Part shown: positions 1 through 64,000 of the stretch, in pieces | Layout: each line of letters begins with the position of its first letter | Numbering within the stretch: the first letter of the stretch is position 1 | NCBI GenBank assembly: GCA_017499595.2 | Contig: CM039009.1 | Location: forward strand, 496,001 to 560,000 | Length of the DNA stretch: 64,000 nucleotides | Direction: 5' to 3' | Source of the DNA: Psilocybe cubensis | Lineage: Eukaryota | Notes under the pieces: generated by a model | Told to the model about the DNA's origin: nothing | The model's input: only the letters and a program-made list of their open reading frames with translations | Databases searched by the model: none | Translations under genes and position numbers: made by a program

Positions 1-3000
1 GCGTATTGAAGAATCCAAAGGTTTTTTGTCAACATCCCCGGGTGTCATACTCAACGCCCCTAAACTTCTCGTGGACTTGGCCGACAAGGAGAATCTTAGT
101 ATCGCTGACCTTGAGAATCAGCCACCCAAAAGGCGACTCAAAGGCGACGAAAGACTGGCTTTGACGAGTTTGTTAGGTTGGGATGGAAAGGACGCAGAAG
201 GACGCGGAATGTCTGGTATCCTCGGTTTCGTTCGCCAACAACAAATTTCAGTGTTATGTTCAACCCACGTGCCTCCGGTCGCTCCCGCCAAGACTCCCGC
301 CAATGTTGCTCCATCTCCATCCTTGACGAACACGTCTGATATTCCCAGTCAAGGCTCCTCCACCTTTACAACGAATAGTACGGCATCCTCCTCAAGTGGG
401 GCATCTGTTGCCACAGTCTCTCCCAACAACGTCAAGACACCTCCTTTTAACCTACCTACGTCCGGTCTGTCACCTTGCGGTAAACCACACTGGATAACAT
501 ATCGATATTATTCGAATGGCGATAGTACATTGGGTGAATGGATCGAAGAATTCACAAAGTCAAGTAATTTACCTTGTGATAGGCCGGAATGTAAATTTAC
601 CAGGGGACAACACGAGATTAGAGTTATTCATGACGGAGTCAGGATCACATTCCGTTCCTCTAAGACTTCAACGGAAGCAAAGAAGGACGAAGGAGAGACC
701 GAAGGGAAGTCGAAGGAGGAGAAGCCAGTTGGCACCCACGATGCAAATGAAATTAACGACGAACAGCATATTAGCGTGTGGGAGACCTGTGCTGTCTGTA
801 ATGCAAGCACTTCAAGAAAATTAATGGACGATGGAACCTAGTACGCTTGCTATATTGTGTATCCAGTTTCAAGGACTTGCTGACTCGTTTCTCAGCTTAA
901 TCTCATACGCTAAATTTCTTGAACTCATTATTTATTCGCCATCAATACACGTTTTGACGCCTCCCCTGTGCGACCACACAAATCCATCGTCTGGGCCGTC
1001 GAATTCCCTTCATCCATCTAGGTTCAACATTATCCGACATTTCTCTACACCCCTTGGTCAAATATCGCTGTCGCTTTCGAAGATCGAGGACATCTTTGAA
1101 TTCAGGGTGCCTCGATTGCAAATAACCCGTGGGACTGAAAGATCATCCCCTACTCCCACCAGATACGATTCAAAACCAGAACCTGAGACAACCGTAGACA
1201 AAAAGAAATTTCTGAGGAAAGAGATTAAAAGATGGTGGGAAGGAGTCGCGGACCACATTGACAAAATAGTGCGCTGAATTCCCTCCCTCTTTTGAATTCA
1301 AATAGGCTTATGACGTAACCATCGTAGGAGAAAGTCCTGAACTCCGAGGACGCTACTCAGAAGGCATTGCCACGTTTGCCGTCAATAGACGATGAATATG
1401 CTGCCTTTGATGTTACTGCTGAAGGATCCGGGTCAGTTACCCCAAGAGCCGTTTCTCCTTTGCCTTCTTTGCCACCGACGGCCCCCAATTCTCCGTCAAA
1501 AGATCATGGGCCAAATACATCATACTTCACCACCCAATCCAGTGTCAGCACGGATACGCAGGCATCGAAAGCGCCAACAGTGCCACCTAAAGAGGATCCG
1601 GGGCGACTGCTTTCCACGTTGCGACATAACTTCCAAAAGATTGAACAATCTCTCTACAGCCAATTAGCGAAGACACCCGAAACATCTTTGAATGATGTTA
1701 GAAGGTCTTTCATTGCGACTGGGAAAGGCACACAGAAAAGACTCAAAGCGTGGCAGAAGAAACATCTTTCCAGTTCGAAAGCGAAGGAAGTGGGTGATTT
1801 GATCGCCGAAGAGCCAGAATGGTGGGGTAAAGGATGTCACGCTGTCCCAGGAGGCAATATCATTGTGAGAGAGGATGATTGGGGAAGTATCATTGCACAC
1901 ACGCTCAGGTATGTCTTTTTCCCCAGCAATTTTGTCCTCTTTTCTTTTCTCGGAAATGAACATGTTTTCCAAATTTGACTCTACTTTTAGTACTACCGAC
2001 TATCAGCTAGAATTAGCGAATCTATCAATAGCTCGAGCTGCTTTTGGAGCATCGCAACCCGCTGCAACCCCCCGTACCATCACAGATTCTGGAACGTCGT
2101 CCTTTTTCTCTGTGGCTGCTGGTTATAGGTTATTCGCATCCTCATCGTCGAAGAACCAACCAGATCCAGACCAGGAAGACGTTGTTTGGAATGAACCTGA
2201 ACAATATTCTGCTGTCATATCAAGGAAGGAGCATACTCGAGATCCAACATCACTACTTTCAATTAGGGATGTTCTGAGACAAACATCGATCCCGGAGCAA
2301 CCTAGCGGGACGACTACCCCATCTCGATTTGCCAGCTTGTCGAATGCCACAGCGCAAATCATTACGGGCACGAAGCCAACGGCAGTCAAAGCTAAGGCGA
2401 ATGTGGGGATAAGCAAGGAAGCAGTGGATGGCACTATGGATACATCAGATAGTGTTGAAACAGGCATACAGTTACTGCAGGACCTCGAAAACAGTATCCC
2501 TTCCCCGCCTCCCTCTGTCGACTCAGAGAAACCAAGTACTGGAATTGTGGAGACGCATATACGAAGGGTCAAAGACAGCTCTGTTGTTTCTGCTAATAGT
2601 GCAGAAAGTCAGGTCACAGTTGGCAAAGACGACATTCCTCCACCTTTGCCTCCGAAAGACGGACAGAAAACCCCAAACAGTGTATCTTCCCCTTCTACGC
2701 CAATTCCCGTGACCCCAGAGGCATCTGCCAAATCTGAAACAGTCCACCATTCTACTGCATCTGGATTTGCCAGCACACTAGCCCATGGAATCAACTCGGC
2801 TGTACGATATGTTCTTCATTCCGAAACATTGTCACAACCTTCAACTCCTCCACCACCATCTTCTGCGAAAAAGCATCATGCACTACTAGCTGATATCACC
2901 ACTTTCGATGAACGACCCCATATCAAGTATGATTGGACCATTGGTAAACGACTAAAATTCAGCTGTACGGTCTACTACGCGAAACAATTCGATGTTTTGA

Positions 3001-4040
3001 GAAAGCGATGTGGTATCAGTGATGGATTTGTTCAGAGCTTGTCAAGGAGCACGAATTGGGCGGCTGAAGGCGGCAAGAGCAAGTCCAACTTTTGGCAGAC
3101 TAGCGACAAGCGATTCGTGATCAAGACGCTGGTTAATGCTTGGAATGTTGCTGATTTGTATGTACAAACACCTATTGTCCTTTTAATGGATCTCTCATTC
3201 TACGTCAAACAGGCAAGTTCTTGTTGATCTGGCACCTTCGTACTTCCGGTACATGGACGCAACGGCGAGCAGGGCAACTGTCCTCGCAAAGCTCATTGGG
3301 TTCTACACTGTCGAAATACGAAATCTGGAAACTGGCGCTGTTCAGTCGAAGGCCGATCTCTTGGTGATGGAAAACCTATTCTTCGATAAGAAGATAAGCA
3401 AGACGTTCGACTTGAAAGGCATCCAAGGAAGGAAGGTTAGGTCACATGGAGATACGACGAAGACACTTTTTGACGGGGAGTGGATTGAAGGTAAGCTCTT
3501 TTTTTATGTCATTACAATTAAGGGTTTAACCTGATCGTCAACCTACAGGTCAACAGCGCACACTGACTTTAGTCCGTCCACATTCCAAATTAGTCCTTCA
3601 TGAAGCCATCAAGCACGATGCGGAGTTCTTATCCAAGAGTAATATTATGGACTACTCGTCAGTCTTGTCTTTGGGTCCTTTAATGTACTGCGTTGACCGT
3701 TTGTTTTCCAGACTCCTTCTGGGAATCGACGAGGAAAAGAAGGAGATTGTTTGTGGGCTTGTTGACACTATAGGCAGCTACACTTTTGCCAAAACCCTCG
3801 AATATAAGGCGAAGCAAGGTCTTCAATCGGGTAAAGAAGTTACTGTCATGCCACCGACAGAATATCAAGATCGGTTTGTTAACGCCCTTGAAGGCTATTT
3901 TGTCGCTTGTCCAGGTACGTTTTGTTCCTTGATTCAAGCGAACGGAAATATCTAACTGGTTCTCTATAGACAAATGGTCGAAACCCCTAGACGAATCCTT
4001 GGTAATTCATGATCCTTGTCTTTTACCCAGCATTCTATAG
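1..4040 (+). CDS. Fab1/PIKfyve-like phosphatidylinositol-phosphate kinase, 5'-partial, multi-exon
   Basis: Spliced ORFs give the C-terminal PIPK domain: FSCTVYYAKQFDVLRKRC, W..EGGKSKSNFWQTSDKRFVIK, LLVMENLF, FDLKG, NIMDYSLLLGID, GLVDTIGSYTFAKTLE, VTVMPPTEYQDRF. It also has the Fab1-type IIVREDDWGSIIAHTL segment. Stop TAG at 4040. Confidence 0.85.
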
Positions 4041-4392
4041 TTATTCCATGCCATTGACTCCAAGGACACATTCATTTTTTGCACATTTACATCGTAGCAT
4101 ATTCTTTTTATTTGGAATCAACTGAAAACTCTGTACATTACGCATTATCCTTGTCTCTACGGTGGGAATATTAAATGGATGCAATTAAAGAGCATGCTCT
4201 ATATACTTTCAAGAGTTGTATCAGGGCACAAACAAGTTAATAGCATTGTAATAGCGTCTTATCAAGCGATCGTAGAGCCATTGACTAGACCTTGACTGAT
4301 TATAAGTCATGACTCGGCCAATAGACCCATCAAACGTTGACCGCTGGTCATTGACTCACTAATGCTGGCGGACTCCGAGACCCCTTGCCGGA

Positions 4393-4428
4393 GACGCGAC
4401 GCGACGCGACGTGTTTGACATCACGTGA
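4393..4428. promoter_or_regulatory. Tandem ACGCG (MCB-like) repeats plus TCACGTGA E-box upstream of the cyclin-like gene
   Basis: gacgcgacgcgacgcgacgtgtttgacatcacgtga lies about 130-160 bp upstream of ATG 4555. Function is inferred only. Confidence 0.4.
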
Positions 4429-4554
4429 TGTTATGTAACTTTACGATTCAATATTCAAGATTGGCTCCTCCTCCCATCATTTCACTTCATTTTTTCCCCT
4501 TGATCAGGTATTCTTCTCTCAAAAATTGAGACTTTCTGCATTTCTTGGATCCAA

Positions 4555-6998
4555 ATGCCTCCTGGAGCTCTCATTGAAGGAGAACATTCAAGTCTATTGG
4601 AGCTACATCATTATCCCATTAACAACTCACTTCATGGATCCAGTCCCACTTTTCTAGAGACAACGCCGCATCAAATGCCACCCGACCAAAGCTCATTTGA
4701 ACAGGAAGGAAACTACGAAGAAACAATCGAAATTCCAAATGTACCATTGTCTAGCAGCCCTCCTGACTTCACGAGCTCTTCCCCACGCTCAAATAGTTCG
4801 GGTGAATATGATTCAAACAAAACTTCAACTTCAAATTCTTCTTTATCAAATATCTCTTCCTCTTCCCCACTTGATTTGACTACGACGGAAGGGTTTGGCC
4901 AAAAGCTTCATCAACTTCTTCTTGAAGCCTTGCGAGAACGCGAACTACGTGATAAAACAGATTTCTCTTTCTATTCAGATTCAAGTGTTGTACAAACCCC
5001 AGAAATTTCTTCCGTTCCACATGAGAAAGCTAGTCTATGTCAAATAGACAGTTCCTTTGGTGAAATCTCACCCATATCTTTCGAAGTCCCGAAAAATTCC
5101 ATGTAAGTGCACGACTCTGCTTCTGAGTCAAATTAACGTATATTTTTCGATAGCTCATCTCAGAAGATCAAAATGCCTCCTCAATATCGGATAATCAAAA
5201 GAGCACTGTCAAATGGATTAGTTCAGGGCGAAAACGAAACGCTGACCAAAAGACAGAAACAGGGCAAGGACGTCAATGTTCGAACGTATGACCAAATATA
5301 TGCGCGTCGAACTGCCAGTCTCCGTCGAGCTGAGTCCCTCAAATCGGTTGATAGTGATGGTCGACAAGTACGATCATTCTTAACGCTTTTTTCTTTGCTT
5401 GAATTTTCCAACAGGCTCCGCTGGTACCGACTGTCCCAGCCACGCCGATTCCTGCTAAAAGGCATACTGCTGCAACACTACCTGTTCCTATTATTGCACC
5501 ACCTTCCGAACATGTAGCCAAGCTGCCCATGAGCTCAGAGACCTTCGCAAAAATTCGTCTTGAGCGTCTTTTACAACGTGAAACCGAAGGCCGAATGGCT
5601 GATGGTCTGCTTCCCGGAATATCTATTCGCCCCCCTCCATGCATGATCCAGAATCGTGGCGAATGTAGCCCACTTGACGACGACAGCAAGCTCAGCATCG
5701 AAGACGACATCAGGTTCGATTGGGAAGTTGCCATTGGACTTGGGTCCAAGAGGCGAAAGACCATTGTTGCTTGGCTTTTAAAAGTCTATCACTCCAAATT
5801 TGCGAAACCTACTTCTGCTCACCTTAGTCTGTACAGGTATTGCCGGCTAAGTCAACTAGAGTAACCGGTGCCATACAGTCGTCACCTGGGTCTCCGTCCA
5901 GCTTACAATCTTCTGGAGGCACTGTTTGCAGTAGTCTGTCAAGCGACTCGAGCTATTTTAGTACTGGTGATGACCTCTATGATCAATTGCACGGCTCCTC
6001 AGAAACACGGTTTCACGCAGTTTGGATGTTCCTTCGCTTTTTCTTTTTAACAATGCCAGCAAGTTTTCAGACGCCATGCAAAGACGATTCAGGGAACCCG
6101 AATTGTTCAAATCTATACAGGAGTACTAAAGCTCTTGAACAACAAGGACTTGGACTTATCTCTTGGGACATAGCAATCGCATGCTTATCGTTAAGCGTCA
6201 AGGTATCTACAATATACTGATTCTGGGTCATTGCTTACTATAGTTCGCGCATTAGTTTCATCGAGATTTCCTTAACCCATTAGTGCCTGTTTACGCCCAC
6301 GAATATGTCACACTGGCTCCGCACACACTGTCTTATGAGGACTTGGAGGTGACCTTCGCACCTTCATCGCTTGCCTCAGCTGTGACTAATCCTGTTCAGG
6401 CTGCTCACCGCGATATACTATCGGCGTTTGATTATAGACTAGGAATCACACCCCAGTCAGTGTTGGATGAGCTATGGCTTGCACTCCCGTCACTCCGCTC
6501 GTTGCTAGACTTTCAAGAAGGTTGGAAACAAGCAACCATTACTGCATGGTCCTGTCTATTTAACTTTCTAAGGGGTGATTGCTTTTATTAGGTTGATTCG
6601 TTAATCCTTACTGATTACTACTCCAAATAGAACCTGACGTTCAACGCTTTCCTATTTCGATCCTAACTTCTGTATCTCTGATGGATGGGATCTTAAAGAG
6701 CCTTTCTGATCATTATCGGTCCGAGTTCTGGTCAAGTGATATGTTTGTTGATGACGGACTTGGCCAACCTTTGGACGAGGAGGCTTTCGACACCATGGAT
6801 GTCTACGAAAAATGCAAAAATAGAGCAAGGGAAGATGCCGAAGGTGTTTTCTGCGATATCCAAACGCTCATTGGCATGACAGACGTATTCAAAATTATGT
6901 GTTATCTTTTCAGGCAGTACTAACATCTCTCTGTCCTTTTCTGTCAGGCCCAACTGCTAGAATGCCGTCTCTGGGTGTCTCACATCAAATCTGATTAA
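4555..6998 (+). CDS. Cyclin-fold protein with long Ser-rich N-terminus (atypical cyclin-like)
   Basis: Spliced translation has cyclin-box-like helices: RRKTIVAWLLKV, ETRFHAVWMFLRFF, DIAIACLSLSVKFHRDF, EDLEAAHRDILSAFDYRL, and FPISIL. Confidence 0.6.
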
Positions 6999-9922
6999 CT
7001 ATGGCTAAAGGCTTCTGGACTGGTTTTTTTGCTCTTCTGAAAGGTTATTTCGAACTTGGCCCTATGAATTGACCGTGTACTTCTTCTGCCTTATCCTAGG
7101 CTTACCGTGTTCTGACTGAGTCCAGGAAGCATAGACTAGGATTGATATTACGGACCGTATCTCTGGCTCGTTTTTTTTTCGGACAACGGTACCTTGGACT
7201 GGGGAGGCGATTTCCTTTTGTATGCCATGCATCCGGTGTTTATGTTTTATGGATCGGATGGGAATTGGTTTTGCTGCTGTGCTAGCCTAACGGATCTTTG
7301 CTCGCTCGTCAGAAACAAATTTTAATGATTTGACATACTGCGCCAAGCTATCTCTTACTATTCTCTTCCTTGTGCATTACCGGTAAGGAATCATTAATCA
7401 CCCACTGGTAATGGTGATATTAAATCCAACCCCGAGCGCAAGGGCAGTGGCGTCTGACCACGCTTTCACATAAGAGGTATGCCAATAAAAGCGTGAGATG
7501 TTTTCATTTTTTCGATGCATCATCTGATAGCTCTCATCGAGCGCTTGTAGATTTTGCAGGACAATATTGCGAGACCATTAACATTTATCCTTAAATTGTG
7601 TTATTATCCTTGTTAGAAGCCTTGAAGGCACCACGAAAATGATTCTGTCATCATTGTTACGTGGGTCGTTGAAGCTGTCCCTATAGCATCGATATTTTAC
7701 TGCTATGCTGTTGAGGAATTATCTGGCATGACATGAGTAAGTTCTTCAGGTTTCCTTCGTGAATGGAATCTAAATCTTCTTTGCTGCGCTTTTAACTGCG
7801 AAGTATATCCGACGTCCCATGTTGAATTTGATTATCTACTCAAATCTTGGAATAGGTTTCAATGAGTTGGAAAGATGAAGAATTTGCAGAATACGGACAC
7901 TTGATTCGCACATTGACATGCGTAACATTGCATTATATGACCAAGTTGTCATTTATCCCCTCGATGTCGATGTTCCTGGTAGCTCAAGCTACTCCAGGGA
8001 GGACTGAACTATACCGTCTTCAGAGACCTCTTGTGGTAAAGGATTCGTGTCGCATTTAGTCTCATTGAGACTCGGTAGTTTCTGTCTATAGATTGCCACA
8101 TCCACATACCATGCTATGTCGCGGGTACTAGAAATACGCCGCATTAATTTTGGATCGCGTGGAAAATGTCAGAAGGATTTAGGGTAACGAGAATGGACTG
8201 TAAATCTGTAATGGACTGCGATAAAGTCATCAATCTTTGGATCTGGATTCATTGACTCGGATACAGTCATGCTTTCCTTTAACAGCTTTCAGTCAACGCC
8301 AAAAGTAGAGTATAGATTCGGCCTCTTCCTGTACACAAAGGCACTTGATGAGCCTCGACTTAACTCGAAAGGAAATCCCATGACGGCAATTATGTATGGA
8401 ATATGCACACCGGACGCTAGAAGCTGTAACGCTGTTGCTGCTGATTAATAGAAATAATGATTAGATGCCACTTTTGAAAGCGGACAGGATCACGCAAACA
8501 AAATTAAATTAAATTCTCGGAATGAAGAACGTTTGTAGGTCCCATAACCTTTATCAGGGGTGGCTTCTACATGTTCATAGACGTACATCAAAGACCATTT
8601 GAAAGACATAGATAAGAAAGGAACGGCGTTGCGGCAGCCAGCCCCTCAATTCAGTCGATCCACTGCCAAGGGTCAAAGTCAAGATCTTGCTAAACGATGC
8701 TAAAGAACACTATACACCATGACACAAATGGGCCAATGACACAAGAGTTACAAGTTAGCTGGCCACACGACTACATAAATATCCTTGTCCTCAATTGTAT
8801 CCATTGTCCATTTCATGGATTAGAATTCCCCTATGGCTTGTCGTTCAAGCCACCCACACAACTCGGCTTCGGCCCAATCTCCAGACTGCCCGTGCTTTCC
8901 GTCGTGCCAGTTATTCCCTCGAAGACATGATGGTAAGGTGGTCTTGCCGAATCCTGCCCAAATTCAGAAAGGTAAGTTGATTAACTCTTGACTAGTTTTA
9001 ATCTATTGCCTTACTAACACCTGTGATTTTCAGAGGATCCGATCGTCCAAATATCCCGCAGCACGTCACATATGATGTTGGACGGCGAATCTACAAGTCA
9101 TACCATACAACAGAGGACACTGCCCCACAAGCACTCTATTAATGAAGGCAGTAGCAGTAGTAGACCTAAGGGTGGAGAAGGAGGACTCCAAAGGCCACAC
9201 CCCACCAGTTCTACCAGATTGAATAGCTGTCAGTATTATTCGGAAAAATCATCATGCTTGGCTGATCCTATCATCAGCGACGTCAGCAAAATCCGTTGAT
9301 AATTATGCTCAGCTGAGCTCGCTACCTGAGTTCAAGGCGTTCAAATTGAACAAAGAGGGCCAGCCGGAAACTCGCGAGACAGCTTCGAGTTCTCCAGGAT
9401 CTTCAACTTCAAAGGATGGGACACCAGAGCCTCAAGAGTGGATGCGTGAAGTCAAGGTGTCTCGAAGAACCAAGAAGCAATCATATGTGAGGTCAGGAGG
9501 CGAAGACTTCTGTATTCGGTTGTACACTGGTCAGGAAAAACATTAGATTTTGCAAACTTCGTTGAACAACATCTTGAAAGTCAAACCATTGATATTAGTA
9601 CCACACAAGCCTACACAGGCGCTTACGCACTTAGCACCTAGTATGATCTCGACTGTTATTTAAAGTTTAAATTAACATGCTTTTAGAATTAACAGCACCT
9701 CTGACTTGATGGTGATTATGTCCAGGATCTTGTCTCGAAACTGTGTAACGCTCAAAAAGGGTTCCAATTAGGAAGAAAAAAGCCCCTAAGCGAGATAAGA
9801 TTACAGTACATTTGTTTGTACGTGTTATTTACCGAGTTCCACAGACTTCCACCAGATACACAGCCACAAGGTATACCTCTCTGTTGTTGACTACGACGAT
9901 CTTCTCCATCTAAGCTTACTCA

Positions 9923-10625
9923 ATGTCCTATTTCCTGCCCCATCTTCCTTCTGGCTGGCATGTTGACGAAGCTATCAAGTCAGAAGAAGATCGTGTTGTG
10001 GTTATCAGATTCGGTCATGACTGGGATAGCCAGTGTATGACGATGGACGAAACATTGTATTCAGTGGCAGAAAAGGTCCAGAACTTCGCCGTTATTTACC
10101 TTGTTGACATAACGGAAGTTCCTGATTTCAATAAAGTATGTTTTCTTTTGCTTTTTGTCGCATTCTGCTTACAGATTTGGTCTAACTTCAAAGATGTATG
10201 AGTTATATGATCAATGCACTGTCATGTTTTTCTATCGGTAAGAGTACAAAAACGTTCAGAAAATGCACACTCTGAGCACTACAACAACTTAGAAACAAAC
10301 ACATCATGATCGATCTGGGGACCGGTAACAACAACAAAATGTTAGTCGCATCTCTCTCTCGCCGTTGACACTTTCTAACCATCTATTTACTATAGTAACT
10401 GGGCTATGGATAACAAACAAGAAGTGTGTATCCTTTACTCCGACGATAACAACAAAACTTATAGCGATTCTCTTCTAGTTGATTGATATAATTGAAACAG
10501 TATACAGAGGCGCGTCTAAAGGTCGTGGTCTGGTCGTGTCTCCGAAAGGTAATAAACTTCATTTGCCACATGTAGCATTTTGACTGACTTCCTGTGCAGA
10601 CTATTCGACGCGCTACAGATACTGA
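9923..10625 (+). CDS. DIB1: U5 snRNP thioredoxin-like protein Dim1/Dib1 (TXNL4A)
   Basis: MSYFLPHLPSGWHVDEAIKSEEDRVVVIRFGHDWD...VPDFNKMYELYD...MFFYRNKHIMIDLGTGNNNKINW...VYRGASKGRGLVVSPKDYSTRYRY, spread over 6 exons. Confidence 0.97.
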
Positions 10626-11020
10626 CTTGTTCTCTTTTCTTGCAAGTGTAATTGTTTCCTATCTCTTATAAACATTCGTAACTGTATTCTGCTCGTTTTG
10701 CTATCCTGATCGTGCTGTCTGATACCCGCATTTGCTTCATTTTGGAGCTAAAGCGCACAGAAGTCCCGAATTAACGCGTCTTTTAACCTTTTAATGACAC
10801 CCTGGAGCAGCCGACTCGAAAAAGAAAGGTTCTTTGTCTGTTTATGTTCTTGGCTAACCAGATGGTTAAAAGACGTTTGTGGTTGTACTTTTCGATGGAA
10901 GTTTCTTTCATTATAAGAAATTTCTTTCTCAATCTGTTCTATTGAGAAGTCGTAGTTTCAGGCATAAATACCTGAAGCATCTAGCATCACCCCACGCTAT
11001 TTCACTGCTTCCAAATACAC

Positions 11021-11746
11021 ATGCTAAATCACGAAGAAACAGCGCCTGCTTGCGAATCCTCAAGTGGAGCCCAAGGAAACAAAGCGACGACACCAATCCA
11101 TTCGATTATTGGCCATGATGCAATACACAAACTATCTACTGCATTTGACAGGTTAATCATTTTTTGTTTGTTTTTTATCCGCAATCTCCGCGACATATGC
11201 TTCACCTGTGCCATTTGGTGAGAACATTGTTCCGTCTATGCTCTCAAATTCACTCACATACCGCCATTTTTCGATAGCATTATTTTTTGTGCGATGTTTT
11301 CGACTGCCAATGTATCTGGCGCTGTCATTTTGTCAGATAATTTTGCTTTCTAAACGTGCTTACACCGACCTGACCCCAATCTCAGGCTCATGGTATCGGA
11401 GACCATTGTTCGTGGCAACAACATGCCTTCAGGCTTATCCTTACCAATGGCTATCATTGGTTACTTTGGATACCTTGTCAACCTATTATTCTGGCCAAGA
11501 CGTTCTCCTAACCCCCCGAGCACTCGAGAATTCCAAGCCATGGCATGGCTCATCTTCATCCATTATTTCTTTGCGGTGTCGAAAGTTCTTTTCTCTGCAT
11601 TATCGGTTGTGTTACAGGCGTACTGTTACCAACGCCACGCCAGATGGACAATGAAGATCGATTTGGTCGATGTGAGACTTCAGTGCGGGAGGAAAAATGG
11701 AATATTCTTCGTGTCGTTGACATTGTTGAAGCGTGACGGTTCTTAA
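11021..11746 (+). CDS. Putative small hydrophobic/membrane protein (exon structure unresolved)
   Basis: Hydrophobic ORF segments (LPMAIIGYFGYLVNLLFW; MAWLIFIHYFFAVSKVLFSALSVVL) with GT..AG signals near 11218-11385. I could not fix the frames. Confidence 0.3.
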
Positions 11747-11937
11747 ACTTGGAGACTTGTATCTTCTACATATCTGCCGCACTCCTTCCCAAAGTTTGAT
11801 TCATCGAAGTCACGTCGATCGGTGTTATCGCATATCTACGATACGACGAAGTTTCGGAATTCCCTGACTCGTTTATTGAAGGCTTGTACACATTTACAGT
11901 TGTTTGTATGATACATGATTCAGAAATGTAGAAGTTG

Positions 11938-13804
11938 TTAGGCGGCCAACGCAATGGCGTCACTCAGCCCTTTGATGGATGGGGTAAAGAAGTATTCTCC
12001 CCCACGAGGAATAACCCATTCATCGTCGAGTACGAGCTCAAATGAAGGATTATTTGGGTCAACACCAGAAAGCTTGCGATTAGGACCACTCCCAAGGAGC
12101 GGATCGACACTTATTTGATGGTCAATTTGCAGTATACCATCATCAATCAGTGAAGACTTACCCAGGAACCTCTGGAGTGGTCTCTCCGAAGGGGAACGTT
12201 GGATTGTTGACCCAACCTATGTCATGCCATTAGGACCGCGCAGAATGCCTGAAATTATGGTATTTCTTACTTTGCTGGATGAACTGGAAGCCATTCGTGA
12301 TGCTACTCTGGTAGCAAGCGAATACGAGTCCGCGACCGTGGTACGTCTTCTTGTCCGCCCTCTCCTTCTTGGTAACCTCAGGCCCAAATTGAATTCCGCG
12401 GCGCATGATGCGGTTCCTCTCGGTAGAAAATCCTAGACTCTCCAGGTCAGCCCGCGGAAGGGTCTTGCGGACGTGTGCTGCGAATGGGCAAAGTTTCTGG
12501 AAGTTAAGTTCTGCCGAGAATTGGAAGTTATTGTTTCTGAAATAGTGTAGACAATTAGTAGGATCACTAATGTCAGGGAGTGACTCCAAAGAAATGTGCC
12601 TACCGCTGGGGGTCGGCGCCAAGTTCTGGGTCATCCTTGAAGGGTGCTAGGTCTAGTGGTGCACCTATGACAAAATATTCAGAAAATTGATATAATTATT
12701 CAATTCAACGGATACTGACCGCTCTTCCAGCGTCCAACTAAGCGAGCGCCTAAGAGGTCGGCATTCTCTTTCTCGGTAAGGCCCGGGACTTTAAGCTTGT
12801 TTCGTTCTACAAAGTCGTCAAACTCTGGTACTTTCTGGAAGAGGTAACGGAAGACGAGGAAGCTGCCGTCTACCATCCAACCATCACGGTCCGTTACGTT
12901 GGGGTCCCCGTCGTGGCCAAGGACAATAACGCCAGGACGGATGGGAGCAGGTCCTGGAGGAGGGTTTGTGTCGAACCCAATGAGCGCTGGATTGGACACT
13001 CCATCAAGGTATCCGAAACTGCACGGGCATCGGTAAGCATTCAGTAGAAGAAGACCAGATTGCTTACTGTTCATGGGCGGATAGGTTTCCTGGTCGAGCA
13101 TCACCACGAACAGAGGTCACTTCAACAATGGAAGCGTTGTTGCTTCCAACGCCGAATATATTCTCGATGTCGTGAAGAGTCTTGTTTACAGTGGCATGGC
13201 TATCACCTGTCACTATGATGACACCATGGATATCTTGCTTGAAAGGCTCGTCCCAGTCAGGGACGAAACTGTCCCCAGTTCCAGTACCCTTGTCACCAAG
13301 GCTTCGTCCAGCATCTAGTCGTTGACCACGGAGAAACGCTGTATCGTGCAGTTTTTTATCGTCGATGTCGAGCTGGACTTGTGTCAACCCTAAATAAATG
13401 AGATTGATGGGGACATTACATACCGTCTTAAAACCAATGTGAGAGAAAGATATATTGACGCCAACCATAGGGATGAGGTGAGGTCTGACACTGTGACCAT
13501 GACCATATCCCTGGCCATGTCCCTTCTTGTGCTCGTCGATTTCCTTGCGATCTTTGAGTACCTGGGCGACACTCTTGACCAGCGGCACGAATGATACAAG
13601 ATCTCGACGGAATTTGAGGGCGTCCTTGATTTGGAAGAAGTACATGGTTTCTGTCTTCTTGGGCAATCCACTCCTTCAGTGCAGTATCATTAGTCAGTAA
13701 AGATGCAGTAGCAAACGAATAGAAGGAACAAACAGGATATCCCCTTGGATATTGTCGAGCTTTAGTGCAGGTGGTTGGGCTGAGACTGGTTGTTGCGTAG
13801 CCAT
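11938..13804 (-). CDS. Dye-decolorizing (DyP-type) heme peroxidase, no obvious signal peptide
   Basis: MATQQPVSAQPPALKLDNIQGDILSGLPKK; distal GxxDG motif (HFGYLDGVSNP); GSFLVFRYLFQKVPEF; GARLVGRWKSGAP; proximal CPFAAHVRKTLPR; RRGIQFGPE; C-terminal RGGEYFFTPSI. Confidence 0.95.
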
Positions 13805-14063
13805 TATGGTGAAGTTTGCTAGAGGAAGCTAATGAAGATACCAGCTTTATTCTATCCCTTTATACAAAGCTCGAGGGCAGTGTTCGCCTTGAATCGAACT
13901 ATCAGCGCTATAAACCTTGGCAAATAGAAAGTGGGGTAGTTAGAACATCATATAAATTCACCGCAGTAGAGTCGGATCTCAAACGAAGACGGGAGCCGCC
14001 CATGGTGAAGGTACGAGGAATGGAGTGACAGCCTTCCAGATTACCGTTATCTCCTTCCATGAA

Positions 14064-14171
14064 GGGAAGAATGTTGCGCTATCTGGTCTTTCAGCCCAGT
14101 TGGTAACAACTACATTTTCACCTTTGCCCGTACCCTGGTAAAGGCAAGGGGGGGAAGAATGTTGCGCTATC
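14064..14171. repeat. Perfect 20-bp direct repeat GGGAAGAATGTTGCGCTATC (14064-14083 and 14152-14171) upstream of the DyP gene
   Basis: Read directly from the sequence; the copies start 88 bp apart. Confidence 0.85.
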
Positions 14172-15433
14172 CATGATATTGTGGGGTACGCAAGACGTCT
14201 GAGGACGGAATCGGTCAAGAGTCTCAAACAGACTGTCCAAGATAGACAGGCGATAAAGTGACATGGTCAGATGTCATGCAGGGAAAAAGGCTGACTTTTC
14301 GCCCTGTTCCTGTGGATAGAATATAACGAGAGCTTTGCGGACTCAAGGTCCAGAAGCCAAATACGCGCCCATTCAGAAGAAAATGCGGGCATGCTTGGCC
14401 AGTTTCATACACGAAGCTGCAGGAGGCCATCCCTTGATTTCTGTGATACATTGCGAATAATTGCTGTTACTGAAAATTGACGTCCAGTGTCCGCCCATCT
14501 CGTATGAATTCGCCAAGAAGCAGTCGACACCACTTGGCCTGCTTGGCCTATATAAAAATAGAACATGTTCCTCATTGTTTTGGGGAGCGACGACTGCTGA
14601 TCGAAGCTTATAGATACCCTGGATGTGTAAAAAACGGGGTATTGCCTTTGATGATGAATGCTCGTGTGTATGGCTTTGAATACATGCCTCTTGCTTCTGC
14701 TGGCTTTCTGATTTCGCCCTGGGTGAGGGAATCAAGATCAATGGAAATTTTTGGAAGTCAAGTTGATCAAAACACTGGACACTTGAGAATAATATCTCAG
14801 CAAGGCGGAGAGAAGGATGATGATGGCTGAACCAGTTAAAAGCAGAAAAGATAGGCGCTGACATGTACATTTATCGGACTTTGGGTGTCATTCGGAACTC
14901 CAATTAGTTTGTCGCCGATGTCGGCAAGCATTGTAAGTAGCCATGTTAGAGAAGCAACTTCGAAAAATGAAACTGCCAGTACATTGGAACATAAATTGTT
15001 TGGATTAACTCCTAAAGAAACAGAAACTCGACAAGGTCACTAATTGGGGTGCTCGAAGTGCGCACTGCGAGAAACAAAGTTCCAATGATTCACGAGAACA
15101 CACAAAGTTTGGAGGATAGCAAGAGAGGTACCTCGTTTACGCCTTAGAACACAGATTGCGCTCGAAACGTGGTGAGAGTGCAGATGAGAGTGCTGTGGCG
15201 AGTGTGCTCTCATTGAGACACTCTCATATGTGAAACCTCTGATATTGCCCATGCCGCTTAGGGCCAAGCTGAGGCAAATGGCGCACCCTTGAAGCGCTCA
15301 GGCTGAGGTTGCCAGATCGACTTGCTATCCACATTTCTTCGAAGTATTCACTTGGGCTGCTCATTGGATTACTGTATTTTTTTCATACTGAACACAAATA
15401 TTTTCGACCGTATGTTTGAAGTAACTTCTGAAT

Positions 15434-16188
15434 CTACTCGTCAACATCTTCAATCTCCTCGATATAGATAGTACGGTACATAAAATCACTCCTCAAAGTG
15501 TACTTGACTCCTTCACGCACTCCTTCTCCACTATGACCAAAACCTCTTTGCTGGAATATTAACACTCGACCCATCTTGGGCTCAATATCCACATATTTTC
15601 CTTTCGGCCCAAGTATACGCGTTGCCCCTCCCTGCACCCCTTCTTCTCCAAGATAAATTTGCAGCGTGACGCGAGCTTGACGCCCATCGGAAAGTTCTAT
15701 CTGACCATCCAGATGTGGCTTAAAGAAGTGCCCTTTTTCATATCTCAGAAAGCTGAGCCGTTCATTGACCCTTCAGATCATCATTAGATCCCACGCGCAA
15801 AACGCTATCCCTCATAGACCTACCCAACCAAGTTCCAAGTTCCTTCAACAGTTCCAGGCTTTCCAATGACTCCTTCCCATTCGTCGCCTGGTTCAATTTC
15901 GATAAGTTCGGGGATGTAAGGCAAAAGCCGCTGGAAAATCATGTCGGCCGTATTGTGGTCGAAGCGCAGAATACGCAAGCTGTTTCTGTAATCTGGCACC
16001 ACGTCGTTGTTTAACTCAGCTGCGGTCCATTCTTGATCCGACTCTGCGAGGGCGATCAGATCCTCACATTCCTTTCGTGTAAAGACATTATCGAGAACTT
16101 TGACATAAAACCCTTCGTACACTTTGGCTAGTGGTGTTTGGGAAAAGTCAAAAATTGGGGCAACGTCCCCTTTGCTGATTGTGGACAT
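15434..16188 (-). CDS. 2OG-Fe(II) oxygenase, prolyl-4-hydroxylase-like (2 exons)
   Basis: VLDNVFTRKECEDLIALAE, YRNSLR, RLSFLRYEKGHFFKPHLDG (HxD), TLQIYL, GGATRI, GRVLIFQQ...HSGEGVREGVKYTLRSDFMY (distal His). Confidence 0.88.
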
Positions 16189-16775
16189 TAAGCGCTGGTG
16201 GGGTGGTTGCTCAGGGGGTATTGTGCAAGTGATTATAGTTGTCAACTTAAATATCTAGGAATAAAAGGCTGTGCTAATATATCACGCTGGACAGTCGTGT
16301 CATAGCTTTGAGTATATTAATAGTGCTGCAGAGGTTTCCGAGTAGCGTAGACTACCGGCACAGAAATAATTGTTATGCTCACTGTCTCTCATCTTTCAAT
16401 GAAGTCTCCTCATTTTTCGAGGCTCCTACTCTTCTCTCCCTTTCCTTTTCTGTTGAAGTGTTTGGTACAACCACTCTGAGATTCCCTTTCCTGTATTTCA
16501 CATAGTTCCCGACCTCAATTATCTTCATCGCGCGCAATTCCAGCGTCTATCACGTGACTTTATGCGACAGTGTTGAGGTTCGGAGAATCCCGGAAGTTCA
16601 GCAACAACTTTTTCCTGAACTCGTGAAATGGCATGGCCAGCCTACCTTCGGTATTTTGGTTGTATATACTTGATTGGGACACTTTTTACAACTCTCCGTA
16701 TGGTAAACAGAACATACGAACCGTGTCATTACGTATGTCGCAAATTACAGGGATGATTGCTGATTCGTCCTACTG

Positions 16776-18230
16776 TTAGGCCCATTTCTTGACATCGTCA
16801 GCAGTCGGCCCAGTGGGCTCATCCGATGCAGCCAAGTTGCATTGATGAAATGCCCGCACCTGGTCTGGTTTGAAAGCTCCAACGACAGTGTGAAGTAGTC
16901 CTCGATTGTGGAACAGGACCATATCTTTCTCTTTCCTGAGGTTTAAAGATGAGTTGTATGCCATTTATTCTACAGGCTAATCTAACATACCAGTCATGAG
17001 GATATACGAACTGAAACCTTGTCAGAACCAGCATTCTAGTTTGTTTTCGAGAGCTCACCTCTGGACTTATTGCAGGTCTTTGCATACTATAAAGTAAGTC
17101 TCTGACTTCTTTGAGATCCGTGAGATGGGCCCCGTCCGGGTACAACGCTCCATCTCGTGGGTTTCCCTCAGGGATAGGGTCGATATGCAATTCCGCTACG
17201 CCACACGGATGTACTTGGAATGAGAGTTCTCCTGTGACAGGGTTCTTCCACACCTGTATCCACGGTAGGTTGAGAAAATATGCAAGATCAACATATTTCT
17301 GCACACACCACAGGGTAGACCTTTCGACGAGACTCTTCCCATGGAGGAAGGTCGTCAAAAGATGACTCGAGGCCGTCACTCTCTATCCCAAGCCCCGTCG
17401 ACTTGGCGCGAGCCGGGGCCATCCACACATAGGGGTGAGGAGCGTACTTGACCCGCGAACGAACAGCGACGCTCTTGAGTTCCTTTGGCAGGATGTCGAA
17501 CATCGTCCTGCCTGATACAAAAGCAGTTGTCCCAAGCGGCACCGGAAGCTCGTCTCCGGAACCGTCGTCATACCTCACAACCTGCTTCGGTCCCTGAGGC
17601 ACATTGAGAGCATATAAAGTTGTGACCTTTGGCGGCGAAAGGTTGTACAGTGCAGCGTCGATGTGCCATCGGTAGAATCGGGTGACGCCTTTGTCTTCGT
17701 CTTCCTGGCTCACGATGCTCTTGTGGAAAGTCTTGTGGTGGGGGTGCTTTAAACGGGCCTCAGCTAGCCCCTCGTGGTTGTAAACAGTGCCATTGCCGAT
17801 GAGCTGAACTTGTGGGACTCGAGGGATAGTCTTGAGATCGGGATGTAGGATTGACTTCTTGTCAGCCTCAGTCTGCTTATTTCCGTGTCCATAATTCTCG
17901 GAAGCAGGATCAAAAGCCTGATGAATCAATTTACGGAGGTATCGAACAGCAACGAGCTACAAACCTTTGTTAACGCATACTGCTGCTCTGGTGTCATGTC
18001 GACATTGCGAAAGAGAAGGGCGTCATACTGGTGTCAACCAGTGAGCACCCTGTCGTCGCCTTGTAAACGAAAGAAGGAACATATACCTTGTAGAGTGCAT
18101 CCTTGAGTTCTTCAAATTGCTCGGGAGTAAAGTTCGCCGGGTCGAGTCCTTTGACTTCCCTGCCAAACTTTGTGAACTTGGAAGGGTCTGCGGTCTCTGG
18201 CAGAGGGATCGGAAGTAGTTCAATAGCCAT
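16776..18230 (-). CDS. xanA: Alpha-ketoglutarate-dependent xanthine dioxygenase (XanA-like, TauD family)
   Basis: FGREVKGLDP, ALYKYDALLFRNV, YGHGN...SILHPDLKTIPRVPQVQLIGNG, LKHPHHKTFH, TRFYRWHIDAALY (HxD), VPLGTTAF, YAPHPY.WM, VYPHDW...DMVLFHNRGLLHTVVGAF. These match the fungal XanA signature as I recall it. Confidence 0.9.
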
Positions 18231-19124
18231 GTTGATTAGGATGATTAGACAAGATGCGATGCAAGTGCAACCTCCACATTATCTACGAGCGGGGTGTGTA
18301 TTTAAGCATTATGGTGATAACGTAACATTGCAGCAATGTATCATGCACATGCTTTCTGTATTTGAATGATAGTGAAATGGAAGCTTGCTTGTTGCCCTCA
18401 CCGACAATTTTATAGCCACAGCTACAAGCCGTCACAAAATTAGACGCTCGGTGGATGACAGGATACTTGTGCCATGTGTTTCTGTGTTTTCCGAACTGCT
18501 GGGATCAGCCCAAAATCAACCCAGGACTCAGGAGGGCTTTAAGCCACCGTTCGGACGAAGATTAGTATCTCAAAATAGCTCGACGCTCCACCCCACCTAC
18601 TCCCTGATATCAGGTTCTCAGAATGAATGCGGTCGAGAGGTTGATCTTTGAAAGCCTATAATGCATGGTCAGGCTCTGAGAGTGAGTTAAGCCAACGCAT
18701 TAATAGTTTTCAATGATCTAATCGCAGAGCAACCAGGCACTATTTTGAGCACATTATGTTCCAACGGATGAGGTATCTCCCCGAACTCTGCGAATGGATC
18801 TCTAGAGAGGAGTATACAGCAACACGAACCTGCCTCATTCGAGATATTGGGGGATATCAATAAAATACAGTACTTGTGCTCAGCCAGTAGCCAAGTCGAC
18901 ACGTATCACTGCCCATAGGAAGGACCAAAGCAGAATTCAGCACCTACAGGATCAACCCAGAATTATTCGGCGATTACTACACCGAATTGAGGGTGATGCG
19001 TTGTCCCTTACCATCCGAAAGATCCTGAGAATTCCGAATGTTATTTCGGTTCTCACAGATTCACGGCTCTTAAAATAGGTGTATCAGGGCTATCAGAACT
19101 TCAACGCCTTCCACTGTATCCACC

Positions 19125-21712
19125 ATGAGTGCTATCGAAGACAGTCAGCCTAGAGCCATTGCCTCTCCTGCACTCCAGGTGGACACCTCCTCTATCCCTC
19201 AAAAGCAGTCACTCGGCGAAAGGCTTATTGCTTCAAAACGAAAACTGACCACCAGAAACGGCTGGTTAGGGGATTACAACTACAGCTGGCTTTGTCTGCC
19301 CCCTGTGCCGTTTTCAAAGGCCTACAACGAACGTTCACCCCCATTTTATGGCCTCAATGATGACTTACCGGTTGTATTGGCGGCAGCTACTGGTCTACAG
19401 CATGCTTTGGCCATGCTTGCAGGTGTGTTGTGTGCACCAAGAATAACATGCTACGGTGACAAACATATTTTTCTTCAGGACTCATTACACCTCCCATTAT
19501 ATTTGCCAGTGCTTTGAATTTGGACTCTGTAACCTCCGCGTACATGATATCTGCATCCTTAATTGGATGTGGTAAGTGTAAAGAAGCCTTCGTATTTTGT
19601 GCTTCTAATGGCATATGTGCATTCAGGAATACTCAGCCTCGTGCAGATGTCTCGCATGAGGCTATTTGGTGGATATTATCTGGGGACTGGCCTCATCTCA
19701 GGTAACCATTAGATTGTTTTTTCATGGTTAGTTCAGCGCTAACCTTCCCGACAGTGGTTGGAACGAGTTTCAGTACATTATCAACAGCAAACGCAGTAAG
19801 TTAACTTTCTTAAAAAGAAGGAAGTTGCTTTTTGTTAACGTTGCTTCTCAGATATTCGACGCGATGTATGCCGATGGGACGTGTACTTCGACTACACTTG
19901 CGGATGGAACTATTCAGCGGAATGCCTGTCCAGAGGCCTATGGAAAGCTTCTAGGTGTGCTAGATGTATATCCAAAAACAAACTTTAATTACTGATGCTT
20001 GGCATAGGGACTTCTCTGATTTGTTCCTTTCTTGAGATGTTCCTGGCCTTCGTGCCTCCTCGTACCTTAAAAAGGATATTTCCTCCAATTATCACTGGTA
20101 TGTAAAGCTTCAATGCATCTCTGACTTCACTCTCTAAACAGCCCACATCAGGAACTGTGGTCCTTCTTATCGGAGCATCACTTGTGGGATCTTCAGGCGC
20201 CCTTTCGTGGGGTGGAGGCTCGAATGGTTGCCAGAATTTCCCAGCTTCAGGAATTTTTCAACTATGCCCAACAATCTTTGCTCCTCGTCCTTTACCATGG
20301 GGATCGCCGGAGTTCATTGGTCTAGGTTTCCTGTCCTTCATTAGCATTGTGCTGACGGAAATGTTTGGATCACCATTCATGAAAAACATTAGTATCATTG
20401 TCGGTCTTGCTGTTGGTTGCATTGTTGCCGGTGCTACAGGATACATTGACAGCTCCAGTATCAAAACGGCTCCAGCAATTACTTTCCTATGGTATGTCTC
20501 AAGTACCGACGTTTACCATTCTTGATCACTCAAAACGTTCCTTCTACACAGGGTACACACGTTCAAAATTAGTGTTTATCCACCAGCCATCCTTCCAAGT
20601 AAGTTGTCCTTTCAGGAAAGCTAAATTTCTACCATTAACTGTTATCTGCAGTGCTTGCAGTCTACAGTGAGTACTTTCTCCAGTGATGTATCCCAGATTT
20701 TTGAAAAATTTCAAGTTTCATTGGCAATGGAAGCAATGGGAGATATCACAGCTTCGGCGGAGGTATCCCGGGTTGACGTTCGAGGCGTAGAATTTGACTC
20801 TAGAATACAAGGCGGCATCTTGGTGAGAACTCTATTCTTGTCAATAGTTTTTCTCTCATCAGTTCTTCGTAGAGCGACGGTATCGGGGGTTTCTTCTCCG
20901 CCCTGTTTACAGTTGCGCCGCTGTCAGTCTTTGCACAGGTGCGCCATATGACCAGTTATGCTTCGTAAAGAGAAATTGACTCCACTGCACTTATATCGGT
21001 GCGCTACTTAGAATAATGGTGTTATCGCAATCACACGTTGTGCAAATATCACAGCCGGCCGGTGGTGTTGCTTCTTCCTGATTTTGTTTGGCATCCTGGG
21101 CAAAATTTCCGGGGTCTTTCTTGCTAGCAAGTATTCTATATGCTATTTGTCCATCAAAGTCGTTAACCACAATATTTCAGTCCCTAACTCTGTGTTGGGA
21201 GGAGTTACCACCTTTTTGTTCGCCTCTGTTGCTGTATGTTATCAAAATTATCTCTCTCGGAAACAATTCCGAGGCTAACGCTTTTTGGAAAAGGTCTCCG
21301 GTACCCGCGTTCTTGGATTTGCAAAGTACACCCGTCGAGACCGTTTCGTGCTTGCTGGGGCACTATCATTTGGCCTTGGAAATCTATTAGTGCCCCAACT
21401 GTTCACCCATCTTTTTGATCGAGTGAAAAATCAATCCAGTGGCTTGTCAGGCCTCTTGAGCGCCATTACCATTGTCTTAAGTACACCCTGTGCGTGTGCA
21501 TCTTCTTCTTATCATTTGTTTCCTTTGTCACGTACGTCGCTAATGTATCTTCTATTATTATAGTTCTTATGGCAGGGATTGTCGGGGTTATTTTGAACCT
21601 CTTACTACCACGAGACTTAAACGAATCTGAGCCTGTCTCTACATCTGATGATGGTGACTTAGAGGTGCAGAAGGAGGGGGCATCTACGTCTGGATCACTT
21701 TCGAAAAGTTGA
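19125..21712 (+). CDS. uapA: Xanthine/uric acid permease, NAT/NCS2 family (UapA/UapC-like), many introns
   Basis: GLQHALAMLAG (TM1 QH), GTGLISVVGTSF, IFPPIITGTVVLLIG, WGSPEFIGLGFL, AMEAMGDITASAEVS, and the NAT signature FAQNNGVIAITRCANITAG. Confidence 0.92.
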
Positions 21713-22369
21713 TTACCTTTTTTATGACCCGGTTACTCACTCCATATGTCTTGGAATTTATTTACGTCTTTCGGTTCTGTTATCTAATTCGAAGCCTTTA
21801 TAAGTCGTCTCGACCAGTTCTCTGGGTTTAGGGATATATATACTCCGTTATATAAGGCTCCGTGCTCTTTGTTTGTATGCAATCATATCTCATGTAGAAA
21901 ATACAAATTCTTAGGGCTTTGGGTACTGCTATCAATGTATCATGGCAAGCGTTATGTCCCAATGGCAGTGTTTTTCAACAGATCGCCAGGACAGTGTGAT
22001 AAGGTTCATTTAGCTCTACATGGCCGTGATGATCAAATGTAATATTAGGCAACGTTTCGGGTCCAGAAGTAGCTTTATAAGAGCTATACAGCATGTTGGT
22101 CACAAAGCTCCGGTCGCCTGAAATTTTCAAGGATTGCCTTCGTGAGAATATATCCCCTAGAGTCTTTCTACGTACTTCAAGCCGAGACGTCGGTTGATAG
22201 GCTGTTGCCCGGAACTTTCATCTGTGACAGATCTCCGCAGAAAGAGACGCTCTGTTATAAGGCTAACTACTTTTCTAGCGCCCCCACGACACCGTTTGAC
22301 TTTCTACAATCGTGTGCACACACAATCCGCCCTTTTAACCCCTTCGGATAGCTGTTCTTGGGCTCCCCA

Positions 22370-24117
22370 ATGGCAACGAACGCGACGACATGTCTACCAA
22401 CCATCCCTTCCGATATCGCATTCATGTGAGCAACATTAGTGAAAAATTAATCAAACAAAGTGCATGATAATATTGAGCGCTTGTAGTACAGGTCCCACGG
22501 TAAGTCCGAGTCGAAGTCCATCGATTACAGTGAATAGAGACTGAGAAACAGATTCAAGATGTTAGGCATATGCCTGAACTGGGGATTTCTGGGAATCTTG
22601 GTGGTTCAAATCTGTGCGGATAGAATCGATTAACCAAGAGGCACAACACTACTAATAGTGCATACATATTTCAGATTTCTACTCTGAGACATACTACAAG
22701 GATGGTTTGCATCTAAAGTGCTTGGGTAGGAGGCACAGTTGGTTCGAATTTATATCGCAAAATTGATCATGAATTTAGTGTACGGGCTAGCGATTCTCGA
22801 TGTTCTACAAACCTTCATGGTCACCGCCGATGCTTTCCACTGGTTTGTTTTCGGATTTGGAAATTTAAATCAACTCGACGACACCTTTCTCAACTCATGG
22901 GATGTGGTTCTTATCGACTCGGTGGTCGCGTTGATTGTTCAATGCTTCTATTGCTGGAGAATTTACTTGCTTCAAAAGTCGGTTCTACTACCGGCATTTA
23001 TATGCTTGGTGAGGTCTCAATAATTTCAATGTTGTACCCCATATCCTCACGATTTCAATTGATCAGGTATCTCTAACGCAATGTGGAGGAGGAATAGCAA
23101 CGGCGATAGTTGTATGTTGCATTAGGCTGGTAATTTGTCATGTTAACGTATTATTTCAGGCACACAAACTCGGGCATCTGTCCAAAATCAGTACAGAAGT
23201 TGCAGAGCAAACAGTAAGTGAACGTACAACCACCGACTGTACATCCTCTAAATTTTAGTAGATATGGTTGGTGTGTAGTGCTGTTGCCGACATACTTATC
23301 ACGGCATCTCTATGTTGGACGGTAAGGGGTATTTTTACACGTATCAATTATCCTGCAAAGTTATGACCCGTTCCTATTTTCAGCTCCTTCATGCACGGTC
23401 CCGAGTCCCATCAACGTCGCATGGAATGATAAAAAGGATTGTAACCTTGACTGTTGAGACAAATGCAATTACGAGTATGTTCATCTTTCTCTGATGTGCA
23501 ACAGTCCAGAGGGCGTGCGTTCTCATTTTCCATAGCGGCAACGGCGATTTTAGGGTTGATTCTCTTTCTCGGGGTTCCCGTACGTGGCATAACTATTTCA
23601 TCCTGAAACTTCCCTCTAAATCAGTTCAAAGAGCCACTCAACATTGGTTGTCCCCCCGTACGTGTTCAATTATTTATATACGTGGAAGAAGAGTGATTCT
23701 TACTCTGTTCGTTTACAGAACTGCTATTCTAAGCAAGCTGTAGGCCATTTTAACCAAGTTACATTTCAGAACATGCCTGTTCATATTTTCTCTAGGTATA
23801 CAAATTGTCTAATTGCTGTTCTGAATAATCGTCGGCAAACCTCTACTGGAACAGCACACAACTACCTATCTACTCACGACAGCACCAATGGAAGATCACA
23901 ATACACCGGGAGAACTGGTTTGCCTTCCAGAACTGCTATCGAACCCAACGAACCAGTAAAAGTTCAGATTGTTAGAAACGTAGATTTGGACGTAGATTCG
24001 GGTGTGGAGCTTGGTGATATGCGGAGAAAGGTGTGTTGTTTTCCAATTTGTTTCTGATATCATATCAATACTTAACCAAACTCTATAAAGAACCAGATTC
24101 ATCAGACCTGGGAATGA
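22370..24117 (+). CDS. Basidiomycete multi-pass membrane protein (DUF6534-like, GPCR-like topology), many short exons
   Basis: TGPTMLGICLNWGFLGILVVQ, LKCLVYGLAILDVLQT, ALIVQCFYCWRIY, IWLVCSAVADILIT, IKRIVTLTVETNAIT, AILSKLYTNCLIAVLNNR. Confidence 0.75.
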
Positions 24118-24468
24118 GAGTAGCAACTTTTTATTGAACTGCTGGAAATTTCTATGCAACTTGTACAGACAGTGTGCTGTTACCATTGTATTAAGTTATT
24201 TTTTTTTTTACAATTTAGCTTGCAATTAATCGTGTATAAAATTGAAGTCGTTAATTCTTCTCGGCGCCTAAAATAAGCGCAACGGCAAATGCCGACGGTA
24301 AAGACCGATTGCTTTGCTTTTCAATATTCATGGAAGTCTTTGGTAAGATTTGTTCCCCTAGGAAGGCCTGACATTGACATCTTGACTAAAGAGGACTTAT
24401 TCTTTTTGATTTATCGTTTTCAAGAGGGATAAAATTTGTTTGAGGCTATACAGTATGCAAAAATTTTT

Positions 24469-24540
24469 CTCTCTGTCTGGGAGTCGAACCCAGCTTTCGC
24501 GCGTGACAGGCGCGTGTACTAACCGATATACTAACAGAGA
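24469..24540 (-). tRNA. tRNA-Asp (GTC), intronless
   Basis: Reverse complement TCTCTGTTAGTATATCGGTTAGTACACGCGCCTGTCACGCGCGAAAGCTGGGTTCGACTCCCAGACAGAGAG. Acceptor stem TCTCTGT/ACAGAGA, anticodon stem CGCGC/GCGCG around CT-GTC-AC, GGTTCGACTCC B box, T5 terminator just downstream. Confidence 0.96.
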
Positions 24541-24772
24541 CATGTTGTATAGTCATTATATTTTACTATGACCCTCATGATGGTTAATTAATCACCGCAT
24601 TTATTGTTCAACTTGTGTCCACTGCAATTTAATAACCCTGTTGGCAGGTGGTAATATCTAGGCAAATGAAGAAGCATTGGCGTCTTCACAGAGATTCTTA
24701 TTCTTTTCTACTCAGGTGGGTTACAACAGATTTGCTATATCATCTTATACAGGAAAGCCAGCAAAAAATTCT

Positions 24773-25925
24773 CTACCATTTCTCATGTGCTGGACGCACT
24801 GATACGAACTATGTTAGACAAAGAATAGTATCGTATACAAGAAGACATAAACTTACAGTCAAGCTCCCATGTCCATGCAGAGCGATCTTGATTAACAAGG
24901 TAGAGATAAGACTGATGAAAAGGTTAGTAAGTTTGTTTTTTCTTTCCAGGGATAGGAGCGCACATTCGCTATGCTCTCTGGTCTTAAGCGGACATCTTCA
25001 TTTTCTTGCCATTCAGTGTCCCTCTTCTCTCTTTGACGATCAACGAGAATTACTGAAGAAAAGAGTGTTAGCAAAGTCTTTATTTTGTGAGACTTCCGTC
25101 ACTAACCTCCGTCAATAATCGACTGAAAAGAGAAAAAACATGAGCAAATAAATGAGTCGTACCGATTAAATCTCTTACATGAGCAACGTGGATATTTTCT
25201 TTCCCAAACTCCTTCGACAAGCTCTGTGAGAGTGCTCGGATACCGAATTTGCCAGCCGCAAATGCACTGGTGACGACATTGCCCCTAGTGCTAGCAGTTG
25301 CTCCTGTGAAAATCAAAGCCCCTTTCTTGCCGTTGGGCTGCTCAATATCGTTATCCTTGAAAGCTAAGATAGCCCCACGGGCAAAGGCGAACGCGGATAC
25401 AACATTTGTCTGCAACGATTCTTCAATCTCCTGAGGCGTGATATCCAGAAATTTCTTCCACACGCCAAATCCTGCGTTGAAAACAGCGACCCGGACGACG
25501 TATTCTGGCTTTGGGAACTTAGCGTGAACAGCAGTCCAAGCAGAAGTTACGTCATCGTTCGAATATGAGGTGATAGGGAAAGGTTCAGCCTAACCATGAA
25601 GTGTTGTTCAAACCTTGGTTCCACAGTTTATGAGTTTGTAACTTACATGCCCCCCTGAACCATTGATTTCTTGAGCAAGTTTGTTGACAGAGTCTGCACC
25701 TCTGGCGATGAGTGCAACACTGTATCCATTCTTCGCAAATAGTCGCCTGTAACGGTTGAGTGCTCAACGAGCCGGTATGATACCCGTACTCACGCCGTAG
25801 AGGCCCCTGTACCAGAACCATTGCCAAGTCCTGGATATTCTTTTTAACGGTGGTACTTCCAAGACAATTGCTACCCGAAACACACCTGCAACCACCAATA
25901 CGCGTTTAGGGGTTTGGGATGCCAT
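24773..25925 (-). CDS. Short-chain dehydrogenase/reductase (NAD(P)-binding Rossmann fold)
   Basis: VLVVAGLGNGSGTGASTARLFAKNGYSVALIARG, VAVFNAG, ALIFTGATASTRG, SAFAAGKFGIRALSQSLSKEFG, IHVAH, DRSAWTWELD, RPAHEKW*. Confidence 0.9.
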
Positions 25926-26395
25926 GTCTTGCTGGTTATTCGTGTTAGTTTTGAGAAGCTAGATGAACTGAAAATGGCGTGAGTTTTATACTTGACAGGC
26001 CTTTACTCAGCAAGCCAATGTCGTGATCAAAATTACTTGTTGCGCAACTTGCGCGTCTTGCTAATATATTCTCTCAAATAAATCAGCCCGAACATGTTGA
26101 CAAAGACTGGAAGTCGCAAGTTTTATACTGACAGCCGGAGTTATAAGATTACGTTCTTCAGTGCGTTCGTAATCAGGATGCGTCCCTCAAGATAAACTTC
26201 TTAACGAGTGTAGCAAGTTGTTCTCGAACCTGTTTGAAACAGTTGTTCGAAATGCTTCCTGAATGAAACGAAGGAGAACGAAGGTTAGGATCTGGGTAGA
26301 AGTGTACCGAAGTGATGCCATGAGATTTAGGGCAGGTCGTGCCACCGATTATGCGTTCAGTTATTTCACCGTTCAACCTTTTACTTGCTCTAAGG

Positions 26396-27375
26396 ATGAT
26401 TTTGGGCACTGAATCTGAGAATGGTAACTCAGAACTACATCCTCAGCTAGTGGCTTTCGATTTAGAGTAAGTTCACAGAGAGACTCTGCACAACATACTT
26501 AACTTTATACAATCTCCATCAGTTATACTCTCTGGGATCTATGGATCGACACTCATGTCACAGGTCTGGAATGTACCAGACATTTGGATTGTTCATTGAG
26601 ACGTAGAACTATCTAGGACCCTTGAGGAGGAAAGGTACTGCAATTAACCAGGTGTTGGACAAGTATGAAAAAATTTCATCGTCTAGTGAACTCCTCGATC
26701 TTACTGTCGCAGATACGGGGAAACCATTTCCTTCTACGACGATGTGCCGCATATACTGCACGATCTTCGTTCCCGTTCCTTTCCGACACATGGCGATAAA
26801 GTGGACCGACATGTTGTAATCGCTGCTTGCTCGCGAACACATGCTCCAGACCTGTGCGGTTTCATCTGGAGTTGTTCAAAAAGGCCGAGACTGACCCTCA
26901 AGACTGATCAGTGCAAATCAGTGTCTTCGATTGTTGCTTGTACCGCCCTGTCCCAAAGACTCCTCTCCTGATCTAAAGCCTGCAATCGAATTCTTCGATG
27001 AAATGGAGATATATCCAGGTGAGTCCAGTCGAACACAGGCAATACTTTAGTCTTGAAACGTGAACCCAGGTTCGAAGATCAAGCATTTCAAGAAAATTCA
27101 TGAGAGAACAGGTATACCCTATTCAGAAATGGTACATCATTACTTTCTGTTTGTTTAGACGCTGTTTGATATAAGTCTTTCTAGCTTTTCTTCGATGATG
27201 AACATAGAAACTCGGAGGTGGAAAAGCTAGGTCAATACTTGTCTTGATTTTCTCTGCACCATTCGTTTACTCTCTTGATTCAGGGGTTACATTTTGCCAT
27301 GTTCCACGAGGTTTGACCAGACAGAAATTTGATGAGGGCTTGAGAGAATGGCGACGCTGTCAGTCCAATCAATAG
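26396..27375 (+). CDS. MDP1: Magnesium-dependent phosphatase 1 (HAD superfamily)
   Basis: HAD motif I [78 protein letters not shown]. The start codon is approximate. Confidence 0.9.
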
Positions 27376-28026
27376 TGTCTGTTACCTGTCAAGGGTCTGT
27401 TCTTTCTGATTGATTGCAAAATAATAACGAGAAGAGCCATGCTGACTGGTCTTATTGAAAGAATATCTTTCATTCTTTCTACTTTAAAATGATCGACTGA
27501 ATAAATTGACCAGGAAAAGCGTCAGATTTTGTCATCAGATTATATCTCCCGCAAGCCACTCATGTTACTATTCAAGTTTCCAAGTCAAAAACAAAAACTC
27601 CATTGCTTGAGTAACAAAATCAAATTGAGTTTCATGGTCGCGCCGAACTCGGCTTTGCCTATGCACAGCCACTCCGAATTGAAGACCCGCAGCCATCGCT
27701 TTTTTGTACCGACACAGCTTCTAATGAACACGTTTCTTAAGTTCCTACCGTGACTGGGCCTTCAGAGCCACGAAAGCACAGCTATAAAAGCCAATATCAA
27801 GATATCCCGCATATCTTTTCTCCCGTCACCCATTTGTGTTGGCTATCCCGCAGAAGCCTCTCCATATCATACCCAAGTCTTGTTCCTCAGAATTATAAAA
27901 CCCTCGTGTTATTTGCTTGGTGCGCACACCCTGGATCTTTGCTTGTTCGTTTGAAGCTGACCATCCGTTGGCCTGTTAGACGCGATATCATCGAATTAAT
28001 ATCCTTCATCAAGTGCAATTCTAATC

Positions 28027-28468
28027 ATGGGTCAAGAGGCACCAGCATTTCCTTCACCTGCATACACGGCGGAGAAGACATCACAGGCGCACTATAACTC
28101 TCGTGCGCATCCCATTTTTCTTCATTCTGAGCTCAGAACATCTCATATCTACCCTGTTACCTTGCAGAAGCGCCTGGAATGCCCCAGCCCCATGGATATT
28201 ACCCGCAGCAGCTACAGCAGTATCAAACCGAGTACAGGCCTCCTCAAGGCGGCTATAATCAATCGCAGCCGCAGCCGCATGCCCAGCCACAAGTCATCTA
28301 TGTCCAACAGCAATCCAGACCGGACAATTCTGATGCAATTTGTTTGCCTTTTGCCTGGTGAGTTCTTCCTTTATCCCGAGTTTTCATAGCTGACACTACT
28401 TCATCATGGTAAGCTGTGCTGGATGCCTGACAGCTACCTTATGTTGCCCCTGCGTCTGCTGTTTCTAG
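28027..28468 (+). CDS. CYSTM-type small Pro/Gln/Tyr-rich protein with Cys-rich C-terminal membrane module
   Basis: MGQEAPAFPSPAYT...YYPQQLQQYQTEYRPPQGGYNQSQPQPHAQPQVIYVQQQ...ICLPFACCAGCLTATLCCPCVCCF*, with two introns. Confidence 0.8.
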
Positions 28469-28946
28469 GTTCTGCCTGAGCAGCACAGACTCACAAGACT
28501 TTCTTCAACGGACATTACATCATCCATTTCCGACTACTCTTACTGTACAATTGTTTACTCAGTATATGGTCACCCCTTTAACAGGTTCCCCTTTACCCGG
28601 CTCTTTTCTTGTGTATCTACTAGTGTTTCTCACATGTGGCATGTCTGCCCTCCTTGTCATATTATATCTTTTCTGCGTCTATAGCAGATATACAAACATT
28701 ACCATCAATGTATAATTAAATCATCTTAAAAGTTGTCATTGTTCGCAGTTGTCTCAGATTATCACTGGTTGCGGGAGAAACATGCTACATTATTCACCGG
28801 ATTAACAGGCCACACAAGTCACCTATAGCCTGAATTACTAAACTGAAAATCTCAGATATACGCTAATACTTCTACTGAAAAAAAAAACACTGAAAAAGAA
28901 TCCTTCAAGTCCATTGACATCGTGGTATAGTATCATCATTAATTTA

Positions 28947-31900
28947 TCAGGGGACGCCCATCTCTCGTCCGATCTCCTTCAAACATTCTCTCGCCACCGT
29001 CCGCGCGTCGAGGTCAGATACAGAATTGTTGTCCCTGCCCAACAAATCCAGAGCTTCGCCACCTCCACTAGCAACCTCCATCTTATCAGCTCGCGTGTGC
29101 AAGGAGCGGTAGATCCTGATCTCTGATGGGCTCCGGCGTGGTATTGACGCAATTTCACATAGGATGGGATAAAAGTGGAACAGGTGGGCAACAGTGGTCC
29201 GTTTCACCGAATCAGCAATGAGTTCTTGAGGAGTCGAGGGTATAGGTATATCTTTGCCAATTGCTAATTAGTGGATTGATCAGGATGAGAAACCTCGATT
29301 TATTCAAAAATAAATCCGTTACCTGGCTGATTGATGCAGTATTCTGTGGGTTTGTCGGACAATGCTGCCCACAGTGATCCAGGCCAAAGCCGAAGGCCAT
29401 GAATCTTAGTAAGAACATATAAAAGTTCTTCCTCGCGAGCTCTATTATAATGCATAAGCATCAGAATAATAAAGATGCCAAAAACACGTACCTAGGGAAT
29501 GGTGTGTTACCCCTCAATGATTCATCTGCCACGTATCCCAAAAGTGTAGTTTTGCATCGATTAAGAAGTGAAGGTAAACTTAAAGCAGCTAGTCGTCGTC
29601 GCGATTGCTCTTGATCTGGCAAAAGAAATGGTCAATACTTCACAAAGGAAAGGATAAGGAAATTAATACCTCTCGTGACATCTGAGCAGATGAGGAATAA
29701 AAGGTCGAAACACCAATACGAAAATCGTTCTCGCGGCACCAAATTGCCAAAGTCCGTAGTCCCAAGGTCAGGGTAATTAACATCCACATCCACCTTGATA
29801 ACCTTCAACGGCGGACTTATGCTTACTGCAGGCGATGTAGCATCAGTTGATGTAGATCCTCTTCTCATAGACAACGAGGGCACATCCGCTGTTGATGACA
29901 CAGAAGAGAAGGACGACGGTCGCGAAGTCATGGGTGACATCTCAGAATCCTCCACTCTGTAGATCTTGCTACCTTGGAGAAGAATCTTCCCCAACTGGGC
30001 CACAAGCACATCTGGAACACGGGGCCCACCCAGATGCGGTACGACATCAATCTCCAGAGATGCAATAAGGGCAAGATCAAAATTCTCTTCAGCCTCTTGA
30101 ACATCGAGTGAGAAGTTCTCCGCAGTTGAGCTGAAAATAAGTCGAATTGAATGAATAGCTCTGGTCAAAAAAGTGAAAAGTTGACGCACCAGTCAGCCAG
30201 AATACCACCACGGAAGACATCTAGAATCTGCCTCCAGATACCTTCAATTCGTTCATCATTTATTTTTTCCCCCATTGCATCTATTTGTAAAGTGGACTCC
30301 TTTACGATGCGGAGGAAGCAAGTCGTCGCAGTTTTCCATAAAGGCAGATCCTTGCCGTACTTTGAAGGTGCAGGACAATCGTACTTCAGTTTGACAGGTA
30401 TTGAATATGCCTAACATAAAAAGATTCAACGTGATGACCCTGAGTGTACACAAGGAAACGAACTGAGAGGACGGATTCCAAAGTTCCATCAACATAGATG
30501 TCTTCGTGTGATTTGAACCTCAAGAAAAGTTCCACCAACATTGGCATGGTCTTTTTCGAAATGGCGATGTAGGTGATGCGTTTTTGAGGGGTTTGCTGCG
30601 ATGAAGTTTTGGAGCTAGGCTGGACATCAAAAGCGGCAAGGAATGGCAGGGTGATGTATTCAGACAGGTCGCGCATGACGAGAGATGGAGAGCCTGGTAT
30701 ACTGAGATCGATGTCGACAATCGTATCCATTACCACGGACTAATAGTGCAGTTAAGAATGCTAAGTATGCGTATGCCCAAATAAAAGAACATACCTGTAC
30801 AGGGGGGAGAGCATCGATATCAGGTCTGTAATCCGGCGAATGGGGGTAGGTCAAAACACCTACAAAACTAGTTTAAGAATAAAATTGAGTTGAAGTAAAA
30901 ATCAACTTACCTTTTAGGATTGCCATCAACGTAGTCAGCCTTGGTAGATCCCACTCTTTTCCATCTACTACTTTGCTTGCTTTCCTAGTACCTTGAATCA
31001 CATCGACATACGCCACCAGACCCTCCTGAGTAAATGGTGGGTTTGGAGAATTTTCTAAGTCAACCTGGGAAGTATACTTCTTTGTTGCGGCAGTACTCAA
31101 CGCTACCAAGGTCTTCCATATCCTCTCCAGCGACTCCGATACCCGCACTCGAATCACTCCTTCAGCGCCTGAAAATGCCTTGATGGCCTTTTCGAGGCAG
31201 CGTAACGCCGGCGGGCTGATGCACCGATTGTCTGTCAAGATTGTTTCTTCGATATGAACCATGAACGCGTCCCATGCTTTCGTGTAGGAATCCAATAGAA
31301 TAATCTTGTCAATAAGGAAGTCGCTGAAAATCGATCCGATTGAGTACAGAGCGAGGATCTTTGATTCATCCCATGAATGCTCGACGCCTTCATCAGGCTG
31401 GTCAGCGCCTTTATGCGATCGTATCTGATCCGTCAAAGCATCTAGTAGGGGGAATGTAACTTTCCATATGCATTGTTCCCAAGTGTCCATGCTGAGAGTA
31501 GCACCATACAATTGCATCGTCCGAAACAACGTCTGAATGGCACCATCTCGAACCTCAGCACGCGAATCGGTGCAGAGTCCAAGAACCTCTAGCAAGAGGA
31601 ACATCCACAATTCGCTATACTCCGGCTCTTCATCCATATTCTTGCGCTTGGATTGGATAGCATCCGACACACTCCATAAAAGGCTGGCAGCGGCTGTCAG
31701 CGCGATATTGGTGTCTGCTTGGTGTCCAAAGTGCCCCAAAGTACTAATGCATAGACGAAGATGCTCTGGAGAGAGACTAGAAACCGAATCGCATACCAAG
31801 GTCAGAGATTGGAACGCGATCTTGACCAAAGCGTTATAGCTTTTTTCAGTTGGGTTGCTTAGCCCGATGGGCAGCGGCTTTGTTCGGATGACGGGTGAAG

Positions 31901-34900
31901 GAGGTCCACTCAAAATGGAAACGGAATCTGTGGATCTTGACCGCGTTGGGCGCGTAGCTCCTGAACTACCGAAGCTCTGACTTGCAGGCAGACACACGCT
32001 TCCCAGCATCTCAAATATAGTTTCCCAGCCAACAACTAGAGTATGCCCAGCAGCCTGCAAAATTTGATGTAGGGTCTCTAAGCCCATTCTCCTGATTTCT
32101 ACACTGGTTGTAGTTTGCTGGTTGAGAGGAACGTTGGAATCAGGAATTATCTGCTGTGCTAAAACATCCAAAACTCGGCGCTGGACTTCGGCCTGTAACT
32201 CTCCTGTTGAGCTCAGATTTCGCGGTATAACGAGTAGAATTTCATCTAGCACACGGGCGGCTTGGATCCGGATGGATTGGGGAGCAAAGGGGAGGCCGAT
32301 GACCATCAGCAAATGACTGGTAGTCGCGTTCCAAGCGATCTCTGGCGATCGGTAGATAAGCCGATGAATATTGAGCATGGCGACTCCTCCTAGTTTCGAA
32401 ATGCCAAAGTCACCCGACCTCTGTTGTGGGTTAGCCAAAATTCAAAGAATGTTTGGAAGAAAACTTCATGAACTTACCACATTCTTCGGGATATATATGC
32501 CACTGACCCTCCTGCGATTGCCAAAACTTTCTTGACTTTTGTTGATGGTCAAAGTGGTCCCAGTCGCCCCAGTCTCCTCTCCAGTCTCAGAAACGTTCAC
32601 AGCCACAACCTCAGTAGTTTGCATCCCCACCATTTCCGAACTCAATTTACACAACGCATTGACGAAGTCCTTGAACGCCGAATCCTCCAAATTCTTCGAT
32701 GAGTCAAACAGCCTTTGTACAGCCATTTGCATGGTCTCAACCTCAAGGTCGGAAAGTAAGGGGTGTCGTATGGCTTGAGCGTTGCTAACATTTGATTGTG
32801 AATTAGACATTGTCAATGAAACGGACCGACTTGCAGGCACGCCTCCGCCGCTACCGCCCGAGCTTGGGCCAGAGGCAGCAGCAGCAACGCCACCGAAAAG
32901 TCCCTTCTTACTGCTCTGCCCACCACCGCTCCTCGCCATCACACCAAGAACCGAATCGGCATTCTGCAGAGCTTCAAGCACGGGGTACCAGCTTTCTCCT
33001 AAGCTTCCAGCAAGGAAAAGTGCACAGCCCAAAAACACCTTCAAGCAGGCCATGTTTCTCTCAGACAGACCAGGGGGCAGACTTGGCCCGCCTAGTCCCA
33101 GCCCCTCTGAAAGTGCCGCCGTTGCCGATCGCGGCGTCTGTGGCGGCGGATGCTCAACCCAAGTCTCCAAGCTCGACACAACACGGGGAGGAACAGCGAA
33201 CTTCGACAAGGAATTGAAAAACGCGTCGCGCGGAGTCGTGAGGCCAAGCATTCCAGATACATTGGTCATCGCTTGATAGCTCGCGAGTACTTCGACGAAC
33301 AGCTCATCTGAGAGATTTGTGGAGATGATAAAAGAGAGAGCGGCGAGGAGAGCGGGCCATGCTTGCGAGATGATGGATTGCACGGTGCGCAAGTTATGTG
33401 TTTGGGGGTCATTTTGTGGTAATGCATCGAGATCTAAGGCAGGGGGTGCGCGGACAACGGCATCGCCTGCTGCACGAGGGCGTTGGAGAGCAATTTGGCT
33501 GTATATGGGCCCGGAAAAGGAGGCAAATCCTTCTGAAAGGGAGACAATGCATTGCACTGCGAGGAGATATAAGTACGCGTCGGGAATTGCAGGCGCATCA
33601 GCTTTGTCCAATTGATCAATACTAACAAATTGCATTCAGTCGAGTTCGGCTAGTATGCGGCTTTGAACATACCATTGAACTTTCATAGCTGAGCCATACG
33701 AGCTCAAACCTGCCTCCCCTCCAATCATTGTGACAACACCGCTAACAGTGGCACTTGCTACTCTTCCGGCCATATCCAACCCATATGCCGCAGCTCCGGT
33801 GGCACTAGATGATGATTCTGACTGTACACCAATACCTCCCATTTGCTGACTGACGCCAAGCAACGCAGGCTTTTCCGTCACCAATCGTTTGAGAGCCGTA
33901 ACAAGCGATGTTACAGCTTTAGAACCGGTATCGAGAGCGTCATATCGGTCCCAAAGATTTCTGATGAGCTCTGCATCGCTACATAATCTAAAGGGAACAA
34001 AGTCAACAAACAACGATGATGACGACAATAAAATGCGAGCTAACCCTCTCATTATCTCCATAGCTAAAACTCGCATCCATAGCGGTTTGGAAGAGTGTGC
34101 ATGATGTGGTTGCTCTGAGGAGTCTGGGCCATTCTCTTCACTAATGATGCGGATCAGAAGCATCAGGAACACTTCCGACTCTGTTCGAAGTTCCAATGAA
34201 AATTTTTTAAGAAGTAGAAACACGACACGGGTACACCGCAGCAGTAATGGGAATTGTGGACGTTCTGAGAGAGATTTAAGAAGTAAAGGACACATGTGAT
34301 GACTCAAAAGAAGGATAAGTTCATAATGCTGTAGATGAATTGAGCTTAGAAGCATCCTTCATTAAACACGTCGTGCTTACCCTGCGAAACTGCTCGTGGT
34401 AGTTGGTCAACACGCTTTCTATTAATTCAAGTGCAAATGTTTTGTGTAAAAACTCGAGCTTGAGAAAATTGGCTTTCTCCGAATTGGCAAGGAGGCAAAG
34501 GTCTTCGAACACAGAAAACGCGTCCTTCGCAGATGGTCCAAGTAATTTCGTTGTCCCGTCAGGTAATTGAACCTCTGACAGGTCTGCGGATGGGATTTCC
34601 TCGGATTCCTCCTGGCGATCCTCTAGCACCATTTTATCAACCACGAACATGACTAACTGTCGAAGAGTCGCCGCAGCAGTCGATGATACGACTGCGATTC
34701 TCGATTCTTGTAATTTGAAGCACAATAGTAGAGCCTAATCATGGTTCAGCGTGATTCAACATGCATAACAGGACACGTACGTCGCCTAGTAGATCACCGT
34801 GGATGGCAGGGAAGTTGGGTACTAGGGAAACCAGTGTCTGAAGAATACGAAGCTGAATGTCGACTCCTTGCGACATCGCATCACTCATTGTGCTGATGAT

Positions 34901-35341
34901 TAGAGGCACGGCGGATTGGGGAACGGCCTTGAGTGCGATGAGACGCTGAAGTGACCCTAATGAAATCGCGACGACTTTGGCGTTTTTAGTTCTGCATCCC
35001 ATAAATACTGGTCTCAGAAGATCATCGGATTGAGGTCCATCTATTAATGAAGCCTTAAAAAAGTTCAAAAGAGTGACTTGAATCGGCGACATACCTGAAG
35101 CCAAGTTGGCAGTCGCCTGCTCCGGCGACGCGCGTAAAATAGCCAATGATTTTTCTGCAGCCTATTCCCCTGTCAGATTCCGTCTTGTCCAACAGTATCA
35201 GCAGACAAACACCTCGCGTATTTCAGGGTGCTTCCGTCTCGTTTCACTTGCTAAAGACTAAACACGTATTGAGCTTCTATCTGACTCTTCGCTAGTGTTG
35301 CTTACCTGTAGTTCAGTCACCAAGAAAGCAAGGGAGCTCAT
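28947..35341 (-). CDS. MON2: Mon2/Ysl2 endosomal Arf-GEF-like trafficking scaffold
   Basis: MSSLAFLVTELQSLASETRRKHPEIRE, MSQGVDIQLRILQTL, SSTAAATLRQLV, TFALELIESVL, DQLDKADAPAIPDAYLYLL, DSRAEVRDGAIQTLFR, RERFSYWCFDLLF, AHLFHFYPILCEI. Confidence 0.95.
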
Positions 35342-36015
35342 TCTGTCAGGGCAGCGTCAGGAAACTTTTCCATATGTATCGAGTGAGACTCACGCAGTAT
35401 TTAAGCAGATCTACGCTACAACCAACAATGGTTATAATTTATGTTCGGAAGTCGCTATCAGGGGGAAATTCTTTACAGATATTTAGCCCTCCAGAGTGAA
35501 GAAGTGGTAGCAGATACAATGATAGTTTACAGACAGCGACAATGCGTCGACAATGCCCTTGTTTTGAGGAGAACAAGAAAAGAATGGAGTAGGTATGGAC
35601 TCAAGCTCATTAGGCCGCAGGTATGCCAATATTGGACGTGCCGATAATGCCGAAAGGTGTTTGTCAATCAACCAACCGCAATGAGCCAACTGGATCAGTG
35701 CTCACTGGAACCTTCAGAACCTCACAACAACTTGGACGACATCGCCTACACCTATATCTTAAAGAGTCATCTTCGATGGCCAACCAAAAAGTTGCGACTC
35801 AAACTTGGCCAACTACTTAGGTGTTACATTTCAATTGGAATGTATCGTAAAATTGCATGTTTCTCATTGACTGCTTGTCACAACTTGACCATGGAAGCTG
35901 CCTTGAACTGCAATCATTCAATAAATGAAAATAAATATAATGATTGAACTTGAGGCTGTTCAATCACAGGGGTTTGTATCGGTATATCCAATGAAGCAGG
36001 TACCCCATCTTTGGC

Positions 36016-36921
36016 TCATATTATAAGAACAACACCAATCGCGGCGCCAATTGTCACCCAAAGTACGTTGGAGGCACCATTTTTGAAACCCAAACTCGAC
36101 GGTGCGCCTGGATCTGCTGTTGCACTTGGGCTACTTGACGATGATAACGACTCGGTATCGGAAGGACGAACGGTGATTTGCGACAGGGTCGAGGGGAATG
36201 GCACGGTTTGTGAAATAGTGCTTTGGGGACCGCTTGTTGTCGGGAAGATAGGTAAAATGCTAAACGTCCCATCTTCGATCGAACTGGTGGTAGAAGTAGA
36301 CGTCACAGATCTAATAACACTACTGCTCGATGCTCCGGGAACAGCAGGGACAGTCACAGCCGGGGTGTTGGGAAAGGGTGCGCAGAGAGTAGAATAACCT
36401 GTGAGGAAAAACATAACTAAGGCTGACGAAGGTTGAAACAGGTGATACCCACTGGACGAGAGTGTTTTTGCAGAGTCGACGACGAAGGGGGTTGGATTTG
36501 CTCGAATAGCGCAGTTAATGCAGGCCTGTAAAGCGGCTGCTACGGTAATGCTGCACATGCAGGTAACATCATCGCAGCCTTGCTTTACTTTCAATGAGAT
36601 AATGCTCAATACCGTAGAAAACAGGTAGCTCACATCGCCGATAGAATCTTCGAAGGTCTTACACACGGTGTCACATTGGTCCTGTTCTCACAGATCATAA
36701 CTAACCCGAACCACAATTGCCAAAGAAGTGACGCTTGCCTTGGTTAGGATTTGCCGCGAGACCAAATATCCCAAGCTCGCCAAACTGTCTCGCGTCGTGA
36801 GCGCAGATGCCGATACTAGGTGCTAAGAGTTAGTTTCCCCCAATCCAAATAAGAGGAAATAAGTCCACTCACCAAAGCATGCAGCCAGAGACAACGTCGG
36901 ATAAAGCACCTTCATATGCAT
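36016..36921 (-). CDS. 8-Cys CFEM-like secreted/GPI-type protein, array member A
   Basis: Signal-like MHMKVLYPTLSLAACF; QCDTVC...GCDDVTCMCSITVAAALQACINC...YSTLC; Ser/Thr stalk; hydrophobic tail NGASNVLWVTIGAAIGVVLII. Confidence 0.85.
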
Positions 36922-37287
36922 GTTGCACAATCCTCGCCGACTGATGAAGGGAGACCAAAGAATCGAAAAGAAAAGAAAAAGTTCACCTTTGAATCTCGAC
37001 TCTCTAGTAAGCAGAGTTTTTCCTATCATCGGACCATACTATCATTTCGAGATGTAGAGGCTTGGCACAAGGTTTATGCGTCATCGCGCTAATCACTTGG
37101 CGGTCAAAATTCAAAGCAAGGTCAAAGCATGTGCATGATGCGCATGACTCGTCGTCTTCTTGGTGCAATAATAATGGCACTCGTTCAAGTTAATATCCGA
37201 ATGTGTTCGACACATTTTTGTGGTTCAAGGCCGTCTTTTGTAGGCCGTAATTATGTTGAAAACAGCATGAACGAACGTGACAACTTT

Positions 37288-38024
37288 CTACAGATGCAAA
37301 AACATCATCAAGATGATGGGTGTCAACAAACCAGAAAGGACACATGTCGCCAAATTCCACCGACTTTTCATGCTTGCTTCACTTTTCTGACCCATTGGGG
37401 CTGCCCCTGATTTCGATGATTCGTCTCCACCCCCATTGCTACTGCTGCCTCCTGCAGAACTTGCCGAACCACCACTGCTGCTGCTTCCAGACGCAATTCC
37501 AGAACCATCAAAGTTGATATGTATTCCAGTTCCAGCACAATGATCATTGAAGCCTGGGTTAAGTATCTGGTCCTCTTCTGTCCATTTATTTACAGATCAT
37601 ATATCAAGGCATACCTTGAGCAAGAGCCACAGGATCAAAACCGGTTATCGCGTTGATGCCTGCTTCCTTGGTGGTGACGCAGTCAAAGCAGGACTGGGCT
37701 TCTTGTTGTACTGTTGTCGTACAGGGACATTCCCCTCCTGAGGCACCACAGGTCTATCGGCCCTGTTAGCAGTGGATATTATGGATAAATCAAATCAAAG
37801 CTACCGCTATCAGGCCATCGCATGCAGGATCGCACTACAGGATTTATTCAGTGGCTCAGCTCTGATGATCCGTCTAACAGCAAAGCGTACTGGCAATCTA
37901 CGCAGGAGAACATTGGCCGCTGACGTAGGTCTTTGTTTAAAATCGATCACAACGATTCGGAGTATCACGACTCACGTGAAAGGGCAAAAAAGAATATGTG
38001 AAGGATTATTGTAACGACTAACAT
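37288..38024 (-). CDS. 8-Cys CFEM-like secreted/GPI-type protein, array member B
   Basis: MLVVTIILHIFFLPF; LLRRLP-CDPACDGLIATCGASGGECPCTTTVQQEAQSCFDC...GFDP...FNDHC; Gly/Ser linker; tail CVLSGLLTPIILMMFLHL. Absent from the ORF track because of introns. Confidence 0.8.
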
Positions 38025-38350
38025 ATCTCGACGATCCAATAGTGCGAGCTCGAGAATAATCGGTGAGTCAGGTTTGTTTTTATATCATTTTTAGTGGATA
38101 TACGATGGCCGCAATCAGGTTACCGTCGAGCGCTGACCTCCAAACGTTAAAAACTTGAAAAACCGCCACATCTAATAACCTATTCATGGACCCAGCTTGA
38201 ACGGAGTTAGCAAATAACGAGCATCATTCACCCTTTCTACGGAGGCTTACGAGCACTGTGCTCTGGACGCATGCATTTACTCCGGCTGGAACTCATAATC
38301 AGACATGCACATATGCATCACAGACGTCCAAGATACTTATGATTCCCTAA

Positions 38351-39250
38351 TTACAGAACCTTGTTGATAAACATCAGCATGAATACCAAGCCTGCCGTAA
38401 TATTCCACGGCGCCATTTCCACGGCGCTTCTTTGACTTGAGCTAGTATTGCTATTTTTCTGTGGACCCGCGTTGGATCCCCCGCTCGCCGGATCCCCATT
38501 GCCACTTCCCCCTCCTGAACTTGTCCCAGAGCCTCCCGTACTTGTCCCACCATTGGCTGACCCAGAAACGCCTGTTGGACTTCCTGCCGAGCTTGTTCCT
38601 CCACTTTGCGAGCCAGCTGTCGATCCACTCGAAACGGTGACCGTTACAATTGAGGGCGTCCCGACTGGCGATGCTGATGGTTTAGCCGTTGAAGTGCTCC
38701 CACCAACAGGTGGTATAGTGATGTGTAGTCCTTCTAAAGCACATATTGTGTTGAACTCTAATACACAAATATCACGTCACTTCAGGTTAATTCATTCAAC
38801 AGAGAACGATATGTCCACCTCGAGCTTCAGCAACAGGGTCAAAACCAGCTTCAATTACAGTAGCTGCCTCATTTTGAAGCACGCAGTTCAAGCAAGCTTG
38901 GGCTTCGTTCTGTATTGCGACCGTGCATGGACATACTAATAAAGTCTCGCAGGTCTTGACCACAGTAAAAATTAGCAACAGGTCAACAAAGACGGAAGCA
39001 AAAAACCGTATACCTGGATCAAGCTATCACATTCTGAAGCGCACTTAGATATACAGGCATTAGATATTCATCTTCACGACTGGTAGTATGATTACGGAAA
39101 TGAACCAACCGGAGTTGAGGTTTGGCGCCGAAGAACACCAGCATCTGTACGCAGTGGATTGAAAGACGACTCTAACTTCATTGGTTTCAAACACTCACGT
39201 CCTATACTAAATAGAGAGAAGAAAACTATGCATGCAACGAACAGCATCAT
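38351..39250 (-). CDS. 8-Cys CFEM-like secreted/GPI-type protein, array member C
   Basis: MMLFVACIVFFSLFSI; VLRRQTSTP; CASECDSLIQTCETLLVCPCTVAIQNEAQACLNC...GFDP...FNTIC; S/G/T stalk; tail WNITAGLVFMLMFINKVL. Confidence 0.85.
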
Positions 39251-39713
39251 GAGTCAAGCCTAGAGATTGGGGGGCCGGATTAAGCTCTACAGGAGAGCAT
39301 TCATCGACGTCGTTTATAGTGTTCACTCCGATGAATTTAGGTTGGATCACAACTGAATTCAACCACATACAGCCATTATTGATGCGAAGATGAGCCTCTC
39401 TCGGGCGTCTGCCAAATCAAGCGTTATGAATCTCTTCATAAGCGATTTTGGACCAGACTACCAGCTATCACCGGCTCAGGACAAAATAGGAAAATATCTT
39501 CCTTAGCCACCTGAAGTCTTTAAGTATAGAAAGGTATAGAATGTGTGCTCATGTACCATCATTATGAACAAGTGACAGCGAGTATTCCCGATGACAATGC
39601 AGATGTTGAACAAGCATCAGAAGCAGAAACACAATTAAATTATATATTTATTTATAGAAAATTGACTGAACAGCAATATCATCTGCGATGATTAATGTTT
39701 TGCCTGAGACCGT

Positions 39714-40500
39714 TCAGTTGATGATCAATAGTAGCAGCCCAACGGCCAAGCCGTAACTCCCCACTCGAAGCTTCTCGCCGCTGCTTGTGTTGGAGCTAGT
39801 AGATGCAGTCGGAGCTGCGGTACCCGATCCAGGTGATGTGCCTGTAGGTGATGCTCCACTTGCGGTGGGTGTTGCGCTACCACTACCACTACCACTAGCA
39901 GAGGCACCTCCTGTTGAACCTGTAGCTGCAGCCTGAGGAACGGTCAGGCTGATGGATGACGCAGCACATTTGCTGTTAAACTCTGGAATCATTGCAACAG
40001 AAGTAAATGAGGTTGTTTTCATCGTGAGCCTCGAGTGACATTATACCGCTTGAGAGCGTACGCACGGGAGGTAAGAGTCGTAGGGTCGAGGCCCAGTCCT
40101 GCAGCCATGGATGCCAAAGCAGGATCGGAGGCCAAGCAGTTCAAACACGATTGAGCGGCCTTCTGGATATCACTGGTGCATGGGCATGTCTGGGGGCCAC
40201 CGCCGCATGACTGTAATAATTGTTAGGATTCTTTATCCCAGAGGCATTAGTTGCAAGACAAACCGTAATCAAAGAAGTGCAGTCAGTGGTGCATTGCTGT
40301 GAAGATGGCCATTGGTTAACACTTGGCACACGTCTATTGTATTTCTGAATGTCAACATACATCTGACTGTCGTTTTAGAACCTCAGACGCTGCTATGTAA
40401 GGCAAGTTAATCAGTAAGTAGCTTGGTGTGCTAATACAATGTACTTACATCCCAACAAAGCGAACAAGGACAAGGAAACGAGGAAAGTCTTCGCGAGCAT
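39714..40500 (-). CDS. 8-Cys CFEM-like secreted/GPI-type protein, array member D
   Basis: MLAKTFLVSLSLFALLG; VLKRQSD; QCTTDCTSLITSCGGGPQTCPCTSDIQKAAQSCLNC...GLDP...FNSKC; S/G/T stalk; tail SSGEKLRVGSYGLAVGLLLLIIN. Confidence 0.85.
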
Positions 40501-41184
40501 GTCAGAAAGGTTGGGGCTTGAGAGATCAGCATCCCTGACTGCTCTTATATACAGGGTACAGGGTATCCAACAGATGTGCGGCTTCGGAGTCGTTACTGCT
40601 GATGGGATGGTAATTTTGCTCATCTGTTTCCAGGGCACAGTTATCGATGTATCATAACGAACACCAATCTGCCATTGTGTTTGATGATTCCCGAGACCTT
40701 GCGAAATTTGAGATGATCTTCTAACTTCTTCTTGATAATTTAGTCTTCATTCCCCTCGTCGTGTCCAGTCAGAAGGCCCTGGAAATACAAGCCTATATTT
40801 AGAAGGAACTTTTGACGTTGATGGACAGACGCCAACAATTACAGCTGATCTGAAATCATCACAAGCCATCTTAAAATTGAATACTATGCTATACAAGGCA
40901 AAAGGTTAGTACTCCTCGACTTAGTAGCACAAACACACTTCAGATCGCAAGGGCCCGTTATTTACCATACGACGTTAAAGAATCCAAAATGGTCATCCAT
41001 TAGCCTTATTTGGAAAACTGTGAGCCATTTGGTTATTGGCAATAATATTTGAGGATATTGTGACAATTTGACGTGAGTGTGAGAGCTGTACATTTGCCAA
41101 AATTGCGCTTTAGAAAAATCTGAAACTGAATTCAAAATTCTGCTCTGGAGGTGGCAAAGAACAAAGCATCCGGTATGTATTGTA

Positions 41185-42198
41185 TTAAAAAATCACAAAT
41201 AGAGTAACGATCGAAATGAACCCGAATCCACTATAAAGCGAACGCATGGATAGTTTTGCTGTTGGGAGGTCTCCACTGGCCTTACTATCTGATCCTGATG
41301 TTCCTCCCTGTCCTGCGACCGGGCCTGACTTGCTGGAGCCCGAGTTGGAGCCTGAATTAGATCCCCCTGATAAACCTCCTGAGCTTGAATCTCCAGAGTT
41401 AGAACCTCCACTGGAGCTCGAACCTCCGCTGCTGGATTCACCAAAGGGAGACCCTGTTGCAGCTGGAGCTCCACCGTTATCATCTCCGGTCTCAGTGGCA
41501 AAGCCTCCATTACCGAATCCGCTTCCTGTATTAAATGCGCCTCCGCTGGTCCCTGTAGCGAACCCTCCAGAGTCATCACTTGCAGTAAAGCTTCCACTGT
41601 CATCTGAGCTGAATCCTCCACCTCCACCACCTGCGCTGAAACCTCCCGCACCCCCTGAAAATCCGGTTTCAGAGGCTCCTGCAGGTACTGTTACACTCGG
41701 AACAACTCCGGCACATTTCTGATTAAAGGCTATGCGACGCTGCTGTCAATAATTACACTTGGATTCTATTAATTGAATAACTTACTTGATGTAGCACTTG
41801 TTATGTCAGTAGTCAAATCCGCCGACTGTGTATCAACAGTAGAGAGGCATGTTAAACAAGATTGTAAATCCTTTTGAATGGCGGATGTGCACAGGCAGGA
41901 AGCAGCGCCGTTACAAGGTTGTGCTGCAGTTAAAAATGGCGTACAAGTAGGCGTACACTGTGGTGCGTCAGCTCTATTAACTGTATTGAGCCTAAACGAT
42001 CGACGAATTAGACTTACGGGATCGTTTGCTGTTGTCTGACGTTTCAGATTATCTGTATCTTCTCTAAGATAACGACTCCCTGCAGCCACTGTTCGAATAA
42101 TCGTCAGTGACAAGCAATTGTGATATATATTGAGAAGACGAAATACCTCTAGATATAAATAATATAGAGAAAGGAATTACTACTTTGGTTGCGCGCAT
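41185..42198 (-). CDS. 8-Cys CFEM-like secreted/GPI-type protein with long Gly/Ser/Phe-rich stalk, array member E
   Basis: MRATKVVIPFSILFI; NLKRQTTANDP; QCTPTCTPFLTAAQPCNGAASCLCTSAIQKDLQSCLTC...FNQKC; GGF-rich stalk; tail SGFGFISIVTLFVIF. Confidence 0.85.
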
Positions 42199-42974
42199 CT
42201 TTTAGGTTAAAAATGGTAGGTATTACTGAAGACTGCGTCGAAGAGGTCGTTCTTATATCTCCCTGGAAGCCACAAATGTTCATGTGTAGACACAGAGCCT
42301 ATCTATCTGTATCCAAGGCAATAAAGCGCTGACTGTACATCTAAGGTGCAGTCACAGCTGAAGTCATATATCTGAAAGGCTGCCCAAAATGACATCGACG
42401 TCGACTTGTCAAAATTGCTGTCCTCAAGGTGCGGAAGGTATAACACATCTTGGTCCCTTTAAACGACTTATATTAGTAAGGATTCCAAATCATTTTGCTC
42501 CTCTCTATCTCTTGCCTAGGTTGTGAAAAAGACGCTATACGTGAATAGTGAACTTCTCTCTGTTGCAGACATAGCGTCTATAAATAGACGCACTCAACTG
42601 CTGGGCGCTCATCGACATCGTGGATGTCGGGTGTGATTGTCATCACATCAAAAGTCAGCGCCGACCACGACATTGGATATAGCCACTATTAGTATTATAC
42701 ATTGCACACATGCATCTGGGCATAGCCATTACGATTCCCAACCTTCAATACATCCTCGTTCAGGCCCCGAGTGCCGTTGGACTGCCTTGTGGTACACATA
42801 TCTGTAGGTATATTCAAATCAGTTGTCTCAGGAAGCCTAACAGTCAATATAAGAGCAGATAGAGGAGCATTTAAATATATGTAGACTTGTATCTGTCAGG
42901 ATATTATGAATGAATATGATTGTTCTTCACAGTAATACTATCCATGCCAACAAAGCTGGCACTGCACTCGCATT

Positions 42975-43931
42975 TTAAAATACAAGTATTACACCTAGGA
43001 ATACACTGAACCCAATCACGCTGATGCTCACTACATCATGAGCATGCACTCCCGCACCCGTCAACCCTGGAAATCCTTGACCAGGGCCCCCAGTAACTCC
43101 AGCACTAGTAGTGGCAAAAGGATGAACAGTTGATTGTGAGATCACAGCAGTATTAACGTCAGGAGTAGTCGTAGGAACATCTGTATCGGTCGGAACTGTA
43201 GGTGTAGATACTGTTATTGGCGGCACTGATAATGAGGGGATATTGCTGCCAGATGGTATTGGTAGTGTCCGGGTCCCCGACGTGGATGGCGGAGTTACGA
43301 CACCGGTGGTTCTTCCAGGTAAAGACGTCGAAGGCCCTGCACCTCCACCTGAGCCTGATTTAACAGTTATTGGTTGGAGTCCAAAACCCGCGCATGCTCC
43401 GCTATAAGCTGAGAATATTGTGAGAACCCAAACACAAGTATTATATAATTAGAAAATGATATTTACTGTCGACGAGGTTCTGTGCAGTGGAAATGACATC
43501 AGGCGATGGGAGTGCATTGACGGAACAATCAACACAATTCTGTAATCCCCGGTCCACTGCTGAAGTGCAAAGGCATCCTAGTGTACCGCATCCCTATAGA
43601 CGGATAATATTCCAGTTTAGGCGAATCATTGACTTTAAAAGATAATGACTCACGTTCAATGCATTGTTGAAGACTGCACAAGCAGAATCACACTAAAAGA
43701 GATGCTATATTAGAAGGCTGTTTGAACTATCATAGATTGAACGGTAAACTCACGGGTGTCGTCTGCCGAGTGAAAATAACTGCGTCTCGGATGAGACTTC
43801 TGGGTACGATTGCCAACACTTGGATCCAACAAACAAGATCAATCTCCCTTATCAAGATATTTTCGAGAGTAGAGCCAACCTGGAGCGATGCACAGCAAGG
43901 AGATCGTCGCCTGAGCCGTTGGGAAGCGCAT
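42975..43931 (-). CDS. 8-Cys CFEM-like secreted/GPI-type protein, array member F
   Basis: MRFPTAQATISLLCIA; IFTRQTTP; CDSACAVFNNALNGCGTLGCLCTSAVDRGLQNCVDC...YSGAC; Pro/Thr stalk; tail VVSISVIGFSVFLGVILVF. Confidence 0.85.
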
Positions 43932-44753
43932 GCCGTCGAAAGAGAGGGAGAAAGAATGAGCGAACGCTGATCTTTAACTTTACAAGACTGGGTGCTCTTT
44001 ATACGCGATCATGAGATCATGATGTTGGGTAGCTGTCACTGTCAATTACCATATTGACGGCATTAGCACTGCTCGGAATTTCTCCCACAGTTCCCGTCGG
44101 TACTAGTTTAGCTAGTACCAGTGCCATTACAGTTTTATGAGGGTATCTTGTGCAGTGTAAGATTTTCCACTTCATGTGCACACTGAACAAAGTTTCCAAG
44201 CAGATGAGTTTTCTAGTATGAGCAAGAGGAACCCGCATAACTATTTTCACCGCAAACCCTCCGCAACAGATCACGAACTGGCCAAGGCTTTAACCATTTG
44301 CGGCAAAGGCAGCCTCGTGCGGAATCATGTTCTATTAATAGATCAGATACATGTCAAAATTGGTTTGGATCAGTAAAACCAAGTAATGCGATAATACTTA
44401 CCGCTTTACCATATAACTGTAGCTGTTTAACCGTTATTCAATTACAATAGCTAGCTAAAGCCCTTGCTTCAAGTTTCAAAGGACAGGAGACTTGGACATC
44501 CCATTTATTTTTAGCACAACCGGGCGCTAATTTTGAAGTTTCGATGCCCCTGAACCCTGAACCTGAACCTGAAAGTCTAGGTGCCTTACAGATTGCCAAG
44601 ACTTCCATTACTCCGACTATGTGCTAGTCCCAAAGTGCGCTTTGATGTCCGTGTATGTAGCTTTGAAGCGAGTGAGGACACATATATCTTTACTTTTGAA
44701 GATTGGTCCCTCCTATCTTTTGGATCTTGGAGTTCCGCAGACCGCTTCGTTCG

Positions 44754-45595
44754 ATGGATAAGCATATAATATTAGCGCTGACAGCATCAGCTGGCACAGC
44801 TGTACTCATGCTACTATCTGCATGCTCAATGATAACAACGGCTCATGGTATGTGTTCTGGTCCTGTTATGAAAAAGAGCTTATTTGATTTGTGACCCGAA
44901 TCCACTGCGTGCAGGTGCCCAGCTACCAAGATCCACGTACCAGGATATCCAAGCGAGAAATTTATCATCGTTTTTTAACTCCATCCCTGTACAAGTGCGA
45001 CCTCATTCTATATCCCTCCCAACTTCTCCAGTAACTGAATAACACACAACACATTCAACGTACAGTGTCAAGTTCAATGTGACATCGTCAAAGGAGCAGC
45101 CCAGGTAAGTCGACCTTTCGTTCAAACTATGGACCGTATCACGTCCAACTCAACATACAACATAACTGTTGCAATATAGAACTGCCAATATCTATCATGT
45201 GCATGCACAACCCAGCACTCTATGCAGCTCCAAACATGCGTGAACTGTATCGTGGCGCTGAACCCTTACGCCGATGGTATTGTAGATGAATATCAGACGA
45301 TCCTTGATGGTGAGTTATCACAACCTGTCTCTTCTCCTTGGGAGCTATTTGACCGTCCACCTTCCTGTCAGAATGGAGGAACAGTTACTGTGAACCCTTT
45401 CCGATCCCGCCTTTGCACGTATCGCTTCCGGGATCCCAATCTTCGTCTTCATCATCTGTTTCTACTGAATCTCCATCTGCACCGATTTCTCCAGCCGCTA
45501 AAAGTTTCGCGGTGAAGAATGCCCAAACAAGCGCGGCATTACTCACTTTCATGTCATCCCTCCTGCTCCCTTTAATACTTCTCATGTCCAATTAA
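44754..45595 (+). CDS. 8-Cys CFEM-like secreted/GPI-type protein, array member G (inverted orientation)
   Basis: Hydrophobic N-terminus (AVLMLLSACSMITTAH); CQVQCDIVKGAAQNCQYLSCACTTQHSMQLQTCVNC...WRNSYC; Ser stalk; tail SAALLTFMSSLLLPLILLMSN. Confidence 0.8.
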
Positions 45596-45600
45596 CGACC

Positions 45601-46562
45601 TCAATGAAAATGCATGGCCAAGAGACACGATAGCGTTGCCCCAACAAGCTTCCATCCCGGTTTTGATGTTTTCTTCTCTGCAGCCGACCTCGCCCTTAAC
45701 ATTATACCACTCGACATCGGCACGCCGCCGCCCTTCCGTCGGACGGCACGGCAAACCTGTTTGTTGTTGACTGTCCACTGTGCAGTTTGAGAAGGGACAG
45801 GGATATCTGTGGTCGGAGATATGGAAGGGTCAATAGAGATGGTCGGTGTAGTACCACTGAAATCATCTCCAGAGTTAACAATCCGCAGAACTGTGTACTG
45901 AAGCGAATGAATGAACGTACTTGTTGAAATAATCTGGGACAATCTGTAACGAAAAATCGAACGCAGGACTGCACGTATCTTCGAAATCTGTCCCCAGAAT
46001 TTGAGAACTCGTGCTGCCAGAGTAAAGTGGAATCATACTAGAAAATATGCCTTGCGCTGCATCGTAGATGTCTTGGCTTGGCGACACAGCGTACAGACAC
46101 GAAACGCAGTCTTCCAGTCCATCAGCGTTGTCTTGAGTGCATATGCACATCCCATACTCGCATGTCTATAAGCAAATCATGTAATCATCTGCCTGGTAAG
46201 ACAAAAGATGTACCGTGTACTTACCTGGAAGCTCGACGAAGTGGTCTGACAAGCTTGCACACACTTCCAATGTACCCTTTAATCTTCATTGTATAGCAAG
46301 CATATAGATAAGGATTCTCACTGATGGCGGGACGAGATCGAGAACAGCGACGTTGGAACTTGGGCCAGCGGTAGGGCTATTAAAATTGAAGGGCGGAAAC
46401 TTCAATATAGGGTTCATGAACGTTTTAGCAGGTGTCTGAACATCACTGACACATCCATGGGTCAAAAACGACTTGGGAACTCGAACAGACGACAGCAGAG
46501 TGTGCAATTGTGGTAATAGAAGGAAGAGAGAACGTAAAACTCAAGCTGCCCGTCGGTGACAT
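45601..46562 (-). CDS. 8-Cys CFEM-like protein, array member H (start uncertain)
   Basis: CVQACQTTSSSFQTCEYGMCICTQDNADGLEDCVSC...FEDTC; Thr/Pro stalk; tail GWKLVGATLSCLLAMHFH. N-terminal exons and signal peptide are poorly resolved. Confidence 0.7.
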
Positions 46563-47344
46563 CAATTAGATCGGCTTCAAGAGCTCAGCGGGCGAATGAG
46601 GCATGTCTTATCGAGCACAACGCCGTCTTGCACGAACCAATCCGGACAATTAAAGGAGGCTCGAGTCCTCGAGGCAAGGCCTGACCGAACTTTAAAGGTT
46701 AGACTGGCATTTCGAGCTGATCGCGGGGTTAGACACGTACACGAGGACGCCATGCAAGACGAAGCCCAGCAAAACCCCCGTACCGAATTGTGAAGCGCAG
46801 TTGGCCGTCCGACCTTCAAATTGAAAATTGAAAACCTAGGAAAAATCCACAGCATTGACAATTGAACCATACGTTATGACGTGTGCGCAAGACTTAAACA
46901 AGACTGGGCAGCGAAGAACATTAAATAAAAAAACGCGGGCGTACTGTACGGAAAGGTATGTACTTGTAATGGAAGAGAAGACGAAAACGGTGAGAAATGG
47001 GAGAGCCATGCGTATAATCAACAAAAACAAGTGCTGCGATGCGTTCATGTGTGGCGTGTGGGCGTGGGCGTGTAGAATCGTGTGTGTGCGTGCGTGCGAT
47101 CTTGAGGAAAACATAGAACATGATGGGCTGACATGACATGACATGGAATGAAATGCATCATAACAAGAGCGAGGGAGAAAGGGAAAAAAAGACAGACTCA
47201 GTGTGAATGAGAAGAAAAATTGTACAAACAAAAGAATCGAAAGATAGAGCAAAGGAAAACAAAAGGAAGAGAAACAAAACCAAAAAAAAAAGACTACGAA
47301 GACGGGGCCTTTTTTAATTTCCTTCGCAAAACATCCTTCCTCCT

Positions 47345-50300
47345 CTAAGCGCGACCTCTACGAGGGCGCCAGACTCCTCCACCGCGAGTACTCGAAACTG
47401 TCTGGAATCCATCTTCATCCTTCTTTGGCTCCTCCTTCGCAAGGGGCGCAGCAGCAGCAGCAGCAGCAGGAGGCGTTGGACCTCCTCCAGCAGCTTTCTC
47501 CTGCTCCCTCTGCCTCCATCCTCCTCCTCCAAGGGCACCAGGCCTGTACTTGGCTGGCGCAGCACCCGGCGCGGGGCTTTCAGAGCGCGACGGTGGCGCA
47601 GGCGCATCTGCCGACGAACGCACAGGCGTAGCGGGCACCGAGCTTGTAGGCGTTGCCGACGAGCGTCTCCACACACCCGGCTCGTCTTTAGCGCCTGCGC
47701 GCACGGATGCAGGGACGGCGGAAGGCGCGGGTGCCGCTTTCTGGGCGGCACGGCGTGCAAGAGCCTCTTCTTCTCTGCGTTGCTGGAGCAGGGCTTTTTC
47801 TCTGGCTTCCTGGCGCTCTTTTTCGCGTGCCTCGCGTCGGGCAGCGGCCTCGGCCTCCAATTTGCGCTTCTCTTCTTCCGCACGGGCAGCAGCAGCCTCG
47901 GCTTCGAGTCGTAAACGTTCCTCCTCGGCAGCGCGTTCTGAAAGACCAGAATATTAGACATAACCCAATTTTTTGAAATGAATGAAGAGACGTACCGGCT
48001 GCTAGCCTGGCCTCCTCGGCCTCCTTCTTGGCACGCGCCTCCTCGAGAGCCGCCTGCCTCTTCGCCTCCTCCTCGCGGGCCTTCATGACCTGCTTCCTCC
48101 TCTTCTCCTTCTCCTCCGCGATCTTCCTCTGCGCCGCTTCGAGCTTGCGCTTGAATTCCTCTCCCTTCTTCTCGATCACCACTTGCCTGCGCTCTTTATA
48201 GTCACCCAACATGCGGCTCAGCCGCGCTTTGGTCTGCAGGTCTTCCTGGTGCGCGCGGTATGCAGCCTCGAGGCGCGATTTCTGGATATTCTCGAATGTC
48301 TCTTTGTCCGTCTTTTGCTGTTGTTCATAGTCCTGAGCGAGTAAGGAGCGCTCTTCCTTTCGGTAGGCACGTTCGATGTGGTCGATGCGTTTGCTAGTGA
48401 TACGCAGGCGCTCTTGGAGCTCCTTCTTCTCCTTTTCGAGCTGTGCGACTTGGATAGTAATCAATCCCTCTGTATCGAACGACTCCAATTTCTATATTGA
48501 AGATTAGCTTTAGAACGAGAGAAACAGTGATAATGAAAGTACGCACATCAACCTCATTCGCCTTCAAGATACCCTTATCTACGAGACTCTGCGCGTACTT
48601 CTTGGCTTCATCAATCCTAATCGATTCAATCTCCTTCTTTGTGCGTTCCTGTTCCCTCCTCCGCAAGTCCTCCTTGGCCCTTCTCGTCTCCTCTTCCTTC
48701 TCCCTCCTGGACGATTCCGCCCGTCGGCTGCTTTCCTCCTTCTCCTTGCGTACACTAAGTTCGCTAAGGAGCTCACGACGACGTGCAACAAGCGCACGGC
48801 GCAGCTGCAAAGCTTTGCGCTCCGACTCAACAGCAGCAACAAGCGTGCGGAACCGTGCAGCCTGTTCCTCCGCAGTCGGAGCAGGGGGCTTCTCCTCAAT
48901 CGCCTCAAGCGTGTTGTGCAAGCACAGCGCGACCTTGCTCAAACGCGTGCGCACGAGCTCAGCCGTCGAAGGCTGGATCGCGCTTTCCCTCGTGGATGTC
49001 GACGCAGTCGAGGTAGACGCCGTGGGCTGGTCATCGCTGGTGACGAAGGGGTCATCGACGAATGTGATGCTGCCATCTTTGTGGTCGATACGGACACTGA
49101 GCTCACCGCGGCGTGCGCAGCCCATAATGTAGGCCTCAACCTGCTCGTCGTCGAACGAGCCCTCAAGCCCGGCATCTTTGAGTGGTGCAACGAGAGACAG
49201 CAGGTTGCTGATTTTGATGGTGGAATACACCTGCGAGAGCTGAGAAAGAAGGCGCGAGAGCAGGGCACGCTGGAGGAGAGGGAGGTACAACGAGAACGCT
49301 TCATCGCCAGCCAATGTCTGCAGCAGTGGTGCAATGGTAGCGCAGAGGGTCAGTGGGTCAAACGTCACTTCAAGGATGTTGTACAATTTTTTAACCGACA
49401 CAGGGGAGAGCTTGAGGATGTCACGGGCAAGCTGAATAGCAAAATTAGCACGGCAATGCGCCAGAAAACTACGTAAGAAAACTCACAGCGTCCTTGAGCA
49501 ATCCAGAGCGTGTGGGCATGCGGCTGAGGCCAAGCAGCGCCGTGAGGCGTGCATTTTTACCCTTGAGTTCGTCTGGCTCCTCAGTGTGCAGGCCGACAGG
49601 AACAGCAAGGGCGCTGACGAGGACCTGGGCGGCCAACCTGCCCATTTCCTCATTTGACACCCCGCCGATTGAGCTTACGACGGCGTAGTACCGGCTCCAC
49701 GCAGCGGCGTGATAGAGGGCGTTGCCACTCATGAGGAAGATCTTTGTCAGTTTTTCGTAGTAGTTGGCCATCATGGCGGGGCGTGGCGCCTTCTTGGCCA
49801 TCGTGAGGAGGTTGTGGACATCTTCGACCGATCGGAAGGCTTCTTGCCAGAGCTCGAGCTCGACAGAGGTGTTGAGTTGTGCGAAGCGTGTATCGAGATG
49901 GTGTTGGAGGGTTTCTGGATCGGAAAGGTTGATGGAATATTGCTGATGCGAGTATTTGGCAACGTTGGAAAGATGGAGGCGGAGAGTCTCGCAGAGACGG
50001 CGGAATTCGACTTTGCGCTGATGTTTCAGGCAGAATTTGAAGGCTTGTTGGGCAATTTGCTGAACGCAATGTAAGACGGTGAAAAATAAATTGATCCGCA
50101 ACTCACCTGGTAAATAGCCTCAAGTCTCATATTGTTTTTGAGTGTCTCCAATGAAGTCCTATAACTTTCCCAAAGGAACTTGAGCCAGGGGGTGACAAGG
50201 GCACGATCAGTGCGGTCCTTGTTCTGATCACCGCTGACAGCACCGAGAAGGATACTCTCCGGTGTTTCGCTCGCCTCCAAATCATCAATGTCGACGGCCG

Positions 50301-50634
50301 ATTTGACAGCCGCCTTTTCCTGCGCCTCGCGCACCTTCTGGTCCGCGAGTTGCACAAATCGGGTGATAACGGTCTCGATACTCTGCACGCTTGTGTTTTG
50401 TGCGATGTTTTTGTACTGCATGAGTCCCTCCTTGGCTGTGCGGCCCTTGCGCATGTCGACACAAAGCTCGATGAAACGATGCATAATGGGCTCGAGAGAG
50501 GTGAGCGGGGTCGATCTAAATCGTTTTGAAGAGAACATCTCGGTCATTGACTGCAGCGCAGCGTGGCTCTGTCCGACGGAGATGAGGCCCTCCGCCTGCT
50601 TAAGCACGGTCTCTGGTTTGGAAAAGGGCGCCAT
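47345..50634 (-). CDS. TIF32: Eukaryotic translation initiation factor 3 subunit A
   Basis: MAPFSKPETVLKQAEGLISVGQ, AKEGLMQYKNIAQ, TDRALVTPWLKFLWESYR, QLNTSVELELWQEAFRSVEDVH (PCI region), long charged coiled coil, RIDHIERAYRKEE. Confidence 0.97.
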
Positions 50635-52391
50635 ATTGTACTATCATGAAAAGCTCAGCTTAAGTCAAAAGCCAGATTTTACAAGATAATAAACGTACAA
50701 CGAGTCAAGAAGTGGCTGCTCGTTGGTCGCCTGGAGATCAGATATGCGAGCTCGACGATGGATATGGCGATGAGGACGTGGTCCACCCAAAAAAATTGGT
50801 ATTTGCTTTAGGGCCGGTCAAAATTCCCACAGTCATCATTGTTATCGGTCCCGAGCAACATCGTTCGGCTTTGATATCTCCTGCTTACAACGTCTGGAAT
50901 CATGGTTTGACTAACAATTTTGTGAGCAACACGTACTAGGGAAGCCTCTGAGGCCCATAAAAATTAAAAGGTCGACGCCGGCAGCATTCGCCTAGAGTTG
51001 TGCATGTCTTGTCGGTGTCTATATCTGATGATGACATGCAATTAGAGATATTGGGACTCTGGGAACAATTTCAGGTTAATACCAATTCCTTGTAAGTTCT
51101 AGGATTTTATTTTGTGAGTAATAGCCTAATTTTTTGCATTTTACAAAGGCTGGGAGCTGATTTACTCGCTTTTACCCCATTTAACGTTCGCACACATTGA
51201 GTTCTGGTAGAATTCGCGGTTCAACATTGCAGTTTTTTTGACTCTAAGTGCTTTCACCTCGCTTTATGCCATCTCTCTGTTGGTAAGGAGTTGCTTCGTG
51301 CTGGAAATTGTATCAAGATCGTCGACTTCAAGATGCATTGAAGAAATAAACTGCAATCCGGGCATGGAAGCGTCGAAGTTGAGACCAGACGATGCATATG
51401 GAAATATATCAGTATGTTCAATGGCTCAGGTTCGAGATAAATCATACTTATAAAGAATATCACAACATGCTGATGTTTATTGTTCAGTAATCATCTTATT
51501 CCAACATCTGACAGTGTTACTCTGCAGCTTAACGCAGTTCCACCACGATCTCTCGCGAGAGGCGTGAGCTCCATGATGCTTCCTTGAGAGTCATAACAAT
51601 TCGTGTTCTATCCCACGAGTTGACATTAACACTGCAAGCGTCATATATCGGAGGTGGAACGCATATTTCCCTTCGAAATGCCCAACCTAGTCGCCTACGG
51701 CAGTTGGCGTCTGTGGATAGCGTATCAATTTTTTCTCAACTTCAAGCATCGACACCATCCTGCCTCACGATTCAAAACCTGCCCCAGGGACGCCTGGCGA
51801 TATCGCTACTGCGACACACGGGCCAGCTAATGCTGGATATCGGTTCCTAGAAATCGCTCATGTATGCGCGGGTAAGATCATTTTCGGCGCTTAATCATTT
51901 TGTTGTTCGACTGTCGCAACCGAACGATGCACGGACTAGGCAGAAATTTCTTTGGCACCCTTTGAACAACAATGTCTTTGTCAATGTCAAAGCTGCCTAT
52001 ACTCAAGGACCGTGCTGCCAGTAGCAGCATTCAGAGTAGGAAAGCCTATTAGTGCATGGTTGATGTGCCATTGACGATTGAACCAGAAGCAGAACTCTGA
52101 TAACTCAATTCCTTGCCAATTATCCCTATAGCTGGCATATGACAGTTTTCGAAACGATATCATCTGATTTCATTCGGTCAGGTCACAAACCGCTGGAAAA
52201 TATTCCCTAAGCAATAAAGGTTATTGTGGCATACCACTGGAGTGACTCAGGACTACCCACGCAAATCACCGAATACTCTCACGTGCCGCTGCACCTTTGT
52301 TATCTTTGAGATCCAACCGCAAGCCAAATCACATAAAGGGAGTTCTGCTAGGCACTGTTCCTTCCCTATCTTCTGAGTAACAACAGCGTCG

Positions 52392-54514
52392 ATGTTCTCA
52401 AAAATGCGTAAATCTTTCCAGCTAGGGACCAACTCGACGGTCCAACGAAAGCAATCCTTCACAACTGTTCTTAAGGAGATGGCGAAAGACGACAAAGGTG
52501 ATAACCCTTTCATGATTTAGAGCCCCATACGAAGCATTAAATCAACGTCACCGCAGAGAGATCGTTAACCGAATGGGCAAGACCGTCAATCATAATTGGT
52601 GAAGTAGAGGATCAGAAAAAAAAGCCACAAATCAGTGAGTTCCATGTCTTTCATTGAATTTCGACAATGTCTGTATACATTGGGCGCTTAACATAAACCT
52701 TAGGTTTTCAAAACATTGATGTAGATGAGAGCGCCCGCGATTCCAAGGAATCTGAAATTCTTCTATTTGGGGTCACAGAGGTCAGTCGACATATTGAAAC
52801 TCTGCACATTCACTGCATATGAATGACCCATTCGTTGAATAGAACGGACATTCCATCCTAGTTCGGGTCACCGGATTTGAACATTATCTGTATATCCCGG
52901 CGCCTAAAGGAATATCAAGCGCGGATCTAAATCCACTTCGAGATTACCTCAATGTTAGTACTAGCTTATATGTAAACCACATACTATCTAACTGATTAGC
53001 AACCACAGGCACTTATTGCACCCCCTGGAACAGAGTCGCTATCCTCTACCAATCAGTTGGTCTCAAGAATTGACATGAAACAGGCCAGCACCTCCATGGG
53101 AGTTGTTCCTATTCTCATCGTGCGATGCTCTGACTATAGAGTCCTGCCTCTGTTAAAAAATGAGTTTTGTATTTTTGCGTTGTGATATACCATGGACTTA
53201 TTTCCTCCCACGGGTTTTCAATGAAGGACACTGCGTCTATAATAACCTTTTTTCAGAACCACTTATTGCGGAAGGAGCTCAAGTCCCATACTTCCTACGG
53301 TTCATGGTTGACAAAGGCGTAAGTTGAGTTCATGTTTCATGGAACTCTTTTCTAAGTGACGTCAGATAACCGCAATGACCTGGCTAAGTCTACCTGCCGA
53401 AAAATACGAGGTAGTTCCAAAGGATAAGGCTATCTCGCACTGTCAGCTAGAGGTATTTGCCAGGTGCGTGCTATGTATTATCTTGACCAATCGTCGATAC
53501 TTACGATTCTCCACAGTGTAAACGACATCGAAATTTCCAAGCCTGTTCGAAATCGAAAATATGCAGCACTGCGTATTGTGAGCTTTGATATCGAAACGTC
53601 CCTTAGATTTTCCAACGACTCGCAGATTATTCAGCCAAATGCACAAGAAGATTCCGTGTTGCAGATTGGATGCATGGCCGCAAATTATGGTATCGTAAAC
53701 GTTTAACAAATCTGTATGCTGCTGACGTTTCTGAAGGCCAGACCAATCCATACTTGCGCACAATATTCACCCTCAAGTCGTGCTCCCCGATTGAAGGAGC
53801 ACAAGTACTATCGTATGACAATGAACGAGAGTTGCTGATGGCCTTCAGAAACTTTGTGATCGAGGTTGATCCGGATGTTGTTACAGGATACAATATTGCC
53901 CAGTTTGACATACCCTTTCTGTTGAACCGAGCCGATGCGCTGGAAATACCAGAATTTCCGTACCTTGGTAGAGTTAAAAGTAAGCATACCTGCCACACCT
54001 TCCAATTCGGTGTTAAAAATGAGTATTTTTTAAAATCTAGATTCACCACAGCGCTTATCTGGTCTCCCACGCAATTATCTTTGGAATTGCCCAGCGTTTA
54101 CAGGCCGTCTACTTCTTGACATCTACTTCTTCATCCGTAACAGTAAGAAATTCGAGGGAAAAGGAAACAGTACGCTGAATGCCATCTCTCGTGTCTTCTT
54201 GGGCGAAGAAAAAGAAAGCGTCGACTACAAACAAATCCCCAAGCTTCAGGATGGTACGGATAGCGACCGTCGAACAATCGCCATTTACTGTTTAAAGGTA
54301 TGTTATGATTATGATTCATCATTCTCAAGGCAAATGAATGATCTGAGGTTAGGATGTATATCTCGCATTGCGCCTGCTTCCGAAAATCAACTGCCTCGAA
54401 CAAGACGTCGAGGCTGCTCGCACAGCTTGTATTCCATTCAACGCCATGAGGGGGAAAAGTTATTTAATCAGAGTGGCACAAGAATGCCGCAGCCAATTAA
54501 ACAGCATCAGGTAA
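52392..54514 (+). CDS. DNA polymerase delta (Pol3)-like N-terminal plus 3'-5' exonuclease protein lacking the polymerase domain
   Basis: EWARP, FQNIDVD, LLFGVTENGHSILVRVTGFEHYLY, YFLRFMVDKG, Exo I LRIVSFDIET, Exo II DPDVVTGYNIAQFDIPFLLNRA, Exo III AIYCLKDVYL, then AARTACIPFNAMRG and a stop at 54514. The 5' end is approximate and may include upstream exons. Confidence 0.8.
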
Positions 54515-54785
54515 TTGGAGTTGCAAGGAGAACTGAACGATATAATTGGTCCAATTTGTCAAATAGTTGTTCAATACGTGAGGAATAAATACGTAGAAAA
54601 GAAAGTTTCTATGCGCATGGTGAACTGCAATGTTCTTAATTTCGTCTCAGACAATGAGTGATTAAAATTATCTTGACCTGATTCAAATGCAGGACCGTGT
54701 GATCTAACTCCAAATTTTGTCATCTTTCCTTGGGAAAAAAACTATGAATTCCACACTTTCCCTCATGGACCTAATGAAAAAAGTA

Positions 54786-54896
54786 TGACAAGAGTGGGAC
54801 TTGAACCCACGCCACGATTCCGTGATGAGAAATGAACCCACATTGTGGGCAAGCTTAAGCTTGAGTCACACGCCTTAACCGCTCGGCCATCTTGCC
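54786..54896 (-). tRNA. tRNA-Leu (CAA) with ~28-nt intron (about 54832-54859)
   Basis: Reverse complement GGCAAGATGGCCGAGCGGTTAAGGCGTGTGACTCAAG-[intron]-TTCTCATCACGGAATCGTGGCGTGGGTTCAAGTCCCACTCTTGTCA. Long variable arm, A and B boxes, T6 terminator downstream. Confidence 0.92.
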
Positions 54897-55073
54897 TTAT
54901 ATTGCAAGCCTGCAAATGTATATTAGTTAAGAATAGTTACAAATCCTTTTCAGACGCCGTTTAAAATGTGCCCAAGCAGTTCACGCCCCGCTCGCCGTTG
55001 CGATGACTGTCGACAACTTCAAAAGCGATTTTTTAGTCTCGAATACTAAGTCTCTTCCAATACGCTTGATTTT

Positions 55074-56306
55074 ATGGCGCCTTCAAGCCAGAGCTTTCAA
55101 CTTCCTGACATCCTTGGGGTCATCAACTCTATAGAATTGCGGACTAATGGACATTGTCGTTACGCCACGGAGGCATCTGAAAAATGGCTCACTGAAACTG
55201 GAATCCTCTCCGTGGATGAACTATCGTATATTCATCCTACGAAAATCGGCTTGCTCTCTGCTCTTTGTTTCCCGAAGTGCGACTTTCCACAGTTACGGGT
55301 CCTCACCGACTTTTGCATGCTGTTTTTTTACTCAGGGCTGAGGGAGAATGCCGAAGGCGAAACCTTCCGTTTGTGGGATGTCGATCATTCCCAGCTGTCT
55401 GCACAAATAGCCGCCGGTTCTGTAGGCGAAATGGATTATAAAAGCGGGTTAGACCTGCTCAAAGGACACGTATTGCTCAGGCAGTTGCGTATGCTATCTG
55501 TATTTGCTCATACGTACGTGTAAGCTGAATGCTCGTCCGAAGCGTCGTAGACCAGCGTCTCGTCAATTTGGCCTCCGCGGCCTCGGAAACGTGGAACGCC
55601 CGGTTCAAAAAGTCTGTCCTGGATTATCAGGCGGCTCAAGAAGTGAGGCGGATGAATCGATCCCGAAATGATGTACCATCTCTTGAAGAATACACGGCAA
55701 CTGCCCGTGAGATGCATGGAAATAGCGTCCTCCTTGACCTCGCGGAACTCTTGGAGGTCTTCGAATTCCCTGATCTGCGAGGAACCGAGGCAGAGAAAAT
55801 CATTCATATGAAGCATGCTGCTTTAGATGTCATCGCGTGGTCTTTGGTAAGCTTTTTTCACAGAAGGGCAGCGTGGAATCGCTTACCACTTACCGGAACA
55901 GGACGTTGTTTCTTATCAACTTCAGCAATACAGGGGGAGTACATACAATCTCGTGGCCGTATTGATGCATCACAACAGCTTATCTGTACAAGGCGCGATG
56001 AATCAATGCGGAAATATGATCAAGCAGGCATTTTCTTCTTTCTGTTCAACGGAACGAGCTATTCTCGACTCGATTGATAGTTCAAAGTCGTCTATTTTAT
56101 CGTGGATGTGGACAGCTAAAGAAATATCTGCAGACACCGAGGCTATATCGGAAAAGATCAAGAGATACATCCGGGCATTGAAAGACTGTATTAGCGCTGT
56201 AATTCACTGGGCTTACGAAACGGAGCTGTTTTTTGGTAAGAAAGGCAGCGAAATTAGGACCTTTGGTTGGGTATTTGTCGATCACATTCCAGTAATTACG
56301 GAGTGA
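55074..56306 (+). CDS. Terpenoid synthase-fold (sesquiterpene synthase-like) protein with degenerate metal-binding motifs
   Basis: FQLPDIL, ASEKWL, GLLSALCFPKCDFPQLRVLTDF, VPSLEEYTATARE, HNLVAVLMH..LSVQGAM, RYIRALKDCISAVIHWAYETELFFGKKGSEIRTFGWVF. Two introns. Confidence 0.8.
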
Positions 56307-56423
56307 TAGTAGGTTATAGTTTACACACTCAACTACTATCTAGGTATATATAAAATCATAACTTTAGGGGTAAACCCCGGGAAAATAAGTATTGCAACTG
56401 AGCAGGGAGAAAATGGTCACATA

Positions 56424-58055
56424 CTAATGTAGATTGGGTAGGCTGGGTGCAAAGGCCAGTCGAGAAGGCCACTGATCATCGTCATATTTGCGGGAGCAAC
56501 ACAGTACCAGCTGGGATAGCTTCCATTGTTCATATACCCGGCTTCTTAACTGCTCGGTAAATTCTGCCTACGTACATAAACGTCATTTAGCAAAACGCAC
56601 GGGTATGATACCAAAGGGCCACCTACCGCATTTATACAGTCAAAACAATTGAGCCAGCGATATGTCAGATGAAGCATCTCCAATCCAGGGAGAAGGTCGG
56701 CAAGAAGGTCTAATAATGCTACATCAAGGACGCGCACCTCGAGGACGAGGGTCCGCGGAGATGTGCCACCAACTGCTGGCGAGAATGGCTCCAGCAGTAG
56801 GCGGAGGTCCTCTAAAGCGATGATACAACCTGTGATTATTAGACACTTCACGTTTTTAGCGGCGCCTGCTACGCGTGGGACAGCCAACATCACGCGCTTC
56901 CCACCTGCGCATACGTTCAACCCGAGCTCCAAAGAATGGAGATTGGAGAAGATGACGTTTTCAAAGACGCGGGAGAGCCAGTCCTCGGGGGAGATGTGCC
57001 CAGGAGTTGCACCGGGATCCTGTTTGGATTGGCAGCAGCAGTGTTTCGGGGTGAAATTAAGACGCTCGACGCGATTGTGCACACGGAGGAAACGACCGAG
57101 TCCCTTGGGATCGACCACATGCCGAGGATCGCATGGCAAGAGGATCGAGAGGCTGATGAGGCGAGGGAAATACGTCAAATTATTATAGAGGCTTGAGAAG
57201 TCGAGGTGTCCGGAGGAAGAGATGGTCATGGCCTTGAGGGAAGGAGAAAGCCTGTTCAGGAAAGCAGACAGCTGGCTAAAGGCGTCTTTTGGGTCATATC
57301 CAGTGCCACCCAATGAGGCGAGTCTCGTGTCGTCAGTCGTAGTGAAATGTAGCGACACTTCTTGCACTCGATCAAGTCCAGTTAATGGCGAGACCATGGC
57401 GGCCATATGCCTAAGGATCATATCTAACTTGATAACTCGCAAGTTATTATGAAAAATCGGCCATATAGCGTTGAGCAGGGGCAAGCAGAATGGGAGTTCA
57501 TCTGCAACTCCTTGGTCCCATTCTACAGCAAATTCGTCGATATTCGAAAGATTGGCTAGGAGATCTAAAATTTTATCGGCGAGGCCCACATCTTCTTCTA
57601 TAGGATATTTTGCAGTTCGATAGCTGTTCCATGGGGTTCAGATGGGTGCTGCAACAACAAAGTTGATACTTATTACCGAAAGTCATTTGGCCAATATTGG
57701 TTCTTTGCTGGCCGTACACGATTTTTTACGCCTTTACCAGACCTTAAACAGGCAGATCGAATGGCCATAGGATGGATGGTCAAGGACCGCACTCTTCCTG
57801 CTATAGAAGAATCTTGGCTTCAAGAAACGTGGACTGTTAATTAGGATATGAGTAATTAAATGGCGTGTATACGCACTGCTTGGCAAGCTTGCCCAGTAAA
57901 ATTTGGGGACGATCGTCATCAATAATGAAGTGCCTATACCTCCTGTCAGTGGCCTGGTCCAGGAAAAGTCGGTCGACAGAAGCCAATCGAAACAGATGTT
58001 CGTCTGGTACGAAATGTATGATACGAAGCCATAGTTCAGTGGGTAATTCCACCAT
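56424..58055 (-). CDS. F-box-like protein with LRR-like C-terminus (agaricomycete-expanded family)
   Basis: N-terminal MVELPTELWLRIIHFVPDEHLFRLASVDRLFL, followed by repeated LxxLxL segments (LKAMTI, LISLSI, LHSLEL, LEMLHL). Confidence 0.7.
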
Positions 58056-58549
58056 CAGAGCAACCTAAAATGCTGCTAAGTAGTTGTTTAATCGTCACTT
58101 TATAGAGAGAACCGATGTTTCTTACCTCCAGAAAAAAATCAAGGAGCAGGAAGAGTAAAGAGCACCCAGCTCTCGGTTATCTGAGAGGTAAACCCAAACC
58201 TGGCTCTTAGACGAGACTGGTAACCCGATTCTTGTTAGCTCCGAGATCTTCCAGGGTAGAAGTGCGGTCGATAACCACCCAATTCCACAGGTCCATATAT
58301 ATAGGCTTCCCGAAAACCCATATTCTGGCGTAGACGCGATCAGGGATCCCCTGAATTGTCTTTAAGTGAGGGTGACATCGGCGTTGCAGTGCAATATACT
58401 TCGTCGTGTGCTAAACAGCGATCAAAAAAACAATGCTTCCGGCAACAACCCCTTAAGGATTTCCAGCACAACTCTTGTTTTCACTAACCACAACCACCAT
58501 CACTACCGACTTCGACGACAGTGACTACCACTCTACAGTCTTTACGACC

Positions 58550-59319
58550 ATGACGGACCTCACTGTGCTCGTGTCTCCAATGCCACTGCATCCAGTTCCA
58601 AGTGGAAATTTCACATTTGGCAGGCGTTCATTTCGAGCACAGAACAGGCCGATCATGGTCACTCTTGAAACGGAAGTCGATGAAGAGGCTGACGGGCAGA
58701 AACCTGTCGTGGAGTCTCCAACTAACGGAGATTTTATAGATCCTCCCACATCCCCTCCACGCAGGCCACGTCCGCCTAGAGTAGTAGAACCAGACCTCCT
58801 AGCACCACCTGTGAATACGTGGAAGTCAAGGCCGAGACACCGACCTACGCGCTCACAAAGTGCTCCTCCAGAACGAAGAGTAGCACCTCCTGTTGACCTA
58901 TCTGCATCTCAAGAGGAAGGATCTCAAGAGCAAAAGGTGTTTTACAAAGAAGCTCTGGGTTTCAAGCAACGCAATCCAAACAGGAGTTTTACTGCCTTCA
59001 ACCTTAACCGGCATACAAATCAAGGAGGAGAGCTTGTCCGTCCACCTCCACCACTTCGTGGGTAGCTTTTTTTTTTTTTTTTTTTGATCTTTCAGCTTAT
59101 CAATCGCAATTCATAGTTCGTCCAACTACCTTTTGGCGAAAAACAAAACGGTCAGGTGTAACAGGCGCTTCGTATTCCCCATCATCTCATCTCATTCGCC
59201 GGTCCACCTATATTGCAGCGGGGCTCTCGTTTGACGCTCCAATTCACGATCTCAGTGCCCTCTGTGTTGAAAGCAGGGTCGGATTCATTGTCGTCCCGCC
59301 GGATCAATCGTTACTGTGA
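58550..59319 (+). CDS. Hypothetical Pro/Arg-rich protein (2 exons)
   Basis: ORF from MTDLTVLVSPM. An intron containing the poly-T tract joins it in frame to PPPPLLRPTTFWRKTKRSGVTGASYSPSSHLIRRSTYIAAGLSFDAPIHDLSALCVESRV...; stop at 59319. Confidence 0.65.
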
Positions 59320-59347
59320 TTACGATCGCCTGCTTCCTACCCACTAG

Positions 59348-61378
59348 ATGTGGGTACAAAGCGTCTTCTTGTTCTTAGGGTCGACATTCCCTCGCACCCT
59401 GGCCGCCGGTACTGTCAATCCAGCGTGCTCCGCAGTATCAACATCAACTCAATTTCCGGACAACGTCGACATTCACTATCTTGAGCCCAGGCAATTAGTA
59501 ACTCCGCCTGTACCATTACCCACGAACCCCACAACGACGTCGACCTCATTTGATTTTTGGTGGCCTTTCCCAGCCGCCACGACCACCACCGCGAATACTT
59601 CACCCCAAACTCTGATTACCGTCCCGATTGCACCGGTTGCATCAGTTATAGCTGGAAGCTCAAATCTTCGCACTGAACCCTCTCTGACTTCCGACCTTTC
59701 TTTTGTCCCCAGTATTGCTGCTCTCCCACCCACCGTCAGCACCACACTCTCCACCTCGTCCTCCGTATCATCGAGGCCACAGCCAGCATCGAGTTCTTCA
59801 AGCCCCACACCAGTGTCCAATGCCGTTGCAAAACCTTCATCCAAGCTTGGGTATCTAATACCTATCGTCTGCGGATTCTCTATTTTAATTCTCGGCTTTG
59901 CCTGCTGGTTCATTTACGGCTGTTGCACTCGGAGACCTCGTGTGCGTACTGACGACGGGGAACTGATAAGTGGACCACCATACATAGGCAATAATGAAAA
60001 TGATGCTCGCCGTGATATCGAGCTCCAGAGTTGTGGCTCAGAGGATCCTGGGATGCTTGATATACCGAAGAAGGGCAGCCGGAGGTTCAGTAGTCAGTTT
60101 AGGTGGCCCTCGTTCAATGAACCACCGGCGTTTGACCCTGTGAAAGGGTTTTACGTGCCAGATGAATACAAAGACGATGAAGAAGATTATTATACCGCAT
60201 CTTTGCTAGTACCTCCGGCAGCAGGCAATGTGCGGACTAAGTCGTCTCGGACTCAGAGATCGACAGCTGCAGTGAAGAAACCCTCACCGAGTGCCGGTCC
60301 TTCTGGCGCTGCTTCTATATTTTCTGATGCGACGTCAATTGCTCTTCTCGATATGTATGAAAGCGACGGTGAAGCAGAGGAAAGACGGAGGGCCCAGGAA
60401 GTTCCATGGGAGAGCCTTCGGCATAAGAGCATCAAGCGTGGTATACTCGAGCAGGTCCAAAAGGAGAATAAATGGATGGACTCCATCCGTGGTTCTATTT
60501 CTCGCGGCTCTGCATTTTTGAGCGGTCGTAGAAACAGCAAAAGGAGGGAAGAAGACGAGGAAAGGCTTGTTTCTGACACCGAGGGTCACAACGAAAACGA
60601 GAGAAGGAATCTGCGAAGATCTGTTGGGAAGAGACGCGGGCATGTGCGAGCCGACTCCGATCTGGTCATCGACAGCGCAAAATCAAAAGAGCTTGTCGAT
60701 CCTTCTGAAAACCCCATCCCGGCCTTAAAACCAGTGAAAATGAAAGGATTACCTGATGATTCTTCAAACTTGACCCGTGGTCACCGAAGCTTTGTCCAAC
60801 TCAAAGACGACCCATCGGACATCGACAAGTACACGCCCTTGCCTACCCGCACAACGGAGAATCGTAGTCGTAGTCGCAGCCAAAGTCGCAGCCGTAGCTC
60901 AAGCCCTATCAAACGACCATCTGCTACCGCAACCTCTCGACCAACCTCTCAAGAGCGCAGAAGTCGGCCAATTACCAGGGATATCCTCCCGAACAGTCCT
61001 TCCCAAATAATGTCTCCGCCATTGGAGAGCCAGATGTGCTTCACCCCTATTCCTCCATTGATGGAGGTCATGTTGAGTCCCGAGCCTGCTCGCAACATGC
61101 GGAACAAATCAAAATCATCTTCGTCAAATAAGAGTGTCATGTCAACCAAAACGTCTACACCCAGCCGAAAATCGAGGAAGCTTCATGCTCGCACGCCTCC
61201 TCATCTCCCTTTTCCTGGAAGCGACAGCCTTATGAATCCCAAACCTGACGCCTACCGTGGACGCCTGCTGAAGAAGCGAATGTTCGGCCCTTCGGGCACG
61301 GATGCCTCATCGTCGAGTAAGAAGCTGCCTGCTCGCCCGCCACAACGACAAGATTCTGATGTGTACAGGACTACCTAG
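59348..61378 (+). CDS. Single-pass type I membrane protein with Ser/Thr ectodomain and long disordered cytoplasmic tail
   Basis: Intronless 676-aa ORF: signal-like N-terminus, S/T/P-rich region, TM segment LGYLIPIVCGFSILILGFACWFIYGCC followed by RRPR, S/R-rich tail. Confidence 0.8.
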   Translation: MWVQSVFLFLGSTFPRTLAAGTVNPACSAVSTSTQFPDNVDIHYLEPRQLVTPPVPLPTNPTTTSTSFDFWWPFPAATTTTANTSPQTLITVPIAPVASVIAGSSNLRTEPSLTSDLSFVPSIAALPPTVSTTLSTSSSVSSRPQPASSSSSPTPVSNAVAKPSSKLGYLIPIVCGFSILILGFACWFIYGCCTRRPRVRTDDGELISGPPYIGNNENDARRDIELQSCGSEDPGMLDIPKKGSRRFSSQFRWPSFNEPPAFDPVKGFYVPDEYKDDEEDYYTASLLVPPAAGNVRTKSSRTQRSTAAVKKPSPSAGPSGAASIFSDATSIALLDMYESDGEAEERRRAQEVPWESLRHKSIKRGILEQVQKENKWMDSIRGSISRGSAFLSGRRNSKRREEDEERLVSDTEGHNENERRNLRRSVGKRRGHVRADSDLVIDSAKSKELVDPSENPIPALKPVKMKGLPDDSSNLTRGHRSFVQLKDDPSDIDKYTPLPTRTTENRSRSRSQSRSRSSSPIKRPSATATSRPTSQERRSRPITRDILPNSPSQIMSPPLESQMCFTPIPPLMEVMLSPEPARNMRNKSKSSSSNKSVMSTKTSTPSRKSRKLHARTPPHLPFPGSDSLMNPKPDAYRGRLLKKRMFGPSGTDASSSSKKLPARPPQRQDSDVYRTT

Positions 61379-61921
61379 GGAGATAAGGCGTTTACGAAAG
61401 TCGGTCGAATCGTGGAAAGGGAAAGCAGGGATACAAGTAATTTGGGAGATAAAACGTCAAGGTGTCTGAGCCCGACTGGTATTGGCAAAAATGCTTTCTA
61501 CACGCGCTGCCCTCTGGAGGGCGTGCACAGACTTTTTTCTTGAATTTTTGGACTGTCGACCCCAATGAGGGTTGGATTATCTTTATTTTCGTTATTTATT
61601 GGTACAACTACAGCAACATCTTGGAACATCTCGCGCAATCATACAACACAACACATTGGAATTTCTTGTTATATACCAGTCGATACATTCTTTTTTGTCA
61701 CTCTTTTTAGCTTTCCTTAATGAACACATTTCTACACTGAAGTCATAATTTGCGGTCTGTTATTTTTTGGTTATTTCGTCAAATTCGTGGTGTTGTGCGA
61801 AGCCGTTGCCACACAAACACAAACGCGGAATGGTCAAGCGTGACAACTCATTTACGCGAACCCCACCTCCACAAAATTCTTATTAACTACAACTTGCATC
61901 TCTTGACTTCAACTTCTCAGT

Positions 61922-62917
61922 ATGCCTCGTAAAGAAACGTACGCTGGCCCATTATCGGCACAAGCCCAACAAGATCTTGTATCAGAAGGTTTAGAGAATT
62001 ATGAACTGCCGAAAAGTGTTGTGATGAAGATTGCAAAGTCTGCGGTATGAGTTTTTGATATTTTTCTTGATATATTATTGACGATTTGGAGCTAGCTCCC
62101 GGACAACGTGAAGCTGCAGAAGGAGACAGTCCTTTCTTTGGTTAAAGGTTCATCGGTGTTCATCAACTATCTCGGTACGTCGTAAAGCCAATTTAAGGCC
62201 TGTTGCCTATTGATGGTTTGAAAAGCTGCTACGTATGTATAGGAATATTTTATGCCTTCTTGACGCGCTTTTTGACGCGCCTTTATTGTAATTTAGAGCC
62301 CACGACGTCGCACAAAACAAGCAACATAAAAGCATATCCGCTTCCGATGTGTTAAAAGCGCTCGAAATGATCGAATTCGGTGACATGGTCAACAAGCTCC
62401 AATCTGAACTACTAAGTGCGTTTCGAACTCATTTCTCGACTAATCACCTATGTTTATCTTGTTTTCTCTGTTTCTAGTCTACCGCGAAGTGTCAAAGAAC
62501 GACAAAGGCAAGAAGGGAACAACCAATGGCACTTCTTCTGCACGCAAAGCACCCCAATCTAGTACATCTGCACCACCAAAGAGCAAAGGCAAAGAAAAAC
62601 CTGGCGCTCTTCCTCCACCATTCACCTCCGCGCCTCTCGCGGCTGCTTCCTCGCACTCACAGGGGGACACCCCCATGGACATTGACGACCAAACTACCAG
62701 TATAAGTGCCCATGGGAGATCCGCCGGCGACGACGAAGACGACGAGGTCAATTCAGCAACGTCAGATGGCGAGCTCGGCAACGCTTTAGAAGACGATGCG
62801 GGGATTGAAGAAGAGGAGGAAGAAGAGGAGCTAGTGGACAACGTTGCTTTGGAAGAAGAAGAGCTACGAAATGATAGCAAGGGAATGGATCGTGATTCGG
62901 ACTCTGATATGGTCTAA
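61922..62917 (+). CDS. DPB4: Histone-fold DNA polymerase epsilon subunit D / CHRAC17-like
   Basis: EGLENYELPKSVVMKIAKSALPDNVKLQKETVLSLVKGSSVFINYLAATAHDVAQNKQHKSISASDVLKALEMIEF, plus an acidic C-terminal tail. Confidence 0.88.
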
Positions 62918-63553
62918 CAGTGGTGAACCAAATGGTGATGTATACCGTGTATTTTATGAAAAAGAACGAACTGTGCTCCTTTCTTTGTAGGTTGCTGATG
63001 TTTCTAGACAGAATATGATATGAACATACCCTAATGATGTACCAATATATTTATTTGAGGTGGTCCTCCATCGCTTGAGGTCGGTGGACAAGTTCGGTGC
63101 TTAATGAGTGAATAAATCAAAGTAAGTCCGTCCACCAATAACATACTTTCTTACCTTTATTTTTGATCTAGGACTTGAGATCGATAGCGTTTGTCGGATG
63201 TTGAATAGCGAACCTGCCCTCCTTGCCGCGAACATCTATTTTTACGTCAACCTTTATAAAGTTGTACTGTCAACAGTGATGCCTCGTCCATATTACAGTT
63301 GTGTGCAACTGCCGACCTCATTGCGACAAACGAAACGGTCTTTCATGCGGTTATACTTCTCTTGCATCCTAGTCGTCTCCCATAGGTCTTGCTTTTGATT
63401 GACACTGACGTGCGATACTGTATGGACTGGACTTGGTAATGATTTCGTGCCTCTGCACTGATGGCATGTCAAGGATCATTGTGCCAGCAGGCGGGCATGG
63501 TGCAATTCTGTGTATATCTAATTGACATCGAATTTGTCTGTTCTACTGACTCT

Positions 63554-64000
63554 TCATGAATCAAGGCCGAAAATCTTGGTTTTCTGGGAGTCAATGACTT
63601 CCCATTGAAGCACGAGGTTGTTTCGTCCCAAAGCAGGCACGCTGCATATCCAGCACACTTGTCCATCCTTCCCAAGGGCAGATACATCGTCACCTATACT
63701 CTCTGTTCTATTCCATTGGGCTATGATCTCGTCACCAACCTTCACACCAGGCGATATGCTGACAAGGCTGTTGCTTACATCCGTCTCTGGACCTGGCAGG
63801 TCAAGTGCTGGGTTGATAAGATTTACGACGAGGGCAGCGTCCTCGGAAACCGGAATGCGATCAATAACCTTAAGGCCTTTAATCGCGACAGACTTGCTAT
63901 TGTACACAGATATGCGTTGAGTATACAGATGCTTGACTGTTTTGTTGTAGAATCCAGATTCAGAAGTTATCTTCTCTTGTGGATGATACGTGACTCGAAT
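63554..64000 (-). CDS. DUF4139 / mucoidy-inhibitor-A-like protein, C-terminal part (5'-partial)
   Basis: IRVTYHPQEKITSESGFYNKTVKHLYTQRISVYNSKSVAIKGLKVIDRIPVSED...VCWICSVPA...LVLQWEV. Confidence 0.7.
   Translation of the reverse strand: MRVTYHPQEKITSESGFYNKTVKHLYTQRISVYNSKSVAIKGLKVIDRIPVSEDAALVVNLINPALDLPGPETDVSNSLVSISPGVKVGDEIIAQWNRTESIGDDVSALGKDGQVCWICSVPALGRNNLVLQWEVIDSQKTKIFGLDS

What the first reader, a model, noticed from the sequence alone, without database searches (positions are those of the whole stretch)
36016..46562. Array of eight diverged paralogous cell-surface proteins with a non-canonical CFEM-like 8-Cys domain
Seen in sequence: eight intron-split genes lie between MON2 and eIF3a, and the ORF track largely misses them. 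They share a signal peptide (unclear in H), then C-x3-C-x6-11-C-x4-6-C-x-C-x10-C-x2-C-x24-28-C, then a low-complexity S/T/G/P stalk and a hydrophobic C-terminal tail. The x10 and x2 spacings are invariant while the residues between cysteines are very divergent. Intron positions recur: just before C1, between C2 and C3 (absent in E), and phase 1 shortly before C8. Established knowledge: canonical CFEM has C-x3-4-C and about 15-16 residues before the last Cys, and hydrophobins have CC doublets, so this fits neither exactly. Inference: this is an old tandemly expanded family of GPI-anchored surface proteins forming a variable surface repertoire (adhesion, recognition or fruiting-body development).
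Basis: partly seen in the sequence, partly recalled or inferred. Interest (0 to 1): 0.8.

Follow-up and report, generated by a model that had tools for sequence, protein, structure and literature searches.

The report
Ancient mushroom surface-protein gene cluster
Eight neighbouring genes of a Psilocybe mushroom encode membrane-anchored surface proteins with a small eight-cysteine head that domain libraries do not cover; the cluster is old and shared with many other mushrooms, has grown by duplication in Psilocybe, and its job is still untested.

Summary
Observation confirmed. Eight intron-split genes between MON2 and eIF3a share C-x3-C-x6..11-C-x4..6-C-x-C-x10-C-x2-C-x24..28-C, a S/T/G/P stalk and a hydrophobic tail. 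The core pattern occurs 8 times in the window, all in the array; 0.01 expected. G is on the + strand, tail-to-tail with H. One spliced-RNA run covers all eight; 13 of 32 modelled introns are among the joints shown. Database names give Psilocybe cubensis; public models fuse several genes and carry a 'CFEM' label.

It is not canonical CFEM: no match to Pfam or the consensus, and the heme-ligand Asp position is kept in 1 of 8. Distant kinship stays open. It is a widespread mushroom family, modal C-x3-C-x9-C-x4-CxC-x10-C-x2-C-x24-C, predicted as a disulfide-stapled three-helix head.

Members share a contig with MON2 in 8 of 9 testable species. F, G and H have orthologues in other genera (49-66% non-Cys identity); B-E form a Psilocybe clade; another fungus has one gene where this has six. 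So: an old cluster with birth-and-death growth, not a hypervariable repertoire. Ligand and function are inferred only. No earlier scan note on this family was returned.

The parts
36016..36921 (-). Gene A, 228 aa; exons 36921-36873, 36815-36739, 36681-36634, 36582-36453, 36398-36016; second intron modelled as GC-AG; the only member with Asp at the CFEM heme-ligand position
   Evidence: model; X1 contig covers the last exon; one X1 joint disagrees with the model; Asp count
37288..38024 (-). Gene B, 170 aa; exons 38024-37976, 37919-37891, 37834-37805, 37753-37615, 37553-37288; Psilocybe clade B-E
   Evidence: last intron seen in X1; P. cyanescens orthologue 70% non-Cys identity over the partial domain
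38351..39250 (-). Gene C, 219 aa; exons 39250-39199, 39144-39110, 39043-39014, 38954-38819, 38757-38351; Psilocybe clade B-E
   Evidence: RNA cover of the last exon, no joint among those shown; tree
39714..40500 (-). Gene D, 175 aa; exons 40500-40449, 40389-40361, 40296-40264, 40210-40066, 39982-39714; has a dispersed paralogue about 450 kb away on the same contig
   Evidence: 3 of 4 introns seen in X1 and X2; paralogue
41185..42198 (-). Gene E, 279 aa; exons 42198-42147, 42088-42018, 41957-41786, 41729-41185; lacks the C2-C3 intron; long Gly/Ser stalk
   Evidence: low RNA cover in X1 only, no joint among those shown
42975..43931 (-). Gene F, 238 aa; exons 43931-43880, 43818-43754, 43692-43654, 43593-43467, 43408-42975; modal family spacing; old subfamily
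   Evidence: 4 of 4 introns seen in X1 and X2; orthologues 45-65% non-Cys identity
44754..45595 (+). Gene G, 188 aa; exons 44754-44847, 44915-44994, 45066-45104, 45180-45309, 45372-45595; the only + strand member; old subfamily
   Evidence: last intron GT..AG on + in X1 and X2; orthologues in Galerina, Laccaria, Crepidotus, Crassisporium 49-66%
45601..46562 (-). Gene H, about 194-224 aa; start and first exon(s) unresolved; then exons ...-46322, 46263-46225, 46165-46039, 45987-45921, 45856-45601; extra intron and a ninth Cys in the stalk; converges on G
   Evidence: 4 introns seen in X1 and X2; orthologues 54-75%
30873..32441 (-). Flank: one long exon of MON2 (the gene spans about 28950-35200), the anchor gene to which the family is linked in other mushrooms
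47345..50640 (-). Flank: eIF3a gene
   Evidence: PF22591 E 1.9e-64 and PCI domain; spliced RNA

Best explanation
An old Agaricomycete cluster of 'head-on-a-stalk' surface mannoproteins with a domain of their own. Shown: eight intact genes, spliced RNA, shared intron positions, a conserved 8-Cys spacing, linkage to MON2 across mushrooms, old subfamilies F, G, H and a younger Psilocybe clade B-E. Predicted: the head is three long helices plus a short one. Inferred: the signal peptide takes the chain into the ER; a basic/RQ site ahead of C1 is cut by a Kex2-type protease; four disulfides lock the head; the stalk is O-mannosylated; the hydrophobic tail is exchanged for a GPI anchor, so the acidic head is held out through the wall. 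Most likely job: hyphal-surface contact or wall-structure proteins that bind a protein or wall partner, with the paralogues dividing the work by tissue or stage (sub-functionalisation, birth-and-death evolution). They are probably not heme carriers.
For: Models and intron phases; spliced joints. 74 non-self hits at E<=0.001, 50 of them with a complete domain; 54 domains with x3 54/54, x9 52/54, x4 46/54, x10 54/54, x2 54/54, x24 41/54. 41 of those 50 end in a hydrophobic tail with at most one charged residue in the last 6, and 37 of the 41 have a small-residue triplet 16-34 aa from the end. Basic pair or RQ within 25 aa before C1 in 46 of 57 domains; mean 6.7 D/E against 0.9 K/R per domain. 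AlphaFold2 of the P. cyanescens F orthologue: pLDDT 89-96 over the domain, helices 39-54, 58-61, 64-80, 84-100. Metagenome contig L018: MON2(-), one A/F-type(-), G(+), H(-), with the same four introns in the A/F-type gene. B-E clade support 0.98 and a shared 55-nt DNA repeat at 60-71%. Adhesin traits (signal, GPI, Cys-rich region, dibasic sites) as reviewed in PMC6023273 (passages).
Against: No ligand, localisation, mutant or stage data for any verified member. GPI and Kex2 sites rest on simple hydropathy and motif counts, not on dedicated predictors. H has no clear signal peptide and the weakest tail. 9 of 50 homologues lack a hydrophobic tail and 13 of 50 a hydrophobic start (many look like faulty gene models). 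PMC6023273 says known adhesin head domains are beta-sheet folds, whereas this one is helical. The homologue set was found with a profile built on these eight genes, so invariant spacing and the Psilocybe-only B-E clade are partly shaped by sampling. In Amanita phalloides the one member looked up is on a different contig from MON2; metagenome contig L020 has a G-type gene and no H-type match in about 3.4 kb downstream.
Confidence: 0.55

Rival explanations
1. Diverged CFEM proteins that still work as heme or iron relays at the cell wall, like Candida Rbt5/Pga7/Csa2.
For: Same number of cysteines and the same order of four helices as a CFEM of this genome; profile-profile alignment puts C1-C7 in register over 43 columns, E 0.019; Asp three residues before C4 in 10 of 57 homologous domains and in gene A; one homologue scores 19.9 bits on PF05730; heads are acidic.
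Against: hhalign probability only 2.5%; 0 of 8 own and 0 of 74 homologous proteins match the relaxed CFEM consensus; the Asp is invariant in 6 of 6 true CFEMs of this genome but absent in 7 of 8 array members and 47 of 57 homologues; helix 1 runs 16 residues up to C3 where the CFEM model has an 8-residue helix and a long loop; the genome has 7 separate canonical CFEM matches.
Confidence: 0.12
2. A fast-changing recognition or evasion repertoire (self/non-self code, or decoys against mycoparasites, bacteria and grazers), as the first reader leaned to.
For: Paralogues only 7-40% alike outside the cysteines; copy number at the locus differs (1 against 6 in the first slot); P. cyanescens has two F-like genes; among the SNP rows shown, the stalks of F and G carry 8 changed against 8 silent codons (40 of 194 rows shown).
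Against: Orthologues keep 49-75% non-Cys identity across species and genera, far above the 23-26% to the nearest paralogue for F, G, H; order and orientation are conserved; strain X5 differs by only about 0.1-1.8% over the pieces shown, similar to the MON2-side piece at 0.3%; no long near-identical repeats for shuffling.
Confidence: 0.18
3. Members of the CAP22-type class of wall proteins (Colletotrichum appressorial wall protein), acting as structural wall components of specialised cells.
For: The only feature-based ESM Atlas hit for the H head is a PF28223 CAP22 cluster, score 0.76, 130 of 256 features shared; a structure look-alike cluster is mostly ascomycete, TM 0.74. CAP22 is a secreted wall protein induced in appressoria (PMC6064131, passages).
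Against: 0.76 is below the level the tool calls more than a lead; PF28223 is not in the library held, so no score was obtained; no CAP22 sequence was in hand.
Confidence: 0.15

Closest known systems
CFEM domain proteins (PF05730; GPI-anchored group; Candida Csa2, PDB 4Y7S, Rbt5, Pga7)
   Same: Fungal, about 60 aa, eight Cys beginning C-x3-C ... CxC, all-helical with the same helix order in models, signal peptide + stalk + GPI-type tail
   Different: C6-x2-C7 and x22-28 before C8 instead of x3-4 and x15-16; C3-C4 loop of 4 with the Asp mostly missing; longer first helix; no Pfam match; separate genes from the 7 canonical CFEM matches in this genome
CAP22 family (PF28223; Colletotrichum gloeosporioides CAP22)
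   Same: Small secreted wall protein; nearest family by language-model features (0.76, lead only)
   Different: Single-copy and appressorium-induced in C. fructicola (PMC6064131); relation not scored here
GPI-anchored fungal adhesins and wall mannoproteins (Als, Flo, Hwp1, Mad1 class)
   Same: Signal, folded head, S/T-rich stalk, dibasic site, GPI signal, paralogue families
   Different: Those heads are mostly beta-sheet and the stalks carry tandem repeats; here the head is a small helical disulfide bundle, stalks are short and binding is not shown
Hydrophobins
   Same: Eight Cys, secreted, often clustered in mushroom genomes (recalled)
   Different: No CC doublets here; stalk and anchor signal present; helical model

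Membership tests
CFEM (PF05730) | Profile score over the Pfam cut-off (22 bits) | tested here: not met
   0 of 8 core exons, 0 of 3 public models, 0 of 74 homologues over cut-off, one at 19.9 bits; genome search gives 7 matches, none in the array
CFEM (PF05730) | Consensus PxC[A/G]x2Cx8-12Cx1-3[x/T]Dx2-5CxCx9-14Cx3-4Cx15-16C (as quoted in PMC13586796) | tested here: not met
   Relaxed form matches 0 of 8 own and 0 of 74 homologous proteins; C6-C7 is x2 and C7-C8 is x24-28
CFEM (PF05730) | Eight conserved cysteines in a roughly 60-aa extracellular domain | tested here: met
   8 of 8 genes; 8 invariant Cys in a 41-sequence alignment
CFEM (PF05730) | Conserved Asp before CxC (heme-iron ligand in Csa2) | tested here: not met
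   Present in 1 of 8 array members and 10 of 57 homologous domains, against 6 of 6 true CFEMs of this genome. That this position is the heme ligand follows from the consensus and recall of Nasser 2016, not read
CFEM (PF05730) | Helical-basket fold of Csa2 | tested here: inconclusive
   Same helix order, different helix lengths in the two models; no direct superposition was possible; see Tried and rejected for the fold searches
CFEM (PF05730) | Disulfide pairing as in Csa2; heme binding | not testable with these tools
   Model coordinates are not returned; binding needs an experiment
CAP22 (PF28223) | Profile match | not testable with these tools
   Family absent from the Pfam copy held; ESM feature score 0.76 is a lead only
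Hydrophobins | Two CC doublets in the 8-Cys pattern (recalled) | tested here: not met
   No adjacent cysteines in any of the 8 domains; no hydrophobin Pfam hit
GPI-anchored wall proteins | N-terminal signal peptide | tested here: met
   Hydropathy peak 2.1-3.0 in 7 of 8, unresolved in H; hydropathy only, no SignalP
GPI-anchored wall proteins | C-terminal hydrophobic tail with a small-residue omega site and no cytoplasmic tail | tested here: met
   8 of 8 by heuristic, H weakest; 41 of 50 homologues
GPI-anchored wall proteins | Anchor actually attached, surface location | not testable with these tools
   Needs PI-PLC release or wall proteomics

The most novel reading that the evidence does not exclude
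A distinct, uncatalogued recognition domain (a deep sister of CFEM/CAP22 that lost heme binding) sits at an ancestral MON2-linked locus of mushroom-forming fungi, and its paralogues act as a stage-switched surface code for hyphal aggregation: some on vegetative mycelium, others on primordia, with the overlapping tail-to-tail pair G/H regulating each other as natural antisense transcripts. This would supply candidates for the long-sought adhesins that build fruiting bodies.
Probability: 0.15. Interest if true: 0.75.

Novelty: new variant of a known kind. Interest (0 to 1): 0.45.

Why it matters
Few cell-adhesion or surface-recognition proteins are known in Basidiomycota (PMC6023273, passages). 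Here is a definable family with a sharp cysteine signature, one syntenic locus and conserved subfamilies, so a single cluster deletion in a model mushroom could test its role. It also shows an annotation trap: public models fuse three or four of the genes into one protein, similar two-domain models occur in other mushrooms, and a 'CFEM' name is attached to proteins that fail the CFEM tests, which may distort CFEM counts in basidiomycetes. The architecture itself is ordinary for fungal walls, and no function is shown, which caps the interest.

Tried and rejected
Automatic enumeration of splice models timed out; models were built from listed donors and acceptors plus RNA joints. Pfam on the core exons: no relevant hit. 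A weak PF12192 CBP hit on the public model of A (E 0.041) was not pursued. ESM Atlas with the E exon: no usable hit. PDB sequence search with the family profile: 6 rows at E 0.17-7, chance cysteine matches. Fold searches with the family model (223 aa, tail included): Foldseek no match at E<=0.001; VIA wide best Z 6.7, generic helical bundles, Csa2 not among the 50 rows shown; second look at 81 chains did not list it either. Control: a model of a true CFEM of this genome finds Csa2 at rank 1 in both (Z 7.8, rmsd 1.4, 61 aligned; TM 0.83). The family domain was not folded alone, so the absence is inconclusive. RGMB N-terminal domain (Z 3.9, rmsd 3.7, 66 aligned) is taken as a common arrangement. 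No run was on record as RNA; X1 and X2 are treated as RNA because of canonical spliced joints; contig depth was not used to rank genes. Parts of A and E without cover in X2 are not read as silence. Literature searches found no paper describing this cysteine pattern or locus; the library lacks most subscription papers, and the CFEM/cell-surface section of Nagy et al. (PMC10282164 and its preprint) lies beyond the text held. Four look-ups in the scan's earlier notes returned nothing on this family. C. cinerea genes near MON2 were not accepted as members because their sequences were not seen. No complex prediction was run: no partner is proposed with enough ground.
Full report
1. What is in the sequence. 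Six-frame reading and splice-site lists gave eight gene models, A to H, between 36016 and 46562. Seven are on the minus strand; G is on the plus strand and its stop codon lies 5 nt from that of H. All eight encode C-x3-C-x6..11-C-x4..6-C-x-C-x10-C-x2-C-x24..28-C followed by a 67-175-aa stalk (44-76% S/T/G/P/A) and a hydrophobic end. Seven have a hydrophobic N-terminus; for H three starts were tried and none gives a clear signal peptide. Introns recur at four positions. The core pattern occurs 8 times in the window, all in the array, against 0.01 in shuffles. Non-Cys identity between the domains is 7-40%.

2. Expression. Two runs of one study (X1, X2; RNA is a guess on record) show joints at canonical splice sites that two DNA-like runs lack. 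Of 35 joints 15 are shown; 13 fall in the array and match 13 of my 32 modelled introns (B 1, D 3, F 4, G 1, H 4; the first intron of H is itself uncertain). X1 has depth over all eight genes, X2 over six. One contig in each run carries both the plus-strand intron of G and the minus-strand introns of H, as expected if their 3' ends overlap. One low-depth X1 joint in A (36562|36692) does not fit my model. Contigs cannot rank expression.

3. Organism and public models. Hits matching my models are named Psilocybe cubensis. The public models fuse D, C and B (461 aa) or D, C, B and A (529 aa) into one protein; one carries the name 'Extracellular membrane protein CFEM domain-containing protein' although Pfam finds no CFEM in it. 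Searches of the own genome with five queries found one further member, a D-like gene at about C12:986,000 with D-like splice donors; counts are lower bounds.

4. The family. A profile of the eight core exons found 77 proteins at E<=0.001 among 1.84 billion representatives: 3 are the public models of this array, 74 are others. 50 of the 74 hold a complete domain; two of the rest look like unrelated repeats. The 54 domains give a modal pattern C-x3-C-x9-C-x4-C-x-C-x10-C-x2-C-x24-C. 41 of the 50 end in a hydrophobic tail. 46 of 57 domains have a basic pair or RQ shortly before C1, and the heads are acidic. I looked up names for 20 of the 74, and one search listed 9 proteins, 8 of them named: 17 other species of Agaricales and one of them a bolete. 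Range beyond Agaricomycetes was not established; the ESM Atlas lists two basidiomycete and one mostly ascomycete cluster with a similar predicted head (TM 0.80, 0.82, 0.74), none with a Pfam family on the aligned part (the Atlas model is weak over the whole protein, pTM 0.40).

5. Locus history. For 9 of those 17 species the MON2 protein was among the 120 of 283 rows listed. Equal contig length is a proxy; I did not see those contigs. In Galerina the G and H types have consecutive accessions. Direct DNA evidence comes from metagenome contig L018: MON2(-), one A/F-type gene(-), G(+), H(-), the order and orientation seen here, with one gene where P. cubensis has six; its A/F-type gene has the same four introns. 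In L015-L018, probably one fungus, the G and H stops are 54-55 nt apart. L020 has G and no H match downstream. Two-domain database proteins from Gymnopilus, Panaeolus, Paramarasmius and Tetrapyrgos look like fused neighbours, so tandem pairs are common.

6. Old core, younger expansion. In a tree of the short domains (FastTree, deep nodes weak), G groups with orthologues from four genera (support 0.999; 49-66% non-Cys identity), H with its own (54% Galerina, 75% P. cyanescens), F with 45-65%; each is only 23-26% like its nearest paralogue. B, C, D, E and the dispersed copy form one clade (0.98) whose only other member is from P. cyanescens; they also share a 55-nt DNA repeat. Sampling could hide B-E relatives in other genera. 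A is a long branch among F-like sequences. Strain differences in the pieces shown are small; among the 40 of 194 rows shown, F and G stalks have 8 silent and 8 changed codons, too partial for a selection test.

7. Is it CFEM? By profile, consensus and the conserved Asp, no. By ancestry, possibly: the profile-profile alignment to six true CFEMs of this genome keeps C1-C7 in register but at probability 2.5%, E 0.019, 10 of 57 domains keep the Asp, and the two AlphaFold models share their helix order while differing in the first helix and the C2-C4 loop. The fold comparison is inconclusive (see Tried and rejected). CAP22 is an untested lead.

8. How it probably works. Shown: genes, splicing, conservation, linkage. 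Predicted: a rigid helical head. Inferred from established fungal secretory biology: ER import, propeptide cleavage, O-mannosylated stalk, GPI anchor, head displayed at the wall. I put 0.55 on surface contact or wall-structure proteins with stage or tissue division of labour, 0.18 on a fast-changing recognition repertoire, 0.15 on CAP22-type wall components (which overlaps with the first), 0.12 on heme relay. A hint only: in Coprinopsis cinerea, MON2 is CC1G_07939, and supplementary tables of PMC4082614 list CC1G_07943 (signal peptide, 190 aa, 28-fold higher in mycelium) and CC1G_07945 ('GPI-anchored small secreted protein', 226 aa, 8.6-fold higher in primordia; its Schizophyllum orthologue up, its Laccaria orthologue slightly down), with CC1G_07944 and 07946 higher in mycelium. 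I did not see their sequences, so membership is unverified.

9. Papers seen. Passages only: PMC13586796, PMC6064131, bioRxiv 10.1101/2022.05.25.493415 (62), PMC4082614 (73, plus supplement rows 92, 96), PMC13563720, PMC6023273. PMC10282164 and its preprint: only the first 300,000 characters are held and the relevant section was not seen (27, 31); it or its supplements may mention these genes. Kulkarni 2003 and Nasser 2016 were not read. Eight searches found no description of the family.

10. Verdict. A new variant of the GPI-anchored Cys-head wall protein, outside the Pfam copy held, not a canonical CFEM, in an old cluster with lineage-specific growth. Interest 0.45: a clean, testable family, but ordinary architecture and no shown function.

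Noticed in passing
window 45595-45601; L015-L018: G and H stop codons are 5 nt apart here and 54-55 nt apart in another fungus; RNA contigs run across both genes, so their 3' ends probably overlap in antisense.
   Followed up: partly
window 45601-45856 (gene H stalk): H-type proteins keep a ninth cysteine in the stalk (Q-x-C followed by basic residues) in 7 of 8 checked, the eighth being truncated; also in L015-L018. It could form an inter-chain disulfide.
   Followed up: partly
window 36562-36692: A low-depth X1 joint with four letters between its sides does not match the modelled introns 2 and 3 of gene A, whose second intron is modelled as GC-AG; alternative or faulty splicing is possible.
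   Followed up: no
window 46408-46415: Strain X5 has a compensating one-base insertion and deletion that removes the ATG used by the public model of H, which casts doubt on that start.
   Followed up: partly
L012 1200-1980 (G000:C12 about 986,000): A dispersed D-like ninth copy, 63% non-Cys identity to D over the partial domain, about 450 kb from the array.
   Followed up: partly
L003 and L004 (G000:C11:1737787 and C12:1891333): Two canonical CFEM loci on different contigs give the same translated frame: a recent duplication or an assembly duplicate.
   Followed up: no
window 25080-25589: A short-chain dehydrogenase lies downstream of MON2; in C. cinerea an SDR (CC1G_07947) also lies a few tags from MON2, and a Paramarasmius MON2 model is fused to an SDR, so the block is an old neighbourhood.
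   Followed up: partly
window 12230-13675: Exon pieces that look like a dye-decolourising-type peroxidase gene (recalled motif likeness, not tested).
   Followed up: no
window 55050-56306: Exon pieces that look like a terpene synthase-like gene with degenerate metal-binding motifs (recalled likeness, not tested).
   Followed up: no
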